64,000 nt of DNA, from assembly GCA_943356525.1 (NCBI GenBank), contig CALRFG010000002.1, forward strand, positions 27,783 through 91,782, read 5' to 3'. The DNA is from Candidatus Nomurabacteria bacterium (lineage in GTDB: Bacteria > Patescibacteriota > Minisyncoccia > Phycocordibacterales > CAIZLB01). Under the pieces are notes generated by a model. The model saw nothing but the letters and a program-made list of their open reading frames with translations. It made no database searches and was not told where the DNA came from. Of this stretch, positions 1-64,000 are shown one piece after another (positions within the stretch are counted from its first letter, which is position 1; the number at the start of each line of letters is the position of its first letter). Both the position numbers and the translations under genes were made by a program.

Positions 1-3000
1 TGATGATGAGTTTAAAGTGAAGATGAAAAACATAGTTGATGAAAAAACTAAAGACGCATTACGAGACTTGATGGCCTCAACAAAAGCTGATATAGATATG
101 ATTTATATTGGAAAGGTTTTGGATGAAAATCAATATCACAAATTCTCATACAAATTCGGGTCAGCTTTTGAAGCTGGGATTGGAGGTGAGGTTATTTTCA
201 ACATACTTAAAGGTTTAAATATAGCTGATTTACATAAAAAATTGACAATAGATCTCGAAAAAGCCACATCAGTTGAAAGAGAAAAAATCATAAGAAGACT
301 TGGTTTTATAAATGCTATGAAAAAATCAGGTGTAAGACCAGAATGGACTTTCATAAAGGCTCTTCCTGTTATTCCTGCAGCTCTAAGACCTATGGTTGCA
401 TTAGATGGAGGCAGACAAGCTACATCTGATATTAACGATCTTTACAGAAGAGTTATAAACAGAAACAATCGTCTTAAAAAACTATATGATATAAAGGCAC
501 CAGATGTGATCTTAAGAAATGAAAAAAGAATCTTACAAGAAGCGGTTGACGCATTGCTAGATAACTCTATGAAAGGTAATGGTCCTGCATTTTCAGGAAT
601 AAACCCAGGAGCAAAAAGATCACTTAAATCTATCGCAGACAACCTAAAAGGAAAGAGGGGTATTTTCCGTCAAAATCTACTCGGTAAACGTGTTGACTAC
701 TCAGGACGTTCAGTTATCGTTGTGGGGCCTGATCTTAAACTAAATCAATGTGGACTTCCAAAAAATATGGCTTTAGAATTATTCAAACCTTTTGTTATAT
801 CTCAAATACTAAAGAAAGAATTAGCTTTCAGTATAAAAGGTGCAAACAGAATGATTGAAGATAGAGAAGAGATTGTTTGGTCAATACTTGAAGATATTAT
901 TAAAGATAAATATGTTCTCCTTAACCGTGCCCCAACATTACATAGACTCTCAGTACAAGCTTTTCAACCTGTACTTATAGAAGGTAGTGCAATACAACTT
1001 CACCCTTTAGTATGTTCACCTTTTAACGCCGACTTCGATGGAGATACTATGTCAGTTCATGTCCCTCTTTCAGAAGAGGCACAATACGAAGCTCATAATA
1101 TCATGGCCTCAGATAGAAATATTTTGAAACCAGGATCAGGTGAAGCTACTATTACAGATAAAATGCTCGACATCGTAGTTGGATCATATTGGGTAACAAA
1201 ACTTGTTTCTTCAGAAATAGGTGCTGATAAATATTTTGAATCACCAGAAGCTGCTATCATCGCTTTGAATAATGATATCATTTCTCATCGTGCTCCTATA
1301 AAAGTTCTTGCACCTATAGATACAAAGTTTGGAGAATATTCAGGTAAGCTTTTCGACACAAGTGTAGGAAGAATATTATTCAATCAGCTTTTGCCTCAAA
1401 ATATAACTTTTATTAATCGAGAGGTAAATAAAAATGTTATGAACGCTCTAATTGATGAACTTATTATAAAAGAAGGAAGGAATAATGTTGCACCAATCAT
1501 TGACTCAATCAAAAAGTTTGGATTTTCATTTGCGACACGTTCAGGTATAACATGGTCTATTTCAGACATACAAATACCAGAACCAAAATATAAAGTTTTG
1601 GACGATGCCCAAGAGCAAGCTGACTCTATCTATGCAGCCTTCAATCAAGGATTATTATCTGAGATAGAAAAACATGTAAAGATCATTAGACTATGGCAAG
1701 GAGTACAATCTCAGATTGAGAAATTGATTCCAGCAACTCTACCTGAAAATGGTCCTGTTAATGACATGGTCCTTTCTGGAGCTCGTGGATCTGTAGGTAA
1801 CATAAATCAGATGGTTGGTATCAAAGGTCTTATTGCGACCGCACAAGGAACTACTATCGAACTACCAATCAAGTCTTCTTTCAAAGAAGGTCTTACACCT
1901 ATCGAGTATTTCATCTCTACTCACGGTGCACGTAAAGGTATGACAGATACAGCTTTGAACACTGCTAAAGCCGGATACTTAACTCGTAAGCTGTTTATCT
2001 TGGCTCAATCAGTTATCATCACAGAAATCGATTGTAAAACCCATGAATCTATAACTCTTACAAAGAAAACCGCTTCAGGTATTGAAGTAAACTTTAGTAA
2101 AAGTGTTTACGGTAGAATATTGGCCGCTGATGTTTTGGATGAAAATAACGAAGTGTTGTTTAAAAAAGGACAACTACTATCAAAAGATGATGCAAAACTT
2201 ATAGATAAGATGAATATAGAAGCTATAGAAGTTAGATCACCTCTAATATGTAAAACGGATAGAGGTGTATGTTCAAAATGTTATGGAGCAGATATGTCTA
2301 CAGGTGATCTTATAGATGTAGGAGAATCAGTTGGTACTATTGCAGCTCAAGCTATCGGTGAGCCTGGTACACAGCTTACTATGCGTACTTTCCATGCCGG
2401 AGGTGTTGCGCAAACAGGTGGAGATATTACAGCTGGTCTACCTCGTGTAGAAGAGTTGTTTGAAAACAGAACTCCTAAAAATCCAGCAGCTATAGCATCT
2501 CATGACGGGGTAGTTACTGCTGTGATCGAAAAGAATAACGAAAAAATAATTAGAATATTACCTGATGTACCAGTTAAAGCTTCAAAGAAAACTGGAAGTG
2601 AATTGGAATTTTCTGTTCACCCTATACGTATAGTTCAAGTTAAGGTTGGTCAACATGTTCATAAAGGTCAAATCATGACCGATGGTTCAGCTGATGTAAA
2701 TGAGATATACGAATACGCAGGAAAAGGAGAGGCACAGTCATATATTATTGGTGAAGTTAAGAAGATTTATGAATTACAAGGTGTAAATCTTGGACGTAAA
2801 CATATCGAGATAATAGTTCGTGAAATGTTTAATAGAATAGTTATAACTGATAAAGGGGATACTGAACTTTCTATGGGTGATGTTGTTGAAACATTTGAAT
2901 TTATTAGAACAAATAAAAAAGCAGATGAAAATGACACAATGCCAGCCAAAGGTAGAACAGCAATCATGGGTACTATGGAAGGATCATTAAACAGACAATC

Positions 3001-3256
3001 ATTCCTAACAGCTGCTTCATTCCAAAATACAAACCGTATCTTGGTTAATGCATCCCTAAAAGGTCAACATGATCCATTGTACGGTATAATGGAGAATACT
3101 TTGATAGGACGTCTGATACCAGCAGGTACAGGTTTTGTTGGAAGTCAGAAAAATAAAGAAATTGTTGCTCTTCAAAATGAATTAAACGATAGTTATAATG
3201 ATATGCAAGGAGAAGAAGAAGCTGAAGTATACAATATAAAAAGAAAAATTGTCTAG
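1..3256 (+). CDS. rpoC: DNA-directed RNA polymerase subunit beta' (5'-partial; reading frame open to window edge)
   Basis: NADFDGDTM catalytic motif; conserved beta' regions across the 1079-aa ORF; no stop upstream to position 2. Confidence 0.92.
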   Translation, partial: DDEFKVKMKNIVDEKTKDALRDLMASTKADIDMIYIGKVLDENQYHKFSYKFGSAFEAGIGGEVIFNILKGLNIADLHKKLTIDLEKATSVEREKIIRRLGFINAMKKSGVRPEWTFIKALPVIPAALRPMVALDGGRQATSDINDLYRRVINRNNRLKKLYDIKAPDVILRNEKRILQEAVDALLDNSMKGNGPAFSGINPGAKRSLKSIADNLKGKRGIFRQNLLGKRVDYSGRSVIVVGPDLKLNQCGLPKNMALELFKPFVISQILKKELAFSIKGANRMIEDREEIVWSILEDIIKDKYVLLNRAPTLHRLSVQAFQPVLIEGSAIQLHPLVCSPFNADFDGDTMSVHVPLSEEAQYEAHNIMASDRNILKPGSGEATITDKMLDIVVGSYWVTKLVSSEIGADKYFESPEAAIIALNNDIISHRAPIKVLAPIDTKFGEYSGKLFDTSVGRILFNQLLPQNITFINREVNKNVMNALIDELIIKEGRNNVAPIIDSIKKFGFSFATRSGITWSISDIQIPEPKYKVLDDAQEQADSIYAAFNQGLLSEIEKHVKIIRLWQGVQSQIEKLIPATLPENGPVNDMVLSGARGSVGNINQMVGIKGLIATAQGTTIELPIKSSFKEGLTPIEYFISTHGARKGMTDTALNTAKAGYLTRKLFILAQSVIITEIDCKTHESITLTKKTASGIEVNFSKSVYGRILAADVLDENNEVLFKKGQLLSKDDAKLIDKMNIEAIEVRSPLICKTDRGVCSKCYGADMSTGDLIDVGESVGTIAAQAIGEPGTQLTMRTFHAGGVAQTGGDITAGLPRVEELFENRTPKNPAAIASHDGVVTAVIEKNNEKIIRILPDVPVKASKKTGSELEFSVHPIRIVQVKVGQHVHKGQIMTDGSADVNEIYEYAGKGEAQSYIIGEVKKIYELQGVNLGRKHIEIIVREMFNRIVITDKGDTELSMGDVVETFEFIRTNKKADENDTMPAKGRTAIMGTMEGSLNRQSFLTAASFQNTNRILVNASLKGQHDPLYGIMENTLIGRLIPAGTGFVGSQKNKEIVALQNELNDSYNDMQGEEEAEVYNIKRKIV

Positions 3257-3511
3257 TTTGCGTAAGTTTTAGATTTGTTATAATAAAAATGTCCCCGAAC
3301 AACTGACTTAGATATTTCTTTCAGGGAGTTTGTGTAGATTTAAACTTTGGTTTGAATCTTAGAACACCCACCTTAGTTTTTGCTAAGGCTCAGTTCGTTC
3401 GAGGGCTTTAAGAGGGATTGCTTCGTGAGTTTTATGAGTAAGATCATCTGTAGGACGAAGTCCGAGGACTTATGATCGAAACAAAGAAAACGAGCGATCC
3501 TTGCTAAAGCC

Positions 3512-3916
3512 ATGAATTATAACAAAAAACTATTTTTCATAAATCTTTTTTTACTTATTTCACTTATAAGTTTTGATACAATTGCTAAAGTCACAAGTTT
3601 CTATTATTTTTATCCCAACGCTGACATAATTATGCATCTTATAGGCGGATTATCTTTAACTGGCTTAGCTATATCAGTTTTAAAATATGTGAAAATGTAT
3701 AATAAAATTAATGTTTTTATTATAATTTTATTTTTATCTATATTTTGGGAATATGTTGAGTTTAGAATAGGTAGAAATATTCTTATAAATAAAAGCTTTT
3801 GGATAGACACCACTATTGATTTGCTTATGAACTCTATTGGTGGGATAATTGCATATATATGCTTTTACAAAATACCTTTAAAAAGAAAGAATCAGATCAA
3901 AAATCAGACGGACTAA
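3512..3916 (+). CDS. small multi-TM membrane protein, VanZ-like (tentative)
   Basis: hydrophobic segments; C-terminal IDLLMNSIGG resembles the VanZ family end motif. Confidence 0.4.
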   Translation: MNYNKKLFFINLFLLISLISFDTIAKVTSFYYFYPNADIIMHLIGGLSLTGLAISVLKYVKMYNKINVFIIILFLSIFWEYVEFRIGRNILINKSFWIDTTIDLLMNSIGGIIAYICFYKIPLKRKNQIKNQTD

Positions 3917-5307
3917 GTGAATTTACTAAGTTAACATTTTGCGGAGGAGTATCATCTGTTACTGGTGCTAATTTTTTGCTTGAGATAAATAAAGATCAGG
4001 GCACTAAAAAACTCTTAGTTGATTGTGGTATGGAACAAGGCAGTGATAAAGCAAAAATTTATAATGCTTCGCCTTTTATTTTTGACCCTAAGGATATCGA
4101 TATTCTTCTTGTTACCCATGCCCATATGGATCATATAGGCCTTATACCCAAACTTGTTAAACATGGATTCAAAGGTGTTATCTACAGTACACCTGAAACC
4201 CGTGACCTTTGTGTATACATGCTTGAAGATGCGCTCAAGCTCATAACTGAAGATGCAAAACGTAGACACATAGATCCTCTTTATAGTCCAGATGATACTA
4301 GACATGCTTTTGATTTATGGAAGACCATACCTTATCATCAAGATTTTACTTTGTTTTCTGATCTAGGTGTTACTGTTTACCTTAAAGACCCAGGACATGT
4401 TCTTGGTGCATCTATGTTTGAGATACGTATCGAGTTAAATAAAAAACTAAGAAAGTTTTTATTTACAGGAGATCTTGGAAATAGCCCTTCACCGATACTT
4501 AAAGACACTGAACCTATAGAGGGTGTTGATTATGTAATTATGGAAAGTGTGTATGGTGATAGAAATCATGAAGATAGAGAAACTCGTTTACAAAAACTAC
4601 AACAAAGTATAGAGGATACTATAGATAGACAAGGAGTACTCTTGATACCTTCATTTTCTCTAGAAAAAACTCAAGAGATATTATACGAGATGAATAAACT
4701 ATTTGAAGATAAAATAGTTCCTGAGATACCGGTTTATCTTGATTCACCTCTAGCGTCAAAACTCATTCCTATTTATAAAAAATACATAAAAGATTATAAC
4801 GAAGAAGCTAAGAAAAGAAAACAAAAAGGAGATGATATTTTAAATTTTAAAAATCTACATATAGTAGCTTCAGCTGAAGAATCTAAATCAATATTACACA
4901 GTAAAAATCCAAAGATAATCATGGCTGGATCAGGTATGTCCACCGGTGGCCGTATACAGCATCATGAACTTAGTTATCTTCCGGCTCATAACACTATACT
5001 TTTATTTTTAGGCTTTCAGGCGCTTGGTACTTTAGGTCGTGAGATATATGACGGTGCCAAGGTTGTAAATATTTATGATACTGAGGTTCATATAAACTGT
5101 GAGATTAGAAAAATAGATGGATATTCAGGACATAAAGACTCTGATCATTTACAAGAATTTGCAGCAACGGCAGGAGAGTCTTTGAAAAAAGTTTTTGTTA
5201 CTATGGGTGAGAGTAAATCAGCTTTATTCTTAGTACAAAGATTGCGTGATTATTATGACATAGATGCTGTGCATCCTGAGCAAGGAGAGTCTGTTATATT
5301 GTATTAG
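3859..5307 (+). CDS. MBL-fold beta-CASP ribonuclease (RNase J-like)
   Basis: HAHMDHIG (HxHxDH) motif and beta-CASP-like C-terminal half; overlaps upstream ORF by ~58 nt. Confidence 0.7.
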
Positions 5308-5333
5308 TTTTTGAAAAATGTAGAATACAGTTA

Positions 5334-6206
5334 ATGAATACAGGTGTAGTCAAAAAAAGAATAGAAGAAATAGAAGGTTTGATGCAAAACCCGGATTTTT
5401 GGAGTGACTCAGTTGCGGCACAAAACATGATGAGGGAATTACAGGATTTAAAAACCGAGTTGATCAAGAATGATTTTTCATCGTTCGACTCTATTATCTC
5501 AATCATTGCTGGTGCAGGAGGAGATGACTCTGAGGATTTTGCTTCCATGTTGTATAATATGTATTTTAAATATGCGACAAATAGGGGTTGGGATATTTCT
5601 ATACTTGATTCAAGTCCAAATACACTTGGGGGCTATAAAAATATAATGTTTGAGGTTAAGGGAAAAAATTCTTATGGTATTTTAAAAAATGAATCAGGGG
5701 TTCATAGACTTGTGAGAATGTCACCGTTTAACTCTAAAGGTTTGAGACACACATCTTTTGCATTGGTGGAAGTTGTACCCAAGATAGATACAAATGTTTC
5801 TTTTGATTTAATAGAATCAGACTTAGATATATCTTTTGCAAAATCAGGAGGAGCTGGAGGGCAAAATGTAAACAAAAGAGAAACAGCTGTTCGTGTGGTG
5901 CATAAACCAACAGGTTTATCAGTACATGTTACGGAGGAAAGGTCTCAAGGGCAAAATAAAGAAAGAGCAATAAACATCATAAAGGCGAAACTACTGAAGA
6001 AAAAAGAAGATGATATGAAGTTGAAGGAAAAAGGTTTGTCGACAACAAACACTGTGAGTATAGAATGGGGAAGTCAGATACGGTCCTATGTTTTGCATCC
6101 ATATAAGATGATAAAGGATCATAGATTTGAGTTTGAGAGTAGTGATGTGGAGGGTTTTTTGAATGGTAATATAGATAATGTTCTGAAAGCTGAAAATGGA
6201 TTGTAG
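5334..6206 (+). CDS. prfB: peptide chain release factor 2 (short form, no programmed frameshift site seen)
   Basis: SPF tripeptide and GGQ motif with canonical 45-aa spacing. Confidence 0.8.
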
Positions 6207-6225
6207 GGGTGTTTTGCCTTGACTT

Positions 6226-6504
6226 TTGTGTTGCAATATGCTATTATATCAATGTATGAAAAGTACCTTAACAGCCCTATCGGGGTTGGTTTTGTTGATT
6301 GTGGCCGCTATTTTAGCGTTTCCTAATCTCCAAGATCAACCGAAAACTTCACAAAAATCTACATCTAGTTTGGTGGTGAAAACCCCACACAAGACGCAGA
6401 TTTTGAAAGAAAAAAAAGAAACAAATGAACCAGAAACAGTGACAGTCCAATTTGGGCTGAATGCTAATTTCAGTCCTAAACCGGGAACTGAAACTGAACA
6501 ATAA
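6226..6504 (+). CDS. small membrane-anchored Lys/Thr/Pro-rich protein (likely starts at internal Met ~6256)
   Basis: one TM helix then low-complexity tail; lies in higher-GC block. Confidence 0.35.
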   Translation: MCCNMLLYQCMKSTLTALSGLVLLIVAAILAFPNLQDQPKTSQKSTSSLVVKTPHKTQILKEKKETNEPETVTVQFGLNANFSPKPGTETEQ

Positions 6505-6531
6505 AACAACTCCCAACAACTACCGAAAATC

Positions 6532-7527
6532 ATGAAAAAATATATCTCCACTATTGTCGCAATGTTCTGCATTGCAAATCTCTGCCTAGCTCAAACGCCT
6601 ATAACTCCAGTCATTATGCCGGATCGTATCTCCATTGGAGAAATCGCCGTCGTTGAGGCTTTAGCTAAAGCGACAACTGTATATGTTGTCTGCGGGTCGG
6701 CATCGACCTTGAGACCGTTTGAGTTTACACAACCTCTTGGTGATGTAGATTCGATAGATGACTTAAAAAAAGTCATTGAAAGGATATATGTAGATTTTGT
6801 TACTATGGATCCAAAAGAGCAAATAAATTTAGCTGTCCGCATCAATGATGTGAATGGAATGAACTTATTTAGGTCTGATACAAGTTTCCAGCTTGAAAAG
6901 GTGCGTGATACACTTAGCAATAAGTTTATTTACCAAACACCATACTACGCTGGGAATCTCTGGTTTAGTTTATGTGATTCAGAAGTACGGGTGCCTGGTG
7001 CTGTTATGGCGCATATGGTAAACCGTAATGGCGACATATATCAACTCAATGTTTTTGATGGGAGAATTCAAATCCCTGGTTGGATGAATCGCTCCGGCGA
7101 ATTTTCCGAGCTCGTGGTTGACAGTGTTCGTTATGATATGAATACTGGTATCAAACTACGTTCTGAAAGGTGTCAACCACAATTTTTAAATGTTGATTTC
7201 AACCAAGTACAAAAGATGGAGTATAGTACTGGTTTAAACAGTATCTACAGTGCTCCGCAGTATGGATATATTCCGAACACTGAAATTAAGCCGACCAACA
7301 GTCAAATGATAATTGAGTTTCAAACTGGGGAATGGAGCTGGGCTTACCCGATTTCTGTTTACATCGCCACATTGGATGATCTCAAGTCAGGAGGAAAAGG
7401 ATGGAAAGTCTACCCTTATTCTACTGGTATGATTATCCCTGTGATTCCAGGAAAAACCTATTATGTTTGGCCTGAATATCAAGATAGCGTGATTGGTTCC
7501 AATGTTGGAACAGGAGGTAAAGGCTAA
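6532..7527 (+). CDS. secreted hypothetical protein (signal peptide), higher GC than surroundings
   Basis: N-terminal MKKYISTIVAMFCIANLCLA signal; 331-aa ORF; no recognisable domain. Confidence 0.6.
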   Translation: MKKYISTIVAMFCIANLCLAQTPITPVIMPDRISIGEIAVVEALAKATTVYVVCGSASTLRPFEFTQPLGDVDSIDDLKKVIERIYVDFVTMDPKEQINLAVRINDVNGMNLFRSDTSFQLEKVRDTLSNKFIYQTPYYAGNLWFSLCDSEVRVPGAVMAHMVNRNGDIYQLNVFDGRIQIPGWMNRSGEFSELVVDSVRYDMNTGIKLRSERCQPQFLNVDFNQVQKMEYSTGLNSIYSAPQYGYIPNTEIKPTNSQMIIEFQTGEWSWAYPISVYIATLDDLKSGGKGWKVYPYSTGMIIPVIPGKTYYVWPEYQDSVIGSNVGTGGKG

Positions 7528-7550
7528 TCTAAATCTCAAAACAATCAACC

Positions 7551-7588
7551 CTCCGGGTGCGTGAAAGCGCATCCGGAGATTTATTTTT
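7551..7588 (+). terminator. rho-independent terminator after 6532..7527
   Basis: CTCCGGGTGCG / CGCATCCGGAG stem followed by ATTTATTTTT. Confidence 0.7.
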
Positions 7589-7639
7589 GTATAAATATAC
7601 ATGGAAAAATATCTCTAAATTTTGGATTCCAGTCAAATG

Positions 7640-7667
7640 TTGACAACTAGGCTTACGAGTGTATTAT
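7640..7667 (+). promoter_or_regulatory. near-consensus sigma70-type promoter (TTGACA-N16-TATTAT)
   Basis: TTGACA 7640-7645, TATTAT 7662-7667. Confidence 0.5.
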
Positions 7668-7674
7668 TAACCCC

Positions 7675-7860
7675 GATGCCTGCCAAGTTCATGGTGGAAA
7701 ATCGTAGGCATTTCGTGCTGTTTATTAGCTTGTATTTAGAACTCAGTTTCCTGATAAGAAACGTGGAGATTATTTTAAAACAGGCCAAAAGCAGTAAATA
7801 CGAGACCTTGTCGACAAACCTGAAAAGGTTAATTGTCGACAAGGTCATTTTTTTATTTAC
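7675..7860 (+). ncRNA. candidate ~185-nt sRNA or cis-regulatory leader (promoter to terminator)
   Basis: bounded by promoter above and the 7803-7860 terminator; internal hairpins; overlapping ORFs judged spurious. Confidence 0.3.
7803..7860 (+). terminator. strong hairpin terminator (14-bp perfect stem containing CCTTGTCGACAA) plus T-run
   Basis: GACCTTGTCGACAA...TTGTCGACAAGGTC then CATTTTTTTATTT. Confidence 0.65.
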
Positions 7861-7927
7861 CTCTTCCAAATCACCATAAAAAATGTTATTTTATATATAT
7901 TAATCAATAATTAAAAAAATAAAAAAT

Positions 7928-8182
7928 ATGTCATTTATAGACACTTTAAAATCATTCTTGGGGTTTACAGTTAGTAAAGAAAATGTAGACGTGGCTACAG
8001 CTCCTATGATGGAAACACCTGTTACTGCTCCAGAACCTTTGACACAAGCTCCTGTTGAAGAGGTTATGGTTCCAGAACCTGTTGCTCATACAATGGAATC
8101 TGATATATCTGCAGAGACTCCTATGGCGGAAACTCCACCTGAGACTGTGACTGAAACAGCTTTGCCAACCGAGAATAAATAA
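7928..8182 (+). CDS. small acidic Pro/Glu/Thr-rich hypothetical protein
   Basis: 84-aa ORF directly upstream of tRNA-Gln; low-complexity. Confidence 0.35.
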   Translation: MSFIDTLKSFLGFTVSKENVDVATAPMMETPVTAPEPLTQAPVEEVMVPEPVAHTMESDISAETPMAETPPETVTETALPTENK

Positions 8183-8188
8183 TTCTCA

Positions 8189-8262
8189 TACCCGATCGTC
8201 TAACGGTAGGACAACGGTTTCTGGAACCGTTAATTGGGGTTCGAGTCCCTGTCGGGTAACCA
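8189..8262 (+). tRNA. tRNA-Gln (anticodon CUG), CCA encoded
   Basis: acceptor TACCCGA/TCGGGTA; D-stem GTCT/GGAC; anticodon stem ACGGT/ACCGT with loop TTCTGGA; T-arm with GGTTCGAGTCC; discriminator A; U1-A72. Confidence 0.8.
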
Positions 8263-8288
8263 ACTTGAGCTAGCACGAGGTGCGCCAT
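8263..8288 (+). repeat. tRNA-Gln trailer core (AACTTGAGCTAGCACGAGGTGCG); prototype of repeat family
   Basis: this exact trailer recurs in 6 downstream intergenic repeats. Confidence 0.7.
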
Positions 8289-8326
8289 TTCTATATTAAT
8301 AAAATCTACTGTATAATTATTTGTAT
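8289..8326 (+). promoter_or_regulatory. conserved promoter/5' module type 1
   Basis: near-identical to 12059-12089; TATAAT 9 nt before ATG. Confidence 0.55.
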
Positions 8327-9862
8327 ATGAAAAATAAACAAAGTGGTTTTGTTGGAATTATTTTAATAATCATCATTCTTGTCTTGATTGGTGGTGGAAC
8401 TTATTTTTATTTCATCAATACTTCTAAAAGTAATTACGAGGAGCAGTTGGCTATCTTAGGTCCCAAAGGAATTTCAAATCTACTTAATCAAAATTCCACA
8501 GGATCATCTGGAATTCAAAAAGAAATATCAAAGAAGATTTTAAATGAGTCTGGTGATATACAAGAGAGAATTGGTCTTGCTCGTATATTAGGTGAATCAA
8601 ACACTGCTGAAGCATTAGAGACACTTTCAAAAGTAATTTTTACAACAAAAAATGAAGAGTTGTATAGAAGTAGTGTGGAACAATTAAGTCGAATGAGTGG
8701 TGCTAGTTCAGAAGAAGAATCTAAGCAAATGACCGATATTGCTATTGCTTCTTATGAAAAGTCGGCACAAAAACCAGAACTATATTATCTGTTTGGAGGG
8801 ATTGTAGCTAAGTTAGGTGAATCTAACGGTGTTAATTTTCTTAGAAATGAAGCAATCAAAGGAGGGTTAACTATTTCATTACTTAATACCAGTAAAAATG
8901 AGTCAGCTAAAGTTTCAATGGAACTATCTAAATCTATTCGTGGAAGATTATCTGTACCAACACTTGCCAATTCTTTACAAATAAATGATCCGAATTCAAC
9001 AGAATTTATTTGGTCTGGACAAGCTTTGTCGTCAATACAATTTCAGGAGGGGGCAGAAGCTCTTTTAAATTGGTCAAAAAACGCACCAGATAATTGCGCT
9101 GAACTAGCTGCGATATGGTTAAGTGGTTTTAGAGACAGTCATTCAATAGATGTAATGCTGGCACTAGATATATCCAATACTCAGTATGTAAGTCAAAAGG
9201 TAAAAAATGAAGTTATGGGTGCTGTTAAAAATTACAAGAAACAATATCAATCATTAATAAACACTCCAGCTCCTGAAAAAATTGATTCAGCAACTCAAAA
9301 GATAAAAATTCTTAAAATGATTGAGGATAAAATACAGAATGATACAATCACAATTGATGATCGTGTTAAATTTCTTGCTGCTTTTACTATTTTAGGCGAT
9401 GAAAAGATAACTAATCAATGGAATATTTTTATAACAAGTCCTGATATGGAAACGGCTAAAAAAAATAAAGATATTTTAATTTATATGTTGTCTGATAAAA
9501 AACAGGTTCCAAAAATTTTAACAATCTCAATTGATCAGGTTAGAAAAAATATTATTGGCAAATGGCAAATGGTGAATGATAATCAATATTTGATTACATA
9601 CATGGGGGATGGAACTTATCAAAATGAAGGAAATAGTTTTAATCATGGTACTTGGAAATTATTAACAAATCTGAAAGAAGAAAAAGATGCTGCGTCTTTT
9701 GAGAGAGAGCTTCCAAATTCAGTGTATTTGAAAATTAATGAATATTCTAATGATAAATATTTGAGCCCAATGTATTACGCTGTTTCTATATCAGATACTG
9801 AAAACTTAAAATATGATTATTTAGGAACCTCAAAGAGTTTTAGTTTTAAGAGAATAAAATAA
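8321..9862 (+). CDS. pilin-like N-terminal (MKNKQSGF + hydrophobic) secreted/membrane protein; true start likely ATG 8327
   Basis: track start is TTG; N-terminus resembles type IV prepilin leader without Glu5. Confidence 0.65.
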   Translation: MYMKNKQSGFVGIILIIIILVLIGGGTYFYFINTSKSNYEEQLAILGPKGISNLLNQNSTGSSGIQKEISKKILNESGDIQERIGLARILGESNTAEALETLSKVIFTTKNEELYRSSVEQLSRMSGASSEEESKQMTDIAIASYEKSAQKPELYYLFGGIVAKLGESNGVNFLRNEAIKGGLTISLLNTSKNESAKVSMELSKSIRGRLSVPTLANSLQINDPNSTEFIWSGQALSSIQFQEGAEALLNWSKNAPDNCAELAAIWLSGFRDSHSIDVMLALDISNTQYVSQKVKNEVMGAVKNYKKQYQSLINTPAPEKIDSATQKIKILKMIEDKIQNDTITIDDRVKFLAAFTILGDEKITNQWNIFITSPDMETAKKNKDILIYMLSDKKQVPKILTISIDQVRKNIIGKWQMVNDNQYLITYMGDGTYQNEGNSFNHGTWKLLTNLKEEKDAASFERELPNSVYLKINEYSNDKYLSPMYYAVSISDTENLKYDYLGTSKSFSFKRIK

Positions 9863-9870
9863 AATTTTCA

Positions 9871-9988
9871 ACTCGCTCAAGTACCATCAAAATAACATCC
9901 TTAAATTATTATAAATAACATTACAGGGTATAGGACTATGTGGTTCCAGCTCAAACCACCTAACCAACTTGAGCGTGCACGAGGTGCA
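9871..9988 (+). repeat. array repeat R1 (long form; diverged tRNA-Gln 3' half + trailer)
   Basis: ends GGTTCCAGCTCAAACCACCTAACCAACTTGAGCGTGCACGAGGTGCA; aligns base-for-base with tRNA T-arm/acceptor/trailer spacing. Confidence 0.75.
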
Positions 9989-11038
9989 TCAACAATGCTA
10001 CAATTTTTATATATGGAAAATTCAAATATCACAACAGTAACAAAAACAAAAAAAACAGGTCTTATATTATTACTTATCTCAATCGGTCTTTCTATTTTTT
10101 CAGGTATTGGTTTAGCGATGTACTCACTTTCTAGAGGCTGTGGATATGACCGTTCATTTTTTATATGTTCTGGTATAGGTATAATATTTTATATTGTATT
10201 TTTTATAAATTTAATATTAATTATAATTTCTATTGCACAATTGATAAAACCCTTTTTTGCTGAAAGTTTAATTAAAAAAGTTTTAATCTTATATTTCTTT
10301 ATTATTTTATTAGTGGTAGTTTTTGATTTTTTTGGTCAAAGTTTAAAATCAACTGAAAGAGAGTGTTCGGTTGTTGATTTGTATGATAAAAAATCTTCAG
10401 GATCTTGTTATTTTAAACTTGCGCAAAATGAAAATGATATTTCATATTGTAGTAAAGCTGGTGAATACGAGGCAAGTTGTAATAAAGTAATGGCTAGTAA
10501 AACAAAAGATGTTTCTTATTGTGAAGACCAAAAGTGTATTAAAGATATTAATACAGAAAAAACTTTTGAAAATCTACAAATAGTTATTGAACCAATAGAA
10601 GGGAATCAGATAAGTAAAAATACTAAAAATTCAAAAATAGCAAAAGTTAAAATTGTCTCTAAAAATTATGATGGATGGATTTCATGGATAAGTTTTGGTG
10701 GATCTTCGAATATGACTTCTCTTATAACCTCAGGCAGTATAAAGTTTTATGATGAAAAGGGAAAATTAGTATTCTTTAGTGATGGTGCTAGTAATTTAGG
10801 CATAGATATAAAACCTAATACTACAAAATATTTAACAATATTTGCTGATACTGGCGGCATTAACGGTACTGTAAGTTTGGAATTAGACCCAATTGTTAGT
10901 GTATACAATCCAGACAGTCAAACTTTCAAAAATTTTAATAAATATAATTTAAAAGCAAATAATTTTGTAGGAATACCTGAAGGTTATACGCAACAACCAA
11001 CTCACTTGAGAAGTAAGGTTGAGCTCAATATTAGATAG
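9938..11038 (+). CDS. multi-TM membrane protein with Cys-rich extracytoplasmic domain; true start probably ATG 10013 (or 9995)
   Basis: N-terminal extension of track ORF runs through repeat R1; paralogous to 12959..13681. Confidence 0.6.
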   Translation: MWFQLKPPNQLERARGASTMLQFLYMENSNITTVTKTKKTGLILLLISIGLSIFSGIGLAMYSLSRGCGYDRSFFICSGIGIIFYIVFFINLILIIISIAQLIKPFFAESLIKKVLILYFFIILLVVVFDFFGQSLKSTERECSVVDLYDKKSSGSCYFKLAQNENDISYCSKAGEYEASCNKVMASKTKDVSYCEDQKCIKDINTEKTFENLQIVIEPIEGNQISKNTKNSKIAKVKIVSKNYDGWISWISFGGSSNMTSLITSGSIKFYDEKGKLVFFSDGASNLGIDIKPNTTKYLTIFADTGGINGTVSLELDPIVSVYNPDSQTFKNFNKYNLKANNFVGIPEGYTQQPTHLRSKVELNIR

Positions 11039-11055
11039 TATTTTGTCACTTTTTG

Positions 11056-11156
11056 ACTCGCTCAAGTACCATCAAAATAACACCTTTAAATTATTATAAA
11101 TAACATTACAGGGTATAGAACCATACGGTTCTAACTCAACACATCTAACCAACATG
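11056..11156 (+). repeat. array repeat R2 (long form, 3' end truncated)
   Basis: ~95% identical to R1 over CTCGCTCAAGTACCATCAAAATAACA...TTACAGGGTATAG. Confidence 0.75.
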
Positions 11157-11184
11157 TTTTCGCCTTATTTTTCAATATATTTTA

Positions 11185-11237
11185 TTGAGGTATATTGGAC
11201 GCTTGAACTTATTGTATAAAGTGCTATTATTTAATAA
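11185..11237 (+). promoter_or_regulatory. conserved promoter/5' module type 2
   Basis: GGACG..TTGAAC...TGTATAAAGTGCTATTATTTAATAA-ATG; near-identical copy at 12908-12958. Confidence 0.5.
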
Positions 11238-11624
11238 ATGAATACACAAAAAGGCTTTGCACCTATTTTAATAATTTTAGGGATTATTATCGGATTTTTA
11301 GTTATAAGCGGAACAGTCATTTTTTTAAATACCACATCAAATCAAAATCTTGAGCAAAACCCTAATAAGCCTATTGTTTCTAAAGTTAAATTCACTGCAC
11401 CAAGTGGTAAAGTCCTAGGTGGATATATAGTAGATTTTAAAACAGATACCGATCCTTCAATTGAATACAAAGTAATTTTAAGAAATAAACTCTTACCATT
11501 GTTTGGTGACGAAGATAAGAGTGCAGATTATGATTCAGAGTCTCTTTCAAAGTATTTGTTGAATACTGATATTGAAAATTATAAAATCGATGAGGGAGTT
11601 CCTACTCAACCTTTGTTTTTTTGA
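11238..11624 (+). CDS. pilin-like N-terminal protein (MNTQKGF...), 5' part of gene split by poly-T frameshift
   Basis: ORF ends at TGA just after T7 run 11616-11622; downstream ORF continues in +1 frame. Confidence 0.55.
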   Translation: MNTQKGFAPILIILGIIIGFLVISGTVIFLNTTSNQNLEQNPNKPIVSKVKFTAPSGKVLGGYIVDFKTDTDPSIEYKVILRNKLLPLFGDEDKSADYDSESLSKYLLNTDIENYKIDEGVPTQPLFF

Positions 11625-11967
11625 TTACCAGATACCAGTCGCTGATTTTCTGTCATACATTTATGGTCTTAATGAAAACATTCTTATTCCCAATAAGGAT
11701 AGATTTGAAAATGAAGATTGGATACTAAGTGTCCCCGAAGATCAGCGAGAAGATGCAAAGAAACAGTATTCACAAATAAAAAAATATGAAAATTATAAAA
11801 CTGACGTAAATTTATCGGATTTATCAAAATCATTTTATGTTGAAGTTCAGAAAATAAAAGGAGGTGCTGTTATTGATACTATGTACAGTGATTTATTTGA
11901 AATTGACAGAAAATTTTGTAACTTAAATCAGACAGTTTGGAGTAACAGGTGTAATTTCACAGAATAG
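11572..11967 (+). pseudogene. 3' continuation of 11238 gene in shifted frame (single ~243-aa gene if one T added or removed)
   Basis: frames join as ...PLFF|DYQIPVADFL across the T7 tract. Confidence 0.45.
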
Positions 11968-11977
11968 TAAAAATTCT

Positions 11978-12057
11978 TTCTCCTCGTATCAAACAGGTTC
12001 TAACATCGTCCAAGAGGCCCAACCAACATGAGCTAGCACGAGGTGCGTGTATTTTAC
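11978..12057 (+). repeat. array repeat R3 (variant B)
   Basis: TCAAACAGGTTCTAAC..GTCCAAGAGGCCCAACCAACATGAGCTAGCACGAGGTGCG. Confidence 0.7.
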
Positions 12058-12058
12058 A

Positions 12059-12089
12059 TTAATAAAATCTACTGTATAATTATTTATAT
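12059..12089 (+). promoter_or_regulatory. conserved promoter/5' module type 1 (second copy)
   Basis: TTAATAAAATCTACTGTATAATTATTTATAT-ATG, same as 8289-8326. Confidence 0.55.
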
Positions 12090-12725
12090 ATGAAAAATAA
12101 AAACCGAGGATTTATAGCTCCTTTATTAATTATTATAATAGTGTTTATAGTAATTGCTGGTGGATTTTACTATTATTTTTTAAAAAACAAGAATCAACAA
12201 AACATCATTAATAATACCAATACAGATATTTCCTCTTTTGTTCCATCAAATATAAATGAGATTAAATTTGATAAGATTCAATACTTGTCTGCTAATGATC
12301 AAGGTTTTATTCTAAGGGGACTAGTTTATTTTAACGTAATTGGACAAGAATCAACCTCTACAAAAACTAGTGACGGAAATCTGTTGACGGTGGCCACACC
12401 GATTGTATTAATTGTTTTTGAATGTGCTAAAGAAAGTTCAACCATTTGTCAGAAATATTTAACTGACGGTATTGTAAAAAATAATCAGGATATGATTCAA
12501 AAAGAATTAACAATTTCCAATAAAAATATATCGTATTTTGAATTTAAGAAAATAAGCACAGATAGTTTTGTTAAACAAAGTGCAGGTCTCGTAAACACGG
12601 ATTCGACAACTTATGTTTGGTGTGAGGGTAAATTTTGTTTTCAAGTTCTTTCATATTATAAATTTGATATAATTACAAAAGATTTTGTAAATGGGGTTAT
12701 TGACACATATTCAAAAATAAAATAA
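12090..12725 (+). CDS. pilin-like N-terminal (MKNKNRGF) secreted protein
   Basis: same first four codons ATG AAA AAT AAA as 8327 gene; hydrophobic anchor. Confidence 0.65.
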   Translation: MKNKNRGFIAPLLIIIIVFIVIAGGFYYYFLKNKNQQNIINNTNTDISSFVPSNINEIKFDKIQYLSANDQGFILRGLVYFNVIGQESTSTKTSDGNLLTVATPIVLIVFECAKESSTICQKYLTDGIVKNNQDMIQKELTISNKNISYFEFKKISTDSFVKQSAGLVNTDSTTYVWCEGKFCFQVLSYYKFDIITKDFVNGVIDTYSKIK

Positions 12726-12778
12726 TTAATATTTTTTTTATTGGTAAAATTTGATATGGTGTCACAATTAATTTTCCC

Positions 12779-12876
12779 CTCGCTCAAGTACCATCAAAAT
12801 AACACCTTTAAATTATTATAGACAACCTTACAGGGTATAGAACCACACGGTTCCAGCTCAGACCACCTAGCACGAG
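12779..12876 (+). repeat. array repeat R4 (long form with internal 13-nt deletion in trailer)
   Basis: CTCGCTCAAGTACCATCAAAATAACACCTTTAAATTATTATAGACAACCTTACAGGGTATAGAACCACACGGTTCCAGCTCAGACCACCTAGCACGAG. Confidence 0.75.
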
Positions 12877-12907
12877 ATTTGGAGCTTATTTTAGCCTTTT
12901 AATATTT

Positions 12908-12958
12908 CATCCGTCTTGGACGGTGGAACTTTTTGCATAAAGTGTTATTATTTAATCA
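12908..12958 (+). promoter_or_regulatory. conserved promoter/5' module type 2 (second copy)
   Basis: GGACGGTGGAACTTTTTGCATAAAGTGTTATTATTTAATCA-ATG. Confidence 0.5.
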
Positions 12959-13681
12959 ATGAACAAACAAAAAAATATATTATTGATATTCTTCGTAATC
13001 GGTTTATTTATTAATTTATTTATTCCGTATGATATCTTTACTGATTTTAGTTTTGTTCCTGTTATATATTTTTCCATCATATTGATATGGGGTTCTATTT
13101 TAATTGTAAAATCGGATGAAATTAGAACAGCTAAAATATCAAAATTAACTTTGTTTACCATTTCAACATATTTTGCTTCACTTGCATCATTTTATTATCT
13201 TGGAAGGACAAGTTGGGGTAATGGTGAACCTATGTTAAATTTTTTAGCCACAACCCTTATAAGCTTAATTATATTTGTCGTTTTTTTAATAATAATGGGA
13301 AGAAAAAAGGCAAATGCGCAATCACCTACATCTGGTAATAAATTTTTTTCTAACTTATATTTAATCATTATCATTTTATTAAGTTATTCTATTGTTAATT
13401 TTGGTGGGGTTATTGGATTAACTGCAATAGCAACAGGTAATTATTCAGTATGTTCAGTTTTACCCACACCTTATGATTACTATGGTATTTTCCAATATTC
13501 TAAATTTGAAGCGCGCTCACAAGGAAGGTGTTTATATGATGTAGCAATAACAAGAAGAGATATTAAGAAGTGTAGTGATGCACCGAGGGAAGATATCGTA
13601 AAGAGGTGTGAAGACAAAATTAATGGAAAAATATCAAACAGTTATAGTTTCTGGAATTTTGTTGGAATTAGTAATAATTAA
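12959..13681 (+). CDS. multi-TM membrane protein with C-terminal Cys-rich domain (paralog of 10013..11038)
   Basis: similar TM + Cys pattern. Confidence 0.6.
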   Translation: MNKQKNILLIFFVIGLFINLFIPYDIFTDFSFVPVIYFSIILIWGSILIVKSDEIRTAKISKLTLFTISTYFASLASFYYLGRTSWGNGEPMLNFLATTLISLIIFVVFLIIMGRKKANAQSPTSGNKFFSNLYLIIIILLSYSIVNFGGVIGLTAIATGNYSVCSVLPTPYDYYGIFQYSKFEARSQGRCLYDVAITRRDIKKCSDAPREDIVKRCEDKINGKISNSYSFWNFVGISNN

Positions 13682-13720
13682 CGCATCATATTAGAGAGTG
13701 GGTATAAAAATTCTATATTA

Positions 13721-13778
13721 TTCTCAGTCAAACAGGTTCTAACGTCCAAGAGGCCCAACCAACATGAGCTAGCACGAG
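13721..13778 (+). repeat. array repeat R5 (variant B)
   Basis: TTCTCAGTCAAACAGGTTCTAACGTCCAAGAGGCCCAACCAACATGAGCTAGCACGAG. Confidence 0.7.
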
Positions 13779-13806
13779 ATGATTCGATATATGATATAAT
13801 CATTTT

Positions 13807-14130
13807 ATGAATGATGTAGAAATATTTTATATATCTTATCTAGTCGGAGCAATTGTCTTTGGAATACTTTTCCTCATTGTAATGCCCATCACTGCTTACA
13901 AGCGTGGCAAAGAGATTGGTAAATCCTGTCAATACAGTTCCATGGGTCTTTCGCTAGGTGGCGCTTTGTTTTTTGGACTAATGATAGGTATCGGCTATCT
14001 AGAGTCAGGACCTTATAACTATACTCACTCAGGATTTGAAGGTGTGATCCCAGGTATAATATCTCTACTTGGCGTTGCAGCAATTTTAGTCGGTATTGTA
14101 TGGAGAGTAATTGTGGGTGTTAGAAAATAA
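13807..14130 (+). CDS. small 3-TM membrane protein
   Basis: 107-aa hydrophobic ORF. Confidence 0.5.
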   Translation: MNDVEIFYISYLVGAIVFGILFLIVMPITAYKRGKEIGKSCQYSSMGLSLGGALFFGLMIGIGYLESGPYNYTHSGFEGVIPGIISLLGVAAILVGIVWRVIVGVRK

Positions 14131-14185
14131 CAATAATTTTTATAAAATACAAAGTGCTCGAGTCGCTTCGACTGGTCTATGCCAG

Positions 14186-14265
14186 AACAGGTCAAACCGA
14201 CCTTACAGGGTTTGACCTGTTAAGGTTCCAGCTCAATTCATCTAACCAACATGAGCTAGCACGAG
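14186..14265 (+). repeat. array repeat R6 (variant C, with perfect 13-bp inverted repeat AACAGGTCAAACC/GGTTTGACCTGTT)
   Basis: CCTTACAGGG...GGTTCCAGCTCAATTCATCTAACCAACATGAGCTAGCACGAG. Confidence 0.7.
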
Positions 14266-14295
14266 TGCTGTTGATTTCTGATATAATTATACTAT

Positions 14296-14829
14296 ATGAA
14301 ATTTTATCTATACCATCGAGTACCTGAAAATATGAAAGGAGACACCTTGTACCCGTTAAATATTTTAAAAGATAAATATCCTGAAATATATGCTTCCGGT
14401 ATTGAAAAATACAAAGGTCGTGAACAAGTAATGGAATGGTTTATTCCAAATCTTAATTGTTTTTGGAATGATGTGATTCATCTTACAGCATTACATCCAA
14501 AAATAGTGAAAGAAGCTCTTGTCGAAGCAGGGTATAAAGGGAATTATATAACAAGGTGTTATGAGATTGATCCCTCAATTCTCACTGTTGAAAATACAAT
14601 CGTGTATCTATATAAAAGTGAACCTGAAGATGGAAAATTTGATCCTGAAAATTTTGTAGAATTTAAACCTAAAGATATTGAACAGTATGCAATAATACCT
14701 CAATCTACAAAAGAACATTATAAAAGAAGTATTGAAAATGGTAAGATGCCCCTTACATTTGCTTGGGTGCCACATATCTTTTTTAAAGGATCAGTTGATG
14801 TTAAAGATTTAAATATAGTACATGACTAG
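14296..14829 (+). CDS. hypothetical cytoplasmic protein
   Basis: 177-aa ORF, no recognisable motif. Confidence 0.5.
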   Translation: MKFYLYHRVPENMKGDTLYPLNILKDKYPEIYASGIEKYKGREQVMEWFIPNLNCFWNDVIHLTALHPKIVKEALVEAGYKGNYITRCYEIDPSILTVENTIVYLYKSEPEDGKFDPENFVEFKPKDIEQYAIIPQSTKEHYKRSIENGKMPLTFAWVPHIFFKGSVDVKDLNIVHD

Positions 14830-14835
14830 TAAGGT

Positions 14836-14864
14836 ACGGTTCCAGCTCAATTCATCTAACCAAC
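14836..14864 (+). repeat. array repeat R7 (fragment)
   Basis: ACGGTTCCAGCTCAATTCATCTAACCAAC. Confidence 0.6.
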
Positions 14865-14932
14865 TGTCACATAATCTAGAGTTAAAAAATGCATAGCATT
14901 TTTGGGACTCAATAAGATGATATAATAAACCC

Positions 14933-15310
14933 ATGATATCCTTTTATGAAAATCATTCACCACAAGAATTTGGTCCTCAAATTCCAAATGAAGAAGAGAT
15001 TATTTCTTTGATTAAAGATTATGGACTATCTTCATCTGAGGCTACGGATACACTTTATATATGGTTAACGAATAAACAAAAAGAACATAATGAGTCTGAA
15101 AGTGTATATTCTCAATTAAAATTTAATATGGAAGTTTCAAATTTATATTTAAAAGCTGGATTGATAGACGAGGCGTATAAGTATTGTAACCAGGCTTGGA
15201 ATTATGTAAATGAATTTAAACTTCGTGGAGATAAGTTTGAAAATGAATTTTTAGATATTTGTAGAAATATTTTAGAGCTAAGTGATAATATAGATAAGAA
15301 ATATTTTTAA
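14933..15310 (+). CDS. hypothetical protein
   Basis: 125-aa ORF. Confidence 0.45.
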   Translation: MISFYENHSPQEFGPQIPNEEEIISLIKDYGLSSSEATDTLYIWLTNKQKEHNESESVYSQLKFNMEVSNLYLKAGLIDEAYKYCNQAWNYVNEFKLRGDKFENEFLDICRNILELSDNIDKKYF

Positions 15311-15344
15311 TATATTGCTTATAATTTTACATACATGATATAAT

Positions 15345-16349
15345 TTGTATATGAAAAAAAATAAAACAATAACAATATTCCTAACTTTACTAGGAATATT
15401 AATCATCCCATTAATTGTCTCTGCCCAAGAGGCCGAGGTAAAAACAGAAGTTGAAATAAAAATAGATACAGCAAAGCCTCAACCACCTCAATCAGAAATT
15501 CGAAACATGAGAGAGGGAGTTAGAAGTGAGGTAAAAGAAATAAGAAAAGATGCTCAAGGCGAGCGTCAAGAAATGAGAAAAGAGAGACGTGATCAAGTAA
15601 TGAATGTACGTGAAAACGCCTCATCAACAAATCAAAGACCTCCGGCAGAATTAAAAGTTTTACGTGAACAAAATAAAACTGAAATAGGCAAGATCCGTAC
15701 AGATTTTTCAGCTTCAATTAAAACAAATAGAGCTAGTACAACAGCTGTTATAAAAGAAAAAAGAGAGGATTTGATAAAAGTTATACAAGAAAAAAGAGAA
15801 TTATTCAAAGAAGAACTGGAAACAAGAAAGGAATTGAGAGCTAGCACAACAGCTTCCATGAAAGTAAAGCTCAAAGAAGGATTAGCTAAAATAAAAGACG
15901 AAAAGAGGAAAATAAGAGTAGAAAGTGTTGTAGAAAATCTAACTGAATTAAATACAAAAATAACAACAAATTCCTCTGAAAAAGTTAATAAAATTGAAGA
16001 AGTTTTGATTTCTATAGAATCACGTGCCGACAAGGCAACTGCGAATAATGTAAATGTTGCAAACGTAAGAGCTCTAATAGCTTTGGCTGAAATAGCTATA
16101 GCTGATGCACGTGCAGCCATAACAGTACAAACAGGTAAAACATATACTATTACTATAGTAGATGATTCAACAGTTAAAACAACAGTACAATCAACACGTG
16201 ATTTATTAAAAAAAGATGTAGATATAATGAAATCTAAGATAAAAGCTGCCCAAGATGCCACAAGAAAAGCTGCAGAGACTCTAAGGTCTATACCAAAAGT
16301 TAATAATGATGTGATTGTAGACCCAATAGCAACAACAACTACAAATTAA
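15345..16349 (+). CDS. secreted Lys/Glu-rich coiled-coil protein (true start ATG 15351)
   Basis: signal peptide; KE-rich repeats; track start is TTG. Confidence 0.6.
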   Translation: MYMKKNKTITIFLTLLGILIIPLIVSAQEAEVKTEVEIKIDTAKPQPPQSEIRNMREGVRSEVKEIRKDAQGERQEMRKERRDQVMNVRENASSTNQRPPAELKVLREQNKTEIGKIRTDFSASIKTNRASTTAVIKEKREDLIKVIQEKRELFKEELETRKELRASTTASMKVKLKEGLAKIKDEKRKIRVESVVENLTELNTKITTNSSEKVNKIEEVLISIESRADKATANNVNVANVRALIALAEIAIADARAAITVQTGKTYTITIVDDSTVKTTVQSTRDLLKKDVDIMKSKIKAAQDATRKAAETLRSIPKVNNDVIVDPIATTTTN

Positions 16350-16370
16350 ATAAAAAAATAAATAAAATAT

Positions 16371-16604
16371 ATGAAAAAAATAGTTATAATAGTAATAATA
16401 ATCTTACTGATAGCAATAACCTGGTTTTCTTGGAACAAAATGAATACAAAAGAGGTCATACAAGAGACTCCTCAACAAGTGCTTGATAAAGCTACACAGG
16501 CTGACACTACTGATGAGATAGAGGTAAAGCTTGATAGTTTAGATACTGATACAAATTCATCAGCAGATTTTGATGGTATTGATGCTGAAATAAAGAGTAT
16601 ATAA
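16371..16604 (+). CDS. small single-TM protein
   Basis: 77 aa, N-terminal TM. Confidence 0.4.
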   Translation: MKKIVIIVIIILLIAITWFSWNKMNTKEVIQETPQQVLDKATQADTTDEIEVKLDSLDTDTNSSADFDGIDAEIKSI

Positions 16605-16635
16605 TTAAGAAATTATAGATAAATCAACAAAAAAA

Positions 16636-16689
16636 AGAGCGCAAGAGAAAATTATTCCTCTTGCGCTTTGGGTTTGGTTGGGTTTTTTT
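16636..16689. terminator. bidirectional terminator between convergent genes
   Basis: GCGCAAGAG...CTCTTGCGC stem flanked by T-runs on both strands. Confidence 0.65.
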
Positions 16690-17264
16690 CATAGTAGGTA
16701 TTTGCTGCGTACGTATTTCAGGTATTCAATTTTTTCTGAGTTATTCAAGTCGAACTTAAACTCTCGACCTGTATAAAGGACAACAGTAAAATTGTCCCAA
16801 GCTCTGGTAATATCTCCACTTTTTGAATAGAAATCAAAAACCAAAGCTTTATACTCAGGACTGTCTTTATTGTAACCTTTAGCTAATGCGTAGTTCTTTG
16901 CAGCTTTACGACTCTTTACAGCCGAACCTGTGTCAACTGCAACGCCAACAATTCTTTCACCTTCTTTATTTTTTCCAACAATAACACTTCCATAAGGAAT
17001 TTTATTTGGATCAACGGCAACAACTTGAAGACCAAGCTTCTTCACTGTTGATATTGGAATAAGAGTTGATGTCTTGCCGGCAGCGCTTTCATGGTCGCAG
17101 GTGTTGTAACTTGTTCCTCGTGCTAGTACCTCTACTTTGTTTATATTGTCAATTTTTGTGGAATTATTTTTTTGTCGGCCACTGGCTTTCCCGCGAGAGA
17201 AAGCACTAGTAGTGATCAGTAAGAAAATGATTCCGATAGTTTGCAGTATTCGTTTATTGTTCAT
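16689..17264 (-). CDS. 3D-domain (MltA-like) cell-wall associated protein
   Basis: VAVDPNKIPYGS...AVDTGSAV 3D-domain motif; signal anchor. Confidence 0.65.
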   Translation of the reverse strand: MNNKRILQTIGIIFLLITTSAFSRGKASGRQKNNSTKIDNINKVEVLARGTSYNTCDHESAAGKTSTLIPISTVKKLGLQVVAVDPNKIPYGSVIVGKNKEGERIVGVAVDTGSAVKSRKAAKNYALAKGYNKDSPEYKALVFDFYSKSGDITRAWDNFTVVLYTGREFKFDLNNSEKIEYLKYVRSKYLL

Positions 17265-17405
17265 GATTGCTGTAATTTGTTCTGGTAATGTCTAAGCCAC
17301 TTAGCCTTGACCTATATAGCTTATCATATTACAGTTTTTTTGTCAAGTTTTGTCAATAGAAATTTATTTACTCAATAAAGTAAATAAATTTTATGATATA
17401 ATTAA

Positions 17406-18401
17406 TTGTATATGCAAAATAGAATTTATATAACAAGACAAATACCATCCATCGGAATAGAAATTTTAAAAGATAAAGGCTATGAAGTTACGGTAGGCAA
17501 AGAAAAAAAACCATTATCACAAAAAGACATAATAAAGATTTTACAAAAAGCTGAGAAAAATGGACAACCATACAACATATTACTCACACTTTTAACAGAT
17601 AATATAGATAAAACTGTATTTGATATAGCACCATCACTTAAAATGATTTCTAACTACGCTATAGGCTATGACAATGTTGATGTAAAAGAAGCATGTCATA
17701 GAGGAATAATGGTTACGAATACACCTGGAGATTATATAGGATCCATAGCAGAGCATGTTGTAGCTATGACATTATCGCTTTGTAATCGTATTGCTGAAGC
17801 AGATCGCTTTGTTAGAATGGGCCGATACAAAGGCTGGGACCCTATGATTATGATAGGGCATGATGTAAGTGATAAAACTATAGGTATTGTAGGTGCGGGG
17901 CGTATAGGAGCTAAAGTCGCTTATACTTTCAATAAAGGTTTTGGTTGTCCTATAGTGTATTTTGACCAAAACAAAAATGACTCAATTGAGCATGATTGTG
18001 GGGCAAAAAGAGTTGAAAGTCTCGATGAATTATTAAAACAGTCTGATATCGTATCTTTACATGTACCTCTTAACGATCAAACTCATCATATGGTCAATAA
18101 AAGCTTCATTTCTAAAATGAAATCTGATTCTTTTATTATAAACACGTCCCGAGGTGCTGTTATTGATGAAAAATATTTATATGAAGCGCTCAAAGAAAAT
18201 AAAATTGCAGGGGCAGGTTTAGATGTATTCGAGTTCGAACCAAAAGTTACAAAAGGTTTAACAAAGCTTGGAAATGTTATACTTACTCCGCACATAGCCT
18301 CAGCTAGTATAAAAGCGAGAGACATTATGGCAAGAGTCGCGGCACAAAATATTATTGATTTCGTTGAGGGGAAAAATATGATCAATAGTTGTGTAAAATA
18401 A
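17406..18401 (+). CDS. D-isomer specific 2-hydroxyacid dehydrogenase (true start ATG 17412)
   Basis: GIVGAGRIGAKVA NAD fold and family similarity. Confidence 0.8.
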   Translation: MYMQNRIYITRQIPSIGIEILKDKGYEVTVGKEKKPLSQKDIIKILQKAEKNGQPYNILLTLLTDNIDKTVFDIAPSLKMISNYAIGYDNVDVKEACHRGIMVTNTPGDYIGSIAEHVVAMTLSLCNRIAEADRFVRMGRYKGWDPMIMIGHDVSDKTIGIVGAGRIGAKVAYTFNKGFGCPIVYFDQNKNDSIEHDCGAKRVESLDELLKQSDIVSLHVPLNDQTHHMVNKSFISKMKSDSFIINTSRGAVIDEKYLYEALKENKIAGAGLDVFEFEPKVTKGLTKLGNVILTPHIASASIKARDIMARVAAQNIIDFVEGKNMINSCVK

Positions 18402-18412
18402 TATAAAAAAGT

Positions 18413-18448
18413 AGCTTATCCAAGAAAAGGTAAGCTTTTTTTATTTTA
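18413..18448 (+). terminator. rho-independent terminator
   Basis: AGCTTA/TAAGCT stem + T-run. Confidence 0.55.
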
Positions 18449-18486
18449 TTTCTGAAGATAAAAAAAATATGCTACAATAAAGCAAT

Positions 18487-19086
18487 ATGAAATTAACTTG
18501 TTCCATTAAAACAGATTTAAAAAATGCATATTTAACTCCAAAGATTGGAGTATCAGCAACAGCAGATGGAAGTTTCTTAAAACAAGAAGCGTATGAAATT
18601 GCCAAAGAATTAGGAAGAGAGATTGTTGATCAAGGAGGTATATTAGTTACAGGAGCTTCTAGTGGATTTCCATTCTGGTCGGCACAAGGGGCAAAACAAG
18701 CAGGCGGTCTTTCTATGGGTTATTCTCCAGCCCAAAGTCCAAAAGACCATACTGACGTATATAGATTACCCTTAGAGTATATGGATGTAATAACCTTTAC
18801 AGGTTTTGGATACCCAGGACGTGATCTTATATTTACGCGTTCATGTGATGCTATTATTATCGGTCCAGGTCGTATTGGAACTATACATGAGTTCAGTATT
18901 GCATATGAAGACGGAAAGCCGTTAGGTATATTACAAAGCGATGGTTGGGAAACAGATGAGATTTTACAGTTGATTATAGAGAAAAGTCATAGACAAAATC
19001 CTTATGTAATTTTTGAAAAAGATCCAAAAAAACTTATTCGCGGCATCATGGACATGATAAGGCAACAAAGGGGTGGTTTTTTTTAG
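18487..19086 (+). CDS. LOG/TIGR00730-family Rossmann-fold nucleotide-binding protein
   Basis: GGxG...PGRIGTIHEF pattern. Confidence 0.5.
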   Translation: MKLTCSIKTDLKNAYLTPKIGVSATADGSFLKQEAYEIAKELGREIVDQGGILVTGASSGFPFWSAQGAKQAGGLSMGYSPAQSPKDHTDVYRLPLEYMDVITFTGFGYPGRDLIFTRSCDAIIIGPGRIGTIHEFSIAYEDGKPLGILQSDGWETDEILQLIIEKSHRQNPYVIFEKDPKKLIRGIMDMIRQQRGGFF

Positions 19087-19097
19087 ATTAAGACAAA

Positions 19098-19125
19098 ATG
19101 ATCATTAAATGATCATTTTTTTGTT
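19098..19125 (+). terminator. terminator (ATGATCAT-TAA-ATGATCAT + T7)
   Basis: self-complementary 8-mer pair then TTTTTTT. Confidence 0.6.
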
Positions 19126-19297
19126 TATACTCTAAAATAATAAAATTCAAATACAATAAAAAAATATATGCAAGATTAATTTAAAAAAAACTATATATAA
19201 AAGGGATATAGACAAAACTAGTTTATTGTCAACCTTACTGTATTTTGTAAAGTTTGATTGCATAGGTTAAGTCACAAGTGTTATTATTTAGATACCT

Positions 19298-20587
19298 ATG
19301 ATACAAGATAAAAACATAAAAATAAATTTTATTCTTAAAAGAGACAACTCTGTTGTTGATTTCAACACAAATAAAATATTTATAGCATTAGAAAAAGCCT
19401 TAATAGGTTCTGGTGAGTATAAGGAAGGGTTGGCTAAGGATTTGTCAAACCAAGTTGTTAAAAAAATAAGAGATAATCATCAAGAAGAAGGTAGTATACC
19501 TTCAGTAGAAAGTATACAAGACATGGTGGAGATAGTTCTTATGGACAATGAATTACACATAACTGCAAAAGCTTATATTTTATATCGTGAAAAACGCGCT
19601 GAGCTAAGAAAGAAAGATATTTTCAAAAAAAGAGTTGCATTGAGACCTAGTGAATATCCAGAACTTTTAGAATATGTTGACGGTATCAGGCATTCATACT
19701 GGCTACACACAGAGTTTAATTTCACATCAGACGTTCATGATTATAAAGTAAACATAAATGAAGTTGAAAGATCGGCTATAAAAAATGCCATGCTAGCCAT
19801 AGCTCAGATTGAAGTTTCTGTTAAAACTTTTTGGGGTGATATATATAAAAAGATGCCAAAACCAGAAATAGGAGCAGTTGGATCAACTTTTGCTGAAAGT
19901 GAGGCAAGGCATCATGATGCATATGCGAGTCTACTTGAGATTTTGGGTATAAATGATGAGTTTGATAATATAAAAAATATCCCCGCTATCATGGGTAGGG
20001 TTAATTATATAGAAAAAGCTATATCTCATTCAGGGTCAGACAACAATCAGGATTATTCAAAAACATTATTACTATTTTCATTATTTATAGAGCATGTTTC
20101 TTTATTTTCTCAGTTTCTGATTATAATGTCTTTCAACAAACAGAAGTCATTGTTTAGAGGTATGTCAAACGTTATCGAGGCAACCTCAAAAGAAGAACAG
20201 ATACATGGTTTGTTTGGAATAGACTTGATGAAGATAATAAAGCAAGAAAATCCTACATGGTTCAACGAAGAATATGAGCAAAGTGTGATAAATATATGTA
20301 AAGAGGCATATGAGGCAGAGGAAAAGATTATAGATTGGATTTTTGAAAAAGGAGAGCTAGATTTTATGCCTTCAGATGTTGTCAAAGAATTTGTAAAAAA
20401 TAGATTCAATAATTCACTATCATCAATAGGTATAAGGAAGATATTTGAAATAGATGAAGCGAAATTAGAGCAAACAGAATGGTTCGACGATGAGATAATG
20501 ACAACAAAACACGGTGATTTCTTTGTAAAAAGATCAGTAAATTATAACAAAAGAGTCGGAAGTACAACTGGGGATGACTTATTTTAA
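19298..20587 (+). CDS. nrdB: ribonucleotide reductase class I beta subunit with N-terminal ATP-cone
   Basis: N-terminal ILKRDNSVVDFNTNKI ATP-cone signature; ferritin-like di-iron ligands (ESEARHH, EEQIHG). Confidence 0.75.
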   Translation: MIQDKNIKINFILKRDNSVVDFNTNKIFIALEKALIGSGEYKEGLAKDLSNQVVKKIRDNHQEEGSIPSVESIQDMVEIVLMDNELHITAKAYILYREKRAELRKKDIFKKRVALRPSEYPELLEYVDGIRHSYWLHTEFNFTSDVHDYKVNINEVERSAIKNAMLAIAQIEVSVKTFWGDIYKKMPKPEIGAVGSTFAESEARHHDAYASLLEILGINDEFDNIKNIPAIMGRVNYIEKAISHSGSDNNQDYSKTLLLFSLFIEHVSLFSQFLIIMSFNKQKSLFRGMSNVIEATSKEEQIHGLFGIDLMKIIKQENPTWFNEEYEQSVINICKEAYEAEEKIIDWIFEKGELDFMPSDVVKEFVKNRFNNSLSSIGIRKIFEIDEAKLEQTEWFDDEIMTTKHGDFFVKRSVNYNKRVGSTTGDDLF

Positions 20588-20626
20588 CAAAAACAATTAA
20601 AAATTAAATACAAAAATACAAATAAA

Positions 20627-22300
20627 ATGCATTGGTTAAACGAAAATAGCAGAAAATTCCTAGCTAAAGATTATATTAATGACGGCTCAACTGCAGAGGA
20701 ACGTATTCGTTTTATTGCAAATCATGCAGAGAGTATATTAAAAATAGATGGCTTTGCAGATAAGTTCTATGGATATATGGAAAAAGGCTATTACTCGCTT
20801 GCTACACCTGTTTGGGTTAATTTTGGTTTTGCCAAAGGACTTCCTATATCATGTTTTGGTTCTTATGTAGGCGATACTATGGGAGATATACTATATACAA
20901 CAGCTGAGGTTGGTATGATGAGTAAAAAAGGTGGTGGTACATCAGCTTATTTCGGGGATTTAAGACCACGTGGAGCACATATAACAAATAATGGTGTATC
21001 TTCCGGCCCAGTGCATTTTATGCAGCTTTTCGACACAGTTACAAACATCGTGAGCCAAGGTTCAACTCGTCGGGGACACTTAGCGGCCTACTTGAACGTT
21101 GAGCATCCTGATATAGAAGAATTTTTGGATATTGGGACTGAAGGAAATCCAATACAAGGACTTACAAACGCAGTTACAGTAACTGATGCTTGGATGCAAG
21201 AGATGAAAGATGGAGATGAGAAAAAGCGTGCTATTTGGGCAAAGGTTATAAAAAGAAGAACAGAGATGGGTTATCCATATATCATGTTTTCAGATAATGT
21301 TAACAATAACACTGTAGAAGTATACAAAGAAGGAAATCACAAGATCTATGCAAGTAACCTATGTAGTGAAATCGCATTACCATCAAGTGATAAATGGTCT
21401 TTTGTATGTTGTTTATCATCTTTGAACGCATTGTATTATGATGAATGGAAAGATACAGATGCTGTGCAGACACTCACTTACTTTTTAGATGCTGTTATGA
21501 CTGATTTTGTAAATAAACTTGAAGGATACAGAGATTCAGTTGAGATTGAAAGAAGACAGGAATTTATGTTTATGGAAAAATCATACAATTTTGCCAAAGA
21601 AAATAGAGCTCTTGGAGTAGGTGTACTCGGATGGCATTCATATCTACAAAGTAAAATGATTCCTTTTGAGGGACAAAAAGCTTATGACTTGAATCAACAG
21701 CTTTTCCGTTTTGTAAAAGAGAAAGCATATGAAGCATCAAGTGAGATGGCGGTTAAGTATGGTGAACCTGCCATGCTCGTTGGAAAAGGACGTAGAAATA
21801 CTACTCTGTGTGCCGTAGCTCCTACAACTTCTTCCGCCTTCATATTGGGTCAAGTGTCACAAAGTATCGAACCTGTATGGTCAAACTGTTATGTAAAAGA
21901 TATTGAGAAAATGAAAGTAACAATCAAAAATCCTTTCCTAGAAAAATTACTTGAAGAGAAAGGTAAAAATACAAAAGAAGCTTGGCAAGATATTCGTGAC
22001 AAAGATGGATCTGTACAACATGTTGATTATCTTACAGATGAGGAGAAAGAGGTGTTTAAAACTTTTGCTGAGTTGGATCAATTTGCTATCATCGATCAAG
22101 CTGCCGCAAGACAAAAACATATAGATCAAGGGCAATCTTTGAACCTTATGATAAACCCAAAGACGACCACTACAAAAGAGATCAATGCGTTGTATATGGA
22201 GGCTTGGAAATCAGGTGTGAAAACTCTTTACTATCAACATAGTATGAATGCTGCTCAGGTTTTGAGTAGAAAGAAGGTTTGTGTAAACTGTGAGTCATAA
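20627..22300 (+). CDS. nrdA: ribonucleotide reductase class I alpha subunit (no ATP-cone)
   Basis: NLCSEIALPS active-site region; C-terminal CVNCES cysteine pair. Confidence 0.8.
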   Translation: MHWLNENSRKFLAKDYINDGSTAEERIRFIANHAESILKIDGFADKFYGYMEKGYYSLATPVWVNFGFAKGLPISCFGSYVGDTMGDILYTTAEVGMMSKKGGGTSAYFGDLRPRGAHITNNGVSSGPVHFMQLFDTVTNIVSQGSTRRGHLAAYLNVEHPDIEEFLDIGTEGNPIQGLTNAVTVTDAWMQEMKDGDEKKRAIWAKVIKRRTEMGYPYIMFSDNVNNNTVEVYKEGNHKIYASNLCSEIALPSSDKWSFVCCLSSLNALYYDEWKDTDAVQTLTYFLDAVMTDFVNKLEGYRDSVEIERRQEFMFMEKSYNFAKENRALGVGVLGWHSYLQSKMIPFEGQKAYDLNQQLFRFVKEKAYEASSEMAVKYGEPAMLVGKGRRNTTLCAVAPTTSSAFILGQVSQSIEPVWSNCYVKDIEKMKVTIKNPFLEKLLEEKGKNTKEAWQDIRDKDGSVQHVDYLTDEEKEVFKTFAELDQFAIIDQAAARQKHIDQGQSLNLMINPKTTTTKEINALYMEAWKSGVKTLYYQHSMNAAQVLSRKKVCVNCES

Positions 22301-22341
22301 TAGAAAAAAAAATATTTATATGCTATAAATGGCATATAAAT

Positions 22342-22428
22342 GGAGGATTGGATGAGTGGTTGAAATCAACAGTTTACTAAACTGTCGAGCCTTAACGGGT
22401 TCCGTGAGTTCGAATCTCACATCCTCCG
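22342..22428 (+). tRNA. type-II (long variable arm) tRNA, Ser-like (G73), apparent anticodon ACU; CCA not encoded
   Basis: acceptor GGAGGAT/ATCCTCC; 3-bp D-stem; anticodon stem ACAGT/ACTGT with loop TTACTAA; T-arm GTGAG-TTCGAAT-CTCAC. Confidence 0.65.
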
Positions 22429-22434
22429 CAAAGT

Positions 22435-22644
22435 ATGAACAAAAATATTGGAACAATAGATAGATCAATAAGAATAATCATCGGAATAATACTTTTTGTT
22501 ATGATATTTTTTACCGATAGTATTTTTACAAGATTTATACTAGCTATATTTGCTATCTTTTCTATATATGAAGGTGTTTCAAGTTGGTGTGTATTGTATG
22601 CATTATTGGGAAGAAATACATGCCCAGTTAAGCGAAATAAATAA
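22435..22644 (+). CDS. DUF2892-family small membrane protein
   Basis: IGTIDRSIRIIIG...C-terminal CP motif. Confidence 0.5.
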   Translation: MNKNIGTIDRSIRIIIGIILFVMIFFTDSIFTRFILAIFAIFSIYEGVSSWCVLYALLGRNTCPVKRNK

Positions 22645-22650
22645 TAGATC

Positions 22651-23757
22651 ATGAATTTTCCAACAGACAAAGAATCTATAGAAAAAAGAATACAATCAAT
22701 AGACGTTATAAAGTATAGTAAAAACAGAAATTTTATAAATGGATCAGTTACTCATCTTTCACCATACATAACCCATGGATATATAACACTAACTTTTTTA
22801 CGAGAAAGAGTTTTACAAAAATTTTCTAAAAAAGATGCATATACTTTTATATTTGAGCTTGCTTGGCGAGAGTTTTTTCAACGAACTTGGGAAAAAGAAG
22901 GTGATCAAATTTTTAAATCCTTGAGAAATGAACAAGAAGAGGTATTAAATCATAAAGGCTTACCAAAAGTGTATTTATCAAAGAAAACTCAAATACAAGC
23001 AATAGACAATGCTCTTAAAGACTTAGAAGATTTTGGATATGTACATAATCACGCTCGATTGTGGATTGCCATGCTTTTGGCCAATGTATATAAAAACTCT
23101 TGGTATGAGGGAGCTAATCATATGTATTATTATTTACTTGATGGCGATAGAGCTTCCAACACACTTTCTTGGCAATGGGTAGCTGGAACATTTTCAAGTA
23201 AAAGATATGTTGCAAATCAAGATATGATAAATAAATACAGTGATATACAACAACACAATACTTATATTGATATTCCCGTCGAAGACTTATTGAGTCAAGT
23301 TATACCCAAAGAGTTTTTAGAAAATCAGGATTATGATTTATCTATTGATGATACTCTTTTAAATAATAACAGCATCTCAGTTTCAGATATATTAAAAAAA
23401 GAAACTTGGCTTTATAGTATGTGGACACTTGATGCAAATTGGACACCTACTGAACAAACAGATGTTCAAAAGATCCTGATGATAGATAAAGCTGATTTAC
23501 TTTTGTTCCCTATGAGCTCTAAACGTATCTCATTTATTTTAGGCTTGGCTAAAAATATTGAAGATGTTAAAATTTTCTACGGGAATTTGTCCGATTTAAA
23601 AAGTGCACTTTTAAACACTACTGTATACAGAAAGTCGCACCCAGCAATTAAAAAGTGGATAGGAAATGAAACAGATCACGAGTATATGTTTCCTCAAGTT
23701 CAAAATATACCAGGGGGATTTATGTCTTTTTGGAAAAAATGTGAACCGTATCTTTAG
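22651..23757 (+). CDS. photolyase/cryptochrome FAD-binding-domain protein
   Basis: WREFF, HNHARLW, WQWVAG motifs of photolyase FAD-binding domain. Confidence 0.6.
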   Translation: MNFPTDKESIEKRIQSIDVIKYSKNRNFINGSVTHLSPYITHGYITLTFLRERVLQKFSKKDAYTFIFELAWREFFQRTWEKEGDQIFKSLRNEQEEVLNHKGLPKVYLSKKTQIQAIDNALKDLEDFGYVHNHARLWIAMLLANVYKNSWYEGANHMYYYLLDGDRASNTLSWQWVAGTFSSKRYVANQDMINKYSDIQQHNTYIDIPVEDLLSQVIPKEFLENQDYDLSIDDTLLNNNSISVSDILKKETWLYSMWTLDANWTPTEQTDVQKILMIDKADLLLFPMSSKRISFILGLAKNIEDVKIFYGNLSDLKSALLNTTVYRKSHPAIKKWIGNETDHEYMFPQVQNIPGGFMSFWKKCEPYL

Positions 23758-23771
23758 CTTTATCTATAAAT

Positions 23772-23912
23772 ATGACAAATAAAAATCCAAAAAAACAAAT
23801 AAAGATATGCATAGGCTGCAATAAACCTTTCAATAATCGTAAACGTTGGGAAAGTCGTGGCCAATGGGATGAAGTAAAATATTGTAGTGATAAATGTAGA
23901 AAAAATAAATAA
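23772..23912 (+). CDS. DUF2256-type zinc-ribbon small protein (46 aa; not in ORF track)
   Basis: MTNKNPKKQIKICIGCNKPFNNRKRWESRGQWDEVKYCSDKCRKNK; CxxC...CxxxC. Confidence 0.6.
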   Translation: MTNKNPKKQIKICIGCNKPFNNRKRWESRGQWDEVKYCSDKCRKNK

Positions 23913-25410
23913 TAGTATAATAATATATATGAAAAAAGCAGTCTTAATATACCCACATCAACTTTTTGAAAAACATCCACTTTTAGAAAAAGGGGTTACG
24001 GTTTTTCTTATTGAAGAACCTCATATGTTTACACAATATAATTTTCATAAACAAAAATTGATATTTCATAGAGCTACTATGATGGCATACAAAGATATGT
24101 TGATTAAGGATAATTATGATGTTAAGTACATAGAATATGCTGATATAATAAGAACTGAAAATATTGTAGATATACTAAAAAAATTTAAGATAAATATAGT
24201 AGTTTTTTGTGACCTTGCAGATAAATGGATACACAAAAAACTTACTAAAAAACTATCTGATAACGATATATCATACACCATTTCCGACACACCTCTTTTT
24301 TTAACAAATAAAATAGAATTGGATAGTTTCTTCTTACCTTTACTTGAGAAAAATAAAAAATTTATTATGAAAACCTTTTATGAATGGCAGCGTAAGCGTC
24401 TTGAAGTGTTGATTGAGAAAGATGGTAAACCGGTGGGAGGAAAGTGGTCATATGATGAAGATAACAGACAAAAGATTCCTAAAGATACACTTTTACCGAA
24501 AGATCCAGAGCCAAATATGTCTGAATATGTATTAGATGCTAAAAAATATATAGAAAAAAACTTTAAAAATAATTATGGTTCTACTGATAGTTTTTTCTAT
24601 CCAATTACTCATCATGAAGCAAAAAAATGGCTCAATTCTTTTTTAAAACATAAGCTAAATTTATTTGGTCCTTATGAAGACGCTATGACTACTGAGGGTA
24701 ATTTTCTTTTTCATAGTATGCTGTCTCCACTTTTAAATACCGGGCTTTTAACACCTGATTATGTTTTAAAAGAAACACTTGCATATGCAGAAAAAAATAC
24801 AGTAGCATTATCTTCACTTGAGGGTTTTATAAGACAGATCATAGGTTGGCGCGAATATATGAGGGCGGTATATGTTTACTTGGGCGATAAAGAAAGAAAT
24901 GGAAATTATTTTAATTCTAAGCGTTCTATTCCTCATTCTTTTTGGCAAGGCAATACGGGTATAACACCAGTAGATTACACAATAAAAAACACATTGAAAT
25001 ATGCATACGCTCATCACATACCTAGACTAATGATTATGGGTAATTTTATGAATCTCTGTCAGTTTAAACCCGATGAAGTATATCGTTGGTTTATGGAGCT
25101 CTATATAGACGCTTATGACTGGGTTATGGTACCAAATGTATATAGTATGGCATTGTATGCTGATGGGGGTTTGATCACAACTAAGCCATATATTTCCGGA
25201 TCGGCCTATATTTTAAAAATGAGTAATTATAAAAAAGGAGAATGGTCTGATGTTTGGGATGCTCTTTTTTGGAATTTTGTTGGGATTCATTTTGATGCTT
25301 TATCGAAGGAAGGTAGACTTGGTTTTATAGGTGTAACATATAAAAAAATGACTCAAGATAAAAAAGAAATATTTACTAAAAAAGCGCGCCTATTTTTAGA
25401 TTCCTTATAG
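23887..25410 (+). CDS. cryptochrome/photolyase-family protein (COG3046-like); start probably ATG ~23929
   Basis: photolyase-related N-terminal fold and FAD-binding C-terminal region. Confidence 0.6.
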   Translation: MINVEKINNSIIIYMKKAVLIYPHQLFEKHPLLEKGVTVFLIEEPHMFTQYNFHKQKLIFHRATMMAYKDMLIKDNYDVKYIEYADIIRTENIVDILKKFKINIVVFCDLADKWIHKKLTKKLSDNDISYTISDTPLFLTNKIELDSFFLPLLEKNKKFIMKTFYEWQRKRLEVLIEKDGKPVGGKWSYDEDNRQKIPKDTLLPKDPEPNMSEYVLDAKKYIEKNFKNNYGSTDSFFYPITHHEAKKWLNSFLKHKLNLFGPYEDAMTTEGNFLFHSMLSPLLNTGLLTPDYVLKETLAYAEKNTVALSSLEGFIRQIIGWREYMRAVYVYLGDKERNGNYFNSKRSIPHSFWQGNTGITPVDYTIKNTLKYAYAHHIPRLMIMGNFMNLCQFKPDEVYRWFMELYIDAYDWVMVPNVYSMALYADGGLITTKPYISGSAYILKMSNYKKGEWSDVWDALFWNFVGIHFDALSKEGRLGFIGVTYKKMTQDKKEIFTKKARLFLDSL

Positions 25411-25412
25411 TT

Positions 25413-26768
25413 TTATTTTGTATAAATAATCTTTCTCATATACCAAAAAGCAAAAACTGCACTCAAAGTAACTATAATAAATAAAGATCCCCATATTCCA
25501 AGAACCCCAAAGCTTAAAAGTTTTGTTGCGATAAAGAAAAATATTACAGGAAGAATAATTTGTCTTGTTATACCAAGATAAAGTGAAAATAGAGGCTTTT
25601 TTATACCTCTAAATACAGAATCCACAATTTCAAGTACTCCGTATCCTAAAACTAGAAATGAAGCAATATGTAAATACTCAACACCTGCATCTAATATCAT
25701 TGCATCTTTTGTAAAAAACTTTAGTAAAAACTTAGCCCCAAAAAATATACTAGCAGTGCAGAACACTGATATATACAAAGAGTATTTAAGTGTGATAGAT
25801 ATTGTTTCTTTTACTCTTTCAAGCTTACCTGCACCGCTATTTTGCCCTATAAGAGTAATAGCAGCTACACCTAAACCTATTAGAGGAAGCAGAGCGATCT
25901 GCTCTATACGAGTTGATAAACCATATGCTGCCACAACATGACTACCAAACTGACTTATATAGTATGTGATTATAAATATTCCTAAAGCAATACTCATCAT
26001 AGAAAGACTTGTGGGTAAGCTTTGCTTGGCTATATCTAGATATGCTGATTTTTCTGGTTTGTATTCAGATATTTTAGTATTATCAAAAACACCTAACTTT
26101 TTTACTTTATATCCGAGATACACCGTACCTATTATTTGCGTTAAAACTGTTGCATATGATATACCAGCAAGCCCGAGTTTCGGGATAATGGTTATATCAC
26201 CAAGATTTAGTCCATACATCAGCAGTGGGTTAAAACCGATATTTAAAAAGAATGCAACTATAATAAAGTTTCGATAAGGCTTTGTATCACCATGTGCACT
26301 TAAAATACTATCTAGTGTAAATACTGCTATGAAAAAGAAAGCAAAATAAAACATCGGATTTGTATAAATCAAAGCTTGATCAAGATATGATCCTGTTGCA
26401 CCAAGTATACTAAAGAGATATGGACTTAAAAATAATCCCGCTACCATTACAAAAAAACTTACAAAAACACCAAAACCTATAGCTTGTCTTCCCATGTAAT
26501 ATGCTTTCTTTTTATCTTGTTGACCCAGTGCATGAGACATAATTACAGTGTTTCCACTTGATAAACCATATCCAAGTGCAATTATAATAAAAAAAATAGG
26601 AAATGATATAGATACTGCAGCAAGTGCCTCAGAGCCAAGTTTTCCTGCAAAATAACTATCAACAATGTTATACATAGTTTCGAAGAAAAAACCGACGGAG
26701 GCAGGTATGGCTATCATACGAATAAGCTTTGATACTGGTGCTGTTGTTATATGGTTTTCTTGTTGCAT
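25413..26768 (-). CDS. MATE family efflux transporter
   Basis: 12-TM, MATE repeat signatures. Confidence 0.8.
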   Translation of the reverse strand: MQQENHITTAPVSKLIRMIAIPASVGFFFETMYNIVDSYFAGKLGSEALAAVSISFPIFFIIIALGYGLSSGNTVIMSHALGQQDKKKAYYMGRQAIGFGVFVSFFVMVAGLFLSPYLFSILGATGSYLDQALIYTNPMFYFAFFFIAVFTLDSILSAHGDTKPYRNFIIVAFFLNIGFNPLLMYGLNLGDITIIPKLGLAGISYATVLTQIIGTVYLGYKVKKLGVFDNTKISEYKPEKSAYLDIAKQSLPTSLSMMSIALGIFIITYYISQFGSHVVAAYGLSTRIEQIALLPLIGLGVAAITLIGQNSGAGKLERVKETISITLKYSLYISVFCTASIFFGAKFLLKFFTKDAMILDAGVEYLHIASFLVLGYGVLEIVDSVFRGIKKPLFSLYLGITRQIILPVIFFFIATKLLSFGVLGIWGSLFIIVTLSAVFAFWYMRKIIYTK

Positions 26769-26795
26769 AAATAAATATTAGCATGAAAAATGTAA

Positions 26796-28508
26796 TTGTA
26801 TTTTTTACATCAGCATTCTGCTATAATACATAACATGAATGCCTTCACTGAAATCAGTATTATACTCATAATCACAACGGTTATTTCTCTGATAATCAAG
26901 TCTCTAAAACAACCCCTTGTTGTTGGCTATATATTGAGTGGTATTGTTGTAGGTCCTTATGTATTAAATATTTTATCTTCAACCGAGCAAGTAGAATTAT
27001 TTTCCAAGATAGGTATAGTTATACTTTTGTTTATAGTTGGTATTGGACTAAACCCACTTGTTATAAAGGAGTTTGGTAAAGTTTCTTTTTTAGTGGGATT
27101 GGCACAGATAATATTTACAGCCGTTATAAGTTTTTTTGTTGTAAAATTTTTAGGCTTTGATGACACAACATCTTTATTTGTAGCTATAGCTTTGACTTTT
27201 AGTAGTACTATTATAGTATTAAAACTTTTAACAGATAAAGGGGATATAAACAACTTTTATGGAAAAATATCTATAGGTGTACTTTTAGTACAAGATCTTG
27301 TTGCCACTTTGCTGTTATTATTTTTATCAACTTTGGCAAATTCAAACGGTTTAGGTTTAAGTGAGATCTTATTAGGACTTCTGTTTAAAACATTGTTTAT
27401 TGCTTTGATACTTATAATTTTCTCAAAATATATATTACCTCGTATAGGTAAATGGTTTGCTTCATCTCAAGAACTTTTGTTTATATCATCATTGTCTTGG
27501 GGGCTATCTGTTGCTGCTTTATTTGCCGCACTAGGCCTGTCCATAGAGATAGGTGCATTGATTGCAGGTGTTGCTTTGTCGATGTCACCATTTTCTTATG
27601 AAATCATGTCGAGAATGCGACCTATACGGGATTTCTTCGTAACAATGTTCTTTATACTTTTAGGTTCACACCTTATACTTAGCGATGTAAATACACTTAT
27701 ATACCCAGCTATTATATTATCTCTATTTGTACTTATATTTAAACCTTTGATAATTTTTATAGTTATGAATCTTTTGGGATACAAGAAAAAGATAGGATTT
27801 ATGACAGGAACGGCTTTGGCTCAAATAAGTGAATTTTCTTTAATACTCGCAACCTTATCTCTAGCTTACGGATACATAACACAACAGACTGTTACACTTA
27901 TAACATTGATTGGTATCATAACTATAGCCGGATCAAGTTATATGATTATATATTCTGATAAAATATATGAAAAAGTTAAAGGATTTTTAGGAATATTTGA
28001 TATTGTAAAAATTGGTAATAAAAATATTAAAAATAATAATTCCGAGGATTATGAAAGTGTTCTATTTGGCTACGATAGGGTAGGGTCGTATTTTACACAT
28101 GCTATGGAGAAAATAAATACAAAGTTTGTTGTAGTTGATTTTAATCCAAAATTAATAGAAAAATTGAAAGAAAAAAATATAGAACACAGATACGGTGACG
28201 CAGAAGATATAGAGTTTTTAGACGAGTTAGGTTTAGCAAAGGTTAAGTTAGTTATCTCTAGTATACCTAAGTATGAAGTTAATATGACAGTGTTGAGATA
28301 CTATAGAAAAGTTAATCCATCTGGAATAATATTGTTGATATCACATGATGTTGAAGAGGCGAAGAAGCTGTATCTTGCCGGCGCATCTTATGTTGTTGTA
28401 CCACACAGTCTAGGGGCTCATCATGCAGCAAAGATGGTGGCACAATATGGTTTTGATGTGGAGCAGTTTGATGTGGCGAGGAATAAGCATTTGAGTAAGA
28501 TTGGGTAA
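26796..28508 (+). CDS. CPA2 cation:proton antiporter (Kef-type) with C-terminal RCK/TrkA-N domain
   Basis: Na+/H+ exchanger membrane domain + NAD-binding-like C-terminus. Confidence 0.8.
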   Translation: MYFLHQHSAIIHNMNAFTEISIILIITTVISLIIKSLKQPLVVGYILSGIVVGPYVLNILSSTEQVELFSKIGIVILLFIVGIGLNPLVIKEFGKVSFLVGLAQIIFTAVISFFVVKFLGFDDTTSLFVAIALTFSSTIIVLKLLTDKGDINNFYGKISIGVLLVQDLVATLLLLFLSTLANSNGLGLSEILLGLLFKTLFIALILIIFSKYILPRIGKWFASSQELLFISSLSWGLSVAALFAALGLSIEIGALIAGVALSMSPFSYEIMSRMRPIRDFFVTMFFILLGSHLILSDVNTLIYPAIILSLFVLIFKPLIIFIVMNLLGYKKKIGFMTGTALAQISEFSLILATLSLAYGYITQQTVTLITLIGIITIAGSSYMIIYSDKIYEKVKGFLGIFDIVKIGNKNIKNNNSEDYESVLFGYDRVGSYFTHAMEKINTKFVVVDFNPKLIEKLKEKNIEHRYGDAEDIEFLDELGLAKVKLVISSIPKYEVNMTVLRYYRKVNPSGIILLISHDVEEAKKLYLAGASYVVVPHSLGAHHAAKMVAQYGFDVEQFDVARNKHLSKIG

Positions 28509-28523
28509 AATATTTTAACAAAT

Positions 28524-28560
28524 AAAAACAACCGTCAAGTTGATGACGGTTGTTTTTATT
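28524..28560. terminator. bidirectional terminator
   Basis: AAAAACAACCGTCA...TGACGGTTGTTTTT. Confidence 0.7.
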
Positions 28561-28569
28561 ATTTAAACC

Positions 28570-28917
28570 TTATCCAAGCACCTGAGTTACAAATCTCTCA
28601 AACACCGCTGGATCATTTTGAGCTAGATCAGCCATGATTTTTCTATCAACTTCAATCTCTTTCTTTTTCAAGATACCGATGAATTTACTGTAAGTAGTTC
28701 CTTGATTTCTTAGAGCTGCGTTGATTTTAACATTCCACAATCTTCTAAAATCACCTTTTTTATCACGTCTGTGAGCAAAAGCTGTATTTAATGAGTGAAC
28801 TATCTGTTCATAAGCTAGTTTTTCTTTTGATCTTCTAGGACCTCTGAAACCTTTAGCCATTTTAAGAACGTTTCGTCTTGTTTTTGCGGCATGAACACCT
28901 TTTTTTACACGTACCAT
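28570..28917 (-). CDS. rplT: 50S ribosomal protein L20
   Basis: family similarity. Confidence 0.9.
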   Translation of the reverse strand: MVRVKKGVHAAKTRRNVLKMAKGFRGPRRSKEKLAYEQIVHSLNTAFAHRRDKKGDFRRLWNVKINAALRNQGTTYSKFIGILKKKEIEVDRKIMADLAQNDPAVFERFVTQVLG

Positions 28918-28961
28918 ATATTTGTATTATTTATTATTTAAATTTAGTAATTAAAGAAACA

Positions 28962-29156
28962 TTATGCAATGTTAACTAGGAATCTTCTTTTATCTTTGTT
29001 AGACATGTGAAAATCTACCATTCTCTTCTTTGCAATTCTTTGTCGACCTGTGTTTTTTGCGTTGAAGTGGTTTTGACCTGTAACTCTCGCTTTTATTTTT
29101 CCATTTTTACTAACCTTTAAACGTTTAGAAAATGATTTATTTGATTTTATAGCCAT
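28962..29156 (-). CDS. rpmI: 50S ribosomal protein L35
   Basis: small basic protein, operon context. Confidence 0.8.
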   Translation of the reverse strand: MAIKSNKSFSKRLKVSKNGKIKARVTGQNHFNAKNTGRQRIAKKRMVDFHMSNKDKRRFLVNIA

Positions 29157-29259
29157 CTTTTTATTTTTATTGTTTTAAAAATTATTAATAATTCGATTTA
29201 TTAATAATGGTCTCGAGGCGGGGAATATACATTCCGATCTTTTAGTGCCTTGTCGACAA

Positions 29260-29841
29260 TTATTTTTTCTTCTCTATAACTATAACAGGACCTTTGGGAC
29301 CACGTTTGATCGCCACTGATACTTTATAGTCTACAGATATCAGGTTAAGAAATTTTTGTAGTCTAGCGTTTAGGAACTCTTCCGGTAAAAACTTTGATCT
29401 ACCTGATACAAAGAGTTCGGCTTTAACCTGATGTCCTTCGTCAAGCCATTCTGAGGCTCTTCGGGCTTTCATGTTTAAGTCATTCTCTCCTGTACCAATC
29501 TTAACTTGAATACTCTTGATTTCAACAGTTTTAACAGTAGCACGGGATGCTTTCTGTTTTTTGTTTTCGTCATATTGAAATTTACCATAATCCATGATTT
29601 TTGCAATAGGGGGAATGGCAGTTGCTGATATCTCAATAAGATCCAGTCCAGCCTCTTTTGCCATCCTTTGAGCTTCTTCATTGGATATTATTCCTATATT
29701 GTTGCCATCTTGGTCTATAACCCTGAGTTCACGAGCCTTTATATAATGATTAATGTTAATTCTGTTACTGTTATGCTGAGCCAAGTTGTTTATGTTTATT
29801 TTTTGGTTTAAAGTTTTTTGTTTAATTTTGTTAAATATCAT
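29260..29841 (-). CDS. infC: translation initiation factor IF-3
   Basis: family similarity; infC-rpmI-rplT operon. Confidence 0.9.
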   Translation of the reverse strand: MIFNKIKQKTLNQKININNLAQHNSNRININHYIKARELRVIDQDGNNIGIISNEEAQRMAKEAGLDLIEISATAIPPIAKIMDYGKFQYDENKKQKASRATVKTVEIKSIQVKIGTGENDLNMKARRASEWLDEGHQVKAELFVSGRSKFLPEEFLNARLQKFLNLISVDYKVSVAIKRGPKGPVIVIEKKK

Positions 29842-29915
29842 TATAACACATATAATAAAAGCTACAATAGATAATACCTGTTTCCAACATAGGTTTTATA
29901 AGGTAAAATGTTTAG

Positions 29916-31163
29916 ATGAATATAAGAGAAAATAAATCAATCAAGGCAATCATAACACTTCTTATATTTTCATTCGGTTTTTTCCTTGGAAATATAGGTT
30001 CATCTTATACACAAAGTAAAGATAGTACTGTAGATATAAAAACTTTTTGGAAAGTATGGGACATACTAGATAGTGAGTTTGTAACAACAAAACACAAAGA
30101 TAAACTAGGACAAGAGATATCATCAACATCAACCTCGGAGTATGATGGTTTATCAGTAGAAGATAGACGTATATATGGTGCTATAAAAGGAATGGTAGAT
30201 TCTGAAGAAGACCCATATACAACTTTCTTTACACCCCAAGAGGCAAAGAGTTTTGAAACTGAGATAAAAGGAAGTTTTGAAGGTATAGGTATGGAGGTTG
30301 GTAAAAAAGATGATGTCATAACTGTTATAGCCCCATTGCCAGGAAGTCCTTCTGAGAAAGCTGGTATAAAAACAGGCGATAAGATCATCAAGATAAACGA
30401 TAAAATAACCATAGATATGAATATTGATGAGGCTGTAAAACTTATTAGAGGTCCTAAAGGTACATCTGTTGTTATACAAGTTTACAGAGAAGGTGTAGAC
30501 AAGCCAATTGATTTTAAAATAATAAGAGACATTATTCAACTTCCAACTCTTGATAAGTTTTATGATGTAAAAACTGGTATATATACTATAAAAGTGTATT
30601 CATTTTCAGAGCAAGTTGATACACTTTTCAAAACAGCTATAAAAGAATTTGCCCTGAGTAAGTCTAACAAGCTCATTATTGATCTTCGTGGTAATCCAGG
30701 AGGGTACCTAGAGTCAGCTGTGGATATGTCTAGTTATTTTATACCAAGTGGAAAAGTGGTGGTTAGTCAGGATTACGGTGAAAAGAAAAAGATAGAGCAG
30801 ATGAGAAGTTTAGGTTATGATTTATTGAAAAATAAAAATGCAAAGATTGCCCTACTTGTTGACGGTGGTTCAGCCTCAGCATCAGAAATAGTGGCTGGAG
30901 CATTGCAAGACTATAAAGTTGCCACAGTTATAGGTGAAAAGACTTTCGGTAAAGGTTCTGTACAGGAGTATATAAAGTTGACAGCTAAAACAGGCCTTAA
31001 AGTAACTACTGCTCGCTGGTTAACCCCAAAAGGTAACTCTATATCAGTTTCAGGCTTAGCTCCAGACATAGAGGTAAAAAAAGCAACATCTACGACAATG
31101 GAGCAGATAACAAATAGAACAGATAACCAATACTTGAAAGCAGTTGAATTCTTAAATAAATAG
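29916..31163 (+). CDS. ctpA: carboxyl-terminal processing protease (S41) with PDZ domain
   Basis: PDZ region; DGGSASASE catalytic Ser motif. Confidence 0.85.
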   Translation: MNIRENKSIKAIITLLIFSFGFFLGNIGSSYTQSKDSTVDIKTFWKVWDILDSEFVTTKHKDKLGQEISSTSTSEYDGLSVEDRRIYGAIKGMVDSEEDPYTTFFTPQEAKSFETEIKGSFEGIGMEVGKKDDVITVIAPLPGSPSEKAGIKTGDKIIKINDKITIDMNIDEAVKLIRGPKGTSVVIQVYREGVDKPIDFKIIRDIIQLPTLDKFYDVKTGIYTIKVYSFSEQVDTLFKTAIKEFALSKSNKLIIDLRGNPGGYLESAVDMSSYFIPSGKVVVSQDYGEKKKIEQMRSLGYDLLKNKNAKIALLVDGGSASASEIVAGALQDYKVATVIGEKTFGKGSVQEYIKLTAKTGLKVTTARWLTPKGNSISVSGLAPDIEVKKATSTTMEQITNRTDNQYLKAVEFLNK

Positions 31164-31181
31164 TGTATACTCAATAATTAT

Positions 31182-31607
31182 ATGAAAATAGTTTTACTTA
31201 AAGATATACATGGTTTGGGCAAAAAATACGATACTGTAACAGTAGCTGATGGTTTTGCATTGAACAATCTTATACCAAAAAAACAAGCTGAGTTTGCAAC
31301 TGATGGTGTTGTTGCTAGGTATGCAAAATTGAAAGAAGCTGAAGGTGAACATGTTAAAATGAAAGAAGAAGAAGTTATTAAAAATCTAGACTCTATTACT
31401 TCAAAAGTTTATGAGATCAATGCAAAGGCTAATGAGCAAGGACATTTGTTCGCCGCATTGCACAAAGAACAACTTGCTGATGTTTTAAATATAGATGCAA
31501 ACTTTATAGTTATGGATAAAAACATAAAAGAAGTTGGTGAACATGAAGTTACTCTAAAAGTTAGAGATATAGAGAAAGTGGTTAAGGTTATGGTTATCGC
31601 AGAATAA
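31182..31607 (+). CDS. rplI: 50S ribosomal protein L9
   Basis: family similarity. Confidence 0.85.
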   Translation: MKIVLLKDIHGLGKKYDTVTVADGFALNNLIPKKQAEFATDGVVARYAKLKEAEGEHVKMKEEEVIKNLDSITSKVYEINAKANEQGHLFAALHKEQLADVLNIDANFIVMDKNIKEVGEHEVTLKVRDIEKVVKVMVIAE

Positions 31608-31668
31608 TGTTTTAATTTTTTTATGATATAATAAAGTCATTAAAAAATAATCAATTAAATAAATAAAT

Positions 31669-32724
31669 ATGACAAAAATATTACTGATAATTATTATCAT
31701 AATTATATTTGCTGGTGGAGGTTGGTATTATAAAAATAATATGAAAACACCTTCGGAAGGTACGCCTGTTGGATATGAATCAGGAAAAGGTGATAAAAAA
31801 GGTGATAAGGAGGATAGGTATAATAATAAGTTTGATAATAAATCGTTTGCGGTTACTTTTCCAAAAGGTGGAGCAATATTAGATGTTGGTCAAAAAATAA
31901 ATACAACTTGGAATACCGGTAAGAGTTTTAATTTAAAGTTAACATACCCTGTAATTCTTGTTAATGTTACAGATAAAACAAAAAAACCTATCCTATTGGG
32001 AACTGCTAAAAATTCTTTGTTTAATAAAGTGTTTACATGGACTGTGCCACAAGATATAACTCCAGGGAATTCTTATAAATTAGTATTTGTTGGTAAACAA
32101 GGTGGTGAAAGTCAGTCTTTTATAATAACTACACCTGAGGGTGTGGCTGCTACTTCTACAACCCCTACTACACCGGTAAATAACCCAGGTCCTGCTGTAT
32201 TTTCAAAAGTATCTTCAACTATAACAACTATAAAAAATAACAATGTTGATACAGGTGTTAGTGCTTCTTTTCGTTTGAATGTTCAGGCCAATAAGTCTGA
32301 TATATACGCTAATGGTGATTTTGGTATAAGCGCTACTATTGTGTTAACAGATATTGCTACAGGTAAAACATTTACACCATATTTAGTCGGAGGTGTTACG
32401 GATTCAGGTTTGGTATATTTTCCTGACGGTGCTGTAAAACCTTTGACTTTTAATGTAGTATTTCCCGCATCTATATTTCCATCAGGTGGAAGTAATGTTA
32501 AGGCTTCTATATATAGTATAACGTACAAAACTGTGGGTACAACAGTGTCTTCTTCAACCTCATACTCATCACTTAATTTTAGTTCTTATGACACAGGTGT
32601 TACTTCTATAATGGGTACAGGTACATCTACATCTACATCTACAATTGTCTCATTCACTAGGAATCTTATTATAGGAGATACAGGTGCAGATGCTACAGCG
32701 TTACAGAAAATTTTACTTGCATAA
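31669..32724 (+). CDS. N-terminally anchored Thr/Ser-rich surface protein; C-terminal peptidoglycan-binding-like domain interrupted by in-frame TAA
   Basis: MTKILLIIII anchor; ...ADATALQKILLA-TAA-GFSNIEPTGYFGAMIRARLNAEL continues in frame to 32820. Confidence 0.55.
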   Translation: MTKILLIIIIIIIFAGGGWYYKNNMKTPSEGTPVGYESGKGDKKGDKEDRYNNKFDNKSFAVTFPKGGAILDVGQKINTTWNTGKSFNLKLTYPVILVNVTDKTKKPILLGTAKNSLFNKVFTWTVPQDITPGNSYKLVFVGKQGGESQSFIITTPEGVAATSTTPTTPVNNPGPAVFSKVSSTITTIKNNNVDTGVSASFRLNVQANKSDIYANGDFGISATIVLTDIATGKTFTPYLVGGVTDSGLVYFPDGAVKPLTFNVVFPASIFPSGGSNVKASIYSITYKTVGTTVSSSTSYSSLNFSSYDTGVTSIMGTGTSTSTSTIVSFTRNLIIGDTGADATALQKILLA

Positions 32725-32869
32725 GGCTTTAGTAATATAGAACCGACTGGATATTTTGGAGCCATGATTAGGGCTAGATTAAATGCTGAATTAGCAACAT
32801 CTCCAACAGTTTCAAGCTAGACTTACTCTCATAAAAAAACCTAGACCTCAACCCTCTAGGTTTTTTGTT

Positions 32870-33124
32870 TTGAAAAAATGGTATAATAAACATATGAAAA
32901 TAATCGCATATTTAAAAACAGGTTGTCCGTGGTGTATTGAAATGAAAAAATTTTTTGAAGACAATCACATAGACTTTATAGAAAAAAATGTAACTGAAAA
33001 TACAGAATATATGGATGAAATGATAGAATTATCGGGACAATTTAAAGCCCCTACTGTTGTTATAGATGATGTTGTATATGCTGATACAGATGCCGAGGCT
33101 ATAAAGAAAGTTTTGGAACTTTAG
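32870..33124 (+). CDS. glutaredoxin-like thioredoxin-fold protein (CPWC)
   Basis: GCPWC active site. Confidence 0.6.
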   Translation: MKKWYNKHMKIIAYLKTGCPWCIEMKKFFEDNHIDFIEKNVTENTEYMDEMIELSGQFKAPTVVIDDVVYADTDAEAIKKVLEL

Positions 33125-33157
33125 AATTTCTTTATCAATTCTTTTGTTTTTCTTGAT

Positions 33158-33850
33158 GTGTGTTTTGGTAGAATGATAAGAATGAAAAAACAACAAATAA
33201 CAAAAAAAGAAAATGAATCAGATTTAAATCTAGGTATGGTAAGAGAAAAGATATATATTATTCGAGGTAAAAAAGTCATGCTTGATAAAGATTTGGCCAT
33301 GCTTTATGGTGTTACGACTAAAGCTTTAAATCAGGCGGTCAAGAGAAATACTAAAAGATTTCCTGAGGATTTTATGTTTCAGCTGAGTAAGAAAGAGTCA
33401 GAGCTGTTTTTAAACTTGAGGTCGCAAATTGCGACCTCAAATGAGAACGAAAATATAGATCTGCGGTCACAATTTGTGACCGCAAATAAAAAAACCATGA
33501 AAAATAAAGGTGAAAAATCAATCCTAAGGTCACAATTTGTGACCTTAGGATGGGGAGATTATACAAAATACAATCCTTACGTTTTCACTGAACAAGGTAT
33601 AGCTATGCTTTCAAGTGTACTCAAAAGCGATAGAGCTATATCGGTAAATATTCAAATAATACGCATATTTACAAAACTTCGAGAAATGATAGATACATAT
33701 AAAGAACTTAGGGAAAAAGTAGAAGAAATGGAAAAGTCTAACACTAAAACATTTCATCAAATATTTGATATTATAAAATCCATAATAAAAGAAAATAATA
33801 AACCCGAAAAACCTAGAGGACAGATTGGGTTTACTGTGCCTCCTGATTAA
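33158..33850 (+). CDS. ORF6N-domain (phage antirepressor-like) protein with internal in-frame palindromic repeats
   Basis: IRGKKVMLDKDLAMLYGVTTKALNQAVKRNTKRFPEDFMFQL and YVFTEQGIAMLSSVLKS match ORF6N. Confidence 0.65.
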   Translation: MCFGRMIRMKKQQITKKENESDLNLGMVREKIYIIRGKKVMLDKDLAMLYGVTTKALNQAVKRNTKRFPEDFMFQLSKKESELFLNLRSQIATSNENENIDLRSQFVTANKKTMKNKGEKSILRSQFVTLGWGDYTKYNPYVFTEQGIAMLSSVLKSDRAISVNIQIIRIFTKLREMIDTYKELREKVEEMEKSNTKTFHQIFDIIKSIIKENNKPEKPRGQIGFTVPPD

Positions 33851-33865
33851 GGTATAAATAAATCA

Positions 33866-35095
33866 ATGCAAAATCGCCCAATCACATTTTCCATAAAAAC
33901 TCGATCTACAAAATCACATGCAAGAGTTGGAACCATAGAAACCCCACATGGTGTTATACAAACTCCTGCATTTATTCCTGTAGGCACAAAGGCAACTGTA
34001 AAAGGTATAACTCCAGAGATGGTAAAAGATTTGGGTGCTGATTCGATGTTGGCCAATACATATCATTTATACCTTCAACCAGGAGATGAGATTATAAAAG
34101 CACATGGAGGTTTAGGAAAGTTCATGAATTATGACGGCCCTACTTGGACTGACTCAGGTGGTTTTCAAGCTTTTTCTTTAGGTGTTGCGTTAGGTAAAAA
34201 TATAACTAAGTTCACATCAAGTGCACGTCCTGGATACGATGAGATATCTCTAAAAGGCTCAGGGCACAAAGTAGAATCAGAAAACGCTTTATTACCAGCA
34301 AAGGTTGATGAAGATGGTGTCATGTTTCGTTCTATTATAGATGGATCAGCGCATTATTTTACACCAAAGAAATCTATCGAGATACAGCAAAATATTGGAG
34401 CAGATATTATTTTTGCTTTTGATGAATGTACTTCACCACATGAGCCAGTTGAATATCAAAAGAGATCATTGGATAGAACACATAGATGGGCACTCGAATC
34501 TTTAAAAACTCATGTTGAAAATACGGAAGCATTTTCTAAGCAGGCTTTGTTTGGAATCATACAGGGAGGTAGGCACGAAGATTTACGAAAAGAATCAGCC
34601 AAGTTTATTTCAGAACTTTCATACAATGGTATTGAATTTGATGGTTTTGGTATAGGTGGATCTTTTGCAAAAGAAGATATGATTACAGCTGTCCATTGGG
34701 TAAACTCTATACTACCTGAAAATAAACCAAGACATCTACTAGGTATAGGTGAGCCATCTGACATCATCAAAGGAGTTATGGAGGGATGTGATACTTTTGA
34801 CTGTGTTATGCCAACAAGAAATGCTAGAACTGGAACAGTGTTTGTAAATGACAGTGCTGATACATTTTCATATGTAAATCTAAATCTAAAAAATGCAAAA
34901 TATAAAGATGATCTCGGTCCTATAGAGTGGGGTTGTGAATGTTATACATGTAAACGATATACAAGAGCATATATGAATCATTTGTATAAAGCAGGGGAAA
35001 TGTTGGCTGGGACACTGGCCACAATACATAACCTGCACTTCATGGCGAAGTTTATGGAGAAGGTGAGGGGGGAGATTGTTGCAGGAAACCTGTAA
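33866..35095 (+). CDS. tgt: queuine tRNA-ribosyltransferase
   Basis: family similarity; CxCxxC...H zinc site. Confidence 0.9.
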   Translation: MQNRPITFSIKTRSTKSHARVGTIETPHGVIQTPAFIPVGTKATVKGITPEMVKDLGADSMLANTYHLYLQPGDEIIKAHGGLGKFMNYDGPTWTDSGGFQAFSLGVALGKNITKFTSSARPGYDEISLKGSGHKVESENALLPAKVDEDGVMFRSIIDGSAHYFTPKKSIEIQQNIGADIIFAFDECTSPHEPVEYQKRSLDRTHRWALESLKTHVENTEAFSKQALFGIIQGGRHEDLRKESAKFISELSYNGIEFDGFGIGGSFAKEDMITAVHWVNSILPENKPRHLLGIGEPSDIIKGVMEGCDTFDCVMPTRNARTGTVFVNDSADTFSYVNLNLKNAKYKDDLGPIEWGCECYTCKRYTRAYMNHLYKAGEMLAGTLATIHNLHFMAKFMEKVRGEIVAGNL

Positions 35096-35615
35096 TAATT
35101 ATGATAAAATAAGATACATGTCAAATCATTTCCAAGGAACACGAAATAACCCATATCATATATCAATCGGAGCTCTAGTTTTAAATAATGAAGGTCTTGT
35201 GGCTTGTCATTATTTTGAAAGTCTTAATCATAAAAGTGGGGTTATATTTAAAGATTTTGTCTTGTTGATGAGGGAGACTATTGAGGAAAATGAAAGCACA
35301 GAGGAATGTTTACATAGGGGACTAATGGAAGAGTTTGGTATGGAGGCTGAGTTAAAATCATATATAGGGTCTATAGTATCTCATTTCAAAGTACCAAATA
35401 CAGAAGTTAACGTTGAAAAAACTACATTATATTTTTTGTGTAATTTTATTTCTCAAGATGATACACTCAGGTCACAAGAAGACATAGAAAGAGAAAGCAA
35501 GATAAAGTGGTTTGATGTAAAAGAACTGGTTGTTAGAATGAAAGAACAGGGTAAAAGATTAGGAAGGGAGGATATGGATGAGTCGAGTATTATTGAAAAT
35601 TTGATGAAAAGGTAA
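35076..35615 (+). CDS. NUDIX-family hydrolase (likely start ~35120)
   Basis: degenerate Nudix box ...RGLMEEFGM. Confidence 0.5.
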   Translation: MLQETCNNYDKIRYMSNHFQGTRNNPYHISIGALVLNNEGLVACHYFESLNHKSGVIFKDFVLLMRETIEENESTEECLHRGLMEEFGMEAELKSYIGSIVSHFKVPNTEVNVEKTTLYFLCNFISQDDTLRSQEDIERESKIKWFDVKELVVRMKEQGKRLGREDMDESSIIENLMKR

Positions 35616-35618
35616 GTA

Positions 35619-38600
35619 TTACAAAACACGCACAACCTCAACAATGATACTTTTCTTATCATCACGTACTGAAATTTTTCCTGAAACTGTCACCACACTA
35701 TCATTTGCAACTTTATGTCTCAGTTCTTCATATTGTTTTGGAAATACTACACATTCTATTTCACCTGAGTTATCTTTAAGTTTAAAGAATATCATTTTTT
35801 TTGTTGCATCTTTTTTTGTTGCAATCTCTTTTACACTTTCTATAAGTCCTAGTATTTTGTCATAACTTTTACCATCTCTTTTTCCTTCTTTGTTAACTGT
35901 GCCTTCTTCACCATGCTCAAGTAACCAGGCAATGTTTATTTCTTTCTTTTCCCATATATGTTGATATTTATCCAGTGGATGCCCTGACAAGTATATACCT
36001 AATAATTCTTTTTCCCATAAAAGTCTTTGTGCAAGAGACTCGGGTCTTTGTTCTACTTTATCAGCAAGTACTTCAACCTTAGTTGCACCAAATAACATAT
36101 CAAACATATTTCCTTGAGATTTATCTTGCTTAGTTGTTGTTTTATTATAATCAAGATAGCGATCCAAGTTTTCCAAAAGATCTATACGATCGCCAAAGTC
36201 ATCCAAAGCACCTGATTTTATCAAAGCCTCGAGTGATTTTTTATTTAGATTTTTATCGGTTATACGCTCAAGCATATTTTCTATACTTGTAAATATACCA
36301 TTGTCTTTTCTTTCTTGAATAATACTATCTGATATTCCTTCACCAAGATTTTTGATACTATACAAGCCAAAACCGATAGCATCTTTTTCATCAAGATATT
36401 TTTTCAAAACAGTAAAGTTACCAAAACTATTATTCACATTTGGTGCTAAAACTTCTATACCCATACGCGTACATTCACGAACAGAAACAGAAACCGCATC
36501 AGTATCACCTGACTCTGAAGTTAGAACTGATGCCGTGTATTCTGTTGGATAATTGGCTTTAAGATACGCTGTTATATATGCTACACGACCATAAGATACT
36601 GAGTGAGATTTATTGAAACCATAAGCCGCGAAAGGTTCTATCCATTTCCACACATCAATTGCTTTTTGTTTTGACCAACCACCATGCGACACGCAGCCGT
36701 CTATGAACTTTTCTTTTTGCTTCGCCATTTCCTCAGGGATTTTCTTACCTACAGCCTTACGGAACTTGTCCACTTCTCCCCATGAATAACCCGCAATCTT
36801 ATGGGCCATCATCAGAAGGTCATCTTGATAAACTAAAACACCATAAGTTTTTTCTAGAATATCCTCAAGCATCGGATCCATGTAAGTGATCAAAGATGGA
36901 TTATGTTTACGCTCTATATATAGCGGTATGAATTGTATAGGACCAGGACGATATAGGGCTACCATAGCGTTTATATCGTGTATCGTTGTTGGTTTAAGGT
37001 CAACAAGATATTTTGTCATACCTTCACCGTTCAATTGGAAAAGATCTATAGTCTCACCACGTGCTAACATCTCAAATGTTTTCTTATCGTCCACAGCCAT
37101 ATTATCTATATCAATCTCTGTATTATATAAATACCGAATAAGCTTTTTACACTCAGCGATAATCTTTAAGTTTTTTAATCCAAGGAAGTCAAACTTTAAA
37201 AGACCAGCTTCTTCAACGGAGTACATATCATATTGACTGATAATTTTATTTTCACCTTTTGTATCGTATTGAAGAGGTGTAAAGTCAGTCAACTCTGTTG
37301 GGGAAATAACTACACCAGCAGCATGCACTGAGATGTGACGTGCACAACCTTCAACTTTTTGCGCCATGTCTATAACTGTTTTTACATCTGCATCTTTTTC
37401 ATAAAGTTCTCGGAGATCATCTGTGATCTCAAGAGCATGTTTTATAGTCATAGGAAAACCTTGTGAACCCATAGGAATAAGTTTTGAAATACGGTCACCA
37501 AGTTCATAAGGATAACCAAGAGCACGTGCTACATCTTTTACAGATCCACGAGCGGCCATAGTACCAAAAGTTCCGATCTGGGCTACTTTATCTTTTCCGT
37601 ATTTGAAACGCGCATAGTCAACCATCTCAGCTCTTCTGTCGTCAGCGTAGTCCATATCGATATCTGGTGCTGAAGGACGCTCTGGGTTTAGGAAACGTTC
37701 GAAAGGAATCTGATATTCTATAGGGTTTATATGTGTTATACCAGAAAGATAAGTAACCATAGAACCACAAACAGATCCTCTGATGTTAGATAAGATCTCA
37801 TGCTCTTTTGCGTATCGGAGTAAGTCAGCCACTATCAAAAAGTACGGTGAATAACCTTTGTTTTTAATAACATCTAGCTCGTACTCAACTCTTTTTATTG
37901 TAACCTCGTCTTTCTCAACATTTCTTTTAGCAAATCCTTCATACACAACTTCGCGTAAACATTCGTCAGCATTTTTTCCTTCAGGCAATTCCATTTTTGG
38001 GAACACCCACTTTCCAAGCTCTATCTCAAAATTACATTGATCAGCTATAACCTGAGTATTAGCTATGGCTTTTTTGTAAATCTCATTTTTTTCAGAATTT
38101 TCCACATCAGAAAATAATTCATTAGCACGTTCAGGTGAAATAAAAGAAAAATCACCATCATCACTTATATTTCTATCAGGATTATTATTTTGTATAGAAA
38201 GCATAGTTAAACGAGCTTTTTTATCTTCAGGTTCTATGTAGAGAACATTATTTGTGGCAACCATCTCGATAGAATGTCTTTTTGAAAATTCAATAATCTT
38301 TGCCTCCATCTCTGTAGATCCAATTATGTCTTCTTGTTTTATTAATTCAAAATAAATATTTTCTGCACCATATGCAGTTTTAAAATTATTGTAAATTTTA
38401 TCAGCAACATCAAAGTCATTAATTTTTAAATTATTTGAAATCTCACTGTTGTCAAAGGGAATAATACAAATCAAATCTTTATTATATTTTTGTATCAATT
38501 CATTATCAAGTCTCGGTCTATAATAAAAACCCTCAAGGTTAGAATCGGTAACTAGTTTTATAAGATTCATGTATCCAGCATAGTTTTTTGCAAGCAACAA

Positions 38601-38864
38601 TAGTCTTGTTGTTTTTGCATCGAGTCGACCTTCACGGTCATGACGTGTACGACTAGCTACATAGAAATCAACCCCGATAATAGGTTTTATTTCTTTCTTT
38701 AAACATTCTTGATAAAACTCTATGGTCCCATACATATTACCATTATCGGTCAAAGCTAGGGCTTTCATACCGTATTGTTTAGCTTTATTTACAAGATCAG
38801 GCAGTTTAGGTACAGCTTGAAGTAGACTGTAGTTACTGTGTACATGTAGATGAGTAAAAGCCAT
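35619..38864 (-). CDS. dnaE: DNA polymerase III alpha subunit
   Basis: PHP domain HVHSNYS; polymerase core. Confidence 0.92.
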   Translation of the reverse strand: MAFTHLHVHSNYSLLQAVPKLPDLVNKAKQYGMKALALTDNGNMYGTIEFYQECLKKEIKPIIGVDFYVASRTRHDREGRLDAKTTRLLLLAKNYAGYMNLIKLVTDSNLEGFYYRPRLDNELIQKYNKDLICIIPFDNSEISNNLKINDFDVADKIYNNFKTAYGAENIYFELIKQEDIIGSTEMEAKIIEFSKRHSIEMVATNNVLYIEPEDKKARLTMLSIQNNNPDRNISDDGDFSFISPERANELFSDVENSEKNEIYKKAIANTQVIADQCNFEIELGKWVFPKMELPEGKNADECLREVVYEGFAKRNVEKDEVTIKRVEYELDVIKNKGYSPYFLIVADLLRYAKEHEILSNIRGSVCGSMVTYLSGITHINPIEYQIPFERFLNPERPSAPDIDMDYADDRRAEMVDYARFKYGKDKVAQIGTFGTMAARGSVKDVARALGYPYELGDRISKLIPMGSQGFPMTIKHALEITDDLRELYEKDADVKTVIDMAQKVEGCARHISVHAAGVVISPTELTDFTPLQYDTKGENKIISQYDMYSVEEAGLLKFDFLGLKNLKIIAECKKLIRYLYNTEIDIDNMAVDDKKTFEMLARGETIDLFQLNGEGMTKYLVDLKPTTIHDINAMVALYRPGPIQFIPLYIERKHNPSLITYMDPMLEDILEKTYGVLVYQDDLLMMAHKIAGYSWGEVDKFRKAVGKKIPEEMAKQKEKFIDGCVSHGGWSKQKAIDVWKWIEPFAAYGFNKSHSVSYGRVAYITAYLKANYPTEYTASVLTSESGDTDAVSVSVRECTRMGIEVLAPNVNNSFGNFTVLKKYLDEKDAIGFGLYSIKNLGEGISDSIIQERKDNGIFTSIENMLERITDKNLNKKSLEALIKSGALDDFGDRIDLLENLDRYLDYNKTTTKQDKSQGNMFDMLFGATKVEVLADKVEQRPESLAQRLLWEKELLGIYLSGHPLDKYQHIWEKKEINIAWLLEHGEEGTVNKEGKRDGKSYDKILGLIESVKEIATKKDATKKMIFFKLKDNSGEIECVVFPKQYEELRHKVANDSVVTVSGKISVRDDKKSIIVEVVRVL

Positions 38865-38954
38865 GAGTACTATTATAGCCTAAATAATTTAATTATATAG
38901 GTTGAATTATGGGGGATTAGGTGGTGGGTTTGATAAATATTTAGTTTAAATTGT

Positions 38955-39887
38955 TTATCTTGAAATTATATCAGTCATTGCTTTATTTATTCCATCCCAC
39001 CAACCGTCTCCACTAGTATCTCTTTTATTCGGATCTGTTTTTTTGCAATCTTTATTATTCTTAAAATTTCCAGAACATGTTTCTTCATTATCCGTTAACC
39101 CATCTTTATCTTTATCAATATCAATTACCATTTCTTTTAAAGATTTATCGGCTTCAGCTTGTGTAATTTTTGGTCCATCAGTAGTTGTAGTTGATGGTAC
39201 GCTCCAAACTAGTTCATTCTTAGAAAGAATCTTCCATCCTCCTTTATCGTTTACAAACATAATAATACCTTTCTTATAACCATAAGATTCTGGCTTATTA
39301 TCTTTTAGTAAACCTGTTGAATATATAGCCTGTTTTTCATCCTGCCATATATTAACATAGTCACTTTTATTCATTTTAGTATTTTGTTCCAAAAGATAGG
39401 GGAATAGTTCTTTTAATTGAGATGATTCTTCTGCTGTAGGCTGTATATAATAGAGTTTTTTTATAGATTCAACATCTTTATTTTTTAATGCAAGTGTTTC
39501 TTTGTCGATATTCGACCACAGGTCAGTGGTATTATTTGATTTAATATTATTTTCTAGATTATTCAAAGTTTCAATTTTGGACGATGTTGCAAGGGTAGTA
39601 TTCTCTTGAGTAGTTGTTGCTGTACTATCGACAGTAGTTGTAGAATTAGATACTATAACTTCTTCCTCATTAGCATTATTTGACGATGCTTCAGTAGTAG
39701 TATTCTCTTGAGTGGTTGCTGAAGTATTATCGACAGTGTTTGTAGAAGTAGATACTTTAGCATCTTCCTTAATAGCTAATTCTACTTTTTTACTTTCTAG
39801 ATAGACATAAGTTCCTCCACCAATTGATAATATTAATACTATTGCAATCATTGATGCGATTAAAAATCCTTTTTGTTGGTTTTTCAT
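38955..39887 (-). CDS. pilin-like N-terminal (MKNQQKGF) Thr-rich surface protein with acidic TSP3-like C-terminal repeats
   Basis: same N-terminal signature as array genes; DKDGLTDNEE motif. Confidence 0.6.
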   Translation of the reverse strand: MKNQQKGFLIASMIAIVLILSIGGGTYVYLESKKVELAIKEDAKVSTSTNTVDNTSATTQENTTTEASSNNANEEEVIVSNSTTTVDSTATTTQENTTLATSSKIETLNNLENNIKSNNTTDLWSNIDKETLALKNKDVESIKKLYYIQPTAEESSQLKELFPYLLEQNTKMNKSDYVNIWQDEKQAIYSTGLLKDNKPESYGYKKGIIMFVNDKGGWKILSKNELVWSVPSTTTTDGPKITQAEADKSLKEMVIDIDKDKDGLTDNEETCSGNFKNNKDCKKTDPNKRDTSGDGWWDGINKAMTDIISR

Positions 39888-40093
39888 ATGTAAATATTAT
39901 ATAACAATAAATAATTTTAATACAATATTTTCATTAAAAAAAATCACCTAAAACAGAGCTAAAGTAATGGTAAGTTTATTAACATTACACTTTCAGCTCA
40001 AAATACCCAGCCTTTCCCCAAAACCCCCACACAAACTCGAATTCAAGCCCTCATCTTGCAATTTATAGAAAAATACGTATACTTATTAGCATT

Positions 40094-40330
40094 ATGGTAA
40101 ACCACATGCGTCACACAAGAGGGCATACTCGAAATCGTCGATCTCATCATGCTCTTTCGGCTATCAACTTAACACTTTGTTCAAATTGCGGACAACCTAA
40201 CCCAACACATATTATGTGTAAAAACTGTGGTTATTTTAAAGGTAAAATGATAATAGATATGGCTGCCAAGATAGACAAAAAAGCTATCAAAGCTCAAACT
40301 GTAAAAGGAACAAAAGAAACTGTTAAATAG
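40094..40330 (+). CDS. rpmF: 50S ribosomal protein L32
   Basis: RNRRSHHAL motif and C4 zinc ribbon. Confidence 0.7.
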   Translation: MVNHMRHTRGHTRNRRSHHALSAINLTLCSNCGQPNPTHIMCKNCGYFKGKMIIDMAAKIDKKAIKAQTVKGTKETVK

Positions 40331-40406
40331 TCTTATAAAAGATTTAACAAGTTATCGATTGATTATTAAAAACAAGAACTTTTTATAAAAATAATAAATA
40401 ATACAT

Positions 40407-41348
40407 ATGGCAAGTAGACATCAATCAAGAGTAGTTGTTCTCCAATCATTATTTGAAATGGATTTCAGAGAAAATGATAAAAATGATTATGAGACTATAC
40501 TAAATCATAATATAGAAGAATTTTATAAAGATGATGCTGATAAAGTTTACGCCAAAGATTTATTGGATGGTATTTTAAAGAAACAAAAAGAGATAGATGA
40601 GATCATAACTAAAGCAGCTCCAGAATGGCCTATAGAAAAAATAGCCATAGTAGACAGAAATGTTTTAAGATTGGGTCTATATGAACTTATATTTGCAGAT
40701 AAAAAAGAAGTACCTTCAAAAGTTGCTATAAACGAAGCTATTGAAGTTGCCAAATTTTTCTCTAGTGAGACTTCAGGAAAGTTCATAAACGGAGTACTTG
40801 GTTCAGTGTATAAAGATATATACGGAGACAGTGAGAAAGATATAGAAAGACATATTCCTAAAAAAGATCAAAATAAAAATAAATCAAAATGGGCTGATAT
40901 GTCAGAAGAAGAAAAAGCGACACTACCTATAGTTCAAGTTGTTGGAACTTTTGTTTACACTCATGATCCAGAAGGAAAAATGTATATAGCTCTTGTAAAT
41001 GATGTGTTTGGTTTTTGGACTTTAGCAAAAGGGAAAATAGAGGAAGGTGAGACAGTTGAAGAATGCTCTGCTCGTAAAGTTAAAGAAGAGCTGGGTATTG
41101 ATTGCGAATTTGTAGAGATCTGTGATAATAACGAATATGTAGCTTCTCATCCAGAATTGAAAGTTGTTAAAAAAAGAGTAACATACTGTATCGCCAAAAC
41201 TCCTTTTGGTCCATTAACAAATAAGAAAGATGGTGGAATACGTGACGTGGCATGGTTTGATTTAGATAACGTTTTCGACTTAAAATTATATGAGGATATG
41301 ACACCGGTATTCAAAAAAACTTTTGAAATATTGAAAAAGATAAAATAA
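40407..41348 (+). CDS. nusB: NusB antitermination factor fused to C-terminal NUDIX domain
   Basis: NusB ~1-145; Nudix box GKIEEGETVEECSARKVKEELGI ~residue 210. Confidence 0.7.
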   Translation: MASRHQSRVVVLQSLFEMDFRENDKNDYETILNHNIEEFYKDDADKVYAKDLLDGILKKQKEIDEIITKAAPEWPIEKIAIVDRNVLRLGLYELIFADKKEVPSKVAINEAIEVAKFFSSETSGKFINGVLGSVYKDIYGDSEKDIERHIPKKDQNKNKSKWADMSEEEKATLPIVQVVGTFVYTHDPEGKMYIALVNDVFGFWTLAKGKIEEGETVEECSARKVKEELGIDCEFVEICDNNEYVASHPELKVVKKRVTYCIAKTPFGPLTNKKDGGIRDVAWFDLDNVFDLKLYEDMTPVFKKTFEILKKIK

Positions 41349-41360
41349 GAAATAAAAAAT

Positions 41361-42068
41361 ATGGCAACAATAGATTTAAATAAATTTAATAAATTATGTC
41401 AAAAGCTGGATATACAATTTGCAGATATAAACATCTTGGTTAAAGCTTTTACACACAGATCATTTTTAAATGAAAATAGAAATTCAGGCTTAGAGCACAA
41501 TGAAAGATTGGAGTTTCTGGGTGACGCTGTTTTAGAGTTGGTTGTAACAGATTTTCTATATAAAAAATATCCAAAAAAACCAGAAGGTGAAATGACTGCT
41601 TTGAGGTCTGCTCTTGTAAATGCAGTTACTTTGTCTCGTGTTGCTGAAGATATAGGTTTGAATGAATTTTTATTACTTTCAAAAGGAGAAGCGAAAGATG
41701 AGGGTCGTGCAAGACAATATATATTGGCAAATGTAATAGAGGCATTGATCGGAGCGATATACTTGGATCAAGGTTATGATGCTGCACAAAAATTTATCGA
41801 TAAAAATGTTCATGTACTTATAGACTCTGTTATAGAGGATAAGAAGTTTATCGATTCAAAATCACTATTTCAAGAGATGTCACAAGAGCATATGGGTGTT
41901 ACGCCAAGATATGATTTGATAAAAGAAGCCGGTCCTGATCATAATAAAATCTTTACTGTGGGAGTTTTCTTGGGGGATATGCATATAGCGAGTGGGGAAG
42001 GTAAATCTAAGCAGGAAGCTGAGACACAGGCGGCGTTTAAAGGTTTGGGGGTTAAGAAATGGGGGTAG
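41361..42068 (+). CDS. rnc: ribonuclease III
   Basis: ERLEFLGDA signature + dsRBD. Confidence 0.9.
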   Translation: MATIDLNKFNKLCQKLDIQFADINILVKAFTHRSFLNENRNSGLEHNERLEFLGDAVLELVVTDFLYKKYPKKPEGEMTALRSALVNAVTLSRVAEDIGLNEFLLLSKGEAKDEGRARQYILANVIEALIGAIYLDQGYDAAQKFIDKNVHVLIDSVIEDKKFIDSKSLFQEMSQEHMGVTPRYDLIKEAGPDHNKIFTVGVFLGDMHIASGEGKSKQEAETQAAFKGLGVKKWG

Positions 42069-42077
42069 GGGTTGGGG

Positions 42078-42752
42078 TTAAATAAGCTTTCTTTTTATCC
42101 TATATCCTCGTCCAGGAATAGTTTCTATTTTTTTATCTTTCTTACCATCTATTTTCTTTCTTATATTTCTTATGTGTGTTTCTATGGTATTTGAAAATTG
42201 ATTAAAATCTTTTTTCCAAACATGGTCCATTATTTCTGATCGTGTTATTACTTTTCCAGGTTTTTCTGCTATTTGTTCTAGTATCATAAACTCTTTTCTT
42301 GTAAAATACACAGATTTACCTTTCTTGTGCACAGTATAATTTTCTCTATTTATAGTTACATCATCTAAGGTTATAATGTTTTGTTTTATTTCATAAGATC
42401 TTCTAGTAATAGCTTTTATTTTTGCAACCAATTCATTGATAGAAAAAGGTTTTGATATAAAATCATCTGCACCTGAATCTAAAAAATTAATCCTATCCGA
42501 AACATCATCTTGTATACTCATAAAAATAATAGGCGTTTTATCACCTAAATTTCTTAATTCTTTACAAATATTTACACCAAGTTTTTTAGGTAAAATATTA
42601 TCGACTAGTAATAAGTCATAATTATTCGTTCTTGCTATGTAAGAGCCGGATTCACCGTCACTACAAGTGTCAACTATAATACTATGATCGTTAAGAGCTT
42701 CTTCCAACGCTTTTGATAAATCTATGTCATCTTCAATTAAAAGTATACGCAT
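42078..42752 (-). CDS. OmpR-family two-component response regulator
   Basis: receiver domain (DD...D..K) + winged-helix C-terminus. Confidence 0.85.
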   Translation of the reverse strand: MRILLIEDDIDLSKALEEALNDHSIIVDTCSDGESGSYIARTNNYDLLLVDNILPKKLGVNICKELRNLGDKTPIIFMSIQDDVSDRINFLDSGADDFISKPFSINELVAKIKAITRRSYEIKQNIITLDDVTINRENYTVHKKGKSVYFTRKEFMILEQIAEKPGKVITRSEIMDHVWKKDFNQFSNTIETHIRNIRKKIDGKKDKKIETIPGRGYRIKRKLI

Positions 42753-42845
42753 TTTTTTAAATTTTAAAAAGATTAATTTGAATAAATATTAACATAATAA
42801 ATGTTTATATAATAATATTCTAGCAAATATTAGATAAAGTTCTCA

Positions 42846-42931
42846 TAAAGAAAAAATAAAGATTTACCAAAGAAAATATAAAGAAAAGATAAAGTTTCCC
42901 TTAAGAAAAAATTAAGAAATTCTAAAGAAAA
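42846..42931. promoter_or_regulatory. array of ~8 phased (10-11 bp) TAAAGAAAA-like direct repeats in divergent promoter
   Basis: ATAAAGAAAAA / ATAAAGATTTA / CCAAAGAAAAT / ATAAAGAAAAG / ATAAAGTTTCC / CTTAAGAAAAA / ATTAAGAAATT / CTAAAGAAAAT. Confidence 0.5.
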
Positions 42932-42971
42932 TAAAACCCCTCCCCACCCCCCCAAGACAAAACCCCCTCCC

Positions 42972-44003
42972 ATGTGTTATAGTCATAGCATGACATTCAT
43001 AGATGAAATGAAAATACATATTAGAGCTGGCCACGGTGGAAACGGTGTTGTTCGCTGGCTACACGAATACGCCAAAGAGTTTGGTGGTCCTTCAGGGGGT
43101 AACGGTGGTCGTGGAGGTGATGTATACGTACGCACAGTCGCGGATACTTTTTACTTGAGAAAATATGCCCACAAGATTGACTTCTTTGCACAAGACGGGG
43201 AGTATGGACAAGGTGACTCATGTGATGGAAAAGGTGGTGATGATCTTATTATCGATCTTCCTATTGGAACTATTATAACCAGAATAGAAGATATAAATAT
43301 ACATGACTCTGATACTATAGTTATGCCAGAGCTAGAACTTAATGAGGTTGGGCAAGTTATACGTATATTGAAAGGTGGGTCAGGGGGTCTTGGAAATGAA
43401 CACTTCAAAGGCTCAACAAATCAAAAACCTGAAGAGTGGACACCTGGAAAACCTGGAGAAGAAGGTAGATTTAATATTGAAGTAAGAATGATTGCAGATA
43501 TTGGTCTTATTGGTTTGCCAAATGCTGGTAAGTCATCTTTACTGAATGCTTTAACTAAAGCTGATGTAAAAGTTGGAAATTATTCTTTCACGACCCTAGA
43601 ACCAAACCTTGGAACTATTTTTGAGGTTGTTCTAGCAGATATCCCAGGACTTATAGAAGGTGCATCAGATGGAAAAGGTTTAGGACACAAATTCTTAAGA
43701 CATATAACAAGAACTAAGATGCTTGCACACTGTGTATCTTTGGATCAAACTATTGAGGAAATGGTTGATGTTTATAATGTGATTAGAAATGAGTTGAAAG
43801 AATTTGACCCAGAATTATTAGAGAAGAAAGAAATAATTCTATTAACAAAGAGTGATATTCGGGGAGTTGATGATGCTAAAATTAAAGAAAAAGATTTTAT
43901 AAAAAAACTAAAACTTAAAACAGAATTGATGGTTGTTTCTATTTATGATTTTGACAATTTAAAAAATCTGCAGGATTCGCTAGTGAAAATGGTGAGGGGG
44001 TAG
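42972..44003 (+). CDS. obg: GTPase Obg (start likely ATG 42990)
   Basis: Gly-rich Obg fold N-terminus, G1-G4 motifs. Confidence 0.9.
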   Translation: MCYSHSMTFIDEMKIHIRAGHGGNGVVRWLHEYAKEFGGPSGGNGGRGGDVYVRTVADTFYLRKYAHKIDFFAQDGEYGQGDSCDGKGGDDLIIDLPIGTIITRIEDINIHDSDTIVMPELELNEVGQVIRILKGGSGGLGNEHFKGSTNQKPEEWTPGKPGEEGRFNIEVRMIADIGLIGLPNAGKSSLLNALTKADVKVGNYSFTTLEPNLGTIFEVVLADIPGLIEGASDGKGLGHKFLRHITRTKMLAHCVSLDQTIEEMVDVYNVIRNELKEFDPELLEKKEIILLTKSDIRGVDDAKIKEKDFIKKLKLKTELMVVSIYDFDNLKNLQDSLVKMVRG

Positions 44004-44115
44004 GAGTGGTTTGATATTTGATTGCTATTTTGTAAATTTTGTGGTATTTTAATATAACTGATTTGAAGTAGAATCAGTATGAATGTTAAAAAAAATAAAA
44101 TAGAAATACTAAATC

Positions 44116-44685
44116 ATGGAACTTTTTCACATCAGTCTTTTCAATGATAAGCCTCCAGAGATACAAAAAGGATGGAATTTCTTTAAAGGATCTTTGGAAA
44201 TAAGAAACCTAGACGGGTCAACAAGTTTGTTTGGAGAGATAAAAAACTCATTCGGTAAAGAATTAATAACTCTATATAATGGTTTTTTAAATTATGGTTA
44301 CCCTCATCATCTTAGAAATGATATGAGGCAAAATGAGACTTATGAGTGGTTTCTTTTAACACTCGTCAGTGATGGATTTATTGATACATCCAAAACTTTT
44401 AGAAAAAAAGAAGGGTGTATCAAAATTGGACCTAAGAGAAAAAAAGACAAGTCCTTAGTCCTACTTACATTGTGTCTGAAGAAGGATCAAAAGTTTATTT
44501 TCAAAGTAGAAAACCGATATGATGGAAAAATTAGAGAATTTACAATTGGGTTTAGTAGTCATTTGAATAATCTTTTTGTCGAAGACACTACACCAATCAT
44601 TGTTAAACCTACTCTAACTCTCAGAGCCGTAAGGTTTCTAGTGAGGTTGTTATATAAGAAAACGAGTGTCTTTGCGAGATTTTGA
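44116..44685 (+). CDS. hypothetical protein
   Basis: 189-aa ORF followed by terminator. Confidence 0.45.
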   Translation: MELFHISLFNDKPPEIQKGWNFFKGSLEIRNLDGSTSLFGEIKNSFGKELITLYNGFLNYGYPHHLRNDMRQNETYEWFLLTLVSDGFIDTSKTFRKKEGCIKIGPKRKKDKSLVLLTLCLKKDQKFIFKVENRYDGKIREFTIGFSSHLNNLFVEDTTPIIVKPTLTLRAVRFLVRLLYKKTSVFARF

Positions 44686-44708
44686 TCTTTCCTTTACTTA
44701 AACTCAAA

Positions 44709-44749
44709 CCACCCTGGTCGCAATCGCGATCTGGGTGGCTTTTTCATTT
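44709..44749 (+). terminator. rho-independent terminator
   Basis: CCACCC...GGGTGG stem + CTTTTTCATTT. Confidence 0.55.
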
Positions 44750-44758
44750 ACCTAAAAT

Positions 44759-46270
44759 ATGCTAAAAATAAGAGATATGACAACTGAAGAAACTACAGAT
44801 ACATCAACTGAATACATACCAGTTATCGGCCTTGAAATACATGCTGAGCTAAAGACAAAAACTAAGATGTTTTGCTCATGTATTAACGACCCGCTTGAAA
44901 GAAAGCCAAATATAAACATTTGCCCTATATGTATGGCTCATCCTGGAACTTTACCGACACTTAACAAACAGGCTATACAGAACGTTTTAAAAGTTGGACT
45001 TGCGGTAGATGCCTTGATTGCGGATTTTACAGAATGGGACAGGAAAAATTATTTTTATCCCGACATACCAAAAGGTTATCAGATATCCCAATACGCATAT
45101 CCACTTGTACAAAAAGGAAAAGTTAAGGTTAAAGACGGAAAAGGAAATGATGTTGAAGTAACTCTCACACGTATACACTTAGAAGAGGATACAGCTCGTT
45201 CATCACACGATAAAGGGGATTATTCTCTTGTTGATTATAATCGTGCAGGCTTACCCCTTATGGAGCTTGTTACTGATGCGGTTATTTACGATTCTGTTAT
45301 GGCTGGAAATTTCGGAAGAGAATTGCAATTACTCTTAAGAACACTTGATGTGTCTGATGCAAACATGGAGCTAGGACAGCTTCGAGTTGAGGTAAATATT
45401 TCTATACATAAACCGGGTGAGCCTTGGGGGACAAAAGTGGAGATCAAAAACTTAAACTCATTTCGTGTGGCAGAAAAATCTATAGAATACGAAATAAAAA
45501 GACAAAAAGAACTTATCGAGTCTGGTGGAAAAGTTGTACAAGAAACTCGAGGATATGATGACGCTACAGGAAAAACATTTTCACAAAGAATAAAAGAAAA
45601 TGCAAATGACTACAGATATTTTCCGGATCCAGATTTACCTAAGCTTTTACTGTCAAAAATTCCAGAATTTAACCTAGAAACTTTGAAGGCAGCTTTACCA
45701 ATTTTACCAAATAAAAAAAGAGAAAAATATATAGCACTTGGTTTGAAGCCGGATGATGTAGAAATGTTTGTAAGTGACTCATTTTACGGTCATTATTTTG
45801 AGAAAATTTTGGAATTGATAAAAGATGAAAAATTACAAAAATTATCTGTTAACTATATTACTTCTGACATAGCAGGTCTTGTAAAAAAAGAAACTTCAAT
45901 AAAAGGTGACCTAAATGATTACATAAACATAGATCAATTTGTTGATATAATAAATCTTATCGATGCAGGTGAACTTTCATCTCGAGGTGCAAAAGATATG
46001 ATTACTTTATTATGGAATGCGGATGAGGGTTTGAAAAATAAAAAAGTCAAAGATGTTGCAGAGGAAAAAGGGCTTATCATAAAGGCTGATCCAAAATTTT
46101 TAGAAAATATTATCAAACAAGTTATAGAAAATAATCCAACACAAGTTGATGATTATAAAGCAGGAAAAGAAGCACTATTGATGTATCTTGTGGGGCAGGT
46201 TATGAAGGAGGGTAAGGGTGCAATAAATCCAGCTAGTGCACAGGAGGCACTCAAAGACGCGCTGAAATAA
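44759..46270 (+). CDS. gatB: Asp/Glu-tRNA amidotransferase subunit B
   Basis: family similarity. Confidence 0.9.
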   Translation: MLKIRDMTTEETTDTSTEYIPVIGLEIHAELKTKTKMFCSCINDPLERKPNINICPICMAHPGTLPTLNKQAIQNVLKVGLAVDALIADFTEWDRKNYFYPDIPKGYQISQYAYPLVQKGKVKVKDGKGNDVEVTLTRIHLEEDTARSSHDKGDYSLVDYNRAGLPLMELVTDAVIYDSVMAGNFGRELQLLLRTLDVSDANMELGQLRVEVNISIHKPGEPWGTKVEIKNLNSFRVAEKSIEYEIKRQKELIESGGKVVQETRGYDDATGKTFSQRIKENANDYRYFPDPDLPKLLLSKIPEFNLETLKAALPILPNKKREKYIALGLKPDDVEMFVSDSFYGHYFEKILELIKDEKLQKLSVNYITSDIAGLVKKETSIKGDLNDYINIDQFVDIINLIDAGELSSRGAKDMITLLWNADEGLKNKKVKDVAEEKGLIIKADPKFLENIIKQVIENNPTQVDDYKAGKEALLMYLVGQVMKEGKGAINPASAQEALKDALK

Positions 46271-46289
46271 TTATGCTAAAATAAACCCC

Positions 46290-47321
46290 ATGAAAAACAT
46301 CGCAATAAACGGAGCAGGAAGAATCGGCCGCGCATTCTTAAAACTTGCTATTGAAAATAAAAATATAAACATAGTAGCTATAAATGATTTAGCTGATATC
46401 GAAAATATCGCCTATCTTATGAAATACGATACTGCCTATGGACAAAGTAAACTTGACATAATTGTTGACAAGGAAAACTCTGTGCTTATAGTTAACGGAC
46501 AAAAAGTAAAATACTTATCACAAAAAGATCCTTTACTTCTACCGTGGAAAGACTTATCAGTCGATGTAGTCCTTGAGTCTACAGGATTTTTTACAAGCTA
46601 TGCTAAAGCTAATGCTCATATAATAGCTGGTGCAAAAAGAGTTGTACTGTCAGCCCCTGCAAAAGATGAAGAGTCAGATGTGAAAGGAGCTATAGTTTTA
46701 ATGGGTATTAACGAAGAGGTTTTAAATGATACATCGATACTCATAACTTCAAATGCATCATGTACAACAAATGCCTCATCTCCAGTTATAGATATCTTGA
46801 ATAAAACTTTGGGTATAGAAAAAGCATTGTTAAACACTACTCATGCATATACTGCAAGTCAGTCACTTGTTGATGGACCAAACAAGAAAGATTGGCGTGA
46901 AGGAAGATCAGCACCAAACAATATGGCGCCGTCATCAACTGGGGCAGCAATTGCGGTTACAAAAGTGATCACTGATTTAGAAGGAAAGTTTGATGGTATA
47001 GCAGTGCGTGTTCCAGTGATTGCGGGATCTATAGCTGACATAACATTTATCTCAAAGAAAAATACTACAAAAGAAGAGGTGAATATGATACTTGAAGAAG
47101 CTGCCAAGGATAATAAATGGAAAGGAATATTTACAACAACCAGAGAACAACTTGTATCACATGATATAGTTGGCAATCCACATGCATCTATTGCAGATCT
47201 TTCGATGACTAGAGTTGCTGATGGAAACTTGGTGAAGGTTTTAGCTTGGTATGATAATGAGGGTGGGTATACTCATAGTTTGTTAATGCATGTTGAAGCT
47301 GTGATGGAGAAGATGGGGTAA
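46290..47321 (+). CDS. gap: glyceraldehyde-3-phosphate dehydrogenase
   Basis: NGAGRIGR, ASCTTN motifs. Confidence 0.9.
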   Translation: MKNIAINGAGRIGRAFLKLAIENKNINIVAINDLADIENIAYLMKYDTAYGQSKLDIIVDKENSVLIVNGQKVKYLSQKDPLLLPWKDLSVDVVLESTGFFTSYAKANAHIIAGAKRVVLSAPAKDEESDVKGAIVLMGINEEVLNDTSILITSNASCTTNASSPVIDILNKTLGIEKALLNTTHAYTASQSLVDGPNKKDWREGRSAPNNMAPSSTGAAIAVTKVITDLEGKFDGIAVRVPVIAGSIADITFISKKNTTKEEVNMILEEAAKDNKWKGIFTTTREQLVSHDIVGNPHASIADLSMTRVADGNLVKVLAWYDNEGGYTHSLLMHVEAVMEKMG

Positions 47322-47366
47322 TTGTATAAATTACTTATTTTTTATATAACCAAATAGTGCTATAAT

Positions 47367-47843
47367 GTGGATATGAAAATAGCCATCGCCTCAGACCATG
47401 CTGGATTTGAATTAAAAAAATACTTAACACTCCTACTGAAAGAGTATGATGCAAGTATTGAAGTTTTGGATATGGGACCGGATCTTTATGATCAAAACGA
47501 TGATTACCCTGTATATATTAAAAGGGTAGCAGAGTATATTTCCCAAAATGATAACCCTGAAGAATATCGAGGTATAATAATTGGTGGATCTGGTCAAGGT
47601 GAAAATATTTGCGCAAACAAGTATAAAAATGTAAGATCAATTGTAATCTATTGCAATGACATGATTTCAAACGAAAACATGGCAAAAACAACTAGGCAAC
47701 ATAACAATGCAAATGTGATATCTTTCGGGTCTAGATTTATAGAACAGGCAAATGCCTTTCAGGTTTTAAAATATTGGCTTGATGAAAAATTTACAGCTGA
47801 CCCGCGGCATGTTAGACGATTAAAAAAATTAGAATTAGAATAA
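47367..47843 (+). CDS. rpiB: ribose-5-phosphate isomerase B
   Basis: MKIAIASDHAGF. Confidence 0.8.
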   Translation: MDMKIAIASDHAGFELKKYLTLLLKEYDASIEVLDMGPDLYDQNDDYPVYIKRVAEYISQNDNPEEYRGIIIGGSGQGENICANKYKNVRSIVIYCNDMISNENMAKTTRQHNNANVISFGSRFIEQANAFQVLKYWLDEKFTADPRHVRRLKKLELE

Positions 47844-47875
47844 TAGTTTAAAAAAGATAAATAAAAAAATAAAAT

Positions 47876-48589
47876 ATGAATATAATACCCGCGATACTGG
47901 AAGCAAGTTATCAAGAAATAGAAAATAAAACTGATTCAGTTTTACACGATACAGAAAAGGTTCATATAGACATATGTGATGGATTATTTGTAACCCGTAA
48001 AACTTGGCCTTATTCATCGGTCAGTAATAATCGTATAGAAGAAGATTTTAAAATAAAAAAACTTTTAAATGAGGAAATAGGTTTACCAAATTGGGACAAT
48101 GTAAACTATGAGTTTGACCTTATGGTACAAAATCCTAATATACAACAAGAGATTTGGGCACGTATTGGTGCAAATGTTTTGATAATACATCCTACATCCT
48201 TTAAAGATGAGTCTACAATGTTAGATTTTATAAAAGAAATAAATTCATACATGATAGATATTATTATTGCTGTAACCTATGATGAATATCTCTCTTATGA
48301 AGAGGTTATTAAAGATTTATTAAATAATAAGTCAATAATATCTTTGCAAATAATGACGATAAAAACCATAGGCTCACAAGGTCAAAAATTTGATGAAAGA
48401 TGTCTTGCTTTAATAGAGAAAATAAAAACAGAAAATCCTGACTTTATTTTAAGAGTTGATGGTGGTATAAATACTAATAATTTTTCAAAAATATTAGATT
48501 TAAACGTAAAAGAAGTTGTAATAGGTTCTGCTATTTTTAATTCAGGAAATACTCGTGAAAATCTAAATTATTTTAAAGATTTGTGTTAA
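47876..48589 (+). CDS. ribulose-phosphate 3-epimerase-like TIM-barrel protein
   Basis: HIDICDGLFV and VDGGIN motifs. Confidence 0.55.
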   Translation: MNIIPAILEASYQEIENKTDSVLHDTEKVHIDICDGLFVTRKTWPYSSVSNNRIEEDFKIKKLLNEEIGLPNWDNVNYEFDLMVQNPNIQQEIWARIGANVLIIHPTSFKDESTMLDFIKEINSYMIDIIIAVTYDEYLSYEEVIKDLLNNKSIISLQIMTIKTIGSQGQKFDERCLALIEKIKTENPDFILRVDGGINTNNFSKILDLNVKEVVIGSAIFNSGNTRENLNYFKDLC

Positions 48590-48598
48590 AATAAAAAC

Positions 48599-49135
48599 AT
48601 GATTAAAAAAATTATAGGTTTAGTTCTTCTTTGTGTAATATTTTTCTTTGCAATAAAAGCACTTACTCAATTATCAACCTTAAATAGTTTATTTATAGGT
48701 CCAAGTAAATCACCATTTCAGGTTGGCATAGACTATGTGAATCAAGTAAATCAAGTATATCCAAACGCAAATCAAAATTCTACATATGATAGCAATATAA
48801 CGTATGGTATTGGTACAAGTTATAACTCAAATGGGTTTGGTGTAAATCTTGGAAAAAGTATTTTATCGAAGATAACTTTGGAAAAATCTTATGGAAAACT
48901 TATACTTTCTGTGGAAAATGGAAATCCAAATACTGAGTTAAATATCTGGCTAACAAATACACCCGATATCACAAATCAAACAGAATATATTGATTTCGGT
49001 AACTTATTTAAAGGTGTAGGAATTAAATCATACGTTGTTGACATGAAAGGTGGGGATATATCTTTAGCTGAATATAAATATATTTTGATAGTTGATAAAA
49101 ATTATAAGATTTATGGTAAAGTAATACTTAAATAA
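48599..49135 (+). CDS. hypothetical exported protein
   Basis: N-terminal TM/signal. Confidence 0.45.
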   Translation: MIKKIIGLVLLCVIFFFAIKALTQLSTLNSLFIGPSKSPFQVGIDYVNQVNQVYPNANQNSTYDSNITYGIGTSYNSNGFGVNLGKSILSKITLEKSYGKLILSVENGNPNTELNIWLTNTPDITNQTEYIDFGNLFKGVGIKSYVVDMKGGDISLAEYKYILIVDKNYKIYGKVILK

Positions 49136-49139
49136 ATCT

Positions 49140-49973
49140 ATGGAAAAAATAAATCTTATAAAACAAAAAGCTAAAGACATTCGTATATCAATCATAGAGA
49201 TGCTTTTTAAGGCTAAATCAGGTCATTCAGCAGGTCCTTTGGGTATGTCTGATATTTTTGCCACACTTTATTTTTCTGAGATGAAATATGATGCAAAAAA
49301 TCCATTTTGGGAACAAAGAGACAGATTAGTTTTATCAAACGGTCACATATGTCCCGTATTGTATGCCTCCATGGCTCATGCTGGATACTTTGACATAGAA
49401 AAGCTGTTTACCTTGAGACAATTCGGTTCTATATTGCAAGGTCATCCACACAGAGAATTTTTACCAGCGCTTGAAAATAGTTCTGGACCACTTGGGTCAG
49501 GACTATCACAGGCTGTAGGTATGGCCATAGCGGATAAAAGTGATTATAAAGACAATAAAACACGATACATTTACTGCCTTATTTCAGACGGTGAACAAAA
49601 CGAAGGTCAGACTTGGGAAGCGGCGTTGCTTGCGCCACGTGAAAATCTCGATAATCTAATAGTTATAGTTGATAGAAATTATATACAAATAGATGGAAAT
49701 ACAGAAACGGTTTTACCTTTAGATCCTATGGATAAAAAATGGGAAGCGTTTAACTGGCATGTACAAACTATAGATGGTCATAATATACAAAAGATTATTG
49801 ATGCCATATCTTTAGCTAAAAGAACTTTAAATAAACCATCTATAATTATCGCGAATACAATACCAGGAAAAGGAGTTTCGTTTATGGAGCGGGATTACAA
49901 ATGGCATGGAAAAGCACCAAATTTTGAAGAATCAGAAAAGGCTTTGATAGAATTAAGATCTATAAGTATTTAA
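49140..49973 (+). CDS. transketolase N-terminal (TPP-binding) subunit
   Basis: GHSAGPLGMSDI; no C-terminal subunit adjacent. Confidence 0.8.
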   Translation: MEKINLIKQKAKDIRISIIEMLFKAKSGHSAGPLGMSDIFATLYFSEMKYDAKNPFWEQRDRLVLSNGHICPVLYASMAHAGYFDIEKLFTLRQFGSILQGHPHREFLPALENSSGPLGSGLSQAVGMAIADKSDYKDNKTRYIYCLISDGEQNEGQTWEAALLAPRENLDNLIVIVDRNYIQIDGNTETVLPLDPMDKKWEAFNWHVQTIDGHNIQKIIDAISLAKRTLNKPSIIIANTIPGKGVSFMERDYKWHGKAPNFEESEKALIELRSISI

Positions 49974-50013
49974 ATATATAAAGTATAAAATTAAAGTATA
50001 AAATTATTTAATT

Positions 50014-50793
50014 ATGACTACTCAATATATTTATAAAACTAAAAATTTTGAAGGACCTCTAGATATATTATTAACTCTTATTGAAAAAAGAAAATTACTT
50101 ATAAATCAAGTAGCACTTTCTGTTATAACTGAGGATTTTATAGAATTTATAAAAAGTATGGATAATGAAGATGAATTTTATCTAAAACATAAAACACAGT
50201 TTTTGTCTATTGCCTCGGTCTTAATTCTAATAAAGTCAAAGTCATTATTACCAAATTTAGAAGTCACAACTGAGGAAAATGTAGAAATAGAAGATCTTGA
50301 AAGAAGGTTAAAGATTTTGACCTTGATGCGTGAATACGGTCAAAAAATAGAAACAATGTTCAATAAAAATAATTTATATTTTCAAGGTAATTTTAAAAAA
50401 GACATAGTTATTTTTACGCCAGGTGAGGATATTAATTTTCAAAATATAAAAGAATCAATTTTCAAAATATTATCTAAGATTCCAAAGATAGAAAAAGAGG
50501 TAGAAAAAATAAAACTTAAAAAATCTATTAGCATTGAACAGATGATGGAAAAATTATCTGATAGACTTAGTAATGCTTTTACTTTCAAATTTACAAATTT
50601 TTCAGGTCATCTAAGCAAAAATTTCAAAAACGATGAAGAATTTAAAGAACATAAAAAACATGTAGTTTTAAGTTTCCTTGCACTTTTAGAGCTTATAAAA
50701 CAAAATATGATTTTGGCTAATCAGAATAATCTATTTGAAGACATAGATGTGGAAAGCTTAAAAGCTAACACACCTCAATATGGTAATATATAG
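50014..50793 (+). CDS. scpA: segregation and condensation protein A
   Basis: family similarity. Confidence 0.8.
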   Translation: MTTQYIYKTKNFEGPLDILLTLIEKRKLLINQVALSVITEDFIEFIKSMDNEDEFYLKHKTQFLSIASVLILIKSKSLLPNLEVTTEENVEIEDLERRLKILTLMREYGQKIETMFNKNNLYFQGNFKKDIVIFTPGEDINFQNIKESIFKILSKIPKIEKEVEKIKLKKSISIEQMMEKLSDRLSNAFTFKFTNFSGHLSKNFKNDEEFKEHKKHVVLSFLALLELIKQNMILANQNNLFEDIDVESLKANTPQYGNI

Positions 50794-50828
50794 AGTGTTA
50801 ATATATAGAATGAAATAATATAAAAAAT

Positions 50829-51380
50829 ATGAATAACACACACAACAAAATAGCCCAAAAAATAGAAGCCTTCCTTTTTTTTCAAGGAGAACCTGTAACA
50901 TCTAAAGCTTTGTCTAAAGCTTTAGACATAGATAATGATAGTATTGAAGGCGGTTTAGCTATATTGGCTCAAAGGTCAGAGACTGACTCAGGTATAGTTT
51001 TGATACGCTATGATGACATGATAACACTTGGAACCCATATGGATGTCAATGATTTTATAGAAAAAATGATCAAAGATGATTTGCAAAAGGAGTTAAGCAA
51101 ATCAGCGCTAGAAACTTTAGCTATTATTCTTTATCAAGGCCCGGTTAAAAGAGCGGATATAGATTATGTAAGAGGTGTGAACTCTCAGTTTATATTAAGA
51201 AATTTACTTATACGTGGACTTATTACACGTGTCGATGATCCGTCAGACGAAAGAGCTTTTTTGTATAGACCTTCTTTGGAGTTGATGGCATTTTTAGGTA
51301 TAACTAATATACATCAGTTACCTGAATATGATGAGGTTATAAGTAAATTATCAGGGTTTAAGTCTGAATCAAAAGAATAA
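50829..51380 (+). CDS. scpB: segregation and condensation protein B
   Basis: family similarity. Confidence 0.8.
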   Translation: MNNTHNKIAQKIEAFLFFQGEPVTSKALSKALDIDNDSIEGGLAILAQRSETDSGIVLIRYDDMITLGTHMDVNDFIEKMIKDDLQKELSKSALETLAIILYQGPVKRADIDYVRGVNSQFILRNLLIRGLITRVDDPSDERAFLYRPSLELMAFLGITNIHQLPEYDEVISKLSGFKSESKE

Positions 51381-51388
51381 TTAGTAAC

Positions 51389-52192
51389 ATGGATTATACA
51401 AAAGGTTTCAAATATATAGTTTTTTATGTATTTATTTCATCTATATTTCTATCTATAACAGTTTATGTTTTACAAAATTATCAAAAAAATCAAAATATTT
51501 TTTCACAAAATTTAAAAAAAATTAAAAATACCCAAGATAATTTTCAGAAAATTATAGATAATACAGCCGCAAAAGGTGTTTTAGTTTATGATTTAAGCCA
51601 AGATAAGATTTTAGCCAGTAAAAATGTAAATAAAGTGTATTCACTTGCTTCTCTGACTAAGATAATCACAGCCGTTGCGGTATATGAGAAAGATAAAAAT
51701 CTGTTAAGTGAAATACGTAATATGCTCAAAACATCTTCAAATCCTGAGGCTGAAAAATTGGCTTTAGTTTTAGGTCCTGATGAGAAGTCTCAGGTTACAT
51801 ATATTAATAATTTTACCAAAAAATATAATCTAAATTTTAGAAATGTTTCAGGATTAGACATTGATATTGATAATCAAGGCTCTAGAATCACAGGGGGTGA
51901 GGGTAGTCTTATCGATTTAATAAATTTTGTAAAAGATTTTTATCCAAAATACCCAGAGCTTTTTGATGAAACTATATTAAAAGATAATAATACAAATATC
52001 ATAACAGATGATCTTAATTTTCTTACAATAAGTAAAACTGGCTTTACTAGTCTGTCAGGCGGAAACCTCCTTGTTGGTGTTCAAAAAGGCTTGAACAGAG
52101 AAATTTTTATATTAGTTTTAAATTCAACAGAAAAAAACAGATTTGTCGATGTTCAAAACATAGCTAATTTCTTGCTACAATCAAGTATATGA
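51389..52192 (+). CDS. serine-type D-Ala-D-Ala carboxypeptidase / low-MW PBP family
   Basis: SLTK (SxxK), SSN (SxN), KTG motifs in order. Confidence 0.7.
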   Translation: MDYTKGFKYIVFYVFISSIFLSITVYVLQNYQKNQNIFSQNLKKIKNTQDNFQKIIDNTAAKGVLVYDLSQDKILASKNVNKVYSLASLTKIITAVAVYEKDKNLLSEIRNMLKTSSNPEAEKLALVLGPDEKSQVTYINNFTKKYNLNFRNVSGLDIDIDNQGSRITGGEGSLIDLINFVKDFYPKYPELFDETILKDNNTNIITDDLNFLTISKTGFTSLSGGNLLVGVQKGLNREIFILVLNSTEKNRFVDVQNIANFLLQSSI

Positions 52193-53274
52193 TATTATAT
52201 GCACTAAAAGTTTTACTACCAACACTCTTGTCTTTCATTGTTGGCATAATGATTACACCATTTTTAACTAGTTTTATGTATAAACATAAGATGTGGAAAA
52301 AGAAATCACGTAGTACTGAAAACACTGAAGCTATATCGGAAGACTTTAAAAAAATACATAATGAAAATGAAGAAGTGAATACACCTCGTATTGGTGGTGT
52401 TATAGTTTGGCTATCTATACTTATAACCATCATCCTTACACTATTGTTTCAATTTATTGCTAAGGATTATATAAGCTATGATCATGTTATCGCACACAAC
52501 ATATTAGATAAGCTAAATTTCTTTTCAAGAAATCAAACTGCAATAGTTGTAGCTGCCCTTATTGCTGGATCTATTTTTGGACTTATAGATGATTTACTAC
52601 AGATATATGGTAGGGATTTAAAACTCGGGGACGGCATATCAAGAAAGACAAGGATATTTTTTGTACTTCTTATATCTTCTATCGGGGCTTATTGGTTTTA
52701 TGCAAAGCTTGGGATGGATAGTGTTCATATACCTTTCGGTTCCGAACTATACATCGGTTTTGGTTTTGTTTTCTTATTCTTGTTTGTCACACTAGCTATA
52801 TTCTCGGGCGGTATAATAGACGGTATAGACGGCTTAGCTGCTGGGGTTTTGATACCAGCGTTTACGGCATACACTCTTATAGCATTTTCAAACATGCAAT
52901 ATGACCTAGCGGCTTTAGGTGGTGCTATCATAGGAGGTTTGTTAGCGTTTTTATGGTTTAATATACCGCCGGCCAGATTTTATCTCGGTGAAACAGGTAT
53001 GCTCGGACTCACTATAGTTTTATCTATGTTTGCTTTTCTTACAAATGAGGTTTTAGTTTTAGCTATTATAGCGTTTCCACTGCTTATAACATCGGCATCA
53101 TCATCTATACAAATGTTTTCTAAAAAATATTTTCATAAAAAAGTTTTCAGAGTAGCACCGCTACATCATCATTTTCAGGCTATAGGTTGGTCATCACCTC
53201 GTGTTACGATGAGGTACTGGGTTATATCAATTATTTGCTCAGTAACTGGAGTAGTGATAGCTCTTTTGTCGTAA
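52189..53274 (+). CDS. mraY: phospho-N-acetylmuramoyl-pentapeptide transferase
   Basis: GT4 family. Confidence 0.85.
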   Translation: MILYALKVLLPTLLSFIVGIMITPFLTSFMYKHKMWKKKSRSTENTEAISEDFKKIHNENEEVNTPRIGGVIVWLSILITIILTLLFQFIAKDYISYDHVIAHNILDKLNFFSRNQTAIVVAALIAGSIFGLIDDLLQIYGRDLKLGDGISRKTRIFFVLLISSIGAYWFYAKLGMDSVHIPFGSELYIGFGFVFLFLFVTLAIFSGGIIDGIDGLAAGVLIPAFTAYTLIAFSNMQYDLAALGGAIIGGLLAFLWFNIPPARFYLGETGMLGLTIVLSMFAFLTNEVLVLAIIAFPLLITSASSSIQMFSKKYFHKKVFRVAPLHHHFQAIGWSSPRVTMRYWVISIICSVTGVVIALLS

Positions 53275-53288
53275 ATATAATCTAAATC

Positions 53289-54458
53289 ATGTTTAATTTT
53301 CTAAAAAAAATAAAAAATAATAAAGTAAAGAAATCAAAAACCCTAGCCAAGATAGAATATGGTGTGGATAAACCTTTTTTAATAATAACATTTATATTAA
53401 TTAGCGCTGGCCTGATTATATTTTCATCAGCCATAATCATGTTGATCGGTAATGCAAAATACGATACAGTTCGCTTCAATCAATATGGTTTAGGTCTAAT
53501 AGGAGGTCTAATAGCAATGTTTATCTGCTATAAGATACCTATAACATTTTACAGAAAATACGCTTTCTACATTTACCTCGCATCTGCTGTATTAATGATT
53601 TTAGTTTTTATTCCAGGTTTAGGTATATCTCACGGAGGGGCTCGGCGTTGGGTAGAGCTTTTTGGCATAAGATTTCAACCTGCAGAGTTTTATAAAATAG
53701 GAGTTATACTATATATATCACTGTGGCTGATGAAGGACTTTGGTAAAAAGTTGGACTTACGTAAAAACTTTTATAGTAGAACTTTACCATTGATCTCTAT
53801 ACTCGGTATAAGTTCTATATTATTTTTATTACAACCTGATACTGATATATTAGGGGTTATTTGTTTATCGGGTGTTATTTTATATTTATTATCTGGTGGT
53901 AATTTTAAAGATATGTTTGTTTTAGGTATTATAGGTGTTATAGCTTTAGGTATAATAGTCTTTTCAAGGCCATATGTTATGAAGAGAGTTCAGATTTTTT
54001 TGAATCCAAGTTTAGACCCAACTGGAGCAGGGTATCAATTTCAACAATCACTCATAGCTATAGGGTCCGGTGGTATTGTTGGTCGAGGTTATGGGCAAAG
54101 TATACAAAAGTTCAAATATTTACCGGAGCCTATTGGTGACTCTATATTCGCAGTTTCAGCTGAAGATTTTGGTTTTATCGGCACGACATTTTTGATAATA
54201 CTATATCTGGTATTTTTAATGCGTGGTTTTAAACTTGCTGTTAAATCATCTTCTTATGGTTCTTTGGTTATAGTTGGCTTACTCTGTCTTATTGTTATAC
54301 AGTCTTTTGTAAATATGAGTGCTATGATGGGTATGTTACCACTCTCAGGTACACCACTTATATTTGTTAGTCAAGGAGGTACATCACTTCTCATATCACT
54401 TATGTCTATTGGTATTATATTATCTGCCTCAAGAGAAAAAAAACTAGGGGTAAAATAG
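53289..54458 (+). CDS. ftsW: SEDS-family cell division/elongation protein (FtsW/RodA)
   Basis: family similarity. Confidence 0.85.
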   Translation: MFNFLKKIKNNKVKKSKTLAKIEYGVDKPFLIITFILISAGLIIFSSAIIMLIGNAKYDTVRFNQYGLGLIGGLIAMFICYKIPITFYRKYAFYIYLASAVLMILVFIPGLGISHGGARRWVELFGIRFQPAEFYKIGVILYISLWLMKDFGKKLDLRKNFYSRTLPLISILGISSILFLLQPDTDILGVICLSGVILYLLSGGNFKDMFVLGIIGVIALGIIVFSRPYVMKRVQIFLNPSLDPTGAGYQFQQSLIAIGSGGIVGRGYGQSIQKFKYLPEPIGDSIFAVSAEDFGFIGTTFLIILYLVFLMRGFKLAVKSSSYGSLVIVGLLCLIVIQSFVNMSAMMGMLPLSGTPLIFVSQGGTSLLISLMSIGIILSASREKKLGVK

Positions 54459-54494
54459 CAAAAACCTCTAACTCCGTGTATAATTTAAAATATT

Positions 54495-55634
54495 ATGAAA
54501 ATAGTTATAACAGGTGGTGGTACAGGTGGTCACTTTTATCCATTGTTGGCCGTAATAGATGCAATAAAACAAGAATGTAGAGATCAAAAGATTTTAGATC
54601 CACATTTGTACTACACAGGTCCAAACCCGTACAATGCAAAAGAGTTATTTGATAGAGATATAAGGTTTATATATATACCAGCTGGAAAAAAAAGAATAAA
54701 CCCTACAGGTATGGCTATAATAAATAATTTTATAGATATATTTCGTATGGGTTTTGGTGTTTGTATAGCCCTTGTAAAAATATTTTCAATATTTCCCGAT
54801 GTTATTTTTGCAAAAGGGGGTTATAGTAGTTTTCCAACTTTATTTGCTGCAAAAGTTTTAGGTATACCTGTGATAATACATGAATCAGATTCAGTTCCTG
54901 GGCGTGTAAATCTTTGGGCAGCAAAGTTTGCTCAAAAAATTGCTATTTCGTTTAGAGAATCAGCTGAGTATTTTGACCCAAAAAAAACTGCTTATACTGG
55001 TCAACCTGTTAGAGGAGAGTTGATTACACCAATCAAGGTTGGTGCCTATGAATATCTAAATCTGAACCCTGAACTAAAAACAATATCAGTTTTAGGTGGG
55101 TCACTTGGTGCACAAAAGATAAATGATATTATTGTACAAGTTTTACCTGAATTGATTAAAAAGTATCAAGTTATACATCAAACAGGAAGAGCTAACTTTG
55201 AAATAGTTAAAGGTATGGCTAAGTTGACGTTGGAGGGCTCCACAAACCCTGAAAGATATAAACCTATGGATTATCTAAACATGATGTCTATGCGTATGCT
55301 AGGCGGTATATCAGACATTATTATATCCAGATCAGGTTCAGGCTTGTTTGAAATAGCGACTTGGGGAGTTCCTTCTATACTTATACCTATAACTGATTCT
55401 AACGGAGATCATCAAAGGAAAAATGCTTTTAACTATTCTCGTTCTGGCGCATGTGAAGTTATTGAGGAATCAAATCTTTCGGGACAAATACTTATAAATG
55501 AAATAAACAGAATATTATCTAATTCACAAATACAAGAAAAGATGCGTTCATCAGCTAAGACCTTTTCAACCCCAGATGCTGCAAAAACTATAGCCCACGA
55601 GGTATTAAACATAGCTTTGAGTCATGAGGTTTAA
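54495..55634 (+). CDS. murG: UDP-GlcNAc:lipid I GlcNAc transferase
   Basis: GGGTGGHFYP. Confidence 0.88.
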   Translation: MKIVITGGGTGGHFYPLLAVIDAIKQECRDQKILDPHLYYTGPNPYNAKELFDRDIRFIYIPAGKKRINPTGMAIINNFIDIFRMGFGVCIALVKIFSIFPDVIFAKGGYSSFPTLFAAKVLGIPVIIHESDSVPGRVNLWAAKFAQKIAISFRESAEYFDPKKTAYTGQPVRGELITPIKVGAYEYLNLNPELKTISVLGGSLGAQKINDIIVQVLPELIKKYQVIHQTGRANFEIVKGMAKLTLEGSTNPERYKPMDYLNMMSMRMLGGISDIIISRSGSGLFEIATWGVPSILIPITDSNGDHQRKNAFNYSRSGACEVIEESNLSGQILINEINRILSNSQIQEKMRSSAKTFSTPDAAKTIAHEVLNIALSHEV

Positions 55635-55767
55635 TTATTTGCATTGCTGTTTTTAACGTGGTATATTTTATAGGTCCTGTTCATTATGATATCATCCTTG
55701 AGTTAGGGTGATTTTTCTTTGAATTGGTTTACAGATAAACAACAATAAAAATTAAAGTTAAACAGAT

Positions 55768-56253
55768 ATGAAAACTACCATGGCTGGTACAAGCACTGAG
55801 CGTTCAAGAAAAAGTAATCTAAACCTTAAACAATATCAATCTTCTCATGTGGGAAGACGCAAAATTGTGCAAAAGGTATCATTGGGTTTTGGTCTAATCG
55901 GCCTGATTATTCCTCTAGGTTCTGAACCTGAAAAAAGAGTCGACGAACTGATTGATGTAATGGCAGATGCTGTTCTGGATTGGGACGTCGTTCCTTTGGG
56001 AATGATGGAACAAATAAGGGACAAGGTGTCCATGTCTGGGATCTTACTGATAGATCCGGAAATTAATCTTTTTGATGTTGCCGTTCCTCTCAGAAAGGCA
56101 GATCAGCGCAGAAATTATTTCCACTGGAACAAAATTATAACAGACTGGGAAGTGCGGCGCATCAATTTCAACAACTTGAAGATTGAATGCGCGGCCGCGA
56201 TGCTGATCGTTAAAGAAAAAGAAAAAACAAAGAGTAAAAAAGCGGTAGCCTAA
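55768..56253 (+). CDS. hypothetical protein, higher-GC insert within dcw block
   Basis: 161-aa ORF; compositionally distinct; followed by terminator. Confidence 0.5.
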   Translation: MKTTMAGTSTERSRKSNLNLKQYQSSHVGRRKIVQKVSLGFGLIGLIIPLGSEPEKRVDELIDVMADAVLDWDVVPLGMMEQIRDKVSMSGILLIDPEINLFDVAVPLRKADQRRNYFHWNKIITDWEVRRINFNNLKIECAAAMLIVKEKEKTKSKKAVA

Positions 56254-56286
56254 ACAACTACCTTGAAATAACTCAAAACTAAAAAT

Positions 56287-56326
56287 GCTGACTCGATTTA
56301 GATCGAGTCAGCTATTTATTTTTATT
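56287..56326 (+). terminator. rho-independent terminator
   Basis: GCTGACTCGAT-TTAG-ATCGAGTCAGC + T-run. Confidence 0.7.
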
Positions 56327-56451
56327 TACTTTTACTAAATTATCCACAATTATGTGGTTTTTTTAATTTCCGGTATTTGCAAATGTGATAGAGTGGTATA
56401 TAATGGTATGTAGTGGGATAAAGTGTCATAGCTTTAAAAATTATAAAAATT

Positions 56452-56910
56452 ATGTTTATTGGAGAATTTACACACACATTGGATGATAAAAAAAGACTAT
56501 CTCTTCCATCAAAGTTCCGAAAAGAACTTGGAAAAAAAGTGATAATAACACACGGACTCGACAACTGTTTGTTTATGTTTACTTTGCCACAATGGAGTAA
56601 GATTGCAGAACAACTTGGAAATTCATCAATAGGTAATGCTGATGCACGTGGTTTCAATAGAATCATGTTAGCAGGTGCTGTAGAAATAGAGATAGATACT
56701 GCTGGTAGAGTTCTTATTCCAGATTTCTTAAGACAATATGCTGGAGTAACTTCAGTTGAAGATAAGAAAGAGGTAACAAAACTTGTTTTTGCTGGAGTGC
56801 ATACACGTATTGAAATCTGGGAAGAGAAAAAGTGGAAATCATATAAAGAAAAAATACTAAAACAGGCTGACAGTTTAGCAGCTAAGTTGAGTTCTATAGG
56901 AGCAATATAA
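56452..56910 (+). CDS. mraZ: transcriptional regulator MraZ
   Basis: family similarity. Confidence 0.9.
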   Translation: MFIGEFTHTLDDKKRLSLPSKFRKELGKKVIITHGLDNCLFMFTLPQWSKIAEQLGNSSIGNADARGFNRIMLAGAVEIEIDTAGRVLIPDFLRQYAGVTSVEDKKEVTKLVFAGVHTRIEIWEEKKWKSYKEKILKQADSLAAKLSSIGAI

Positions 56911-56911
56911 A

Positions 56912-57841
56912 ATGACTAGACATATACCAGTTTTAGCAAAAGAGATATATGAAAATCTTATCATTAATAATAAGAATGATTCTGAAAAGTATTATCACTT
57001 AGATTGTAATTTTGGTGACGGGGGACATGTGGAATATTTTATAGAAAATTTGTTGAAATCTGACAAATATAAAAAAATCTTTATTTATGCTCTTGATTTA
57101 GATCAAGAAGCTATTGTACGCGGTAAAGATTTTTTGAAAAAATATAAAGATAACAATAAACTTTCGATAACTATAATACAGGGCAACTTCGCTAATATTA
57201 CAGATTTAATCAAAGATATAAAATTTGACAGTGTACTATTTGATCTAGGTTTATCGACCTATCAATTATCAGGTGCGGGCCGAGGGTTCTCATTTAAATA
57301 CGATGAAAAGTTAGACATGAGATTCTCAACATTACCCGCAAATGAAGGTGAGTTAACAGCCTATGACATAGTTAACTTTTGGTCACTCGACAATATCTGT
57401 TTGATACTTAGACAATATGCAGATGAAAAATCGGCTTGGCGTATAGCTAACAAACTCGTTGAAGTCCGAGAACACAAAAAAATCGAAACTTCAGGTGAAT
57501 TGGCAGACATTATACAAAATCAAGTTTTTAAAGGTGGTAAAGGTAAGATTCATCCAGCGACTAAAACTTTCCAAGCTTTAAGGATAGCGGTAAATGCAGA
57601 GCTACAAGTTCTTGATCAGGGTTTAAAAGGTACTTACGATGTATTAAATAAAAATGGATGTATAGCAGTTATAAGTTACCATAGTCTGGAGGATGTGATA
57701 GTTAAGCAGTATTTTAAGGATTTAGAAAAAAATGACAAAGGTATGAGAGTGAATAAAAAAATAATAATACCAACAGATGAAGAAATAAAAGAAAATCCAA
57801 AATCCCGTAGTGCTAAGTTAAGAATTTTTAAAAAAATATAA
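56912..57841 (+). CDS. rsmH: 16S rRNA m4C1402 methyltransferase
   Basis: family similarity. Confidence 0.9.
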   Translation: MTRHIPVLAKEIYENLIINNKNDSEKYYHLDCNFGDGGHVEYFIENLLKSDKYKKIFIYALDLDQEAIVRGKDFLKKYKDNNKLSITIIQGNFANITDLIKDIKFDSVLFDLGLSTYQLSGAGRGFSFKYDEKLDMRFSTLPANEGELTAYDIVNFWSLDNICLILRQYADEKSAWRIANKLVEVREHKKIETSGELADIIQNQVFKGGKGKIHPATKTFQALRIAVNAELQVLDQGLKGTYDVLNKNGCIAVISYHSLEDVIVKQYFKDLEKNDKGMRVNKKIIIPTDEEIKENPKSRSAKLRIFKKI

Positions 57842-57853
57842 ATAAAATATAAA

Positions 57854-58165
57854 ATGAAAAATATAAAAGATAATAAATTAGAAAATAATATCTATAAATT
57901 GTGTAGCATAGCAATGGTTGTTCTGTTAAGTTTTTCTTATATTATTTGTATATATAAAACAGTAGTTTTAGCATCTGATTCAGAGATAAATAATAAAAAA
58001 ATAGCTTTATTAGAAGCTGAAGTTAATCAAAAAGAGTTTGAATATATTAGTCTGGTTTCAGATATAGATTTAAATAAAGCTACAGGCTTGGGTTATGTTA
58101 AAAATAATGAAGATGTTATTGCGTATTTTGATATAAAAGATAATAGTGAATTTGCCATAAGATAA
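57854..58165 (+). CDS. ftsL: FtsL-like cell division protein
   Basis: small bitopic protein between rsmH and ftsI. Confidence 0.55.
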   Translation: MKNIKDNKLENNIYKLCSIAMVVLLSFSYIICIYKTVVLASDSEINNKKIALLEAEVNQKEFEYISLVSDIDLNKATGLGYVKNNEDVIAYFDIKDNSEFAIR

Positions 58166-59919
58166 TGTTTACTTTTACAAATAGAATTAGAGTATTATCT
58201 TTAATATTTATTTGTATAGCTTGTATTCTTGTTATAAAGCTTTATATTGTTCAAGTGGTAAATCATGAAAATTATCTAAATCTAGGTGATAGACAATATA
58301 TTAAAAAAAATTCAAATATTAATGATAGAGGTGATATATTTTTTACAAAAAAAGATGGTTCGCATATAGTTGCTGCTACAATGAAAGATGATTACACTTT
58401 GTATATAAATCCAAAATCTTTTTATAAAATAATGGGAACAAAAACTGAAAATCAAGCTCTTGCTGATTTAAAGAATAAAGTCTCTGCTTTGTTGAAATTG
58501 GATAAAGATGAGATTCTGGATTTGGATACAAAGGTTTTGAAAATAAAAGATAAGAAAAACGATGTGTATTTTGAGTTAATAAAAGGTTTAGATGAAAATG
58601 ATCAAATCCTTATAAAAGAATTGAAGTTAGATTTTCTTGGTTTAGGTAAAGAAAAAAAGAGATATTATCCAGGTAATGAGCTAGCTTCAAATGTTATAGG
58701 GACAATAGGTTTCAAAGTTGATATTATTGCTGGACGTTACGGTTTAGAAAAACAATATGAAAATACATTAGCTAGACACAGTAAAGCTTACAGTAATTTT
58801 TTTGTAGATCTTTTTTCAAATGCAAAAAAAGTTATATCTGACAAAGGTAGTCTTGAGGGAAATATATATACAACCATAGAACCAGCTGTACAGAAAGAAT
58901 TGGAGAAAAAAGTCTTACAAATAAACAATAAACAAAGTTCTGATTTGACTGGGGCCATAATTATGGATCCCTATACAGGTGAGATAATAGCTATGGCAAA
59001 AGCACCAACTTTTTCTCATGATGATAATAAAGATTTTGATATTTCAAACTATAAAAATGACATGGTGGAAAGTTCCTATGAAATGGGGTCCATCATAAAA
59101 CCATTGACAATGTCTGTGGGTATAGATACTGATAAAGTTCACGCTAACTCAACTTACAATGATGCTGGTTTTGTCAAAGTACGAGATCGTACAATGTATA
59201 ATTTTGATAAAAAAGCTAGAGGTCTTATAAGCTTGCAAACAGCATTATCACAATCACTAAACACTGGTTTTATTTACATAGCACGATTGGTTGGCAATGA
59301 TGTTATGACCAAATATTTTACCAGTTTTGGTATGCGGGAAAAAACAGGTATAGATTTACCAAATGAATCATCATCCTTAACCAATAACTTGGATAAGGGT
59401 GATGTAGAACATGCTAATATATCTTTTGGTCAAGGTATAGCCTTGAGTCCTGTTGGAACTATAAGAGCACTTGCTGTAATAGCAAACGGAGGTCATATTA
59501 TTCAGCCTCATGTTGTTAATGCTGTAAAATATGAAATCGGAAATACCGACAAAGTAAAGATAGAATCTTTGGATAATAAATCACCATTACTTAAGGCGTC
59601 AACAATAGAAGAGATAAAAAGTATGTTGGTTTACAATGTAGACAAGGTTTTACTTGATGGAAAAAGGAAAAATCCAAGATACAGTATAGCTGCTAAAACA
59701 GGTACAGCTCAGATTGCGTCGCAAAAGGGTGGGTATGTAGATGGTAAAAATATACATACTTTTATTGGATTTTTTCCGGCTTATCAACCAAAATTTATAG
59801 TATTCATTTACACGGTTGATCCCAAAGTCTCCAGATACGCTTCAGAATCTTTAGCTAATCCATTCTTAGATCTTAGTGACTTTTTGATACAATATTATGA
59901 GGTTCCTGCAGACAGATAA
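58165..59919 (+). CDS. ftsI: penicillin-binding protein (FtsI/PBP2 transpeptidase)
   Basis: SIIK, SLN, KTGT motifs. Confidence 0.88.
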   Translation: MFTFTNRIRVLSLIFICIACILVIKLYIVQVVNHENYLNLGDRQYIKKNSNINDRGDIFFTKKDGSHIVAATMKDDYTLYINPKSFYKIMGTKTENQALADLKNKVSALLKLDKDEILDLDTKVLKIKDKKNDVYFELIKGLDENDQILIKELKLDFLGLGKEKKRYYPGNELASNVIGTIGFKVDIIAGRYGLEKQYENTLARHSKAYSNFFVDLFSNAKKVISDKGSLEGNIYTTIEPAVQKELEKKVLQINNKQSSDLTGAIIMDPYTGEIIAMAKAPTFSHDDNKDFDISNYKNDMVESSYEMGSIIKPLTMSVGIDTDKVHANSTYNDAGFVKVRDRTMYNFDKKARGLISLQTALSQSLNTGFIYIARLVGNDVMTKYFTSFGMREKTGIDLPNESSSLTNNLDKGDVEHANISFGQGIALSPVGTIRALAVIANGGHIIQPHVVNAVKYEIGNTDKVKIESLDNKSPLLKASTIEEIKSMLVYNVDKVLLDGKRKNPRYSIAAKTGTAQIASQKGGYVDGKNIHTFIGFFPAYQPKFIVFIYTVDPKVSRYASESLANPFLDLSDFLIQYYEVPADR

Positions 59920-59931
59920 GGTGGTATTTTA

Positions 59932-61374
59932 ATGATAATTATGATACTATTGACATCTAAATATATTAAAAATAAACATAAAAACGAAAATAACATGATC
60001 AAATCACATGGACGAAAGTCAAAAATAATTGCCAAAATAGCAGATAACAATGCAGAACCAGAATACTTAAAATCTCTAATAGAGGCAGGAGTTGATGTTA
60101 TGTGGTTAAATACAGCTCATCAGGGAGAAGAAGAGGCTATGAAGGTAGTTGAAGATATACGTGCTGTTTCTGATCAAAAGATGTGTATATTACTAGATAC
60201 AAAAGGTCCAGAAACTAGAACAAAAGGAATAGAAAACCCTATGGAGATTAAGAAAGATGAGTATGTTATTTTTACAGGAGATCTAACCCAGATAGCCACA
60301 CAATCAGATAAAAAAGTTATCGGTGTTGATTATTCAAATTTTCATAATGAAATACCAGTAGGTGAACTTATAAGTTATGATGACAACTCTGTGTCATTTA
60401 TTGTTGAAGAAATTGTTGACGGTGGTATAAAATGTATTGTTAAAAACGATGGAGTTATAAAAAGTAAAAAAAGCTTAAATGTACCAAATGTGCATATCAA
60501 TCTTCCTTCACTTACACCAAAAGATGTAGGTTTTATACATTTTTGTGCAAAGAATAATATAGATTTTGTTATACATTCATTTGTTAGAAATATTCAAGAT
60601 TTAAATGATATAAAAAATATTCTTAAAGATTATCCTGAATATAAAGGTAAGATTATTGCCAAAATAGAAAACCGTGAAGGTTTTGACAATAGAGAAGAGA
60701 TATTAGATAACTGTGACGGACTAATGGTAGCAAGAGGTGACCTTATGGCCGAAGTACCGCTTGAAGAGCTTCCTTATATGCAGAAGAAAATGGTTGAATC
60801 AACTTTGAAAAAAGGAAAATACTGTATAGTTGCAACTCAAGTTCTTAAAAATATGGTCAAAAATCCATCCCCAACAAGGGCTGAAGTTCTCGATATTGGT
60901 AATTCTGTGCTTGATGGAACTCATGGTATATCTATGAGTGATGAAACAGCTTTTGGTGATTATCCTCTTGAGGCTACAAACGTAATGCATCGTGTTATGA
61001 AATATACAGAAGATAAAAGAGATGAACTTGTACACTTTAAGGCAGAACCTGTTTCAACTTTACCTATGTTTACTTTGGCTAAAGAAGTGGTTGAAAAAGC
61101 TAAGTCAGCTAAAGTCACAGCTATAGTTACAAAGATCTCTCTAGAAGCAAATAAAGCCCTATCATCATATCATCCAAACGTAGCTGTTTATGCAGGAACA
61201 GATGATATTATGGATTTTCGAAATATGACTATGGGTTATGCATTAGTACCGGTTCTTTTTACAACAGGATCAGTTATAGAGCTTAAAGATTTGATAGGAT
61301 TTGATCCACAAGATAAAGTTCTAGTTTGTGAAGAGGTTGACGGAAAATTGACCTATAACATCATAAATCAGTAG
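59932..61374 (+). CDS. pyk: pyruvate kinase
   Basis: family similarity. Confidence 0.88.
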   Translation: MIIMILLTSKYIKNKHKNENNMIKSHGRKSKIIAKIADNNAEPEYLKSLIEAGVDVMWLNTAHQGEEEAMKVVEDIRAVSDQKMCILLDTKGPETRTKGIENPMEIKKDEYVIFTGDLTQIATQSDKKVIGVDYSNFHNEIPVGELISYDDNSVSFIVEEIVDGGIKCIVKNDGVIKSKKSLNVPNVHINLPSLTPKDVGFIHFCAKNNIDFVIHSFVRNIQDLNDIKNILKDYPEYKGKIIAKIENREGFDNREEILDNCDGLMVARGDLMAEVPLEELPYMQKKMVESTLKKGKYCIVATQVLKNMVKNPSPTRAEVLDIGNSVLDGTHGISMSDETAFGDYPLEATNVMHRVMKYTEDKRDELVHFKAEPVSTLPMFTLAKEVVEKAKSAKVTAIVTKISLEANKALSSYHPNVAVYAGTDDIMDFRNMTMGYALVPVLFTTGSVIELKDLIGFDPQDKVLVCEEVDGKLTYNIINQ

Positions 61375-61496
61375 TTAATTCTTGTTTATTTTATATAGTA
61401 AGCCTCTACGTAGACCTATTTTTCTAAAAATAGGTCTAGGACTGAAACAAAACTAAATAAAATAAACAATCTTGACCACTGTGATATAATAGAAAA

Positions 61497-62303
61497 GTGT
61501 CAAAAGAAAAAATATCAAAAAAAAATAATACATCTATAAAATCACCTTATTTTGAAATACATAATGGTGATTTGGTATTTATTGAAAATTCCGCAAGTTA
61601 CAACAACTCATCCTTTTCTTCAAAAGTTTATCCTTTAAAAGTGAGAGATTTGCCTGAAAAAGATAAACCCAGAGAAAAGCTTTTGGATTCTGGTCCAAAG
61701 TCTCTAGGTTTAGCTGAACTATTGGCCGTTGTGCTTATGACTGGAACCAAAAAAGAAGATGTTTTGTCTATGTCATCTCGTGTTATAAAAGAGTATGGAA
61801 AAAGTATATTTTCAAACCCGTCTCTTGATTTAAGAAAAATTTCTGTTGATATGGATATACCTTTGACAAAGATTTGTCAGATTATTGCTTGTGGCGAACT
61901 AGGTAAAAGATTGTTTGACAAAAATATAAATGGTGTAAAAACTATCAGGACATCTGATGATGTTTATGAGTATACAAAGGATATGCATGGTTTATCTAAA
62001 GAGCATTTGAGAGGACTTTATCTTGATACACATAATAGGATCATTCATGATGAGGTTTTGTCTATAGGTACTGTAAACAGTAGCATTATACATGCTCGTG
62101 AAGTATTCAAACCTGCTATAGAATACGGTGCAGCAGCATTTATACTTGTACACAATCATCCGTCAGGTATATCGACACCCTCTGAGTCAGATAAGAGTAT
62201 AACAGAACAGATAATACAAGCAGGTAAAGTCTTAGGAATATCTTTATTGGATCATGTGGTCGTAGCTAGGGATAATTTTAACAGTGTTCCTGTCGAATAT
62301 TAA
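61497..62303 (+). CDS. radC: RadC-like JAB-domain protein
   Basis: HNHPSG motif. Confidence 0.85.
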   Translation: MSKEKISKKNNTSIKSPYFEIHNGDLVFIENSASYNNSSFSSKVYPLKVRDLPEKDKPREKLLDSGPKSLGLAELLAVVLMTGTKKEDVLSMSSRVIKEYGKSIFSNPSLDLRKISVDMDIPLTKICQIIACGELGKRLFDKNINGVKTIRTSDDVYEYTKDMHGLSKEHLRGLYLDTHNRIIHDEVLSIGTVNSSIIHAREVFKPAIEYGAAAFILVHNHPSGISTPSESDKSITEQIIQAGKVLGISLLDHVVVARDNFNSVPVEY

Positions 62304-62994
62304 TTTAAACATTATGCAAGGAAAACTTTATATAGTAGCAACACCGATAGGAAACAAAGATGATATAACAATTCGGGCTATTTCGACATTGACTGCAGTT
62401 GATGTTATTGCAGCAGAAGATACAAGAGTTACATCAAAACTTTTAGGTTTGCTGTCTATACCAAAAAAACAGATAATTTCTATAAACGAGTTTTCAACAG
62501 AAGAAAATTTTGATTATATTTTAAAATTTATTAAAGAAGGTAAAAACGTTGCTTATGTGTCAGATGCAGGTACTCCTGGTATATCAGATCCGGGTGCTAT
62601 GCTGGTGTCTTTCTGTAGGAGAAATGATACAGAAATTATTCCTATTCCAGGTGTGTCTGCCATAGCTACAGCTATGTCAGTCGCAGGGATACGTGAAAGC
62701 CCTTTTTTATTTTATGGATTTTTACCACATAAAAAAGGTCGTAAAAAAATATTAACAGAATTATTGACTGGGGATAAAAATATTATACTTTATGAATCAG
62801 TTCATAGATTTTTAAAATTATTAGATGAGATTTTTGAGATAGATAATAATCAAGAGTTATTCGTCGGTAGAGAATTAACAAAAATGTTTGAAGATATAAA
62901 AGTTGATACAATAGATAATATAAAAAAATATTATGATGAAAATCCAACAAAATTAAAAGGTGAATTTGTGGTAATAATTAAAAATAACAAATAA
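62284..62994 (+). CDS. rsmI: 16S rRNA 2'-O-methyltransferase RsmI
   Basis: LYIVATPIGN. Confidence 0.85.
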   Translation: MFLSNINLNIMQGKLYIVATPIGNKDDITIRAISTLTAVDVIAAEDTRVTSKLLGLLSIPKKQIISINEFSTEENFDYILKFIKEGKNVAYVSDAGTPGISDPGAMLVSFCRRNDTEIIPIPGVSAIATAMSVAGIRESPFLFYGFLPHKKGRKKILTELLTGDKNIILYESVHRFLKLLDEIFEIDNNQELFVGRELTKMFEDIKVDTIDNIKKYYDENPTKLKGEFVVIIKNNK

Positions 62995-62995
62995 G

Positions 62996-63658
62996 ATGAT
63001 ATCCCAGTATATAGATATTTTTATGCAATATATGTCTTTACATTCAGAATTTCTGACTTTGTATTTTCCAATACTTGTTTTTTTGGTAGCTCTTATAGAG
63101 TCTATACCAGGACTTGGTACTGTAACGCCTGGTACATTATTATTTCTTTTTTTTGGATTTTCTGCCTACAGCCTAGATCTAAATATTTCTCTTATGATAT
63201 TTGCCGCCACTTTAGGTGCTATAATGGGAGATGTTATAAGTTATTTGTTAGGTAAATACGGTTCTAGTTTTTTATTAAAACATAAAAAGATTTTAAAAAT
63301 GTCTCACATAGAAGACGGTAAGAAATTCTTCTCAAATCACGGTGTAAAAAGTATTTTTATAGGTCGTTTTATAGGTCCTATAAGATCTGTTCTACCACTT
63401 ATTGCTGGGAGTATTTCTATGAATTTTTCAAGATTTATGTTTTACAATATATTGTCTGCTTTTATGTGGGTATTAGTTTACATATCAATGGGTTATTATT
63501 TTGGTAGCTATTTTAGACAGATAGAGAATTTTGTTTCAAATACAGGTATGATATTATCAATCTTGATAATAGTGTCACTGGCTTACTACTATTATTTTAA
63601 AAAAGATAAAGATAAAAATAAAGATAAAAATATAGATAAAAAAAATGAGAATTTATAA
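62996..63658 (+). CDS. DedA/VTT-family membrane protein
   Basis: family similarity. Confidence 0.75.
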
Positions 63659-64000
63659 ACCATTTAATCTTAAACATAGTCATAAGCCGCTAGGTGATCA
63701 ACCTGCTGCGATAGAATCTTTAGTTCGCGGTATAAAAAATGGTAAAAAACATCAGACTCTACTTGGTGCAACTGGTACTGGTAAAACTTTTACCATAGCC
63801 AATGTTATACAACAAATACAAAAACCAACACTTGTTATAGCGCACAATAAAACTTTGGCTGCTCAGTTAGCTCAAGAGTTTAAAGAATTTTTTCCTGACA
63901 ATGAAGTGCATTATTTTGTTTCATACTACGACTATTATCAACCTGAAGCTTATGTATCGCACTCAGATACATATATAGAAAAAGAAGCTCAGATCAATGA
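63644..64000 (+). CDS. uvrB: excinuclease ABC subunit B (3'-partial; not in ORF track)
   Basis: [17 protein letters not shown] Walker A. Confidence 0.85.

What the first reader, a model, noticed from the sequence alone, without database searches (positions are those of the whole stretch)
7640..7860. Candidate sRNA or riboswitch-like leader between consensus promoter and long terminator
TTGACA-N16-TATTAT (7640-7667) is one of the best sigma70 matches in the window. About 185 nt downstream is a 14-bp perfect-stem hairpin plus T-run (7803-7860). The interval contains further hairpins (e.g. ATGCCT...AGGCAT) and only implausible ORFs. The next gene is a tiny acidic ORF (7928-8182) followed by tRNA-Gln and the cassette array. 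This could be a stand-alone sRNA, or an attenuator/riboswitch controlling read-through into the tRNA/array region.
Basis: inference. Interest (0 to 1): 0.55.

Follow-up and report, generated by a model that had tools for sequence, protein, structure and literature searches.

The report
Small, patchy, fast-evolving RNA gene
This is most likely a small stand-alone RNA gene with its own promoter and terminator, found in only a few close relatives, evolving fast and missing from the nearest relative, so it is not a riboswitch and probably not essential.

Summary
TTGACA-N16-TATTAT lies at 7640-7667. A 14-bp perfect hairpin (7804-7846) with a T-run follows, and the ~190 nt between fold far better than shuffles (z -7.6). 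Rfam has no match.

The unit is single-copy in a 626-kb CPR-type genome. It belongs to a tiny family. Full units stand at the same place, after homologues of the 331-aa gene, in two of 17 congeners (G011, G013) and one metagenome contig (L075). G016 has a remnant. G003, G010, G012 and G043 lack it although the flanks are kept.

The four units share the promoter, a 5' hairpin, the block CAYTTCGTGCTGTTY, CCAAAA and a terminator. The cores differ. G013 and G011 carry a miniature 16S rRNA piece (E 2e-12 and 1.6e-7). The window's core shows no 16S likeness.

A ~96%-identical strain variant changes the RNA body as fast as untranscribed spacer. It hits both promoter hexamers and two family-invariant motifs, but not the terminator.

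The riboswitch/attenuator reading is not supported: the small ORF and tRNA-Gln keep their own conserved upstream block with or without the unit. It is not 6S or SRP RNA either. No RNA data exist.

Verdict: a lineage-restricted, dispensable sRNA-like unit of unknown function. Interest is modest.

The parts
7551..7578 (+). Context: terminator hairpin (12 pairs) plus T-rich tail of the upstream 331-aa gene (6532-7527)
   Evidence: It is conserved in all homologous loci, including those without the RNA unit.
7640..7667 (+). Sigma-70-type promoter: -35 TTGACA (7640-7645), 16-nt spacer, -10 TATTAT (7662-7667)
   Evidence: 11/12. -35 and -10 (TAnnAT) stand at the same place in 4 of 4 full units. The hexamer match alone is not above chance genome-wide. 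Both hexamers are changed in the X10 strain variant.
7675..7712 (+). 5' hairpin HP1 (basal stem 7675-7683 with 7704-7712). It starts about 8 nt after the -10, so it would lie at the very 5' end of the RNA (start site inferred).
   Evidence: Across 4 sequences the 7-bp consensus stem has 26 of 28 cells paired and 3 pairs with changes on both sides. Slid controls pair in 25-57% of cells. Shuffle controls are not significant, 54/500 and 190/500.
7709..7723 (+). Conserved block CATTTCGTGCTGTTT. GCTGTT (7717-7722) is the 5' strand of closing stem P2.
   Evidence: CG, GCTGTT invariant in 4 of 4. P2 pairing probability is 0.88-1.0 in the window's RNA and 0.63-0.80 in G013. P2 is not the preferred pairing in L075 or G011.
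7723..7784 (+). Variable core (62 nt), predicted as one long imperfect hairpin
   Evidence: It shows no similarity above shuffles to the 118-189-nt cores of L075, G013 and G011 and no SSU rRNA likeness. Three of the four stem-breaking changes in the X10 variant fall here, and the fourth falls in the GCTGTT block.
7785..7795 (+). CCAAAA (7785-7790, invariant in 5 of 5 sequences) and the 3' strand of P2, AAGCAGT (7789-7795)
7804..7858 (+). Intrinsic terminator: 14-bp perfect stem (7804-7817 with 7833-7846), inner 4-bp helix with GAAA loop, T7 at 7848-7854
   Evidence: Across G000, G011 and G016 it has 17 predicted pairs, 5 with changes on both sides, and 1 of 51 cells broken. The X10 variant has 0 changes in 58 nt.
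7859..7927 (+). Context, not part of the unit: conserved upstream block of the small acidic ORF
   Evidence: 77-88% identity in 8 loci of congeners, with or without the RNA unit.
7928..8262 (+). Context: small acidic ORF (7928-8182, 84 aa) and tRNA-Gln(CUG) (8189-8262)
   Evidence: The ORF-plus-tRNA pair is conserved in the genus. Pfam finds nothing in the ORF.

Best explanation
The interval is a stand-alone small transcription unit on the + strand. A sigma-70-type promoter at 7640-7667 would start an RNA near 7675. The RNA folds into a 5' hairpin, then a closing stem (GCUGUU with AAGCAG) around a 62-nt core hairpin. It ends at a very strong intrinsic terminator (7804-7858), giving an RNA of about 180 nt.

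The unit is one of four known full copies of a small, genus-restricted, fast-evolving family. The family sits after homologues of one hypervariable secreted-protein gene. In G013 and G011 the core is a miniature piece of 16S rRNA. The window's copy is a short version without that module.

The unit is dispensable: it is absent or reduced to a remnant in other congeners. In this lineage its body is under little or no constraint. Only the terminator is clearly kept, and it probably also shields the downstream small-ORF/tRNA-Gln unit from read-through.

Shown: the anatomy, the homology, the distribution and the rates. Inferred: that it is transcribed, its ends, and that it acts, if at all, as a non-coding RNA. 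Its target is unknown.
For: Anatomy and fold.

Copy number and known families. The unit is single-copy in the genome. No Rfam family matches.

Homologous units. They have the same order of parts: upstream-gene terminator, TTGACA-N16-TAnnAT, 5' hairpin, CAYTTCGTGCTGTTY, core, CCAAAA, terminator. They occur in G011, G013 and metagenome contig L075.

Reach of the family.
- A covariance model of the 5' block finds only G000, G011 and G013 among 50 family genomes (62-67 bits, E <= 2.5e-13). The next best hit has E 0.038, and the 8 weak hits show none of the other parts.
- An exact-pattern scan of 185,579 species genomes returns only two loci, identical to the G011 and G013 units.
- The same scan returns none in viral contigs.

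Structure kept. HP1 has 26 of 28 cells paired and 3 compensatory pairs. The terminator has 5 compensatory pairs of 17. The 6 G-U cells in HP1 and 5 in the terminator work only on the + strand.

Not a leader. Independent conserved upstream blocks and intervening genes are seen in relatives.

Dispensable. Among the 9 loci that carry the upstream gene (8 of 50 family genomes, plus L075), 4 have a full unit, 1 has a remnant and 4 have none.
Against: There is no expression evidence: none of the 20 listed runs that hold the sequence is RNA.

The promoter match alone is at chance level for this AT-rich genome.

With only 4 sequences, covariation in HP1 is not distinguishable from shuffles (54/500 and 190/500).

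P2 is the preferred pairing in only 2 of 4 members.

The strain variant in run X10 is one 683-nt contig at depth 5. It has 8 changes in the 135-nt RNA body (5.9%), against 5.0% in the untranscribed spacer and 1.9% in the upstream gene. Four of the 8 break predicted pairs, and none is compensated. The changes include TTGACA to TTGAAA, TATTAT to TATTGT, GCTGTT to GCTATT and CCAAAA to CAAAAA. This pattern looks like decay rather than a maintained RNA.

The nearest relative at this locus (G003) has lost the whole unit.
Confidence: 0.55

Rival explanations
1. Dead relic. The unit is the decaying remnant of a once larger element, a 16S-rRNA-derived small gene or rRNA gene fragment. The body has no function in this genome. 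Only the hairpin survives selection, as a terminator or insulator between the 331-aa gene and the small-ORF/tRNA-Gln unit.
For: The X10 variant changes the body at the spacer's rate. It hits both promoter hexamers and two family-invariant motifs, while the terminator (0 of 58 nt) and the next 67 nt (1 change) are kept. The locus shows a graded series of loss: G013 has a 112-nt 16S-like core, G011 has 47 nt of it, L075 has no helix 11, G000 has no 16S-like core, G016 has lost the -10 and the 5' hairpin, and G003 has lost everything.
Against: Promoter, HP1, the 15-nt block and CCAAAA are still alignable among four loci whose neighbouring protein is only 33-40% identical. The window's copy keeps an 11/12 promoter and a fold with z -7.6. 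The variant is a single contig at depth 5.
Confidence: 0.25
2. Leaderless mRNA for a small peptide. The start codon lies 8 nt after the -10, and the conserved 15-nt block encodes H-F-V-L-F.
For: In 4 of 4 units an ATG or GTG stands 8 nt after the -10. The distance from it to the conserved block is a multiple of three (36, 36, 39 and 39 nt). The frame reads HFVLF in 3 of 4 units and HHELF in G011. Differences inside the block among G000, L075, G013 and the X10 variant are all third-position and silent (CAT/CAC, TTT/TTC, GTG/GTA). In relatives the neighbouring ~100-aa ORF has TATAAT 6 nt before its ATG, so leaderless starts seem to be used.
Against: Peptide lengths are 68, 32, 27 and 17 aa, and nothing is conserved outside the 5 residues. 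A second frame is equally open over the same stretch in all four, so openness means little. The start codon is buried in HP1, whose pairs are kept through amino-acid-changing substitutions. In the window the frame runs through the terminator to a stop at 7877-7879, beyond the expected RNA end. In the variant 3 changes are silent and 5 are not, which does not differ from neutral.
Confidence: 0.1
3. Riboswitch or attenuator leader that controls read-through into the small ORF, tRNA-Gln and the genes beyond.
For: The position is upstream of, and on the same strand as, the small ORF. The RNA is structured and followed by a terminator.
Against: No aptamer family matches. The terminator is formed in both the MFE and the centroid structure. 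The small ORF has its own conserved upstream block and exists without the unit in G003, G008 and G015. In G011, L075 and G016 an ORF with its own -10 lies between, and in G013 a 221-aa ORF lies between. The core, where a ligand pocket would be, is the least conserved part.
Confidence: 0.04
4. A divergent housekeeping RNA (6S RNA or SRP RNA) that Rfam models miss.
For: Neither 6S nor SRP RNA is found in this genome by Rfam models. The length of about 180 nt is right for 6S.
Against: The unit occurs in only 3 of 18 genomes of the genus. A different, genus-conserved 6S-like locus lies at window 3273-3437. The Ffh M domain is found in 0 of 18 genus genomes, and no SRP-type GTPase passes the cut-off in G000, so no SRP RNA is expected. 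The fold has no 5'-3' closing rod.
Confidence: 0.01

Closest known systems
Bacterial trans-acting small RNA genes (own promoter, 5' hairpin, Rho-independent terminator)
   Same: Promoter-to-terminator unit of about 180 nt in an intergenic region. It is non-coding by every test and restricted to a narrow lineage, as many sRNAs are.
   Different: No expression data, no seed region conserved in single-stranded form, and no known chaperone or target. Its body evolves at the spacer's rate in a strain variant.
rRNA mimics in ribosomal-protein leaders, and rRNA gene fragments (applies to the relatives' copies)
   Same: The cores in G013 and G011 match the bacterial SSU rRNA model: positions 107-310 with the middle 97 positions deleted (46.6 bits, E 2e-12), and positions 237-283 (31.5 bits, E 1.6e-7). 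They are 37/43 and 38/42 identical to helix 11 of the window genome's own 16S rRNA.
   Different: They are stand-alone units, not 5' leaders of r-protein genes. They score below the family's gathering score of 50 bits. The window's own copy has no such module. Which protein binds this part of 16S rRNA is recalled textbook knowledge (uS17, bS20, bS16), not tested here.
Transcription-attenuating riboswitches and leaders
   Same: Structured RNA followed by an intrinsic terminator, on the same strand as the next gene.
   Different: No conserved aptamer, and the link to the downstream gene is not kept in relatives.
6S RNA (RF00013)
   Same: Similar length. 6S is otherwise undetected at Rfam's threshold in this genome.
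   Different: No rod-like fold with a central bubble and no genus-wide conservation. A separate 6S-like locus exists at window 3273-3437.

Membership tests
Riboswitch / attenuator leader | Conserved ligand- or factor-binding aptamer (match to a curated model) | tested here: not met
   No Rfam family matches at the gathering score in the window. In 7450-8350 at E<=10 only the tRNA and chance-level hits appear, the best in the interval at E 1.9.
Riboswitch / attenuator leader | Sits directly in the 5' leader of the regulated gene, and this link is kept in relatives | tested here: not met
   Other ORFs lie between the unit and the small ORF in G011, L075, G016 and G013. The small ORF and tRNA exist without the unit in G003, G008 and G015.
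Riboswitch / attenuator leader | Mutually exclusive terminator and antiterminator folds | tested here: inconclusive
   The terminator is formed in both the MFE and the centroid structure. I made no dedicated search for an alternative pairing.
Intrinsic (Rho-independent) terminator | G+C-containing stem-loop followed at once by a T-run | tested here: met
   14-bp perfect stem (7 G/C pairs) followed by A then T7. It is one of 6 such hairpins in the genome. The pairs are kept with 5 compensatory changes.
Sigma-70-type promoter | -35 and -10 hexamers at 16-18 nt spacing, conserved in homologues | tested here: met
   11/12 match. TTGACA-N16-TAnnAT stands at the same place in 4 of 4 full units. Caveats: the match alone is at chance level genome-wide, and both hexamers are changed in the X10 variant. 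Activity was not tested.
6S RNA (RF00013) | Match to the model, rod-like fold with a central bubble, conservation across the lineage | tested here: not met
   A separate 6S-like locus lies at window 3273-3437.
SRP RNA (RF00169 / RF01854) | Match to the model, and presence of the Ffh partner | tested here: not met
   own genome; 0 of 18 genomes; Ffh M domain in 0 of 18; no SRP54-type GTPase above the cut-off in G000.
SSU rRNA-derived fragment | Match to the bacterial SSU rRNA model | tested here: not met
   The window's copy has no SSU hit at E<=10, and its core is unlike the relatives' cores. The relatives' copies match below the gathering score: G013 at 46.6 bits and G011 at 31.5 bits, against 50.
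Protein-coding gene | Open frame kept, with mostly silent changes between strains | tested here: not met
   For the 85-aa + ORF, 11 of the 16 applied changes alter the protein or the stop. For the 78-aa - ORF, 8 residues change. The short leaderless frame remains a weak rival.

The most novel reading that the evidence does not exclude
The family is a genuine class of small RNAs built from a miniaturised 16S rRNA 5'-subdomain. A helix-5-like closing stem encloses reduced helices 6, 7, 11 and 12, transcribed from its own promoter. It would act as a decoy or sponge for a 5'-domain ribosomal protein or assembly factor in these very small-genome bacteria. The window's core-less copy would then be either a second functional form that keeps only the conserved frame, or a recent loss-of-function allele.
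Probability: 0.1. Interest if true: 0.6.

Novelty: new member of a known kind. Interest (0 to 1): 0.3.

Why it matters
Almost nothing is known about small RNAs in CPR/Patescibacteria-type bacteria with 0.6-Mb genomes. A promoter-to-terminator unit with homologues gives one concrete candidate to look for in lake metatranscriptomes.

The relatives' copies show that a piece of 16S rRNA can end up inside an independent small transcription unit. That is either a rare origin for an sRNA or a clear example of step-wise decay.

For this window the practical result is mostly negative. It is not a riboswitch and not a housekeeping RNA. It is not needed by the nearest relative, and it is probably under weak constraint.

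Tried and rejected
1. Rfam at gathering score on the whole window and at E<=10 on 7450-8350: only tRNAs.

2. BLAST of the unit against 40 relatives: nothing better than a 46-nt match at E 9.3e-4. Homologues were found only through synteny.

3. MAFFT of the full-length units misplaced the window's short copy. I therefore aligned the 5' and 3' blocks separately. No full-length covariance model was built. P2 could not be counted on a tool-made alignment, so it rests on complementarity read by eye and on pairing probabilities.

4. 6S and SRP RNA readings: rejected.

5. Long ORFs across the interval: rejected.

6. Repeat or mobile element: the unit is single-copy. No duplicated target site was seen when the G000 and G003 junctions were read by eye. 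No hit in viral contigs. Not pursued further.

7. Specific deletion junction between the window's core and the G011 core: suggested by eye, but the local alignment is not above shuffles (107 of 300 shuffles as good). Dropped.

8. Homology of HP1 and the conserved block to the 5' end of 16S rRNA: suggestive by eye only. BLAST against the genome's own 16S gene with 400 nt upstream gave nothing for the window's copy. Not claimed.

9. Expression: no RNA holder is listed among the 20 runs. This says nothing about expression.

10. Contigs of runs X6 and X8 leave parts of 7603-7803 uncovered. A hole in contigs proves nothing and is not used.

11. Table 3 leaves 5 differences unlisted. Record 2 has 28 differences, of which I could place 26, so the rates are slight underestimates.

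12. The metagenome scan with the upstream protein gave 1 locus.

13. The two extra hits (G055, G064) match only the 16S-like segment and were not examined.

15. Literature. Three searches gave no paper on such an RNA among the 29 rows listed. Searches listed only 10 of 44 and 10 of 26,969 papers, so they are weak evidence that nothing is in print. I read only one passage of PMC8080830. Supplements were not opened.

Full report
WHAT IS THERE. The window is part of contig C2 of a 626,383-bp genome in 8 contigs, 92% complete. Three things point to a CPR/Patescibacteria-type bacterium: the genome size, the missing SRP system (see 'What it is not'), and the submitters' titles of two congeneric records.

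Between the terminator of a 331-aa gene (hairpin 7551-7578) and a small acidic ORF (7928-8182) followed by tRNA-Gln(CUG) (8189-8262) lie, in order:
- TTGACA-N16-TATTAT at 7640-7667, an 11/12 match and the best of 17 sites in 6500-9500;
- a 5' hairpin, 7675-7683 paired with 7704-7712;
- a second long imperfect hairpin closed by GCUGUU (7717-7722) with AAGCAG(U) (7789-7795);
- an 18-pair hairpin with a perfect 14-bp outer stem (7804-7817 with 7833-7846) and a GAAA loop, followed by T7 (7848-7854).

The + strand of 7668-7860 folds at -67.4 kcal/mol. Shuffles give -37.5 +/- 3.9, so z is -7.63 and 0 of 200 shuffles fold as well. The minus strand gives z -4.94.

IS IT MORE THAN CHANCE?
- The hairpin is. 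Only 6 hairpins in the genome have a perfect stem of >=12 bp, >=4 G/C and a T-rich tail.
- The promoter match alone is not. The genome has 52 sites with >=11/12, and five simulated genomes of the same dinucleotide make-up had 40-52. Its weight comes from conservation, described below.

WHAT IT IS NOT.
- Known RNA families. Rfam 15 gives no match.
- Repeat. The unit is single-copy.
- Long ORFs. The 85-aa and 78-aa ORFs across it are not coding. In a strain variant most changes alter the protein, and one makes a stop.
- SRP RNA. RF00169 finds nothing in 18 of 18 genomes of the genus. The Ffh M domain is found in 0 of 18. No SRP54-type GTPase passes the cut-off in G000. Loss of SRP subunits in many CPR bacteria is stated in a passage of PMC8080830 (passage only).
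- 6S RNA. Four congeners have sub-threshold 6S hits (22.5-25.5 bits). The G012 hit matches window 3273-3437 at 80% over 171 nt. That stretch has a closing stem around small hairpins. So the 6S-like role, if any, belongs to another locus.

RELATIVES. Direct DNA search found nothing, so I used synteny through tRNA-Gln and through the 331-aa protein (8 of 50 family genomes; one metagenome contig, L075). Among these 9 loci the outcome is as follows.
- Full units stand in G000, G011, G013 and L075.
- G016 keeps the -35, about 45 nt, CCAAAA and the terminator, but has lost the -10 and the 5' hairpin.
- G003, G010, G012 and G043 have no unit.
- In G003, the nearest relative at this locus (76% protein identity), 37 nt replace about 300 nt. 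The two flanks stay alignable.

The four full units share these parts:
- TTGACA-N16-TAnnAT-TAA;
- a start-proximal hairpin;
- the block CAYTTCGTGCTGTTY (G011: CATCACGAGCTGTTC);
- a core of 62-189 nt;
- CCAAAA;
- a strand complementary to GCUGUU;
- an A-rich linker;
- a terminator.

A covariance model of the 5' block (R1) scores 62-67 bits in G000, G011 and G013. It finds nothing credible in the other 47 family genomes: the best other hit has E 0.038, and the 8 weak hits show none of the other parts. An exact-pattern scan of one genome per 185,579 species returned two loci that are identical to the G011 and G013 units. The viral collection returned none.

STRUCTURE CONSERVATION.
- HP1: 7 consensus pairs, 26 of 28 cells paired, and 3 pairs with changes on both sides. 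Sliding the partner drops pairing to 25-57% of cells. Column shuffles reach the observed values often (54/500 and 190/500), so with four sequences this is support, not proof.
- Terminator (G000, G011, G016): 17 pairs, 5 with changes on both sides, and 1 of 51 cells broken.
- Strand: the G-U cells (6 in HP1, 5 in the terminator) would be A-C mismatches on the other strand, so the + strand is the RNA strand.
- P2: the complementary strand is present in all four, read by eye. It is the preferred pairing only in G000 (p 0.88-1.0) and G013 (p 0.63-0.80).

THE CORES.
- G013's core matches the bacterial SSU rRNA model from position 107 to 310, with the middle 97 positions deleted. That covers the base of helix 7, helix 11 and helix 12. 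The score is 46.6 bits, E 2e-12, against a gathering score of 50.
- G011's core matches positions 237-283 (helix 11) at 31.5 bits, E 1.6e-7.
- The two are 37/43 and 38/42 identical to helix 11 of G000's own 16S rRNA.
- Outside helix 11 they differ clearly from the genus's 16S genes. Those genes are nearly identical to one another over the first 380 nt in G000, G003 and G016.
- L075 keeps the flanks but not helix 11.
- The window's 62-nt core shows no similarity above shuffles to any of the others and no SSU hit.

So the family looks like a small unit that once enclosed a miniature 16S 5'-subdomain and has been shortened to different degrees. The window's copy has only the frame.

WITHIN-SPECIES VARIATION. 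Contigs of four lake-water DNA runs were laid on 7000-9000. One 683-nt contig of run X10 (depth 5) spans 7590-8260 with 28 differences. The placed differences fall as follows:

| Region | Changes | Length (nt) | Rate |
|---|---|---|---|
| Upstream gene | 10 | 528 | 1.9% |
| Spacer plus promoter | 7 | 140 | 5.0% |
| RNA body | 8 | 135 | 5.9% |
| Terminator | 0 | 58 | 0% |
| Next stretch | 1 | 67 | 1.5% |
| Small ORF | 10 | 255 | 3.9% |

- The changes turn TTGACA into TTGAAA, TATTAT into TATTGT, GCTGTT into GCTATT and CCAAAA into CAAAAA.
- Of the 8 changes in the body, 1 keeps a pair as a wobble, 3 are unpaired and 4 break predicted pairs. None is compensated.
- The reference structure loses about 12 kcal/mol on the variant.

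This is one low-depth contig, but it argues that in this lineage only the terminator is clearly under selection.

LEADER OR STAND-ALONE? The block 7859-7951, just upstream of and into the small ORF, is 77-88% identical in 8 loci, with or without the unit. In G011, L075 and G016 a ~96-100-aa ORF lies between the unit and the small ORF, with TATAAT 6 nt before its ATG. In G013 a 221-aa ORF lies there, at a larger distance. The terminator is formed in both the MFE and the centroid structure. The leader reading is therefore unlikely.

A SMALL ORF? In all four units an ATG or GTG lies 8 nt after the -10, in frame with the conserved block. The block then reads HFVLF in 3 of 4 units. Differences within the block among G000, L075, G013 and the variant are silent.

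Against this:
- the peptides are 68, 32, 27 and 17 aa and share nothing else;
- another frame is equally open;
- the start codon is buried in HP1, whose pairing is kept by amino-acid-changing substitutions;
- in the window the frame runs through the terminator.

I keep it as a 10% rival.

VERDICT. The unit is a new, very small family of a known kind: an sRNA-like gene with its own promoter and terminator. It is dispensable in close relatives and probably weakly constrained here, and its function is unknown. The most interesting aspect lies in the relatives' copies, with their miniature 16S module, not in the window's copy.

Noticed in passing
Whole genome G000 and its genus (not a window coordinate): The SRP system appears to be missing. 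SRP RNA is found in 0 of 18 genomes and the Ffh M domain in 0 of 18. In G000 the only SRP54-type GTPase hit is sub-threshold (17.7 bits, C1:150533-150931), so neither Ffh nor FtsY was detected. Controls ring in 13-14 of 14 genomes. A passage of PMC8080830 says SRP subunits are absent from many CPR bacteria, so this is probably known.
   Followed up: partly
window 3273-3437 (+), with a TATAAT-like box just upstream: A 6S-like small RNA candidate. It is 80% identical over 171 nt to a sub-threshold 6S hit (22.5 bits) in congener G012, and similar hits occur in G002, G006 and G007. It folds with a long closing stem around small hairpins (z -3.5). It does not itself reach E<=1 with the Rfam 6S model.
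   Followed up: partly
L062 1482-1593 (- strand; G013) and L035 644-690 (G011): The homologous small units of two congeners contain a miniature 16S rRNA piece: SSU model positions 107-310 with 97 positions deleted (46.6 bits), and positions 237-283 (31.5 bits). Neither genome has an assembled 16S gene at E<=1e-5.
   Followed up: partly
window 22342-22429 (+): A class-II tRNA that ARAGORN calls tRNA-Ser with anticodon ACU. The loop reads TTACTAA. An unmodified A at the wobble position is unusual for a bacterial tRNA-Ser (recalled knowledge).
   Followed up: no
window 6532-7527 and its homologues (L068-L075): The upstream 331-aa protein has no Pfam family. It is found in only 8 of 50 family genomes. 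It is only 33-40% identical among congeners other than G003 (76%), although the three congeners with an assembled 16S gene (G000, G003, G016) are nearly identical over its first 380 nt. This looks like a hypervariable protein at a hypervariable locus.
   Followed up: partly
L075 1030-1046, L035 about 870-886, and L032/L037 equivalents: In relatives a ~96-100-aa ORF of no known family, missing from the window, has TATAAT 6 nt before its ATG. This suggests leaderless mRNAs in this genus.
   Followed up: no
window 5334-6206: The RF2-type release factor is short (290 aa). Its PCRF domain matches only from profile position 86 onward. I did not check whether the N-terminal part is really reduced.
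   Followed up: no

Follow-up and report, generated by a model that had tools for sequence, protein, structure and literature searches.

Tandem one-gene units at a tRNA-Gln gene of Candidatus Nomurabacteria, probably inserted serially by a site-specific recombinase

The stretch of DNA analyzed here (64,000 nucleotides in all, hereafter the window), from a tiny-genome bacterium of the Patescibacteria (CPR), carries seven co-oriented one-gene units downstream of an intact tRNA-Gln(CTG) gene, and a repeat closes each unit. ARAGORN and Rfam agree on the tRNA, as the initial annotation had placed it. The array has a G+C content of 27-30%, compared with 31-39% in its flanks. Its features, numbered by unit and by junction (IG1 to IG7), are as follows:

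8189-8262, + strand: tRNA-Gln(CTG), intact (ARAGORN and Rfam, 56 bits)
8258-8283, +: common core and start of the P' arm (tRNA trailer), AACCAAC-T-TGAGCTAGCACGAG-GTGC
8327-9862, +: unit 1 gene, 511 aa, N-terminal MKNKQSGF membrane anchor, HEAT-repeat match only weak
9865-9988, +: junction IG1, long P arm, core and P', a complete P-O-P' hybrid (nhmmer E 1e-34)
10013-11038, +: unit 2 gene, 341 aa when read from the ATG at 10013, a multi-TM protein that has a Cys-rich domain, without a Pfam match
11051-11156, +: junction IG2, long P arm and CTAACCAACATG, core shortened through a small deletion, with loss of AGCTAGCACGAGA
11238-11967, +: unit 3 gene, two overlapping ORFs (11238-11624 and 11572-11967) split at a T7 run (11615-11621)
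11988-12047, +: junction IG3, class-B short P arm, core and P' (nhmmer)
12090-12725, +: unit 4 gene, 211 aa, MKNKNRGF anchor, no Pfam match
12772-12879, +: junction IG4, long P arm, core deletion between CTA...CTA with loss of ACCAACATGAGCTA
12959-13681, +: unit 5 gene, 240 aa, a multi-TM protein whose tail is Cys-rich, without a Pfam match
13716-13781, +: junction IG5, class-B P arm, core and P' (nhmmer)
13807-14130, +: unit 6 gene, 107 aa, small membrane protein
14150-14269, +: junction IG6, a P arm of its own that bears a 13-bp hairpin, followed by GGTTCCAGCTCAATTCATCTAACCAAC and P' (fold z -4.5; nhmmer)
14296-14829, +: unit 7 gene, 177 aa
14826-14864, +: terminal junction IG7, short P-arm piece and CTAACCAAC, then unique host sequence
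14884-15310, +: promoter region and gene (125 aa) with which the conserved right flank begins, common to the related locus L018

The cargo proteins are unrelated to one another, although promoter and N-terminal modules are common to otherwise unrelated units. Anchors described earlier as pilin-like gave no N_methyl match in Pfam at E ≤ 0.01. The gene caller's start for unit 2 (9938) lies inside the repeat. The unit 7 gene lies between the copies of a perfect 27-nt direct repeat, and its homolog (58% identity) occurs in another tRNA-Gln island, L045, with GGTTCCAGC... directly after it. No recombinase or transposase family was matched by the non-overlapping window ORFs of at least 110 aa (E ≤ 1e-4 to 1e-2), and three window ORFs without a match were also read by eye; this agrees with the initial annotation. 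Neither an intI nor a xer gene was found in the window, nor was a recombinase found in any related locus.

The repeats match the 3' end of the tRNA and its trailer through GGTTCNAGCTCAA-N6-CTAACCAAC and/or AACCAAC-W-TGAGCNNGCACGAG, and every copy begins 7-54 nt after a stop codon. In the 64 kb there are five matches to GGTTCNARNTCA-N6-CTAACCAAC (at 8238, 9942, 11127, 14224, and 14838; 0.03 expected) and five to TGAGCTAGCACGAG (at 8266, 9970, 12029, 13765, and 14252; 0.10 expected), all of them on the + strand within 8238-14864. An nhmmer profile built from 12 copies and run against the whole 64 kb at E ≤ 1 matched nothing besides the array copies and the trailer of the tRNA, and found the element in none of the 40-odd other intergenic regions of the window. 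With matches far above chance and none elsewhere in the 64 kb, tRNA-linked repeats between one-gene units are real. Alignment also supports the three classes proposed earlier, with different units bearing different arm types. The long class comprises IG1 (9865-9988), IG2 (11051-11156), and IG4 (12772-12879), which are 80-87% identical over 107 nt in register; class B comprises IG3 (~11988-12047) and IG5 (~13716-13781); and class C comprises IG6 (14150-14269) and IG7 (14826-14864), which have a perfect 27-mer in common. Two measurements needed correction: the upstream arm, put at ~65 nt, is ~75-95 nt long, and the 14-nt spacing from GGTTC to TAACCAAC holds for the long class and class C but is longer in class B.

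Each site reads, in order, P arm (20-95 nt), short variable spacer, core AACCAAC-W-TGAGC-NN-GCACGAG, and P' arm, which continues into the promoter of its own unit. In arms of the long, IG6, and L009 types, the P arm has at its left end ACTTGAGCTAG in inverted form, and in class B the pairing with the distal CACGAGG is only weak; the right end is a T-loop-like box, GGTTCNAGCTCAA. Within the site GGTTCCAGCTCAA is followed by six variable nt and then by CTAACCAACATGAGC..GCACGAG, and AGCTCA-N16-TGAGCT forms a 28-bp imperfect palindrome. This conserved-variable-conserved pattern and the palindrome point to protein-binding boxes rather than to neutral decay.

Left and right arms combine independently around a 22-nt common core. 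One P arm is common to IG1, IG2, and IG4 and a different one to IG3 and IG5; one P' arm is common to the tRNA trailer and IG3 for 119 nt (the IG3 P' arm, promoter, and first codons are 80% identical to 8258-8376 over that length), and another to IG2 and IG4. The point at which similarity switches is always inside AACCAAC...CACGAG, and between P-arm classes only the 22-nt core and a 13-nt box are in common. The tRNA thus reads B-O-P', the internal junctions are P-O-P' hybrids, and the terminal copy IG7, which lacks the TGAGCTAGCACGAG motif and so has no P', is an attR-like P-O-B' site. The tRNA-Gln acts as the anchor of the array on its attL side (B-O). Its CCA is encoded in the gene, within the shared core TAACCAAC; the second tRNA of the window has no encoded CCA. 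The T-loop-to-acceptor part differs between the tRNA and the cassette copies, so that the truly common stretch is only 8-22 nt, which is shorter than in many tRNA-integrating elements. The small deletions in the cores of IG2 and IG4 indicate that part of the array is probably fixed.

The position of every copy, after a stop codon and before the next promoter-like -10 box, would also fit a role in RNA or expression, with one tRNA-like 3'-UTR processing or stability element, terminator, or promoter-upstream operator per gene. IG6 does fold well (z -4.5) and some arms contain hairpins, but the folds of single copies are mutually inconsistent, an RNAalifold consensus from six long copies reaches -4.7 kcal/mol and shows next to no covariation, and there is no Rfam family match even at E ≤ 10. 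RNase P or Z would find no acceptor or T stem, terminator-like sites number 4 where 2.5 ± 1.5 are expected (only one touches a repeat), and the element is confined to this set of intergenic regions. Such a role, which would leave the tRNA anchoring and the replacement of units between relatives unexplained, is highly improbable.

The window, L018/L019/L020, and L015/L016 have the same upstream flank (rpoC, DUF2238, RNase-J-like, prfB, 330-aa, and 84-aa genes, then tRNA-Gln) and the same downstream 332-aa and 77-aa genes, and the window and L018 also share the 125-aa gene, but between these flanks they have no gene in common. L018, whose tRNA is 98.6% identical to that of the window, carries five entirely different one-gene units with a repeat copy after each and a degenerate terminal copy without the P' motif at ~7335-7361, analogous to IG7; L015 has different genes and the trailer alone. 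All 12 units in the two genomes are single genes without an integrase fragment. The variation in cassettes that the initial annotation proposed to check for exists between related species with identical flanks, though not among 14 contigs that encode an identical 125-aa flank protein and are presumably of the same species as the window: all 14 of those read have the same units or break at the repeats. Neither a circular junction nor a same-species empty site nor variation among strains was observed. The relative L034 has a tRNA-Gln without encoded CCA and without trailer, as expected of an unoccupied site, but its distance may be too great for it to serve as an "empty site."

The exact 22-mer also lies directly after tRNA-Gln in L006/L015, L008, L010, L024, L027, and L018 and ~50 nt after it in L012/L032. 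The tRNA-Gln that it follows has the anticodon CTG or TTG; the hosts are other Paceibacteria as well as Saccharibacteria, with an identical 22-mer in both groups, and L008, L012/L032, and L027 have a second copy one unit downstream. L028 has a perfect tRNA-Gln 3' half and trailer without the 5' half. Nine high-GC matches (4 genomes, 5 metagenomes) have no tRNA, and their number in the genome scan fits the chance estimate of ~4. Of the contigs attributed to the relative JTS-AC102 in the species-representative collection, just one contains the exact 22-mer, with a single match, at tRNA-Gln; the repeats are not genome-wide. An island of the same kind is present in a third lineage, L045, whose repeats are variant: their core, GGCCAGCCAAT+GATTT, corresponds to the 3' end of the lineage's own tRNA-Gln, GGCAGCCAAT+AGATTT, so that core and target co-vary. 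The motifs were not found in IMG/VR viral contigs, INPHARED phages, or PLSDB plasmids; thus no free element is known.

Repeat copies are 83-90% identical within one genome and 80-90% between genomes. With unrelated cargo, these values do not support the earlier suggestion of a recombination-homogenised multigene family. A first alternative is homologous recombination without a dedicated recombinase, in which conserved 50-120-nt repeats serve as portable homology patches and RecA crossovers swap or add units from transformed DNA. Natural competence is reported for some Patescibacteria, identity among long copies is 80-90% whether the copies come from one genome or from different ones, the shared promoter and N-terminal modules suggest exchange inside the array, and no recombinase was found. 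We nonetheless think this unlikely: the 22-nt core and 13-nt box between P-arm classes are too short for efficient RecA exchange, and similarity switches at the core every time. Homology would need neither the palindrome nor the conserved-variable-conserved pattern, and it would not account for terminal copies without P' or for a core that co-varies with the tRNA 3' end in L045.

A second alternative is that the repeats are decayed attL/attR scars of integrase-bearing prophages or genomic islands that entered at tRNA-Gln in the distant past and have since lost most genes, integrases included; nothing would be mobile now, and the one-gene spacing would be incidental. The uniform same-species contigs, the deleted IG2 and IG4 cores, and the frameshifted unit 3 agree with this, and there are precedents in tandem islands that contain degraded remnants and partial repeats of the t(m)RNA gene (10.1101/2020.12.28.424599; PMC3146451). 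Against it, the P arms are no more diverged than flanking coding DNA (80-90% compared with 75-79% identity) and show no clustering by genome, uniform decay would leave no alternation of conserved and variable segments, the 22-mer is identical in Saccharibacteria and Paceibacteria, and all 12 units are single genes without integrase remains. A fossil origin is accordingly quite unlikely. On present evidence the array is neither a REP/MITE nor a structured RNA nor a homogenised gene family.

We conclude from the arrangement of the sites and the comparison with relatives that the array was probably built by serial site-specific insertion of one-gene units at tRNA-Gln. The interpretation in the initial annotation is partly supported: the tie of the repeats to the tRNA-Gln 3' end, their place between one-gene units, the different arm types, and the lack of a nearby recombinase all hold, and the refuting tests that it set for itself turn out mostly favorable to it; its integron-style and multigene-family readings are not supported. 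Small circular or otherwise mobilised one-gene units, each with an attP-like site, would have been inserted successively by a site-specific recombinase, either at the extreme 3' end of tRNA-Gln or at a site copy already inserted. Crossover within the core would leave the tRNA intact (B-O-P'), the internal junctions P-O-P', and one terminal P-O-B' copy; the lack of P' in IG7 and at ~7350 in L018 is as expected for the last. Because no unit encodes a recombinase, it would be supplied in trans, and the units would be integrase-less and cis-mobilizable, or satellite-like. We infer an enzyme of the tyrosine or serine class whose exact cleavage points would lie in the core, and the array may still be active.

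Among known systems, tandem t(m)RNA islands and integrase-less cis-mobilizable elements come closest. The tycheposon islands of Prochlorococcus, which hold degraded remnants (10.1101/2020.12.28.424599), and the ssrA islands of Dehalococcoides, in which some units lack an integration module and were suggested to be cis-mobilizable (PMC3146451), likewise have tandem units at a t(m)RNA 3' end with partial gene copies between them and variable content within conserved flanks. Those islands run from kb to tens of kb, however, and many of their units encode an integrase of the tyrosine (tycheposon) or serine (DsiB) type, whereas the 12 units here are single genes of 0.45-1.7 kb without a recombinase, and the repeat, 60-125 nt long, is composite, with inverted motifs at its ends, rather than a tRNA fragment alone. 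Like integrons and CALINs (PMC4889954), the array has co-oriented, mostly one-ORF cassettes of ~0.5-1.5 kb, each closed by a recombination site with imperfect inverted ends, additions at one fixed site, and highly variable content. It differs in having no adjacent intI and a tRNA 3' end as the fixed site, in sites conserved in sequence and not in structure alone, and in a promoter-like -10 box for each unit; an RYYYAAC...GTTRRRY pair is missing from all 8 junctions on both strands, and the junction folds gave no evidence of single-strand folded substrates. A canonical integron, as the earlier integron-style reading might imply, is thus rejected. CIMEs and accreted integrative elements also have functional-looking att sites that bound segments without recombination genes, and their recombinase is proposed to come from another element (PMC5704250, PMC7563491); those described so far adjoin a related integrase-bearing ICE or IME, and no such partner is visible here. 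The units here are also much smaller and more numerous.

IMEX elements and the pdif modules of Acinetobacter plasmids are small recombinase-less modules that use the host Xer enzyme at 28-bp (11-6-11) sites, and pdif modules are bounded by oppositely oriented sites. The 28-bp imperfect palindrome of the present site is similar in that respect, but the site lies at a tRNA end instead of dif, its copies at the junctions form direct repeats, and by eye there is no clear similarity to dif consensus sequences. Unlike the site of the tycheposon and ssrA islands, the site described here is common to two CPR classes and thus serves lineages of the CPR that are distant from one another.

The window lies on a 98-kb, low-G+C contig of Patescibacteria (CPR), ena:ERZ27280234:k141_1726556. 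Its intact tRNA-Gln(CTG) gene at 8189-8262, called by both ARAGORN and Rfam, is preceded by a gene encoding an 84-aa low-complexity protein and followed by seven one-gene units, all of which (7/7) hold a single ORF co-oriented with the array, as do the units of the related contig L018 (5/5). The units of the window are as follows.

8327-9862, co-oriented with the array, unit 1 ORF
10013-11038, co-oriented with the array, unit 2 ORF
11238-11967, co-oriented with the array, unit 3 ORF, frameshift-split at a T7 run
12090-12725, co-oriented with the array, unit 4 ORF
12959-13681, co-oriented with the array, unit 5 ORF
13807-14130, co-oriented with the array, unit 6 ORF
14296-14829, co-oriented with the array, unit 7 ORF

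The stop codon of each ORF is followed, 7-54 nt further on, by a repeat copy (IG1 to IG7, numbered after the units). None of the seven ORFs has a Pfam match above the gathering score, and several of the proteins have an N-terminal membrane anchor. In all units a TGnTAnAAT-like box, a putative promoter element, ends 7-11 nt upstream of the ATG; a promoter and terminator scan found no excess of promoter-like or terminator-like sites over shuffled sequence. In unit 3, two overlapping ORFs meet at a run of seven T (11615-11621), which could mean that the gene is a pseudogene broken by a frameshift, that the tract is slippery or phase-variable, or that the assembly is wrong here. We also note that trailer, promoter and first codons (an MKNK..GF membrane anchor) are 80-86% identical between 8258-8376 and 12021-12139, and likewise between 11195-11252 and 12916-12973, although the proteins of these units have nothing else in common, as though a module of promoter plus anchor had been recombined onto different genes. 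A protein outside the array, on the opposite strand (38955-39887, -), has the same MKNQQKGF, TM and GGG N-terminus, so this anchor type is a genome-wide family and not specific to the array.

The repeat is local. The motif GGTTCNARNTCA-N6-CTAACCAAC occurs five times against 0.03 expected, and TGAGCTAGCACGAG five times against 0.10 expected, all on the + strand within 8238-14864. Repeat searches sort the copies into a long class (IG1, IG2 and IG4; 107 nt in register, 80-87% identity), class B (IG3 and IG5) and class C (IG6 and IG7, with a perfect 27-mer common to both). An nhmmer profile built from 12 copies found none outside the array in the 64 kb at E<=1. In the closest named relative, 'Candidatus Paceibacteria bacterium JTS-AC102', the exact 22-nt common core AACCAACNTGAGCNNGCACGAG has a single match, at tRNA-Gln, on one contig only among the species-representative collection contigs attributed to that isolate. 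The repeat is also absent from L043 and L047, which carry unit 7 homologues away from any array, and from L050, a contig discussed below; with copies confined to the locus in this way, the repeat is on this evidence not a dispersed one of the REP or MITE type. Motif counts, repeat classes and nhmmer locality all bear out the tRNA-Gln-anchored repeat array proposed in the initial annotation. Its arm length, its class B spacing and its description of the cargo as 'pilin-like' need minor correction (no array protein matches the Pfam pilin N_methyl family), and the rest of that observation stands.

Alignment of the copies shows a composite site. A P arm of 20-95 nt, whose left end in the long, IG6 and L009-type arms (L009 being a short contig from another genome) reads CTCGCTCAAGT, GTGCTCGAG or GCTTGCTCGAG, that is, inverted ACTTGAGCTAG, is followed by a conserved T-loop-like box, GGTTCCAGCTCAA, then by about 6 variable nt and the core, CTAACCAAC-W-TGAGC-NN-GCACGAG(GTGC). 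AGCTCA and TGAGCT around the core make up a 28-bp imperfect palindrome, and the rightmost part of each copy is unit-specific and holds the TGnTAnAAT-like box. Box, 14-nt spacing, TAACCAAC and trailer are all common to the tRNA and the copies. Only over the T-loop-like box and over TAACCAAC plus trailer are the copies identical to the tRNA itself; a perfect 3' half is found in the contig L028 alone. The functional T-stem and acceptor sequence of the tRNA are not retained in the copies, so to leave the tRNA intact a crossover has to fall at TAACCAAC or past it.

One P arm is common to IG1, IG2 and IG4 and another to IG3 and IG5. A P' arm is common to the tRNA trailer and IG3 over 119 nt, reaching into the coding region, and a separate P' arm is common to IG2 and IG4. 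The arms assort independently, and similarity between copies always changes over within the 22-nt core. The terminal copies (IG7, and L018 at ~7350) have P and CTAAC(CAAC) and lack TGAGCTAGCACGAG, a P-O-B' structure, where O is the common core. Unit 7 is bordered by a perfect 27-nt direct repeat. IG2 and IG4 each have a different small deletion in the core, which probably fixes the adjoining units. Serial integration at the tRNA would give B-O-P' at the tRNA, P-O-P' hybrids at the internal junctions and P-O-B' at the last copy, and the observed order is what it predicts. We consider serial site-specific integration of integrase-less units the probable explanation of the array. RecA-mediated exchange between the repeats is a possible explanation, and is made less likely by breakpoints that centre on the core, by the conserved boxes and by units that are uniformly single genes free of integrase.

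Relatives were found by homology search with the 331-aa protein encoded upstream of the tRNA, and their contigs were compared with the window. Three related genomes have the left flank in common (rpoC, DUF2238, RNase-J-like, prfB, ~83-aa, 330-aa and 84-aa genes, then tRNA-Gln(CTG)). On the right, all three have 332-aa and 77-aa genes, and the window and L018 also have a 125-aa gene. Between these flanks the window has its seven units, in L018/L019/L020 their place is taken by five other one-gene units (412, 237, 165 NUDIX, 319 and 243 aa) with a repeat copy after each and a degenerate terminal copy after the last, and L015/L016 have the tRNA trailer only, followed by different genes including carotenoid-type enzymes. 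BLAST among the fetched loci found no unit protein common to the genomes, and the flank proteins are 39-71% identical. Identity among the long copies is 83-90% inside one genome and 80-90% from one genome to another, with no clustering by genome; flanking coding DNA is 75-79% identical. That copies are about as similar between genomes as within them argues against concerted evolution of a gene family, and the identities fit units that would each have arrived with its own site. In a further contig (L017, 10990-12154; flank protein 78% identical), a DUF3800 gene and a 16S-rRNA-like sequence come after the 330-aa gene and take the place of the 84-aa gene and tRNA-Gln; the locus has been rearranged or the contig is chimeric.

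All 14 contigs inspected that have an identical 125-aa flank protein show the same units or break at the repeats, and thus give no evidence of current mobility. A purely fossil array is possible; the same core-centred breakpoints, conserved boxes and uniform one-gene units without integrase make it less likely than the serial integration that we favor. Contigs from other samples end inside the repeats or the tRNA trailer (L003 at its end, corresponding to window position 9930; L038/L039 and L041/L042 at their starts; L035 at its end), so assemblies systematically break at the array, which MAGs probably under-represent.

Several known kinds of element were considered and rejected. An integron or CALIN is not supported, with no intI next to the insertion site and no recombinase family among the ORFs scanned in the window; in addition, the inverted RYYYAAC...GTTRRRY pair of attC sites, 57-141 nt apart, is found at 0/8 junctions on either strand. 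The conserved 3' motif of the junctions is C(A/T)TGAGC, and by eye GCTCAAG and CTTGAGC match RYYYAAC and GTTRRRY at 6/7 positions, which we judge to be chance because most copies read CATGAGC. The copies are conserved as sequence (80-90%) and their DNA folds disagree on any long hairpin, which disfavors an attC-like folded site, and each unit has its own putative -10-like box, which may set the units apart from integron cassettes, mostly promoterless and read from a common Pc promoter. A structured RNA or tRNA-like element was likewise dropped: single-copy RNA and DNA folding gave no shared fold, RNAalifold on six long copies gave a consensus of -4.7 kcal/mol with essentially no covariation, and the Rfam hits, at gathering as well as at E<=10, were confined to real tRNA, with the repeat copies unscored as tRNA pieces. 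The repeats are not terminator-like, apart from one weak site in IG3. A dif-like reading of the GGTGCG and AT-rich sequence past the trailer fails since this is unconserved among the copies, and hairpin ends of the IS200/IS605 type fail since the small GCAC-GAG-GTGC hairpin is present in some copies only.

The exact 22-mer was scanned in species-representative genomes and JGI metagenomes, and every low-G+C (CPR) match belongs to one of a few groups, L028 (below) being one. It lies directly after tRNA-Gln(CTG or TTG) in loci of other genomes (L006/L015, L008, L010/L024 and L027), and in L012/L032 about 50 nt past the tRNA, behind a degenerate first copy. L008 has a second 22-mer copy one unit further downstream, and a relaxed pattern finds near-copies with 2-3 mismatches one unit downstream in L012/L032 and L027. 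It is also present on short contigs holding repeat-bounded genes (L009, L021, L029, L031 and L033). High-G+C matches (Acidobacteriaceae, Piscinibacter and others) were dropped, as they have no tRNA; the genome scan gave 4 of these against ~4 expected by chance (596 Gb x 2 / 4^19), and the metagenome scan 5 more. Saccharibacteria and Paceibacteria have class B (GGTTCTAACGTCGTCCACGACGGCCAACCAAC...) in common and also a long class (L009, nhmmer E 4e-9), and the 22-mer is identical in the two. In the Saccharibacteria-type loci L012/L032/L021/L029/L033, CACGAGGAGCG is followed by a second tRNA-Gln 3' piece, TTCGAATCCTAGCCCGCAA, starting exactly at the T-loop, as if crossovers at two different positions had left nested duplications. 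L028 (1-2244) has a perfect 3' half of tRNA-Gln(CTG) but no 5' half: an IS3-like insertion sequence lies directly after a tmRNA gene, and ~140 nt past it come this 3' half and its trailer, then a gene. The tmRNA end may also be a target.

Unit 7 has homologues in a single further tRNA-Gln island and at two places that are not arrays (L043 and L047). The island, in a different lineage (L045), has the homologue (58% identity) ~3 kb downstream of tRNA-Gln(CTG), and its repeats have a different core, GGCCAGCCAAT plus GATTT, which matches the 3' end of L045's own tRNA-Gln; the trailer motif after tRNA-Gln likewise has a lineage variant, GGCAGCCAAT-AGATTT. That core and target vary together in this way is, taken singly, the strongest argument that units and tRNA recombine. 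In the more distant relative L034 (flank protein 55% identity), the tRNA-Gln(CTG) at ~7620-7694 has neither an encoded CCA nor the trailer motif, with the contig ending 14 nt later, and is possibly an unoccupied site. CCA is also not encoded in the tRNA-Ser gene of the window, and together these suggest that the units supply the CCAAC... of occupied tRNA-Gln genes. The anticodon of this tRNA-Ser (22342-22429) is ACT, with an A at position 34 that is uncommon among serine tRNAs; the gene is also present in L038.

No recombinase was found with the units. Non-overlapping ORFs of at least 110 aa across the 64-kb window match no recombinase or transposase family (three of the no-match ORFs were also inspected by eye), in agreement with the initial annotation, which saw no integrase or transposase there. 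No integrase or integration module was found in the window, L018, L015, L008-L012, L021, L027-L033 or L045, and Pfam found no recombinase in the cargo of the Saccharibacteria and Paceibacteria loci. Through a PLD-SNF2 helicase that adjoins tRNA-Gln in L010 we reached L050, a 273-kb contig with no tRNA-Gln, no motif and no integrase around the helicase. There (10001-19370, GCA_964426385.1) the helicase, next to an Eco57I-like methyltransferase, has 68-96% identity over many CPR orders, pointing to horizontal spread in recent times, and small downstream genes are parted by a different ~200-nt repeat (17311-17511, 18468-18675, 18934-18978 and 19318-19367). Viral contigs gave 0 matches for either motif and the long repeat is unmatched in phage and plasmid collections, so the repeat is no known phage or plasmid sequence.

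The class of mechanism, accretion at a t(m)RNA gene, is already known. Tycheposon islands are tandem integrations parted by partial tRNAs (10.1101/2020.12.28.424599), and the tandem Dehalococcoides ssrA islands are bounded by ssrA repeats; some of these islands have no integration module, and it has been proposed that they are cis-mobilizable (PMC3146451). Like such islands, the array has an intact tRNA at one end, partial 3'-end copies bounding the units, and content that varies between relatives within conserved flanks; unlike them, where at least some units carry an integrase or integration module, it has none in any unit. Its units resemble CIMEs in being bounded by att-like sites and encoding no recombination or transfer genes, though no partner element was found that could mobilise them. 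It resembles an integron or CALIN as an array of co-oriented single-ORF cassettes, and the geometry of its 28-bp palindrome at the core may recall the sites of Xer/dif modules. Unusual here are the integron-sized, apparently promoter-bearing single-gene units with no recombinase in any, the composite site of 60-125 nt, and a core common across CPR classes; no account of tRNA-Gln arrays in CPR turned up in the literature searched.

It is possible, if rather doubtful, that Patescibacteria (at least Paceibacteria and Saccharibacteria) have in common an integron-like but differently built gene-capture platform, in which the tRNA-Gln 3' end would be a fixed acceptor for a pool of integrase-less one-gene cassettes with a composite site and 22-nt core, and a recombinase from another locus, perhaps a housekeeping enzyme of the Xer type, would insert, excise and exchange them between lineages. 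If the enzyme acts in trans, the system would meet the same need as integrons by an independent route. The sequence AACCAAC-W-TGAGCNNGCACGAG after tRNA-Gln would serve as a simple tag for variable loci in thousands of MAGs, and for the few Saccharibacteria open to genetic manipulation the tRNA-Gln site could provide a landing pad. Accessory-gene variation is large in CPR/Patescibacteria even though their genomes are very small and recognised mobile elements are few, and many of their variable genes encode surface proteins that are likely important for attachment to host cells. This accessory-gene flux would have a concrete route in a tRNA-Gln-anchored array of putatively promoter-bearing one-gene units whose recombination core is common to distant CPR classes.

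Follow-up and report, generated by a model that had tools for sequence, protein, structure and literature searches.

Palindromes in an ORF6N-domain gene of a Candidatus Nomurabacteria bacterium as candidate operators that are translated with the protein they may bind

The 64,000-nucleotide (64-kb) stretch of Candidatus Nomurabacteria DNA analysed here (the window) contains a gene for an ORF6N-domain protein in which three long palindromes are read in frame. Why a coding sequence should hold DNA of this kind, and hold it three times over, is the question that the locus raises. An earlier note on the same sequence considered an operator array for a dimeric regulator, in-frame MITE or hairpin insertions that had duplicated, and a recombination or cleavage hotspot. 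The features on which the analysis turns are the following, with positions counted from the first base of the window.

33182..33850, + strand: ORF6N-domain gene, 222 aa, with an alternative ATG at 33233; identified from Pfam PF10543, PADLOC PDC-S05, AlphaFold2 (AF2) models and synteny.
33314..33349, + strand: codons of the predicted second (recognition) helix of the helix-turn-helix (HTH), TTKALNQAVKRN, residues T45-N56, aligned to helix 42-51 of the AF2 model of protein P0057.
33416-33440: palindrome 1, TTGAGGTCGCAA-A-TTGCGACCTCAA, 25 bp with 12-nt arms, complementarity 100%, centre at 33428; half-site GGTCGCAA, with G:C at position 4.
33462-33484: palindrome 2, TGCGGTCACAA-T-TTGTGACCGCA, 23 bp with perfect 11-nt arms, centre at 33473; half-site GGTCACAA.
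33521-33551: palindrome 3, ATCCTAAGGTCACAA-T-TTGTGACCTTAGGAT, 31 bp with 15-nt arms, complementarity 100%, centre at 33536; half-site GGTCACAA.
33429..33536, + strand: stretch between the centres of palindromes 1 and 3, 108 nt or 36 codons, absent from the single-copy ortholog L246/P0024.
33372..33566, - strand: mirror ORF, 64 aa, whose LRSQ(I/F)(V/A)T stretches simply come from the palindromes read in reverse complement.

Both reading of the sequence and an inverted-repeat scan place the three palindromes at 33400-33560, each with a single unpaired base at its centre. The coordinates given in the earlier note are correct, except that palindromes 1 and 3 reach 2 bp further on each side and so are 4 bp longer than it stated. 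Palindrome 2 can be extended to 14-nt arms at 93% complementarity over 33459-33487, and its half-site has A:T at position 4 and G:C at position 7. All three lie in frame within the ORF at 33182-33850 and encode LRSQIATS, LRSQFVTA and LRSQFVTL, in agreement with the LRSQ(I/F)(A/V)T peptides previously read there. Palindrome 3 stands where single-copy genes have their canonical motif, immediately 5' of GW..Y.KY.PYVFTEQG. The core common to the three, GGTCRCAANTTGYGACC, has no other occurrence in the 64 kb, also when up to 2 mismatches are tolerated (100 shuffles of the window give an expectation of 0), which speaks against the MITE or hairpin insertions considered earlier. In single-strand folding, three hairpins are predicted for 33400-33565, with an RNA energy of -64.1 kcal/mol versus -28.5 for shuffles (z = -9.9); the corresponding DNA folding has z = -8.8. 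The mirror ORF is present in the ORF list, as the earlier note said; it has no signs of a gene and is a side product of palindromes that read alike on both strands. A U_UUA_AAC slippery heptamer 5' of palindrome 1 is not conserved in the orthologs and is therefore regarded as coincidence.

The encoded protein is 100% identical to a 222-aa database protein (P0001) and belongs to the Pfam ORF6N family (PF10543; 120.2 bits, cut-off 27.8, E=4.8e-35), with the match in two stretches and the duplicated segment between them. This is a very large family, with 39,709 clusters at 50% identity (E up to 0.001). An HTH protein with long C-terminal helices is predicted: the N-terminal domain is winged-HTH-like, and the AF2 model of the single-copy homolog P0057 has a helix at 31-38 followed by a helix at 42-51 that holds the aligned segment TKRLNEAVKR, in an HTH-like arrangement. 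The mean pLDDT of the AF2 models is 69-74. The best Foldseek matches are winged-helix or MerR-like and weak, every one with E above 0.1, and a PDB sequence search found no relative. Also identified was a match over the full length of PADLOC PDC-S05 profile PDLC04856 (E=4.6e-58), which places the protein in that group; P0057 matches profile positions 4-174 of 177. A PDC-S05 representative is reported to have conferred ~1000-fold protection of E. coli against T7 and T5 (preprint 10.1101/2024.09.26.614923). The window protein, a defence candidate by its profile match, resembles this group in fitting the profiles from end to end. Differences are the RhuM domain described for the tested representative and, for the window gene, a location that in its lineage is among housekeeping genes in conserved order.

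Comparison with homologs indicates where the three copies came from. The database homologs, mostly Patescibacteria, all have 1 to 4 or more copies of (L)RSQ[IF][VA]T, flanked by the conserved blocks FMFQL and P.[AV]FTEQG, and single-copy proteins that are 63-77% identical to the window protein lack ~36 of its residues (alignment A1). Three orthologs share the order ribosomal protein L9, glutaredoxin, ORF6N, tRNA-guanine transglycosylase (TGT), and have 3, 3 and 1 palindromes. The triplication is common to orthologs that are 75-79% identical, and every copy stays palindromic through compensatory changes. Compared with its 3-copy relative, L246 has a single copy in which the left half of copy 1 is joined to the right flank of copy 3, which looks like a deletion through recombination between palindromes 1 and 3. 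Residues 77-111 of a 205-aa form, the duplicated stretch, are modelled as disordered, with pLDDT below 50 in the AF2 model, as is the motif loop even in the single-copy homolog. By these alignments, one copy is the canonical family motif and the other two are old in-frame internal duplications, not foreign insertions. The ~45-aa insertion previously suspected corresponds to ~36 codons beyond the single-copy homologs, with two copies added by duplication within the gene. It had been supposed that the palindromes break up a canonical ORF6N domain, but one of them is the canonical motif itself, palindromic in 87/87 ORF6N genes examined. As for a hotspot, recombination between copies happens (L246 has the look of such a deletion), and it looks like a by-product rather than the purpose of the repeats.

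The palindrome is a property of the whole family. A protein-based scan of one genome per species gave 80 loci from Omnitrophota, Planctomycetota, Bacteroidota, Verrucomicrobiota, Acidobacteriota, Nitrospirota, Proteobacteria, Chloroflexota, Patescibacteria and others, to which the window was added for a total of 81. Pairing was scored around the first base of the Ile/Phe codon over 13 positions (a 27-bp palindrome). The 109 motif instances have on average 11.6/13 Watson-Crick pairs, versus 5.1 for the same peptides written with local codon usage, and 38 of them are perfect palindromes. Pairing persists to position 13 and falls to 44% at positions 14-15; if the partner is slid by a few columns, only 26-44% of positions pair. 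At least 10/13 pairs were found in 87/87 ORF6N ORFs from many phyla with locus GC of 29-68% (median for control ORFs of similar length, 9), and the score does not correlate with locus GC.

Palindromy is upheld by compensatory change. Such changes occur at 10/13 pairs, and 157 double-change cells were counted versus 42 in shuffles, a value that none of 500 shuffles reached. The arms change as coupled codons: Arg AGG occurs with Thr ACC and Lys AAG with Thr ACT; Ser TCA pairs with Val GTG, Ser TCG with Ala GCG and Phe TTC with Gly GGA; Leu TTG goes with Ser TCA and Leu TTA with Leu TTA. Amino-acid changes on one arm are matched by synonymous changes on the other. On this evidence the constraint on the motif is one that acts at the nucleotides, and the motif qualifies as a dyad-symmetric site kept by selection. 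The earlier note had allowed for homologs that carry the same segment in non-palindromic DNA, with the motif occurring nowhere else; what we find is that homologs have palindromic DNA and that the motif recurs elsewhere.

What recognises the site is suggested by the protein itself. We compared 67 single-palindrome genes, found by protein similarity, at the DNA level, with the helix segment T-K-x-L-N-X-A-V-K-R-N as the protein reference; X and X-4 are helix positions 6 and 2 and correspond in the window protein to Q51 (codon 33332-33334) and K47 (codon 33320-33322). The base pair at palindrome position 4 is A:T in 36/38 genes with Gln at X, G:C in 11/11 with Glu, and C:G in 10/13 with Arg and 5/5 with Lys (chi-square p = 8e-25). 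In an unbiased mutual-information scan this pair of characters ranks first, with 0.99 bit, followed by X-3 with the position-4 base pair and then X-4 with the Thr/Ile residue. Because the palindrome is translated, the coupling can also be followed in proteins. Among 150 representatives at most 50% identical, the combinations are Gln-Val in 79/80, Glu-Ala in 15/15, Arg-Gly in 8/8 and Lys-Gly in 4/4; among 120 closer homologs they are Glu-Ala in 16/16 and Gln-Val in 20/21. The switches are many and concerted. A 108-tip tree, for which both characters were masked, has 25 changes of each, nearly as many as with states shuffled over the tips (26.6), and both switch together in 11/13 of the sister pairs that differ.

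Further coupling was found at position 7. With Lys at X-4 this pair is G:C in 42/42 genes; when X-4 is not Lys, A is the usual base of the left arm and pairing is often lost (A.C in 11/25). The base concerned on the left arm is a synonymous third-codon base of Arg/Lys. The specificity residues therefore co-vary with the operator bases almost deterministically. Gln with A, Glu with C and Arg or Lys with G are the classical amino acid-base preferences, and helix positions 2 and 6 are the usual base-contacting positions in HTH proteins. Having Lys47 and Gln51, the window protein is predicted to recognise GGTCACAA, and palindromes 2 and 3 are the predicted cognate sites of its helix. Palindrome 1, with G:C at position 4, is of the type paired elsewhere with Glu-helix proteins, and is for that reason predicted to be non-cognate for the Gln-type protein of the window.

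Copies beyond the canonical place are concentrated at ORF6N genes. In 519 kb of homolog loci, ORF6N ORFs contain 113/127 core-type sites, and 12 of the remaining 14 are within ~330 bp of such an ORF; in an exact-pattern metagenome scan, 92/124 sites are inside such ORFs and a further 14 within 500 bp. One locus (L001) has three copies in the gene and six intergenic copies after the stop codon with a 51-bp period. In L076 two copies abut the ribosome-binding site on its upstream side, and L055 and L080 also have upstream copies; in the minority of homologs with such copies, the centres lie 30-100 nt before the first ATG. In viral contigs 14/43 exact matches are in ORF6N genes and the rest are intergenic, many with terminator-like T-runs, and two composition-matched control palindromes gave 0 matches in the same search. 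Non-coding copies do not clearly match the type of the neighbouring protein, in a small sample that is biased because most of its loci were collected with an A:T-type pattern. Multiple copies share no consistent helical phase (spacings 39-63 bp).

Palindromes also occur in related settings with other sequences. Among copies of one locus (L001, and the window orthologs), positions 9-13 vary and remain self-complementary. Two Segatella plasmids of 2.9 kb and 4.1 kb, which carry only rep and a diverged ORF6N gene, have other stems at the same place; among culturable hosts, homologs are carried on Bacteroides ovatus, Legionella pneumophila and Segatella copri plasmids. A Bro-N/DinD-like family has a palindrome whose place is constant, read in another frame than in ORF6N and with very different stem sequences; positions 3-7 are paired in 17/17, and 11.3/13 pairs are formed versus 6.7 expected. 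Profile-profile alignment of ORF6N with the Bro-N-like family is not significant (E=0.15), so that the two palindrome positions cannot be called homologous on this basis. For the outer arms, the Bro-N/DinD-like family and the Segatella stems, the possibilities are a hairpin or cruciform component, correction by template switching, and lineage-specific operator specificities.

From the co-variation and the nucleotide-level constraint, we consider it probable that each palindrome is a dyad-symmetric operator for the product of its own gene. The ORF6N protein would dimerise, probably via the long C-terminal helix, and one recognition helix would read each half-site, (G/A)(G/A)TC(A/G)CAA, as duplex DNA. 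Helix position 6 (Gln51) would read the base pair 4 bp from the dyad and helix position 2 (Lys47) the pair 7 bp from it; the code predicts GGTCGCAA for Glu at residue 51 and GGTGCCAA for Arg or Lys. Every family member would have one operator copy within its coding sequence, in a flexible loop, and the signature peptide (L)RSQ[IF][VA]T[SL] would therefore be largely a translated binding site. In the window the operator unit would have been duplicated in frame to three, two (GGTCACAA) fitting the Gln/Lys helix and one (GGTCGCAA) of the Glu type. Of the explanations offered previously, the operator array is thus the favoured one, as helix residues co-vary with bases; the regulator, however, would be the gene's own product, and we infer its physical binding to the palindrome. 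Self-contained autoregulation is a likely consequence, by a roadblock inside the ORF plus promoter-proximal repression in homologs with upstream copies; alternatively, the protein would be anchored to its own locus.

Several observations sit less easily with the operator model. The three sites of the window lie ~235-355 nt inside the ORF and none was identified upstream, so that the promoter of the gene has no overlapping or adjoining operator, and ~240 nt into an ORF is an unusual site for repression. Palindrome 1 and the sole copy of L246 are non-cognate by the proposed code. The non-coding copies, a small and biased sample, have no clear match to the neighbouring protein type. The helix assignment comes from AF2 models with the mean pLDDT of 69-74 given above, and the coupling of Gln/Glu/Arg to Val/Ala/Gly could be an intraprotein contact, with the left-arm bases following through palindromy. 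Outer-arm positions 9-13 that differ within a locus and are still self-complementary cannot be explained by a single protein specificity; they point to hairpin or cruciform pairing, or to quasi-palindrome correction by template switching.

The same variation of the outer arms is an argument for reading the palindromes as nucleic-acid hairpins, either mRNA stem-loops or DNA hairpins and cruciforms, selected for structure rather than as duplex operators. Their roles could be in mRNA processing or stability, pausing, antisense termination or the binding of a structure-specific ligand. The different stems of the Bro-N/DinD-like family (another frame, positions 3-7 always paired) and of the diverged Segatella genes fit such a reading, as do the strong predicted folding (z = -9.9), the terminator-like T-runs beside many exact phage-contig copies, and the fit of palindromes 2 and 3 to a terminator consensus on the minus strand (2 found, 0.5 expected). 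The sense strand, by contrast, has no U-tract, no intrinsic terminator was identified on it, and a scan of the window and L001 gave no Rfam match at the gathering score, only weak hairpin-like chance matches. Wobble counts conflict: G.T exceeds A.C in non-coding copies read in the sense orientation (26 vs 13), in favour of hairpins, whereas inside genes G.T is the rarer (31 vs 63), with both rare and coding constraints confounding the counts. Structure by itself gives no reason for helix residues of the encoded protein to follow which base pairs stand at positions 4 and 7, nor for position-7 pairing to decay when Lys is absent, and we think it unlikely that structure was what was selected, while noting that hairpins and operators are not mutually exclusive.

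The coupling might also reflect co-evolution of touching residues within the protein, since the Val/Ala/Gly residue and the helix are on the same polypeptide, with palindromy kept by quasi-palindrome template switching and serving no binding function. In bacteria the correction of quasi-palindromes is well established as a mutational bias, and non-coding copies that do not clearly follow the neighbouring protein's type would be in keeping with it. Non-coding copies beside genes nevertheless retain the core sequence, and a mutational process by itself would not keep rare AT-rich codons where locus GC reaches 68%. Nor do the two AF2 models predict a confident contact, both giving the motif region a pLDDT below 50. 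We rate this account as improbable because the loop is not packed with confidence in these models, all three residue classes follow the classical amino acid-base preferences, and the second coupling, of Lys with G:C at position 7, uses a synonymous site. As to an in-frame mobile palindromic element of the RPE (Rickettsia palindromic element) or MITE kind, or sites mainly for recombination or cleavage, the differing copy number of the orthologs (3, 3, 1), the deletion-like form of L246 and the exact copies in unrelated phage intergenic regions (with 0 matches for the two composition-matched controls) would suit them. We consider them very improbable, given a copy at a fixed homologous position in 87/87 genes and a triplication that orthologs share with each copy palindromic by compensatory change. 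No transposase or target duplications were seen, and the 64-kb window and the 519 kb of flanks hold no dispersed copies except beside ORF6N genes; with nearly all sites inside ORF6N ORFs (113/127) or within ~330 bp of one (12/14), the MITE or hairpin insertions of the earlier note can be set aside. REP/BIME elements, MITEs and RPEs all need many dispersed copies, and there are 0 others in the 64 kb. A CRISPR array was also considered and rejected: the repeats differ from each other, and the spacers are not unrelated, as they either code for conserved peptide or are similar among themselves.

Returning to the operator model, its components have precedents. In phage lambda the ori iterons lie inside the O gene, as several dyad-symmetric sites in a flexible-linker segment. 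The ORF6N arrangement is alike in that the dyad sites proposed for the protein are within its own coding sequence, in a flexible-linker segment, with copy number variable among relatives. It differs in having no replication-initiator domain or adjacent AT-rich unwinding region, in having a single site as the norm, and in a site that is conserved across phyla and dictates the signature peptide. An origin of the lambda type was rejected, as only the ORF6N domain and no initiator was found; no replication role is indicated, and the two small Segatella plasmids have a separate rep gene. Rolling-circle initiators such as pT181 RepC and phiX174 gene A have the origin in their own gene, and the likeness is a cruciform-capable cis element inside the gene of the protein that acts, or here would act, on it. 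ORF6N differs in lacking HUH/Rep nuclease motifs (Pfam gave only ORF6N in the window protein), and there is no evident nick-site logic.

HTH repressors of the lambdoid or 434 type are dimers that read palindromes via recognition-helix positions 2 and 6 and have switchable immunity specificities. ORF6N resembles them in the predicted HTH and probable dimer, the odd or short-centred palindrome, the proposed use of helix positions 2 and 6 and the discrete switchable classes. It differs in that the proposed operator is within the regulator's own ORF, not only at promoters, and in that switching (Gln, Glu, Arg/Lys) can be traced as amino-acid changes in two parts of the protein, because the operator is translated. 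Rickettsia palindromic elements are in-frame selfish palindromes dispersed in many unrelated genes; in both cases palindromic DNA is translated in frame and adds peptide in a tolerated loop, whereas here the copies keep to ORF6N genes and the DNA next to them. Searches for the ORF6N palindrome, for ORF6N alone and for Bro-N with hairpin or antirepressor found no description in the searchable literature, and nothing usable was found on BRO proteins binding single-stranded DNA. An HTH protein with a palindromic operator, and a cis site in its own gene, are of a known kind; the translated-own-site arrangement is apparently undescribed.

A wider reading, which we regard as plausible rather than probable, is that ORF6N, and probably also Bro-N and other domains of the 'Bro network', are self-contained modules of protein plus translated operator, in which the most conserved peptide is a frozen site read by a simple specificity code. 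The code would consist of Gln, Glu or Arg/Lys at helix position 6 and Lys or not at position 2. It would have been switched dozens of times, perhaps insulating paralogs or competing mobile elements, or controlling the defence effector PDC-S05, and the exact copies in phage intergenic regions could be targets or decoys. The parallel palindrome of Bro-N suggests that the domain-shuffling 'antirepressor' network of phages may follow this principle more widely.

If the operator model is confirmed, the Pfam signature motif of a large family would be explained by a constraint on DNA and not by protein structure. The family would also provide a natural, phylogenetically replicated data set on amino acid-base recognition, readable from protein sequences alone because the operator is translated. 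It would give a testable handle on the control or targeting of the candidate anti-phage gene PDC-S05, and annotators could read in-frame repeat expansions in ORF6N genes as operator duplications. Control of this built-in kind would be fitting for a single gene that is horizontally mobile and associated with defence. Other plasmid-borne sites were identified: an ORF6N gene on a Legionella plasmid has one copy 18 nt after the stop codon, and in E. coli genomes the only matches are imperfect ones in an unannotated gap of ~95-kb plasmids, which from their size and humD neighbour only we take to be P1-like.

Two of the palindromes of the window ORF6N gene may have a role on the opposite strand. Palindromes 2 and 3 fit the intrinsic-terminator consensus on the minus strand (two found against 0.5 expected), and as putative terminators they could stop antisense transcription.

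33459-33487, minus strand: palindrome 2, followed by a T-rich tail
33521-33551, minus strand: palindrome 3, followed by a T-rich tail

Immediately 5' of palindrome 1 is the heptamer T_TTA_AAC (33409-33415), a coronavirus-type slippery sequence in the right frame for a -1 ribosomal slip. It was not found in the syntenic orthologs of the window gene (L244-L246) and is thus probably a coincidence. Elsewhere in the window, an unrelated AT-rich, near-perfect palindrome occurs at 19094-19120 (CAAAATGATCATT-A-AATGATCATTTTT; 11 of 12 pairs, positions 2-13).

The exact 19-mer AGGTCACAAWTTGTGACCT was identified outside any ORF6N gene in 29 phage loci, representing about 15 distinct contexts (viral contigs L081-L123). 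It is enriched in these contigs relative to two composition-matched control palindromes, for which there were no matches. The phage copies are often flanked by A-runs and T-runs in the manner of a bidirectional terminator.

ORF6N-type palindromes also form a non-coding array in a metagenome-assembled genome (L001), where parB is immediately upstream.

L001, 2866-2890: imperfect palindrome, upstream
L001, 3174-3300: three palindromes within the ORF6N gene, 51 bp apart
L001, 3621-3915: six non-coding palindromes, likewise with a 51-bp period

The six-copy array is situated between the stop codon of ORF6N and the end of topA. The outer arms of the L001 palindromes differ from copy to copy, and self-complementarity is retained in each. 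Two other genome loci (L047 and L065) each encode two ORF6N paralogs on a single contig with different predicted specificities (Glu/G:C and Arg/C:G in L047), consistent with mutual insulation of the paralogs.

A family of Bro-N/DinD-like proteins (Bro-N in Pfam, E=8e-7) has comparable palindromes in its genes, 30 residues ahead of an S[IV]PSPKAEP motif.

L227, 1878-1906: Bro-N/DinD-like palindrome
L247-L275: further loci of this family

The reading frame differs from that of ORF6N, as the palindrome is centred on codon position 2. The apical ACAA-N-TTGT is mostly retained and the stems are highly variable, with pairing at positions 3-7 in all 17 cases. A Bro-N-like frame is also used by the in-gene palindromes of two small Segatella copri plasmids, NZ_CP152354.1 (2955 bp) and NZ_CP152486.1 (4140 bp). 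These palindromes differ in sequence from the others and read GTGGTCGAAA-A-TTTCGACCAC and GAGGTTATCAAA-AA-TTTGATAACCTC, respectively. Each plasmid has just two annotated genes, one for a replication initiator and one for an ORF6N protein.

An imperfect copy, TTTAAGGTCACAAATTGTGGCCTCAAA, was observed in an E. coli plasmid (NZ_JBRNHF010000003.1; L288:1490-1530) and in about 90 similar plasmids of ~95 kb, where it lies beyond the humD gene, on its downstream side, within a ~1-kb gap that has no annotation. One frame encodes KVTNCGLK, resembling the Bro-N frame. We judge these plasmids to be P1-like, the sole basis being their size and the humD neighbour.
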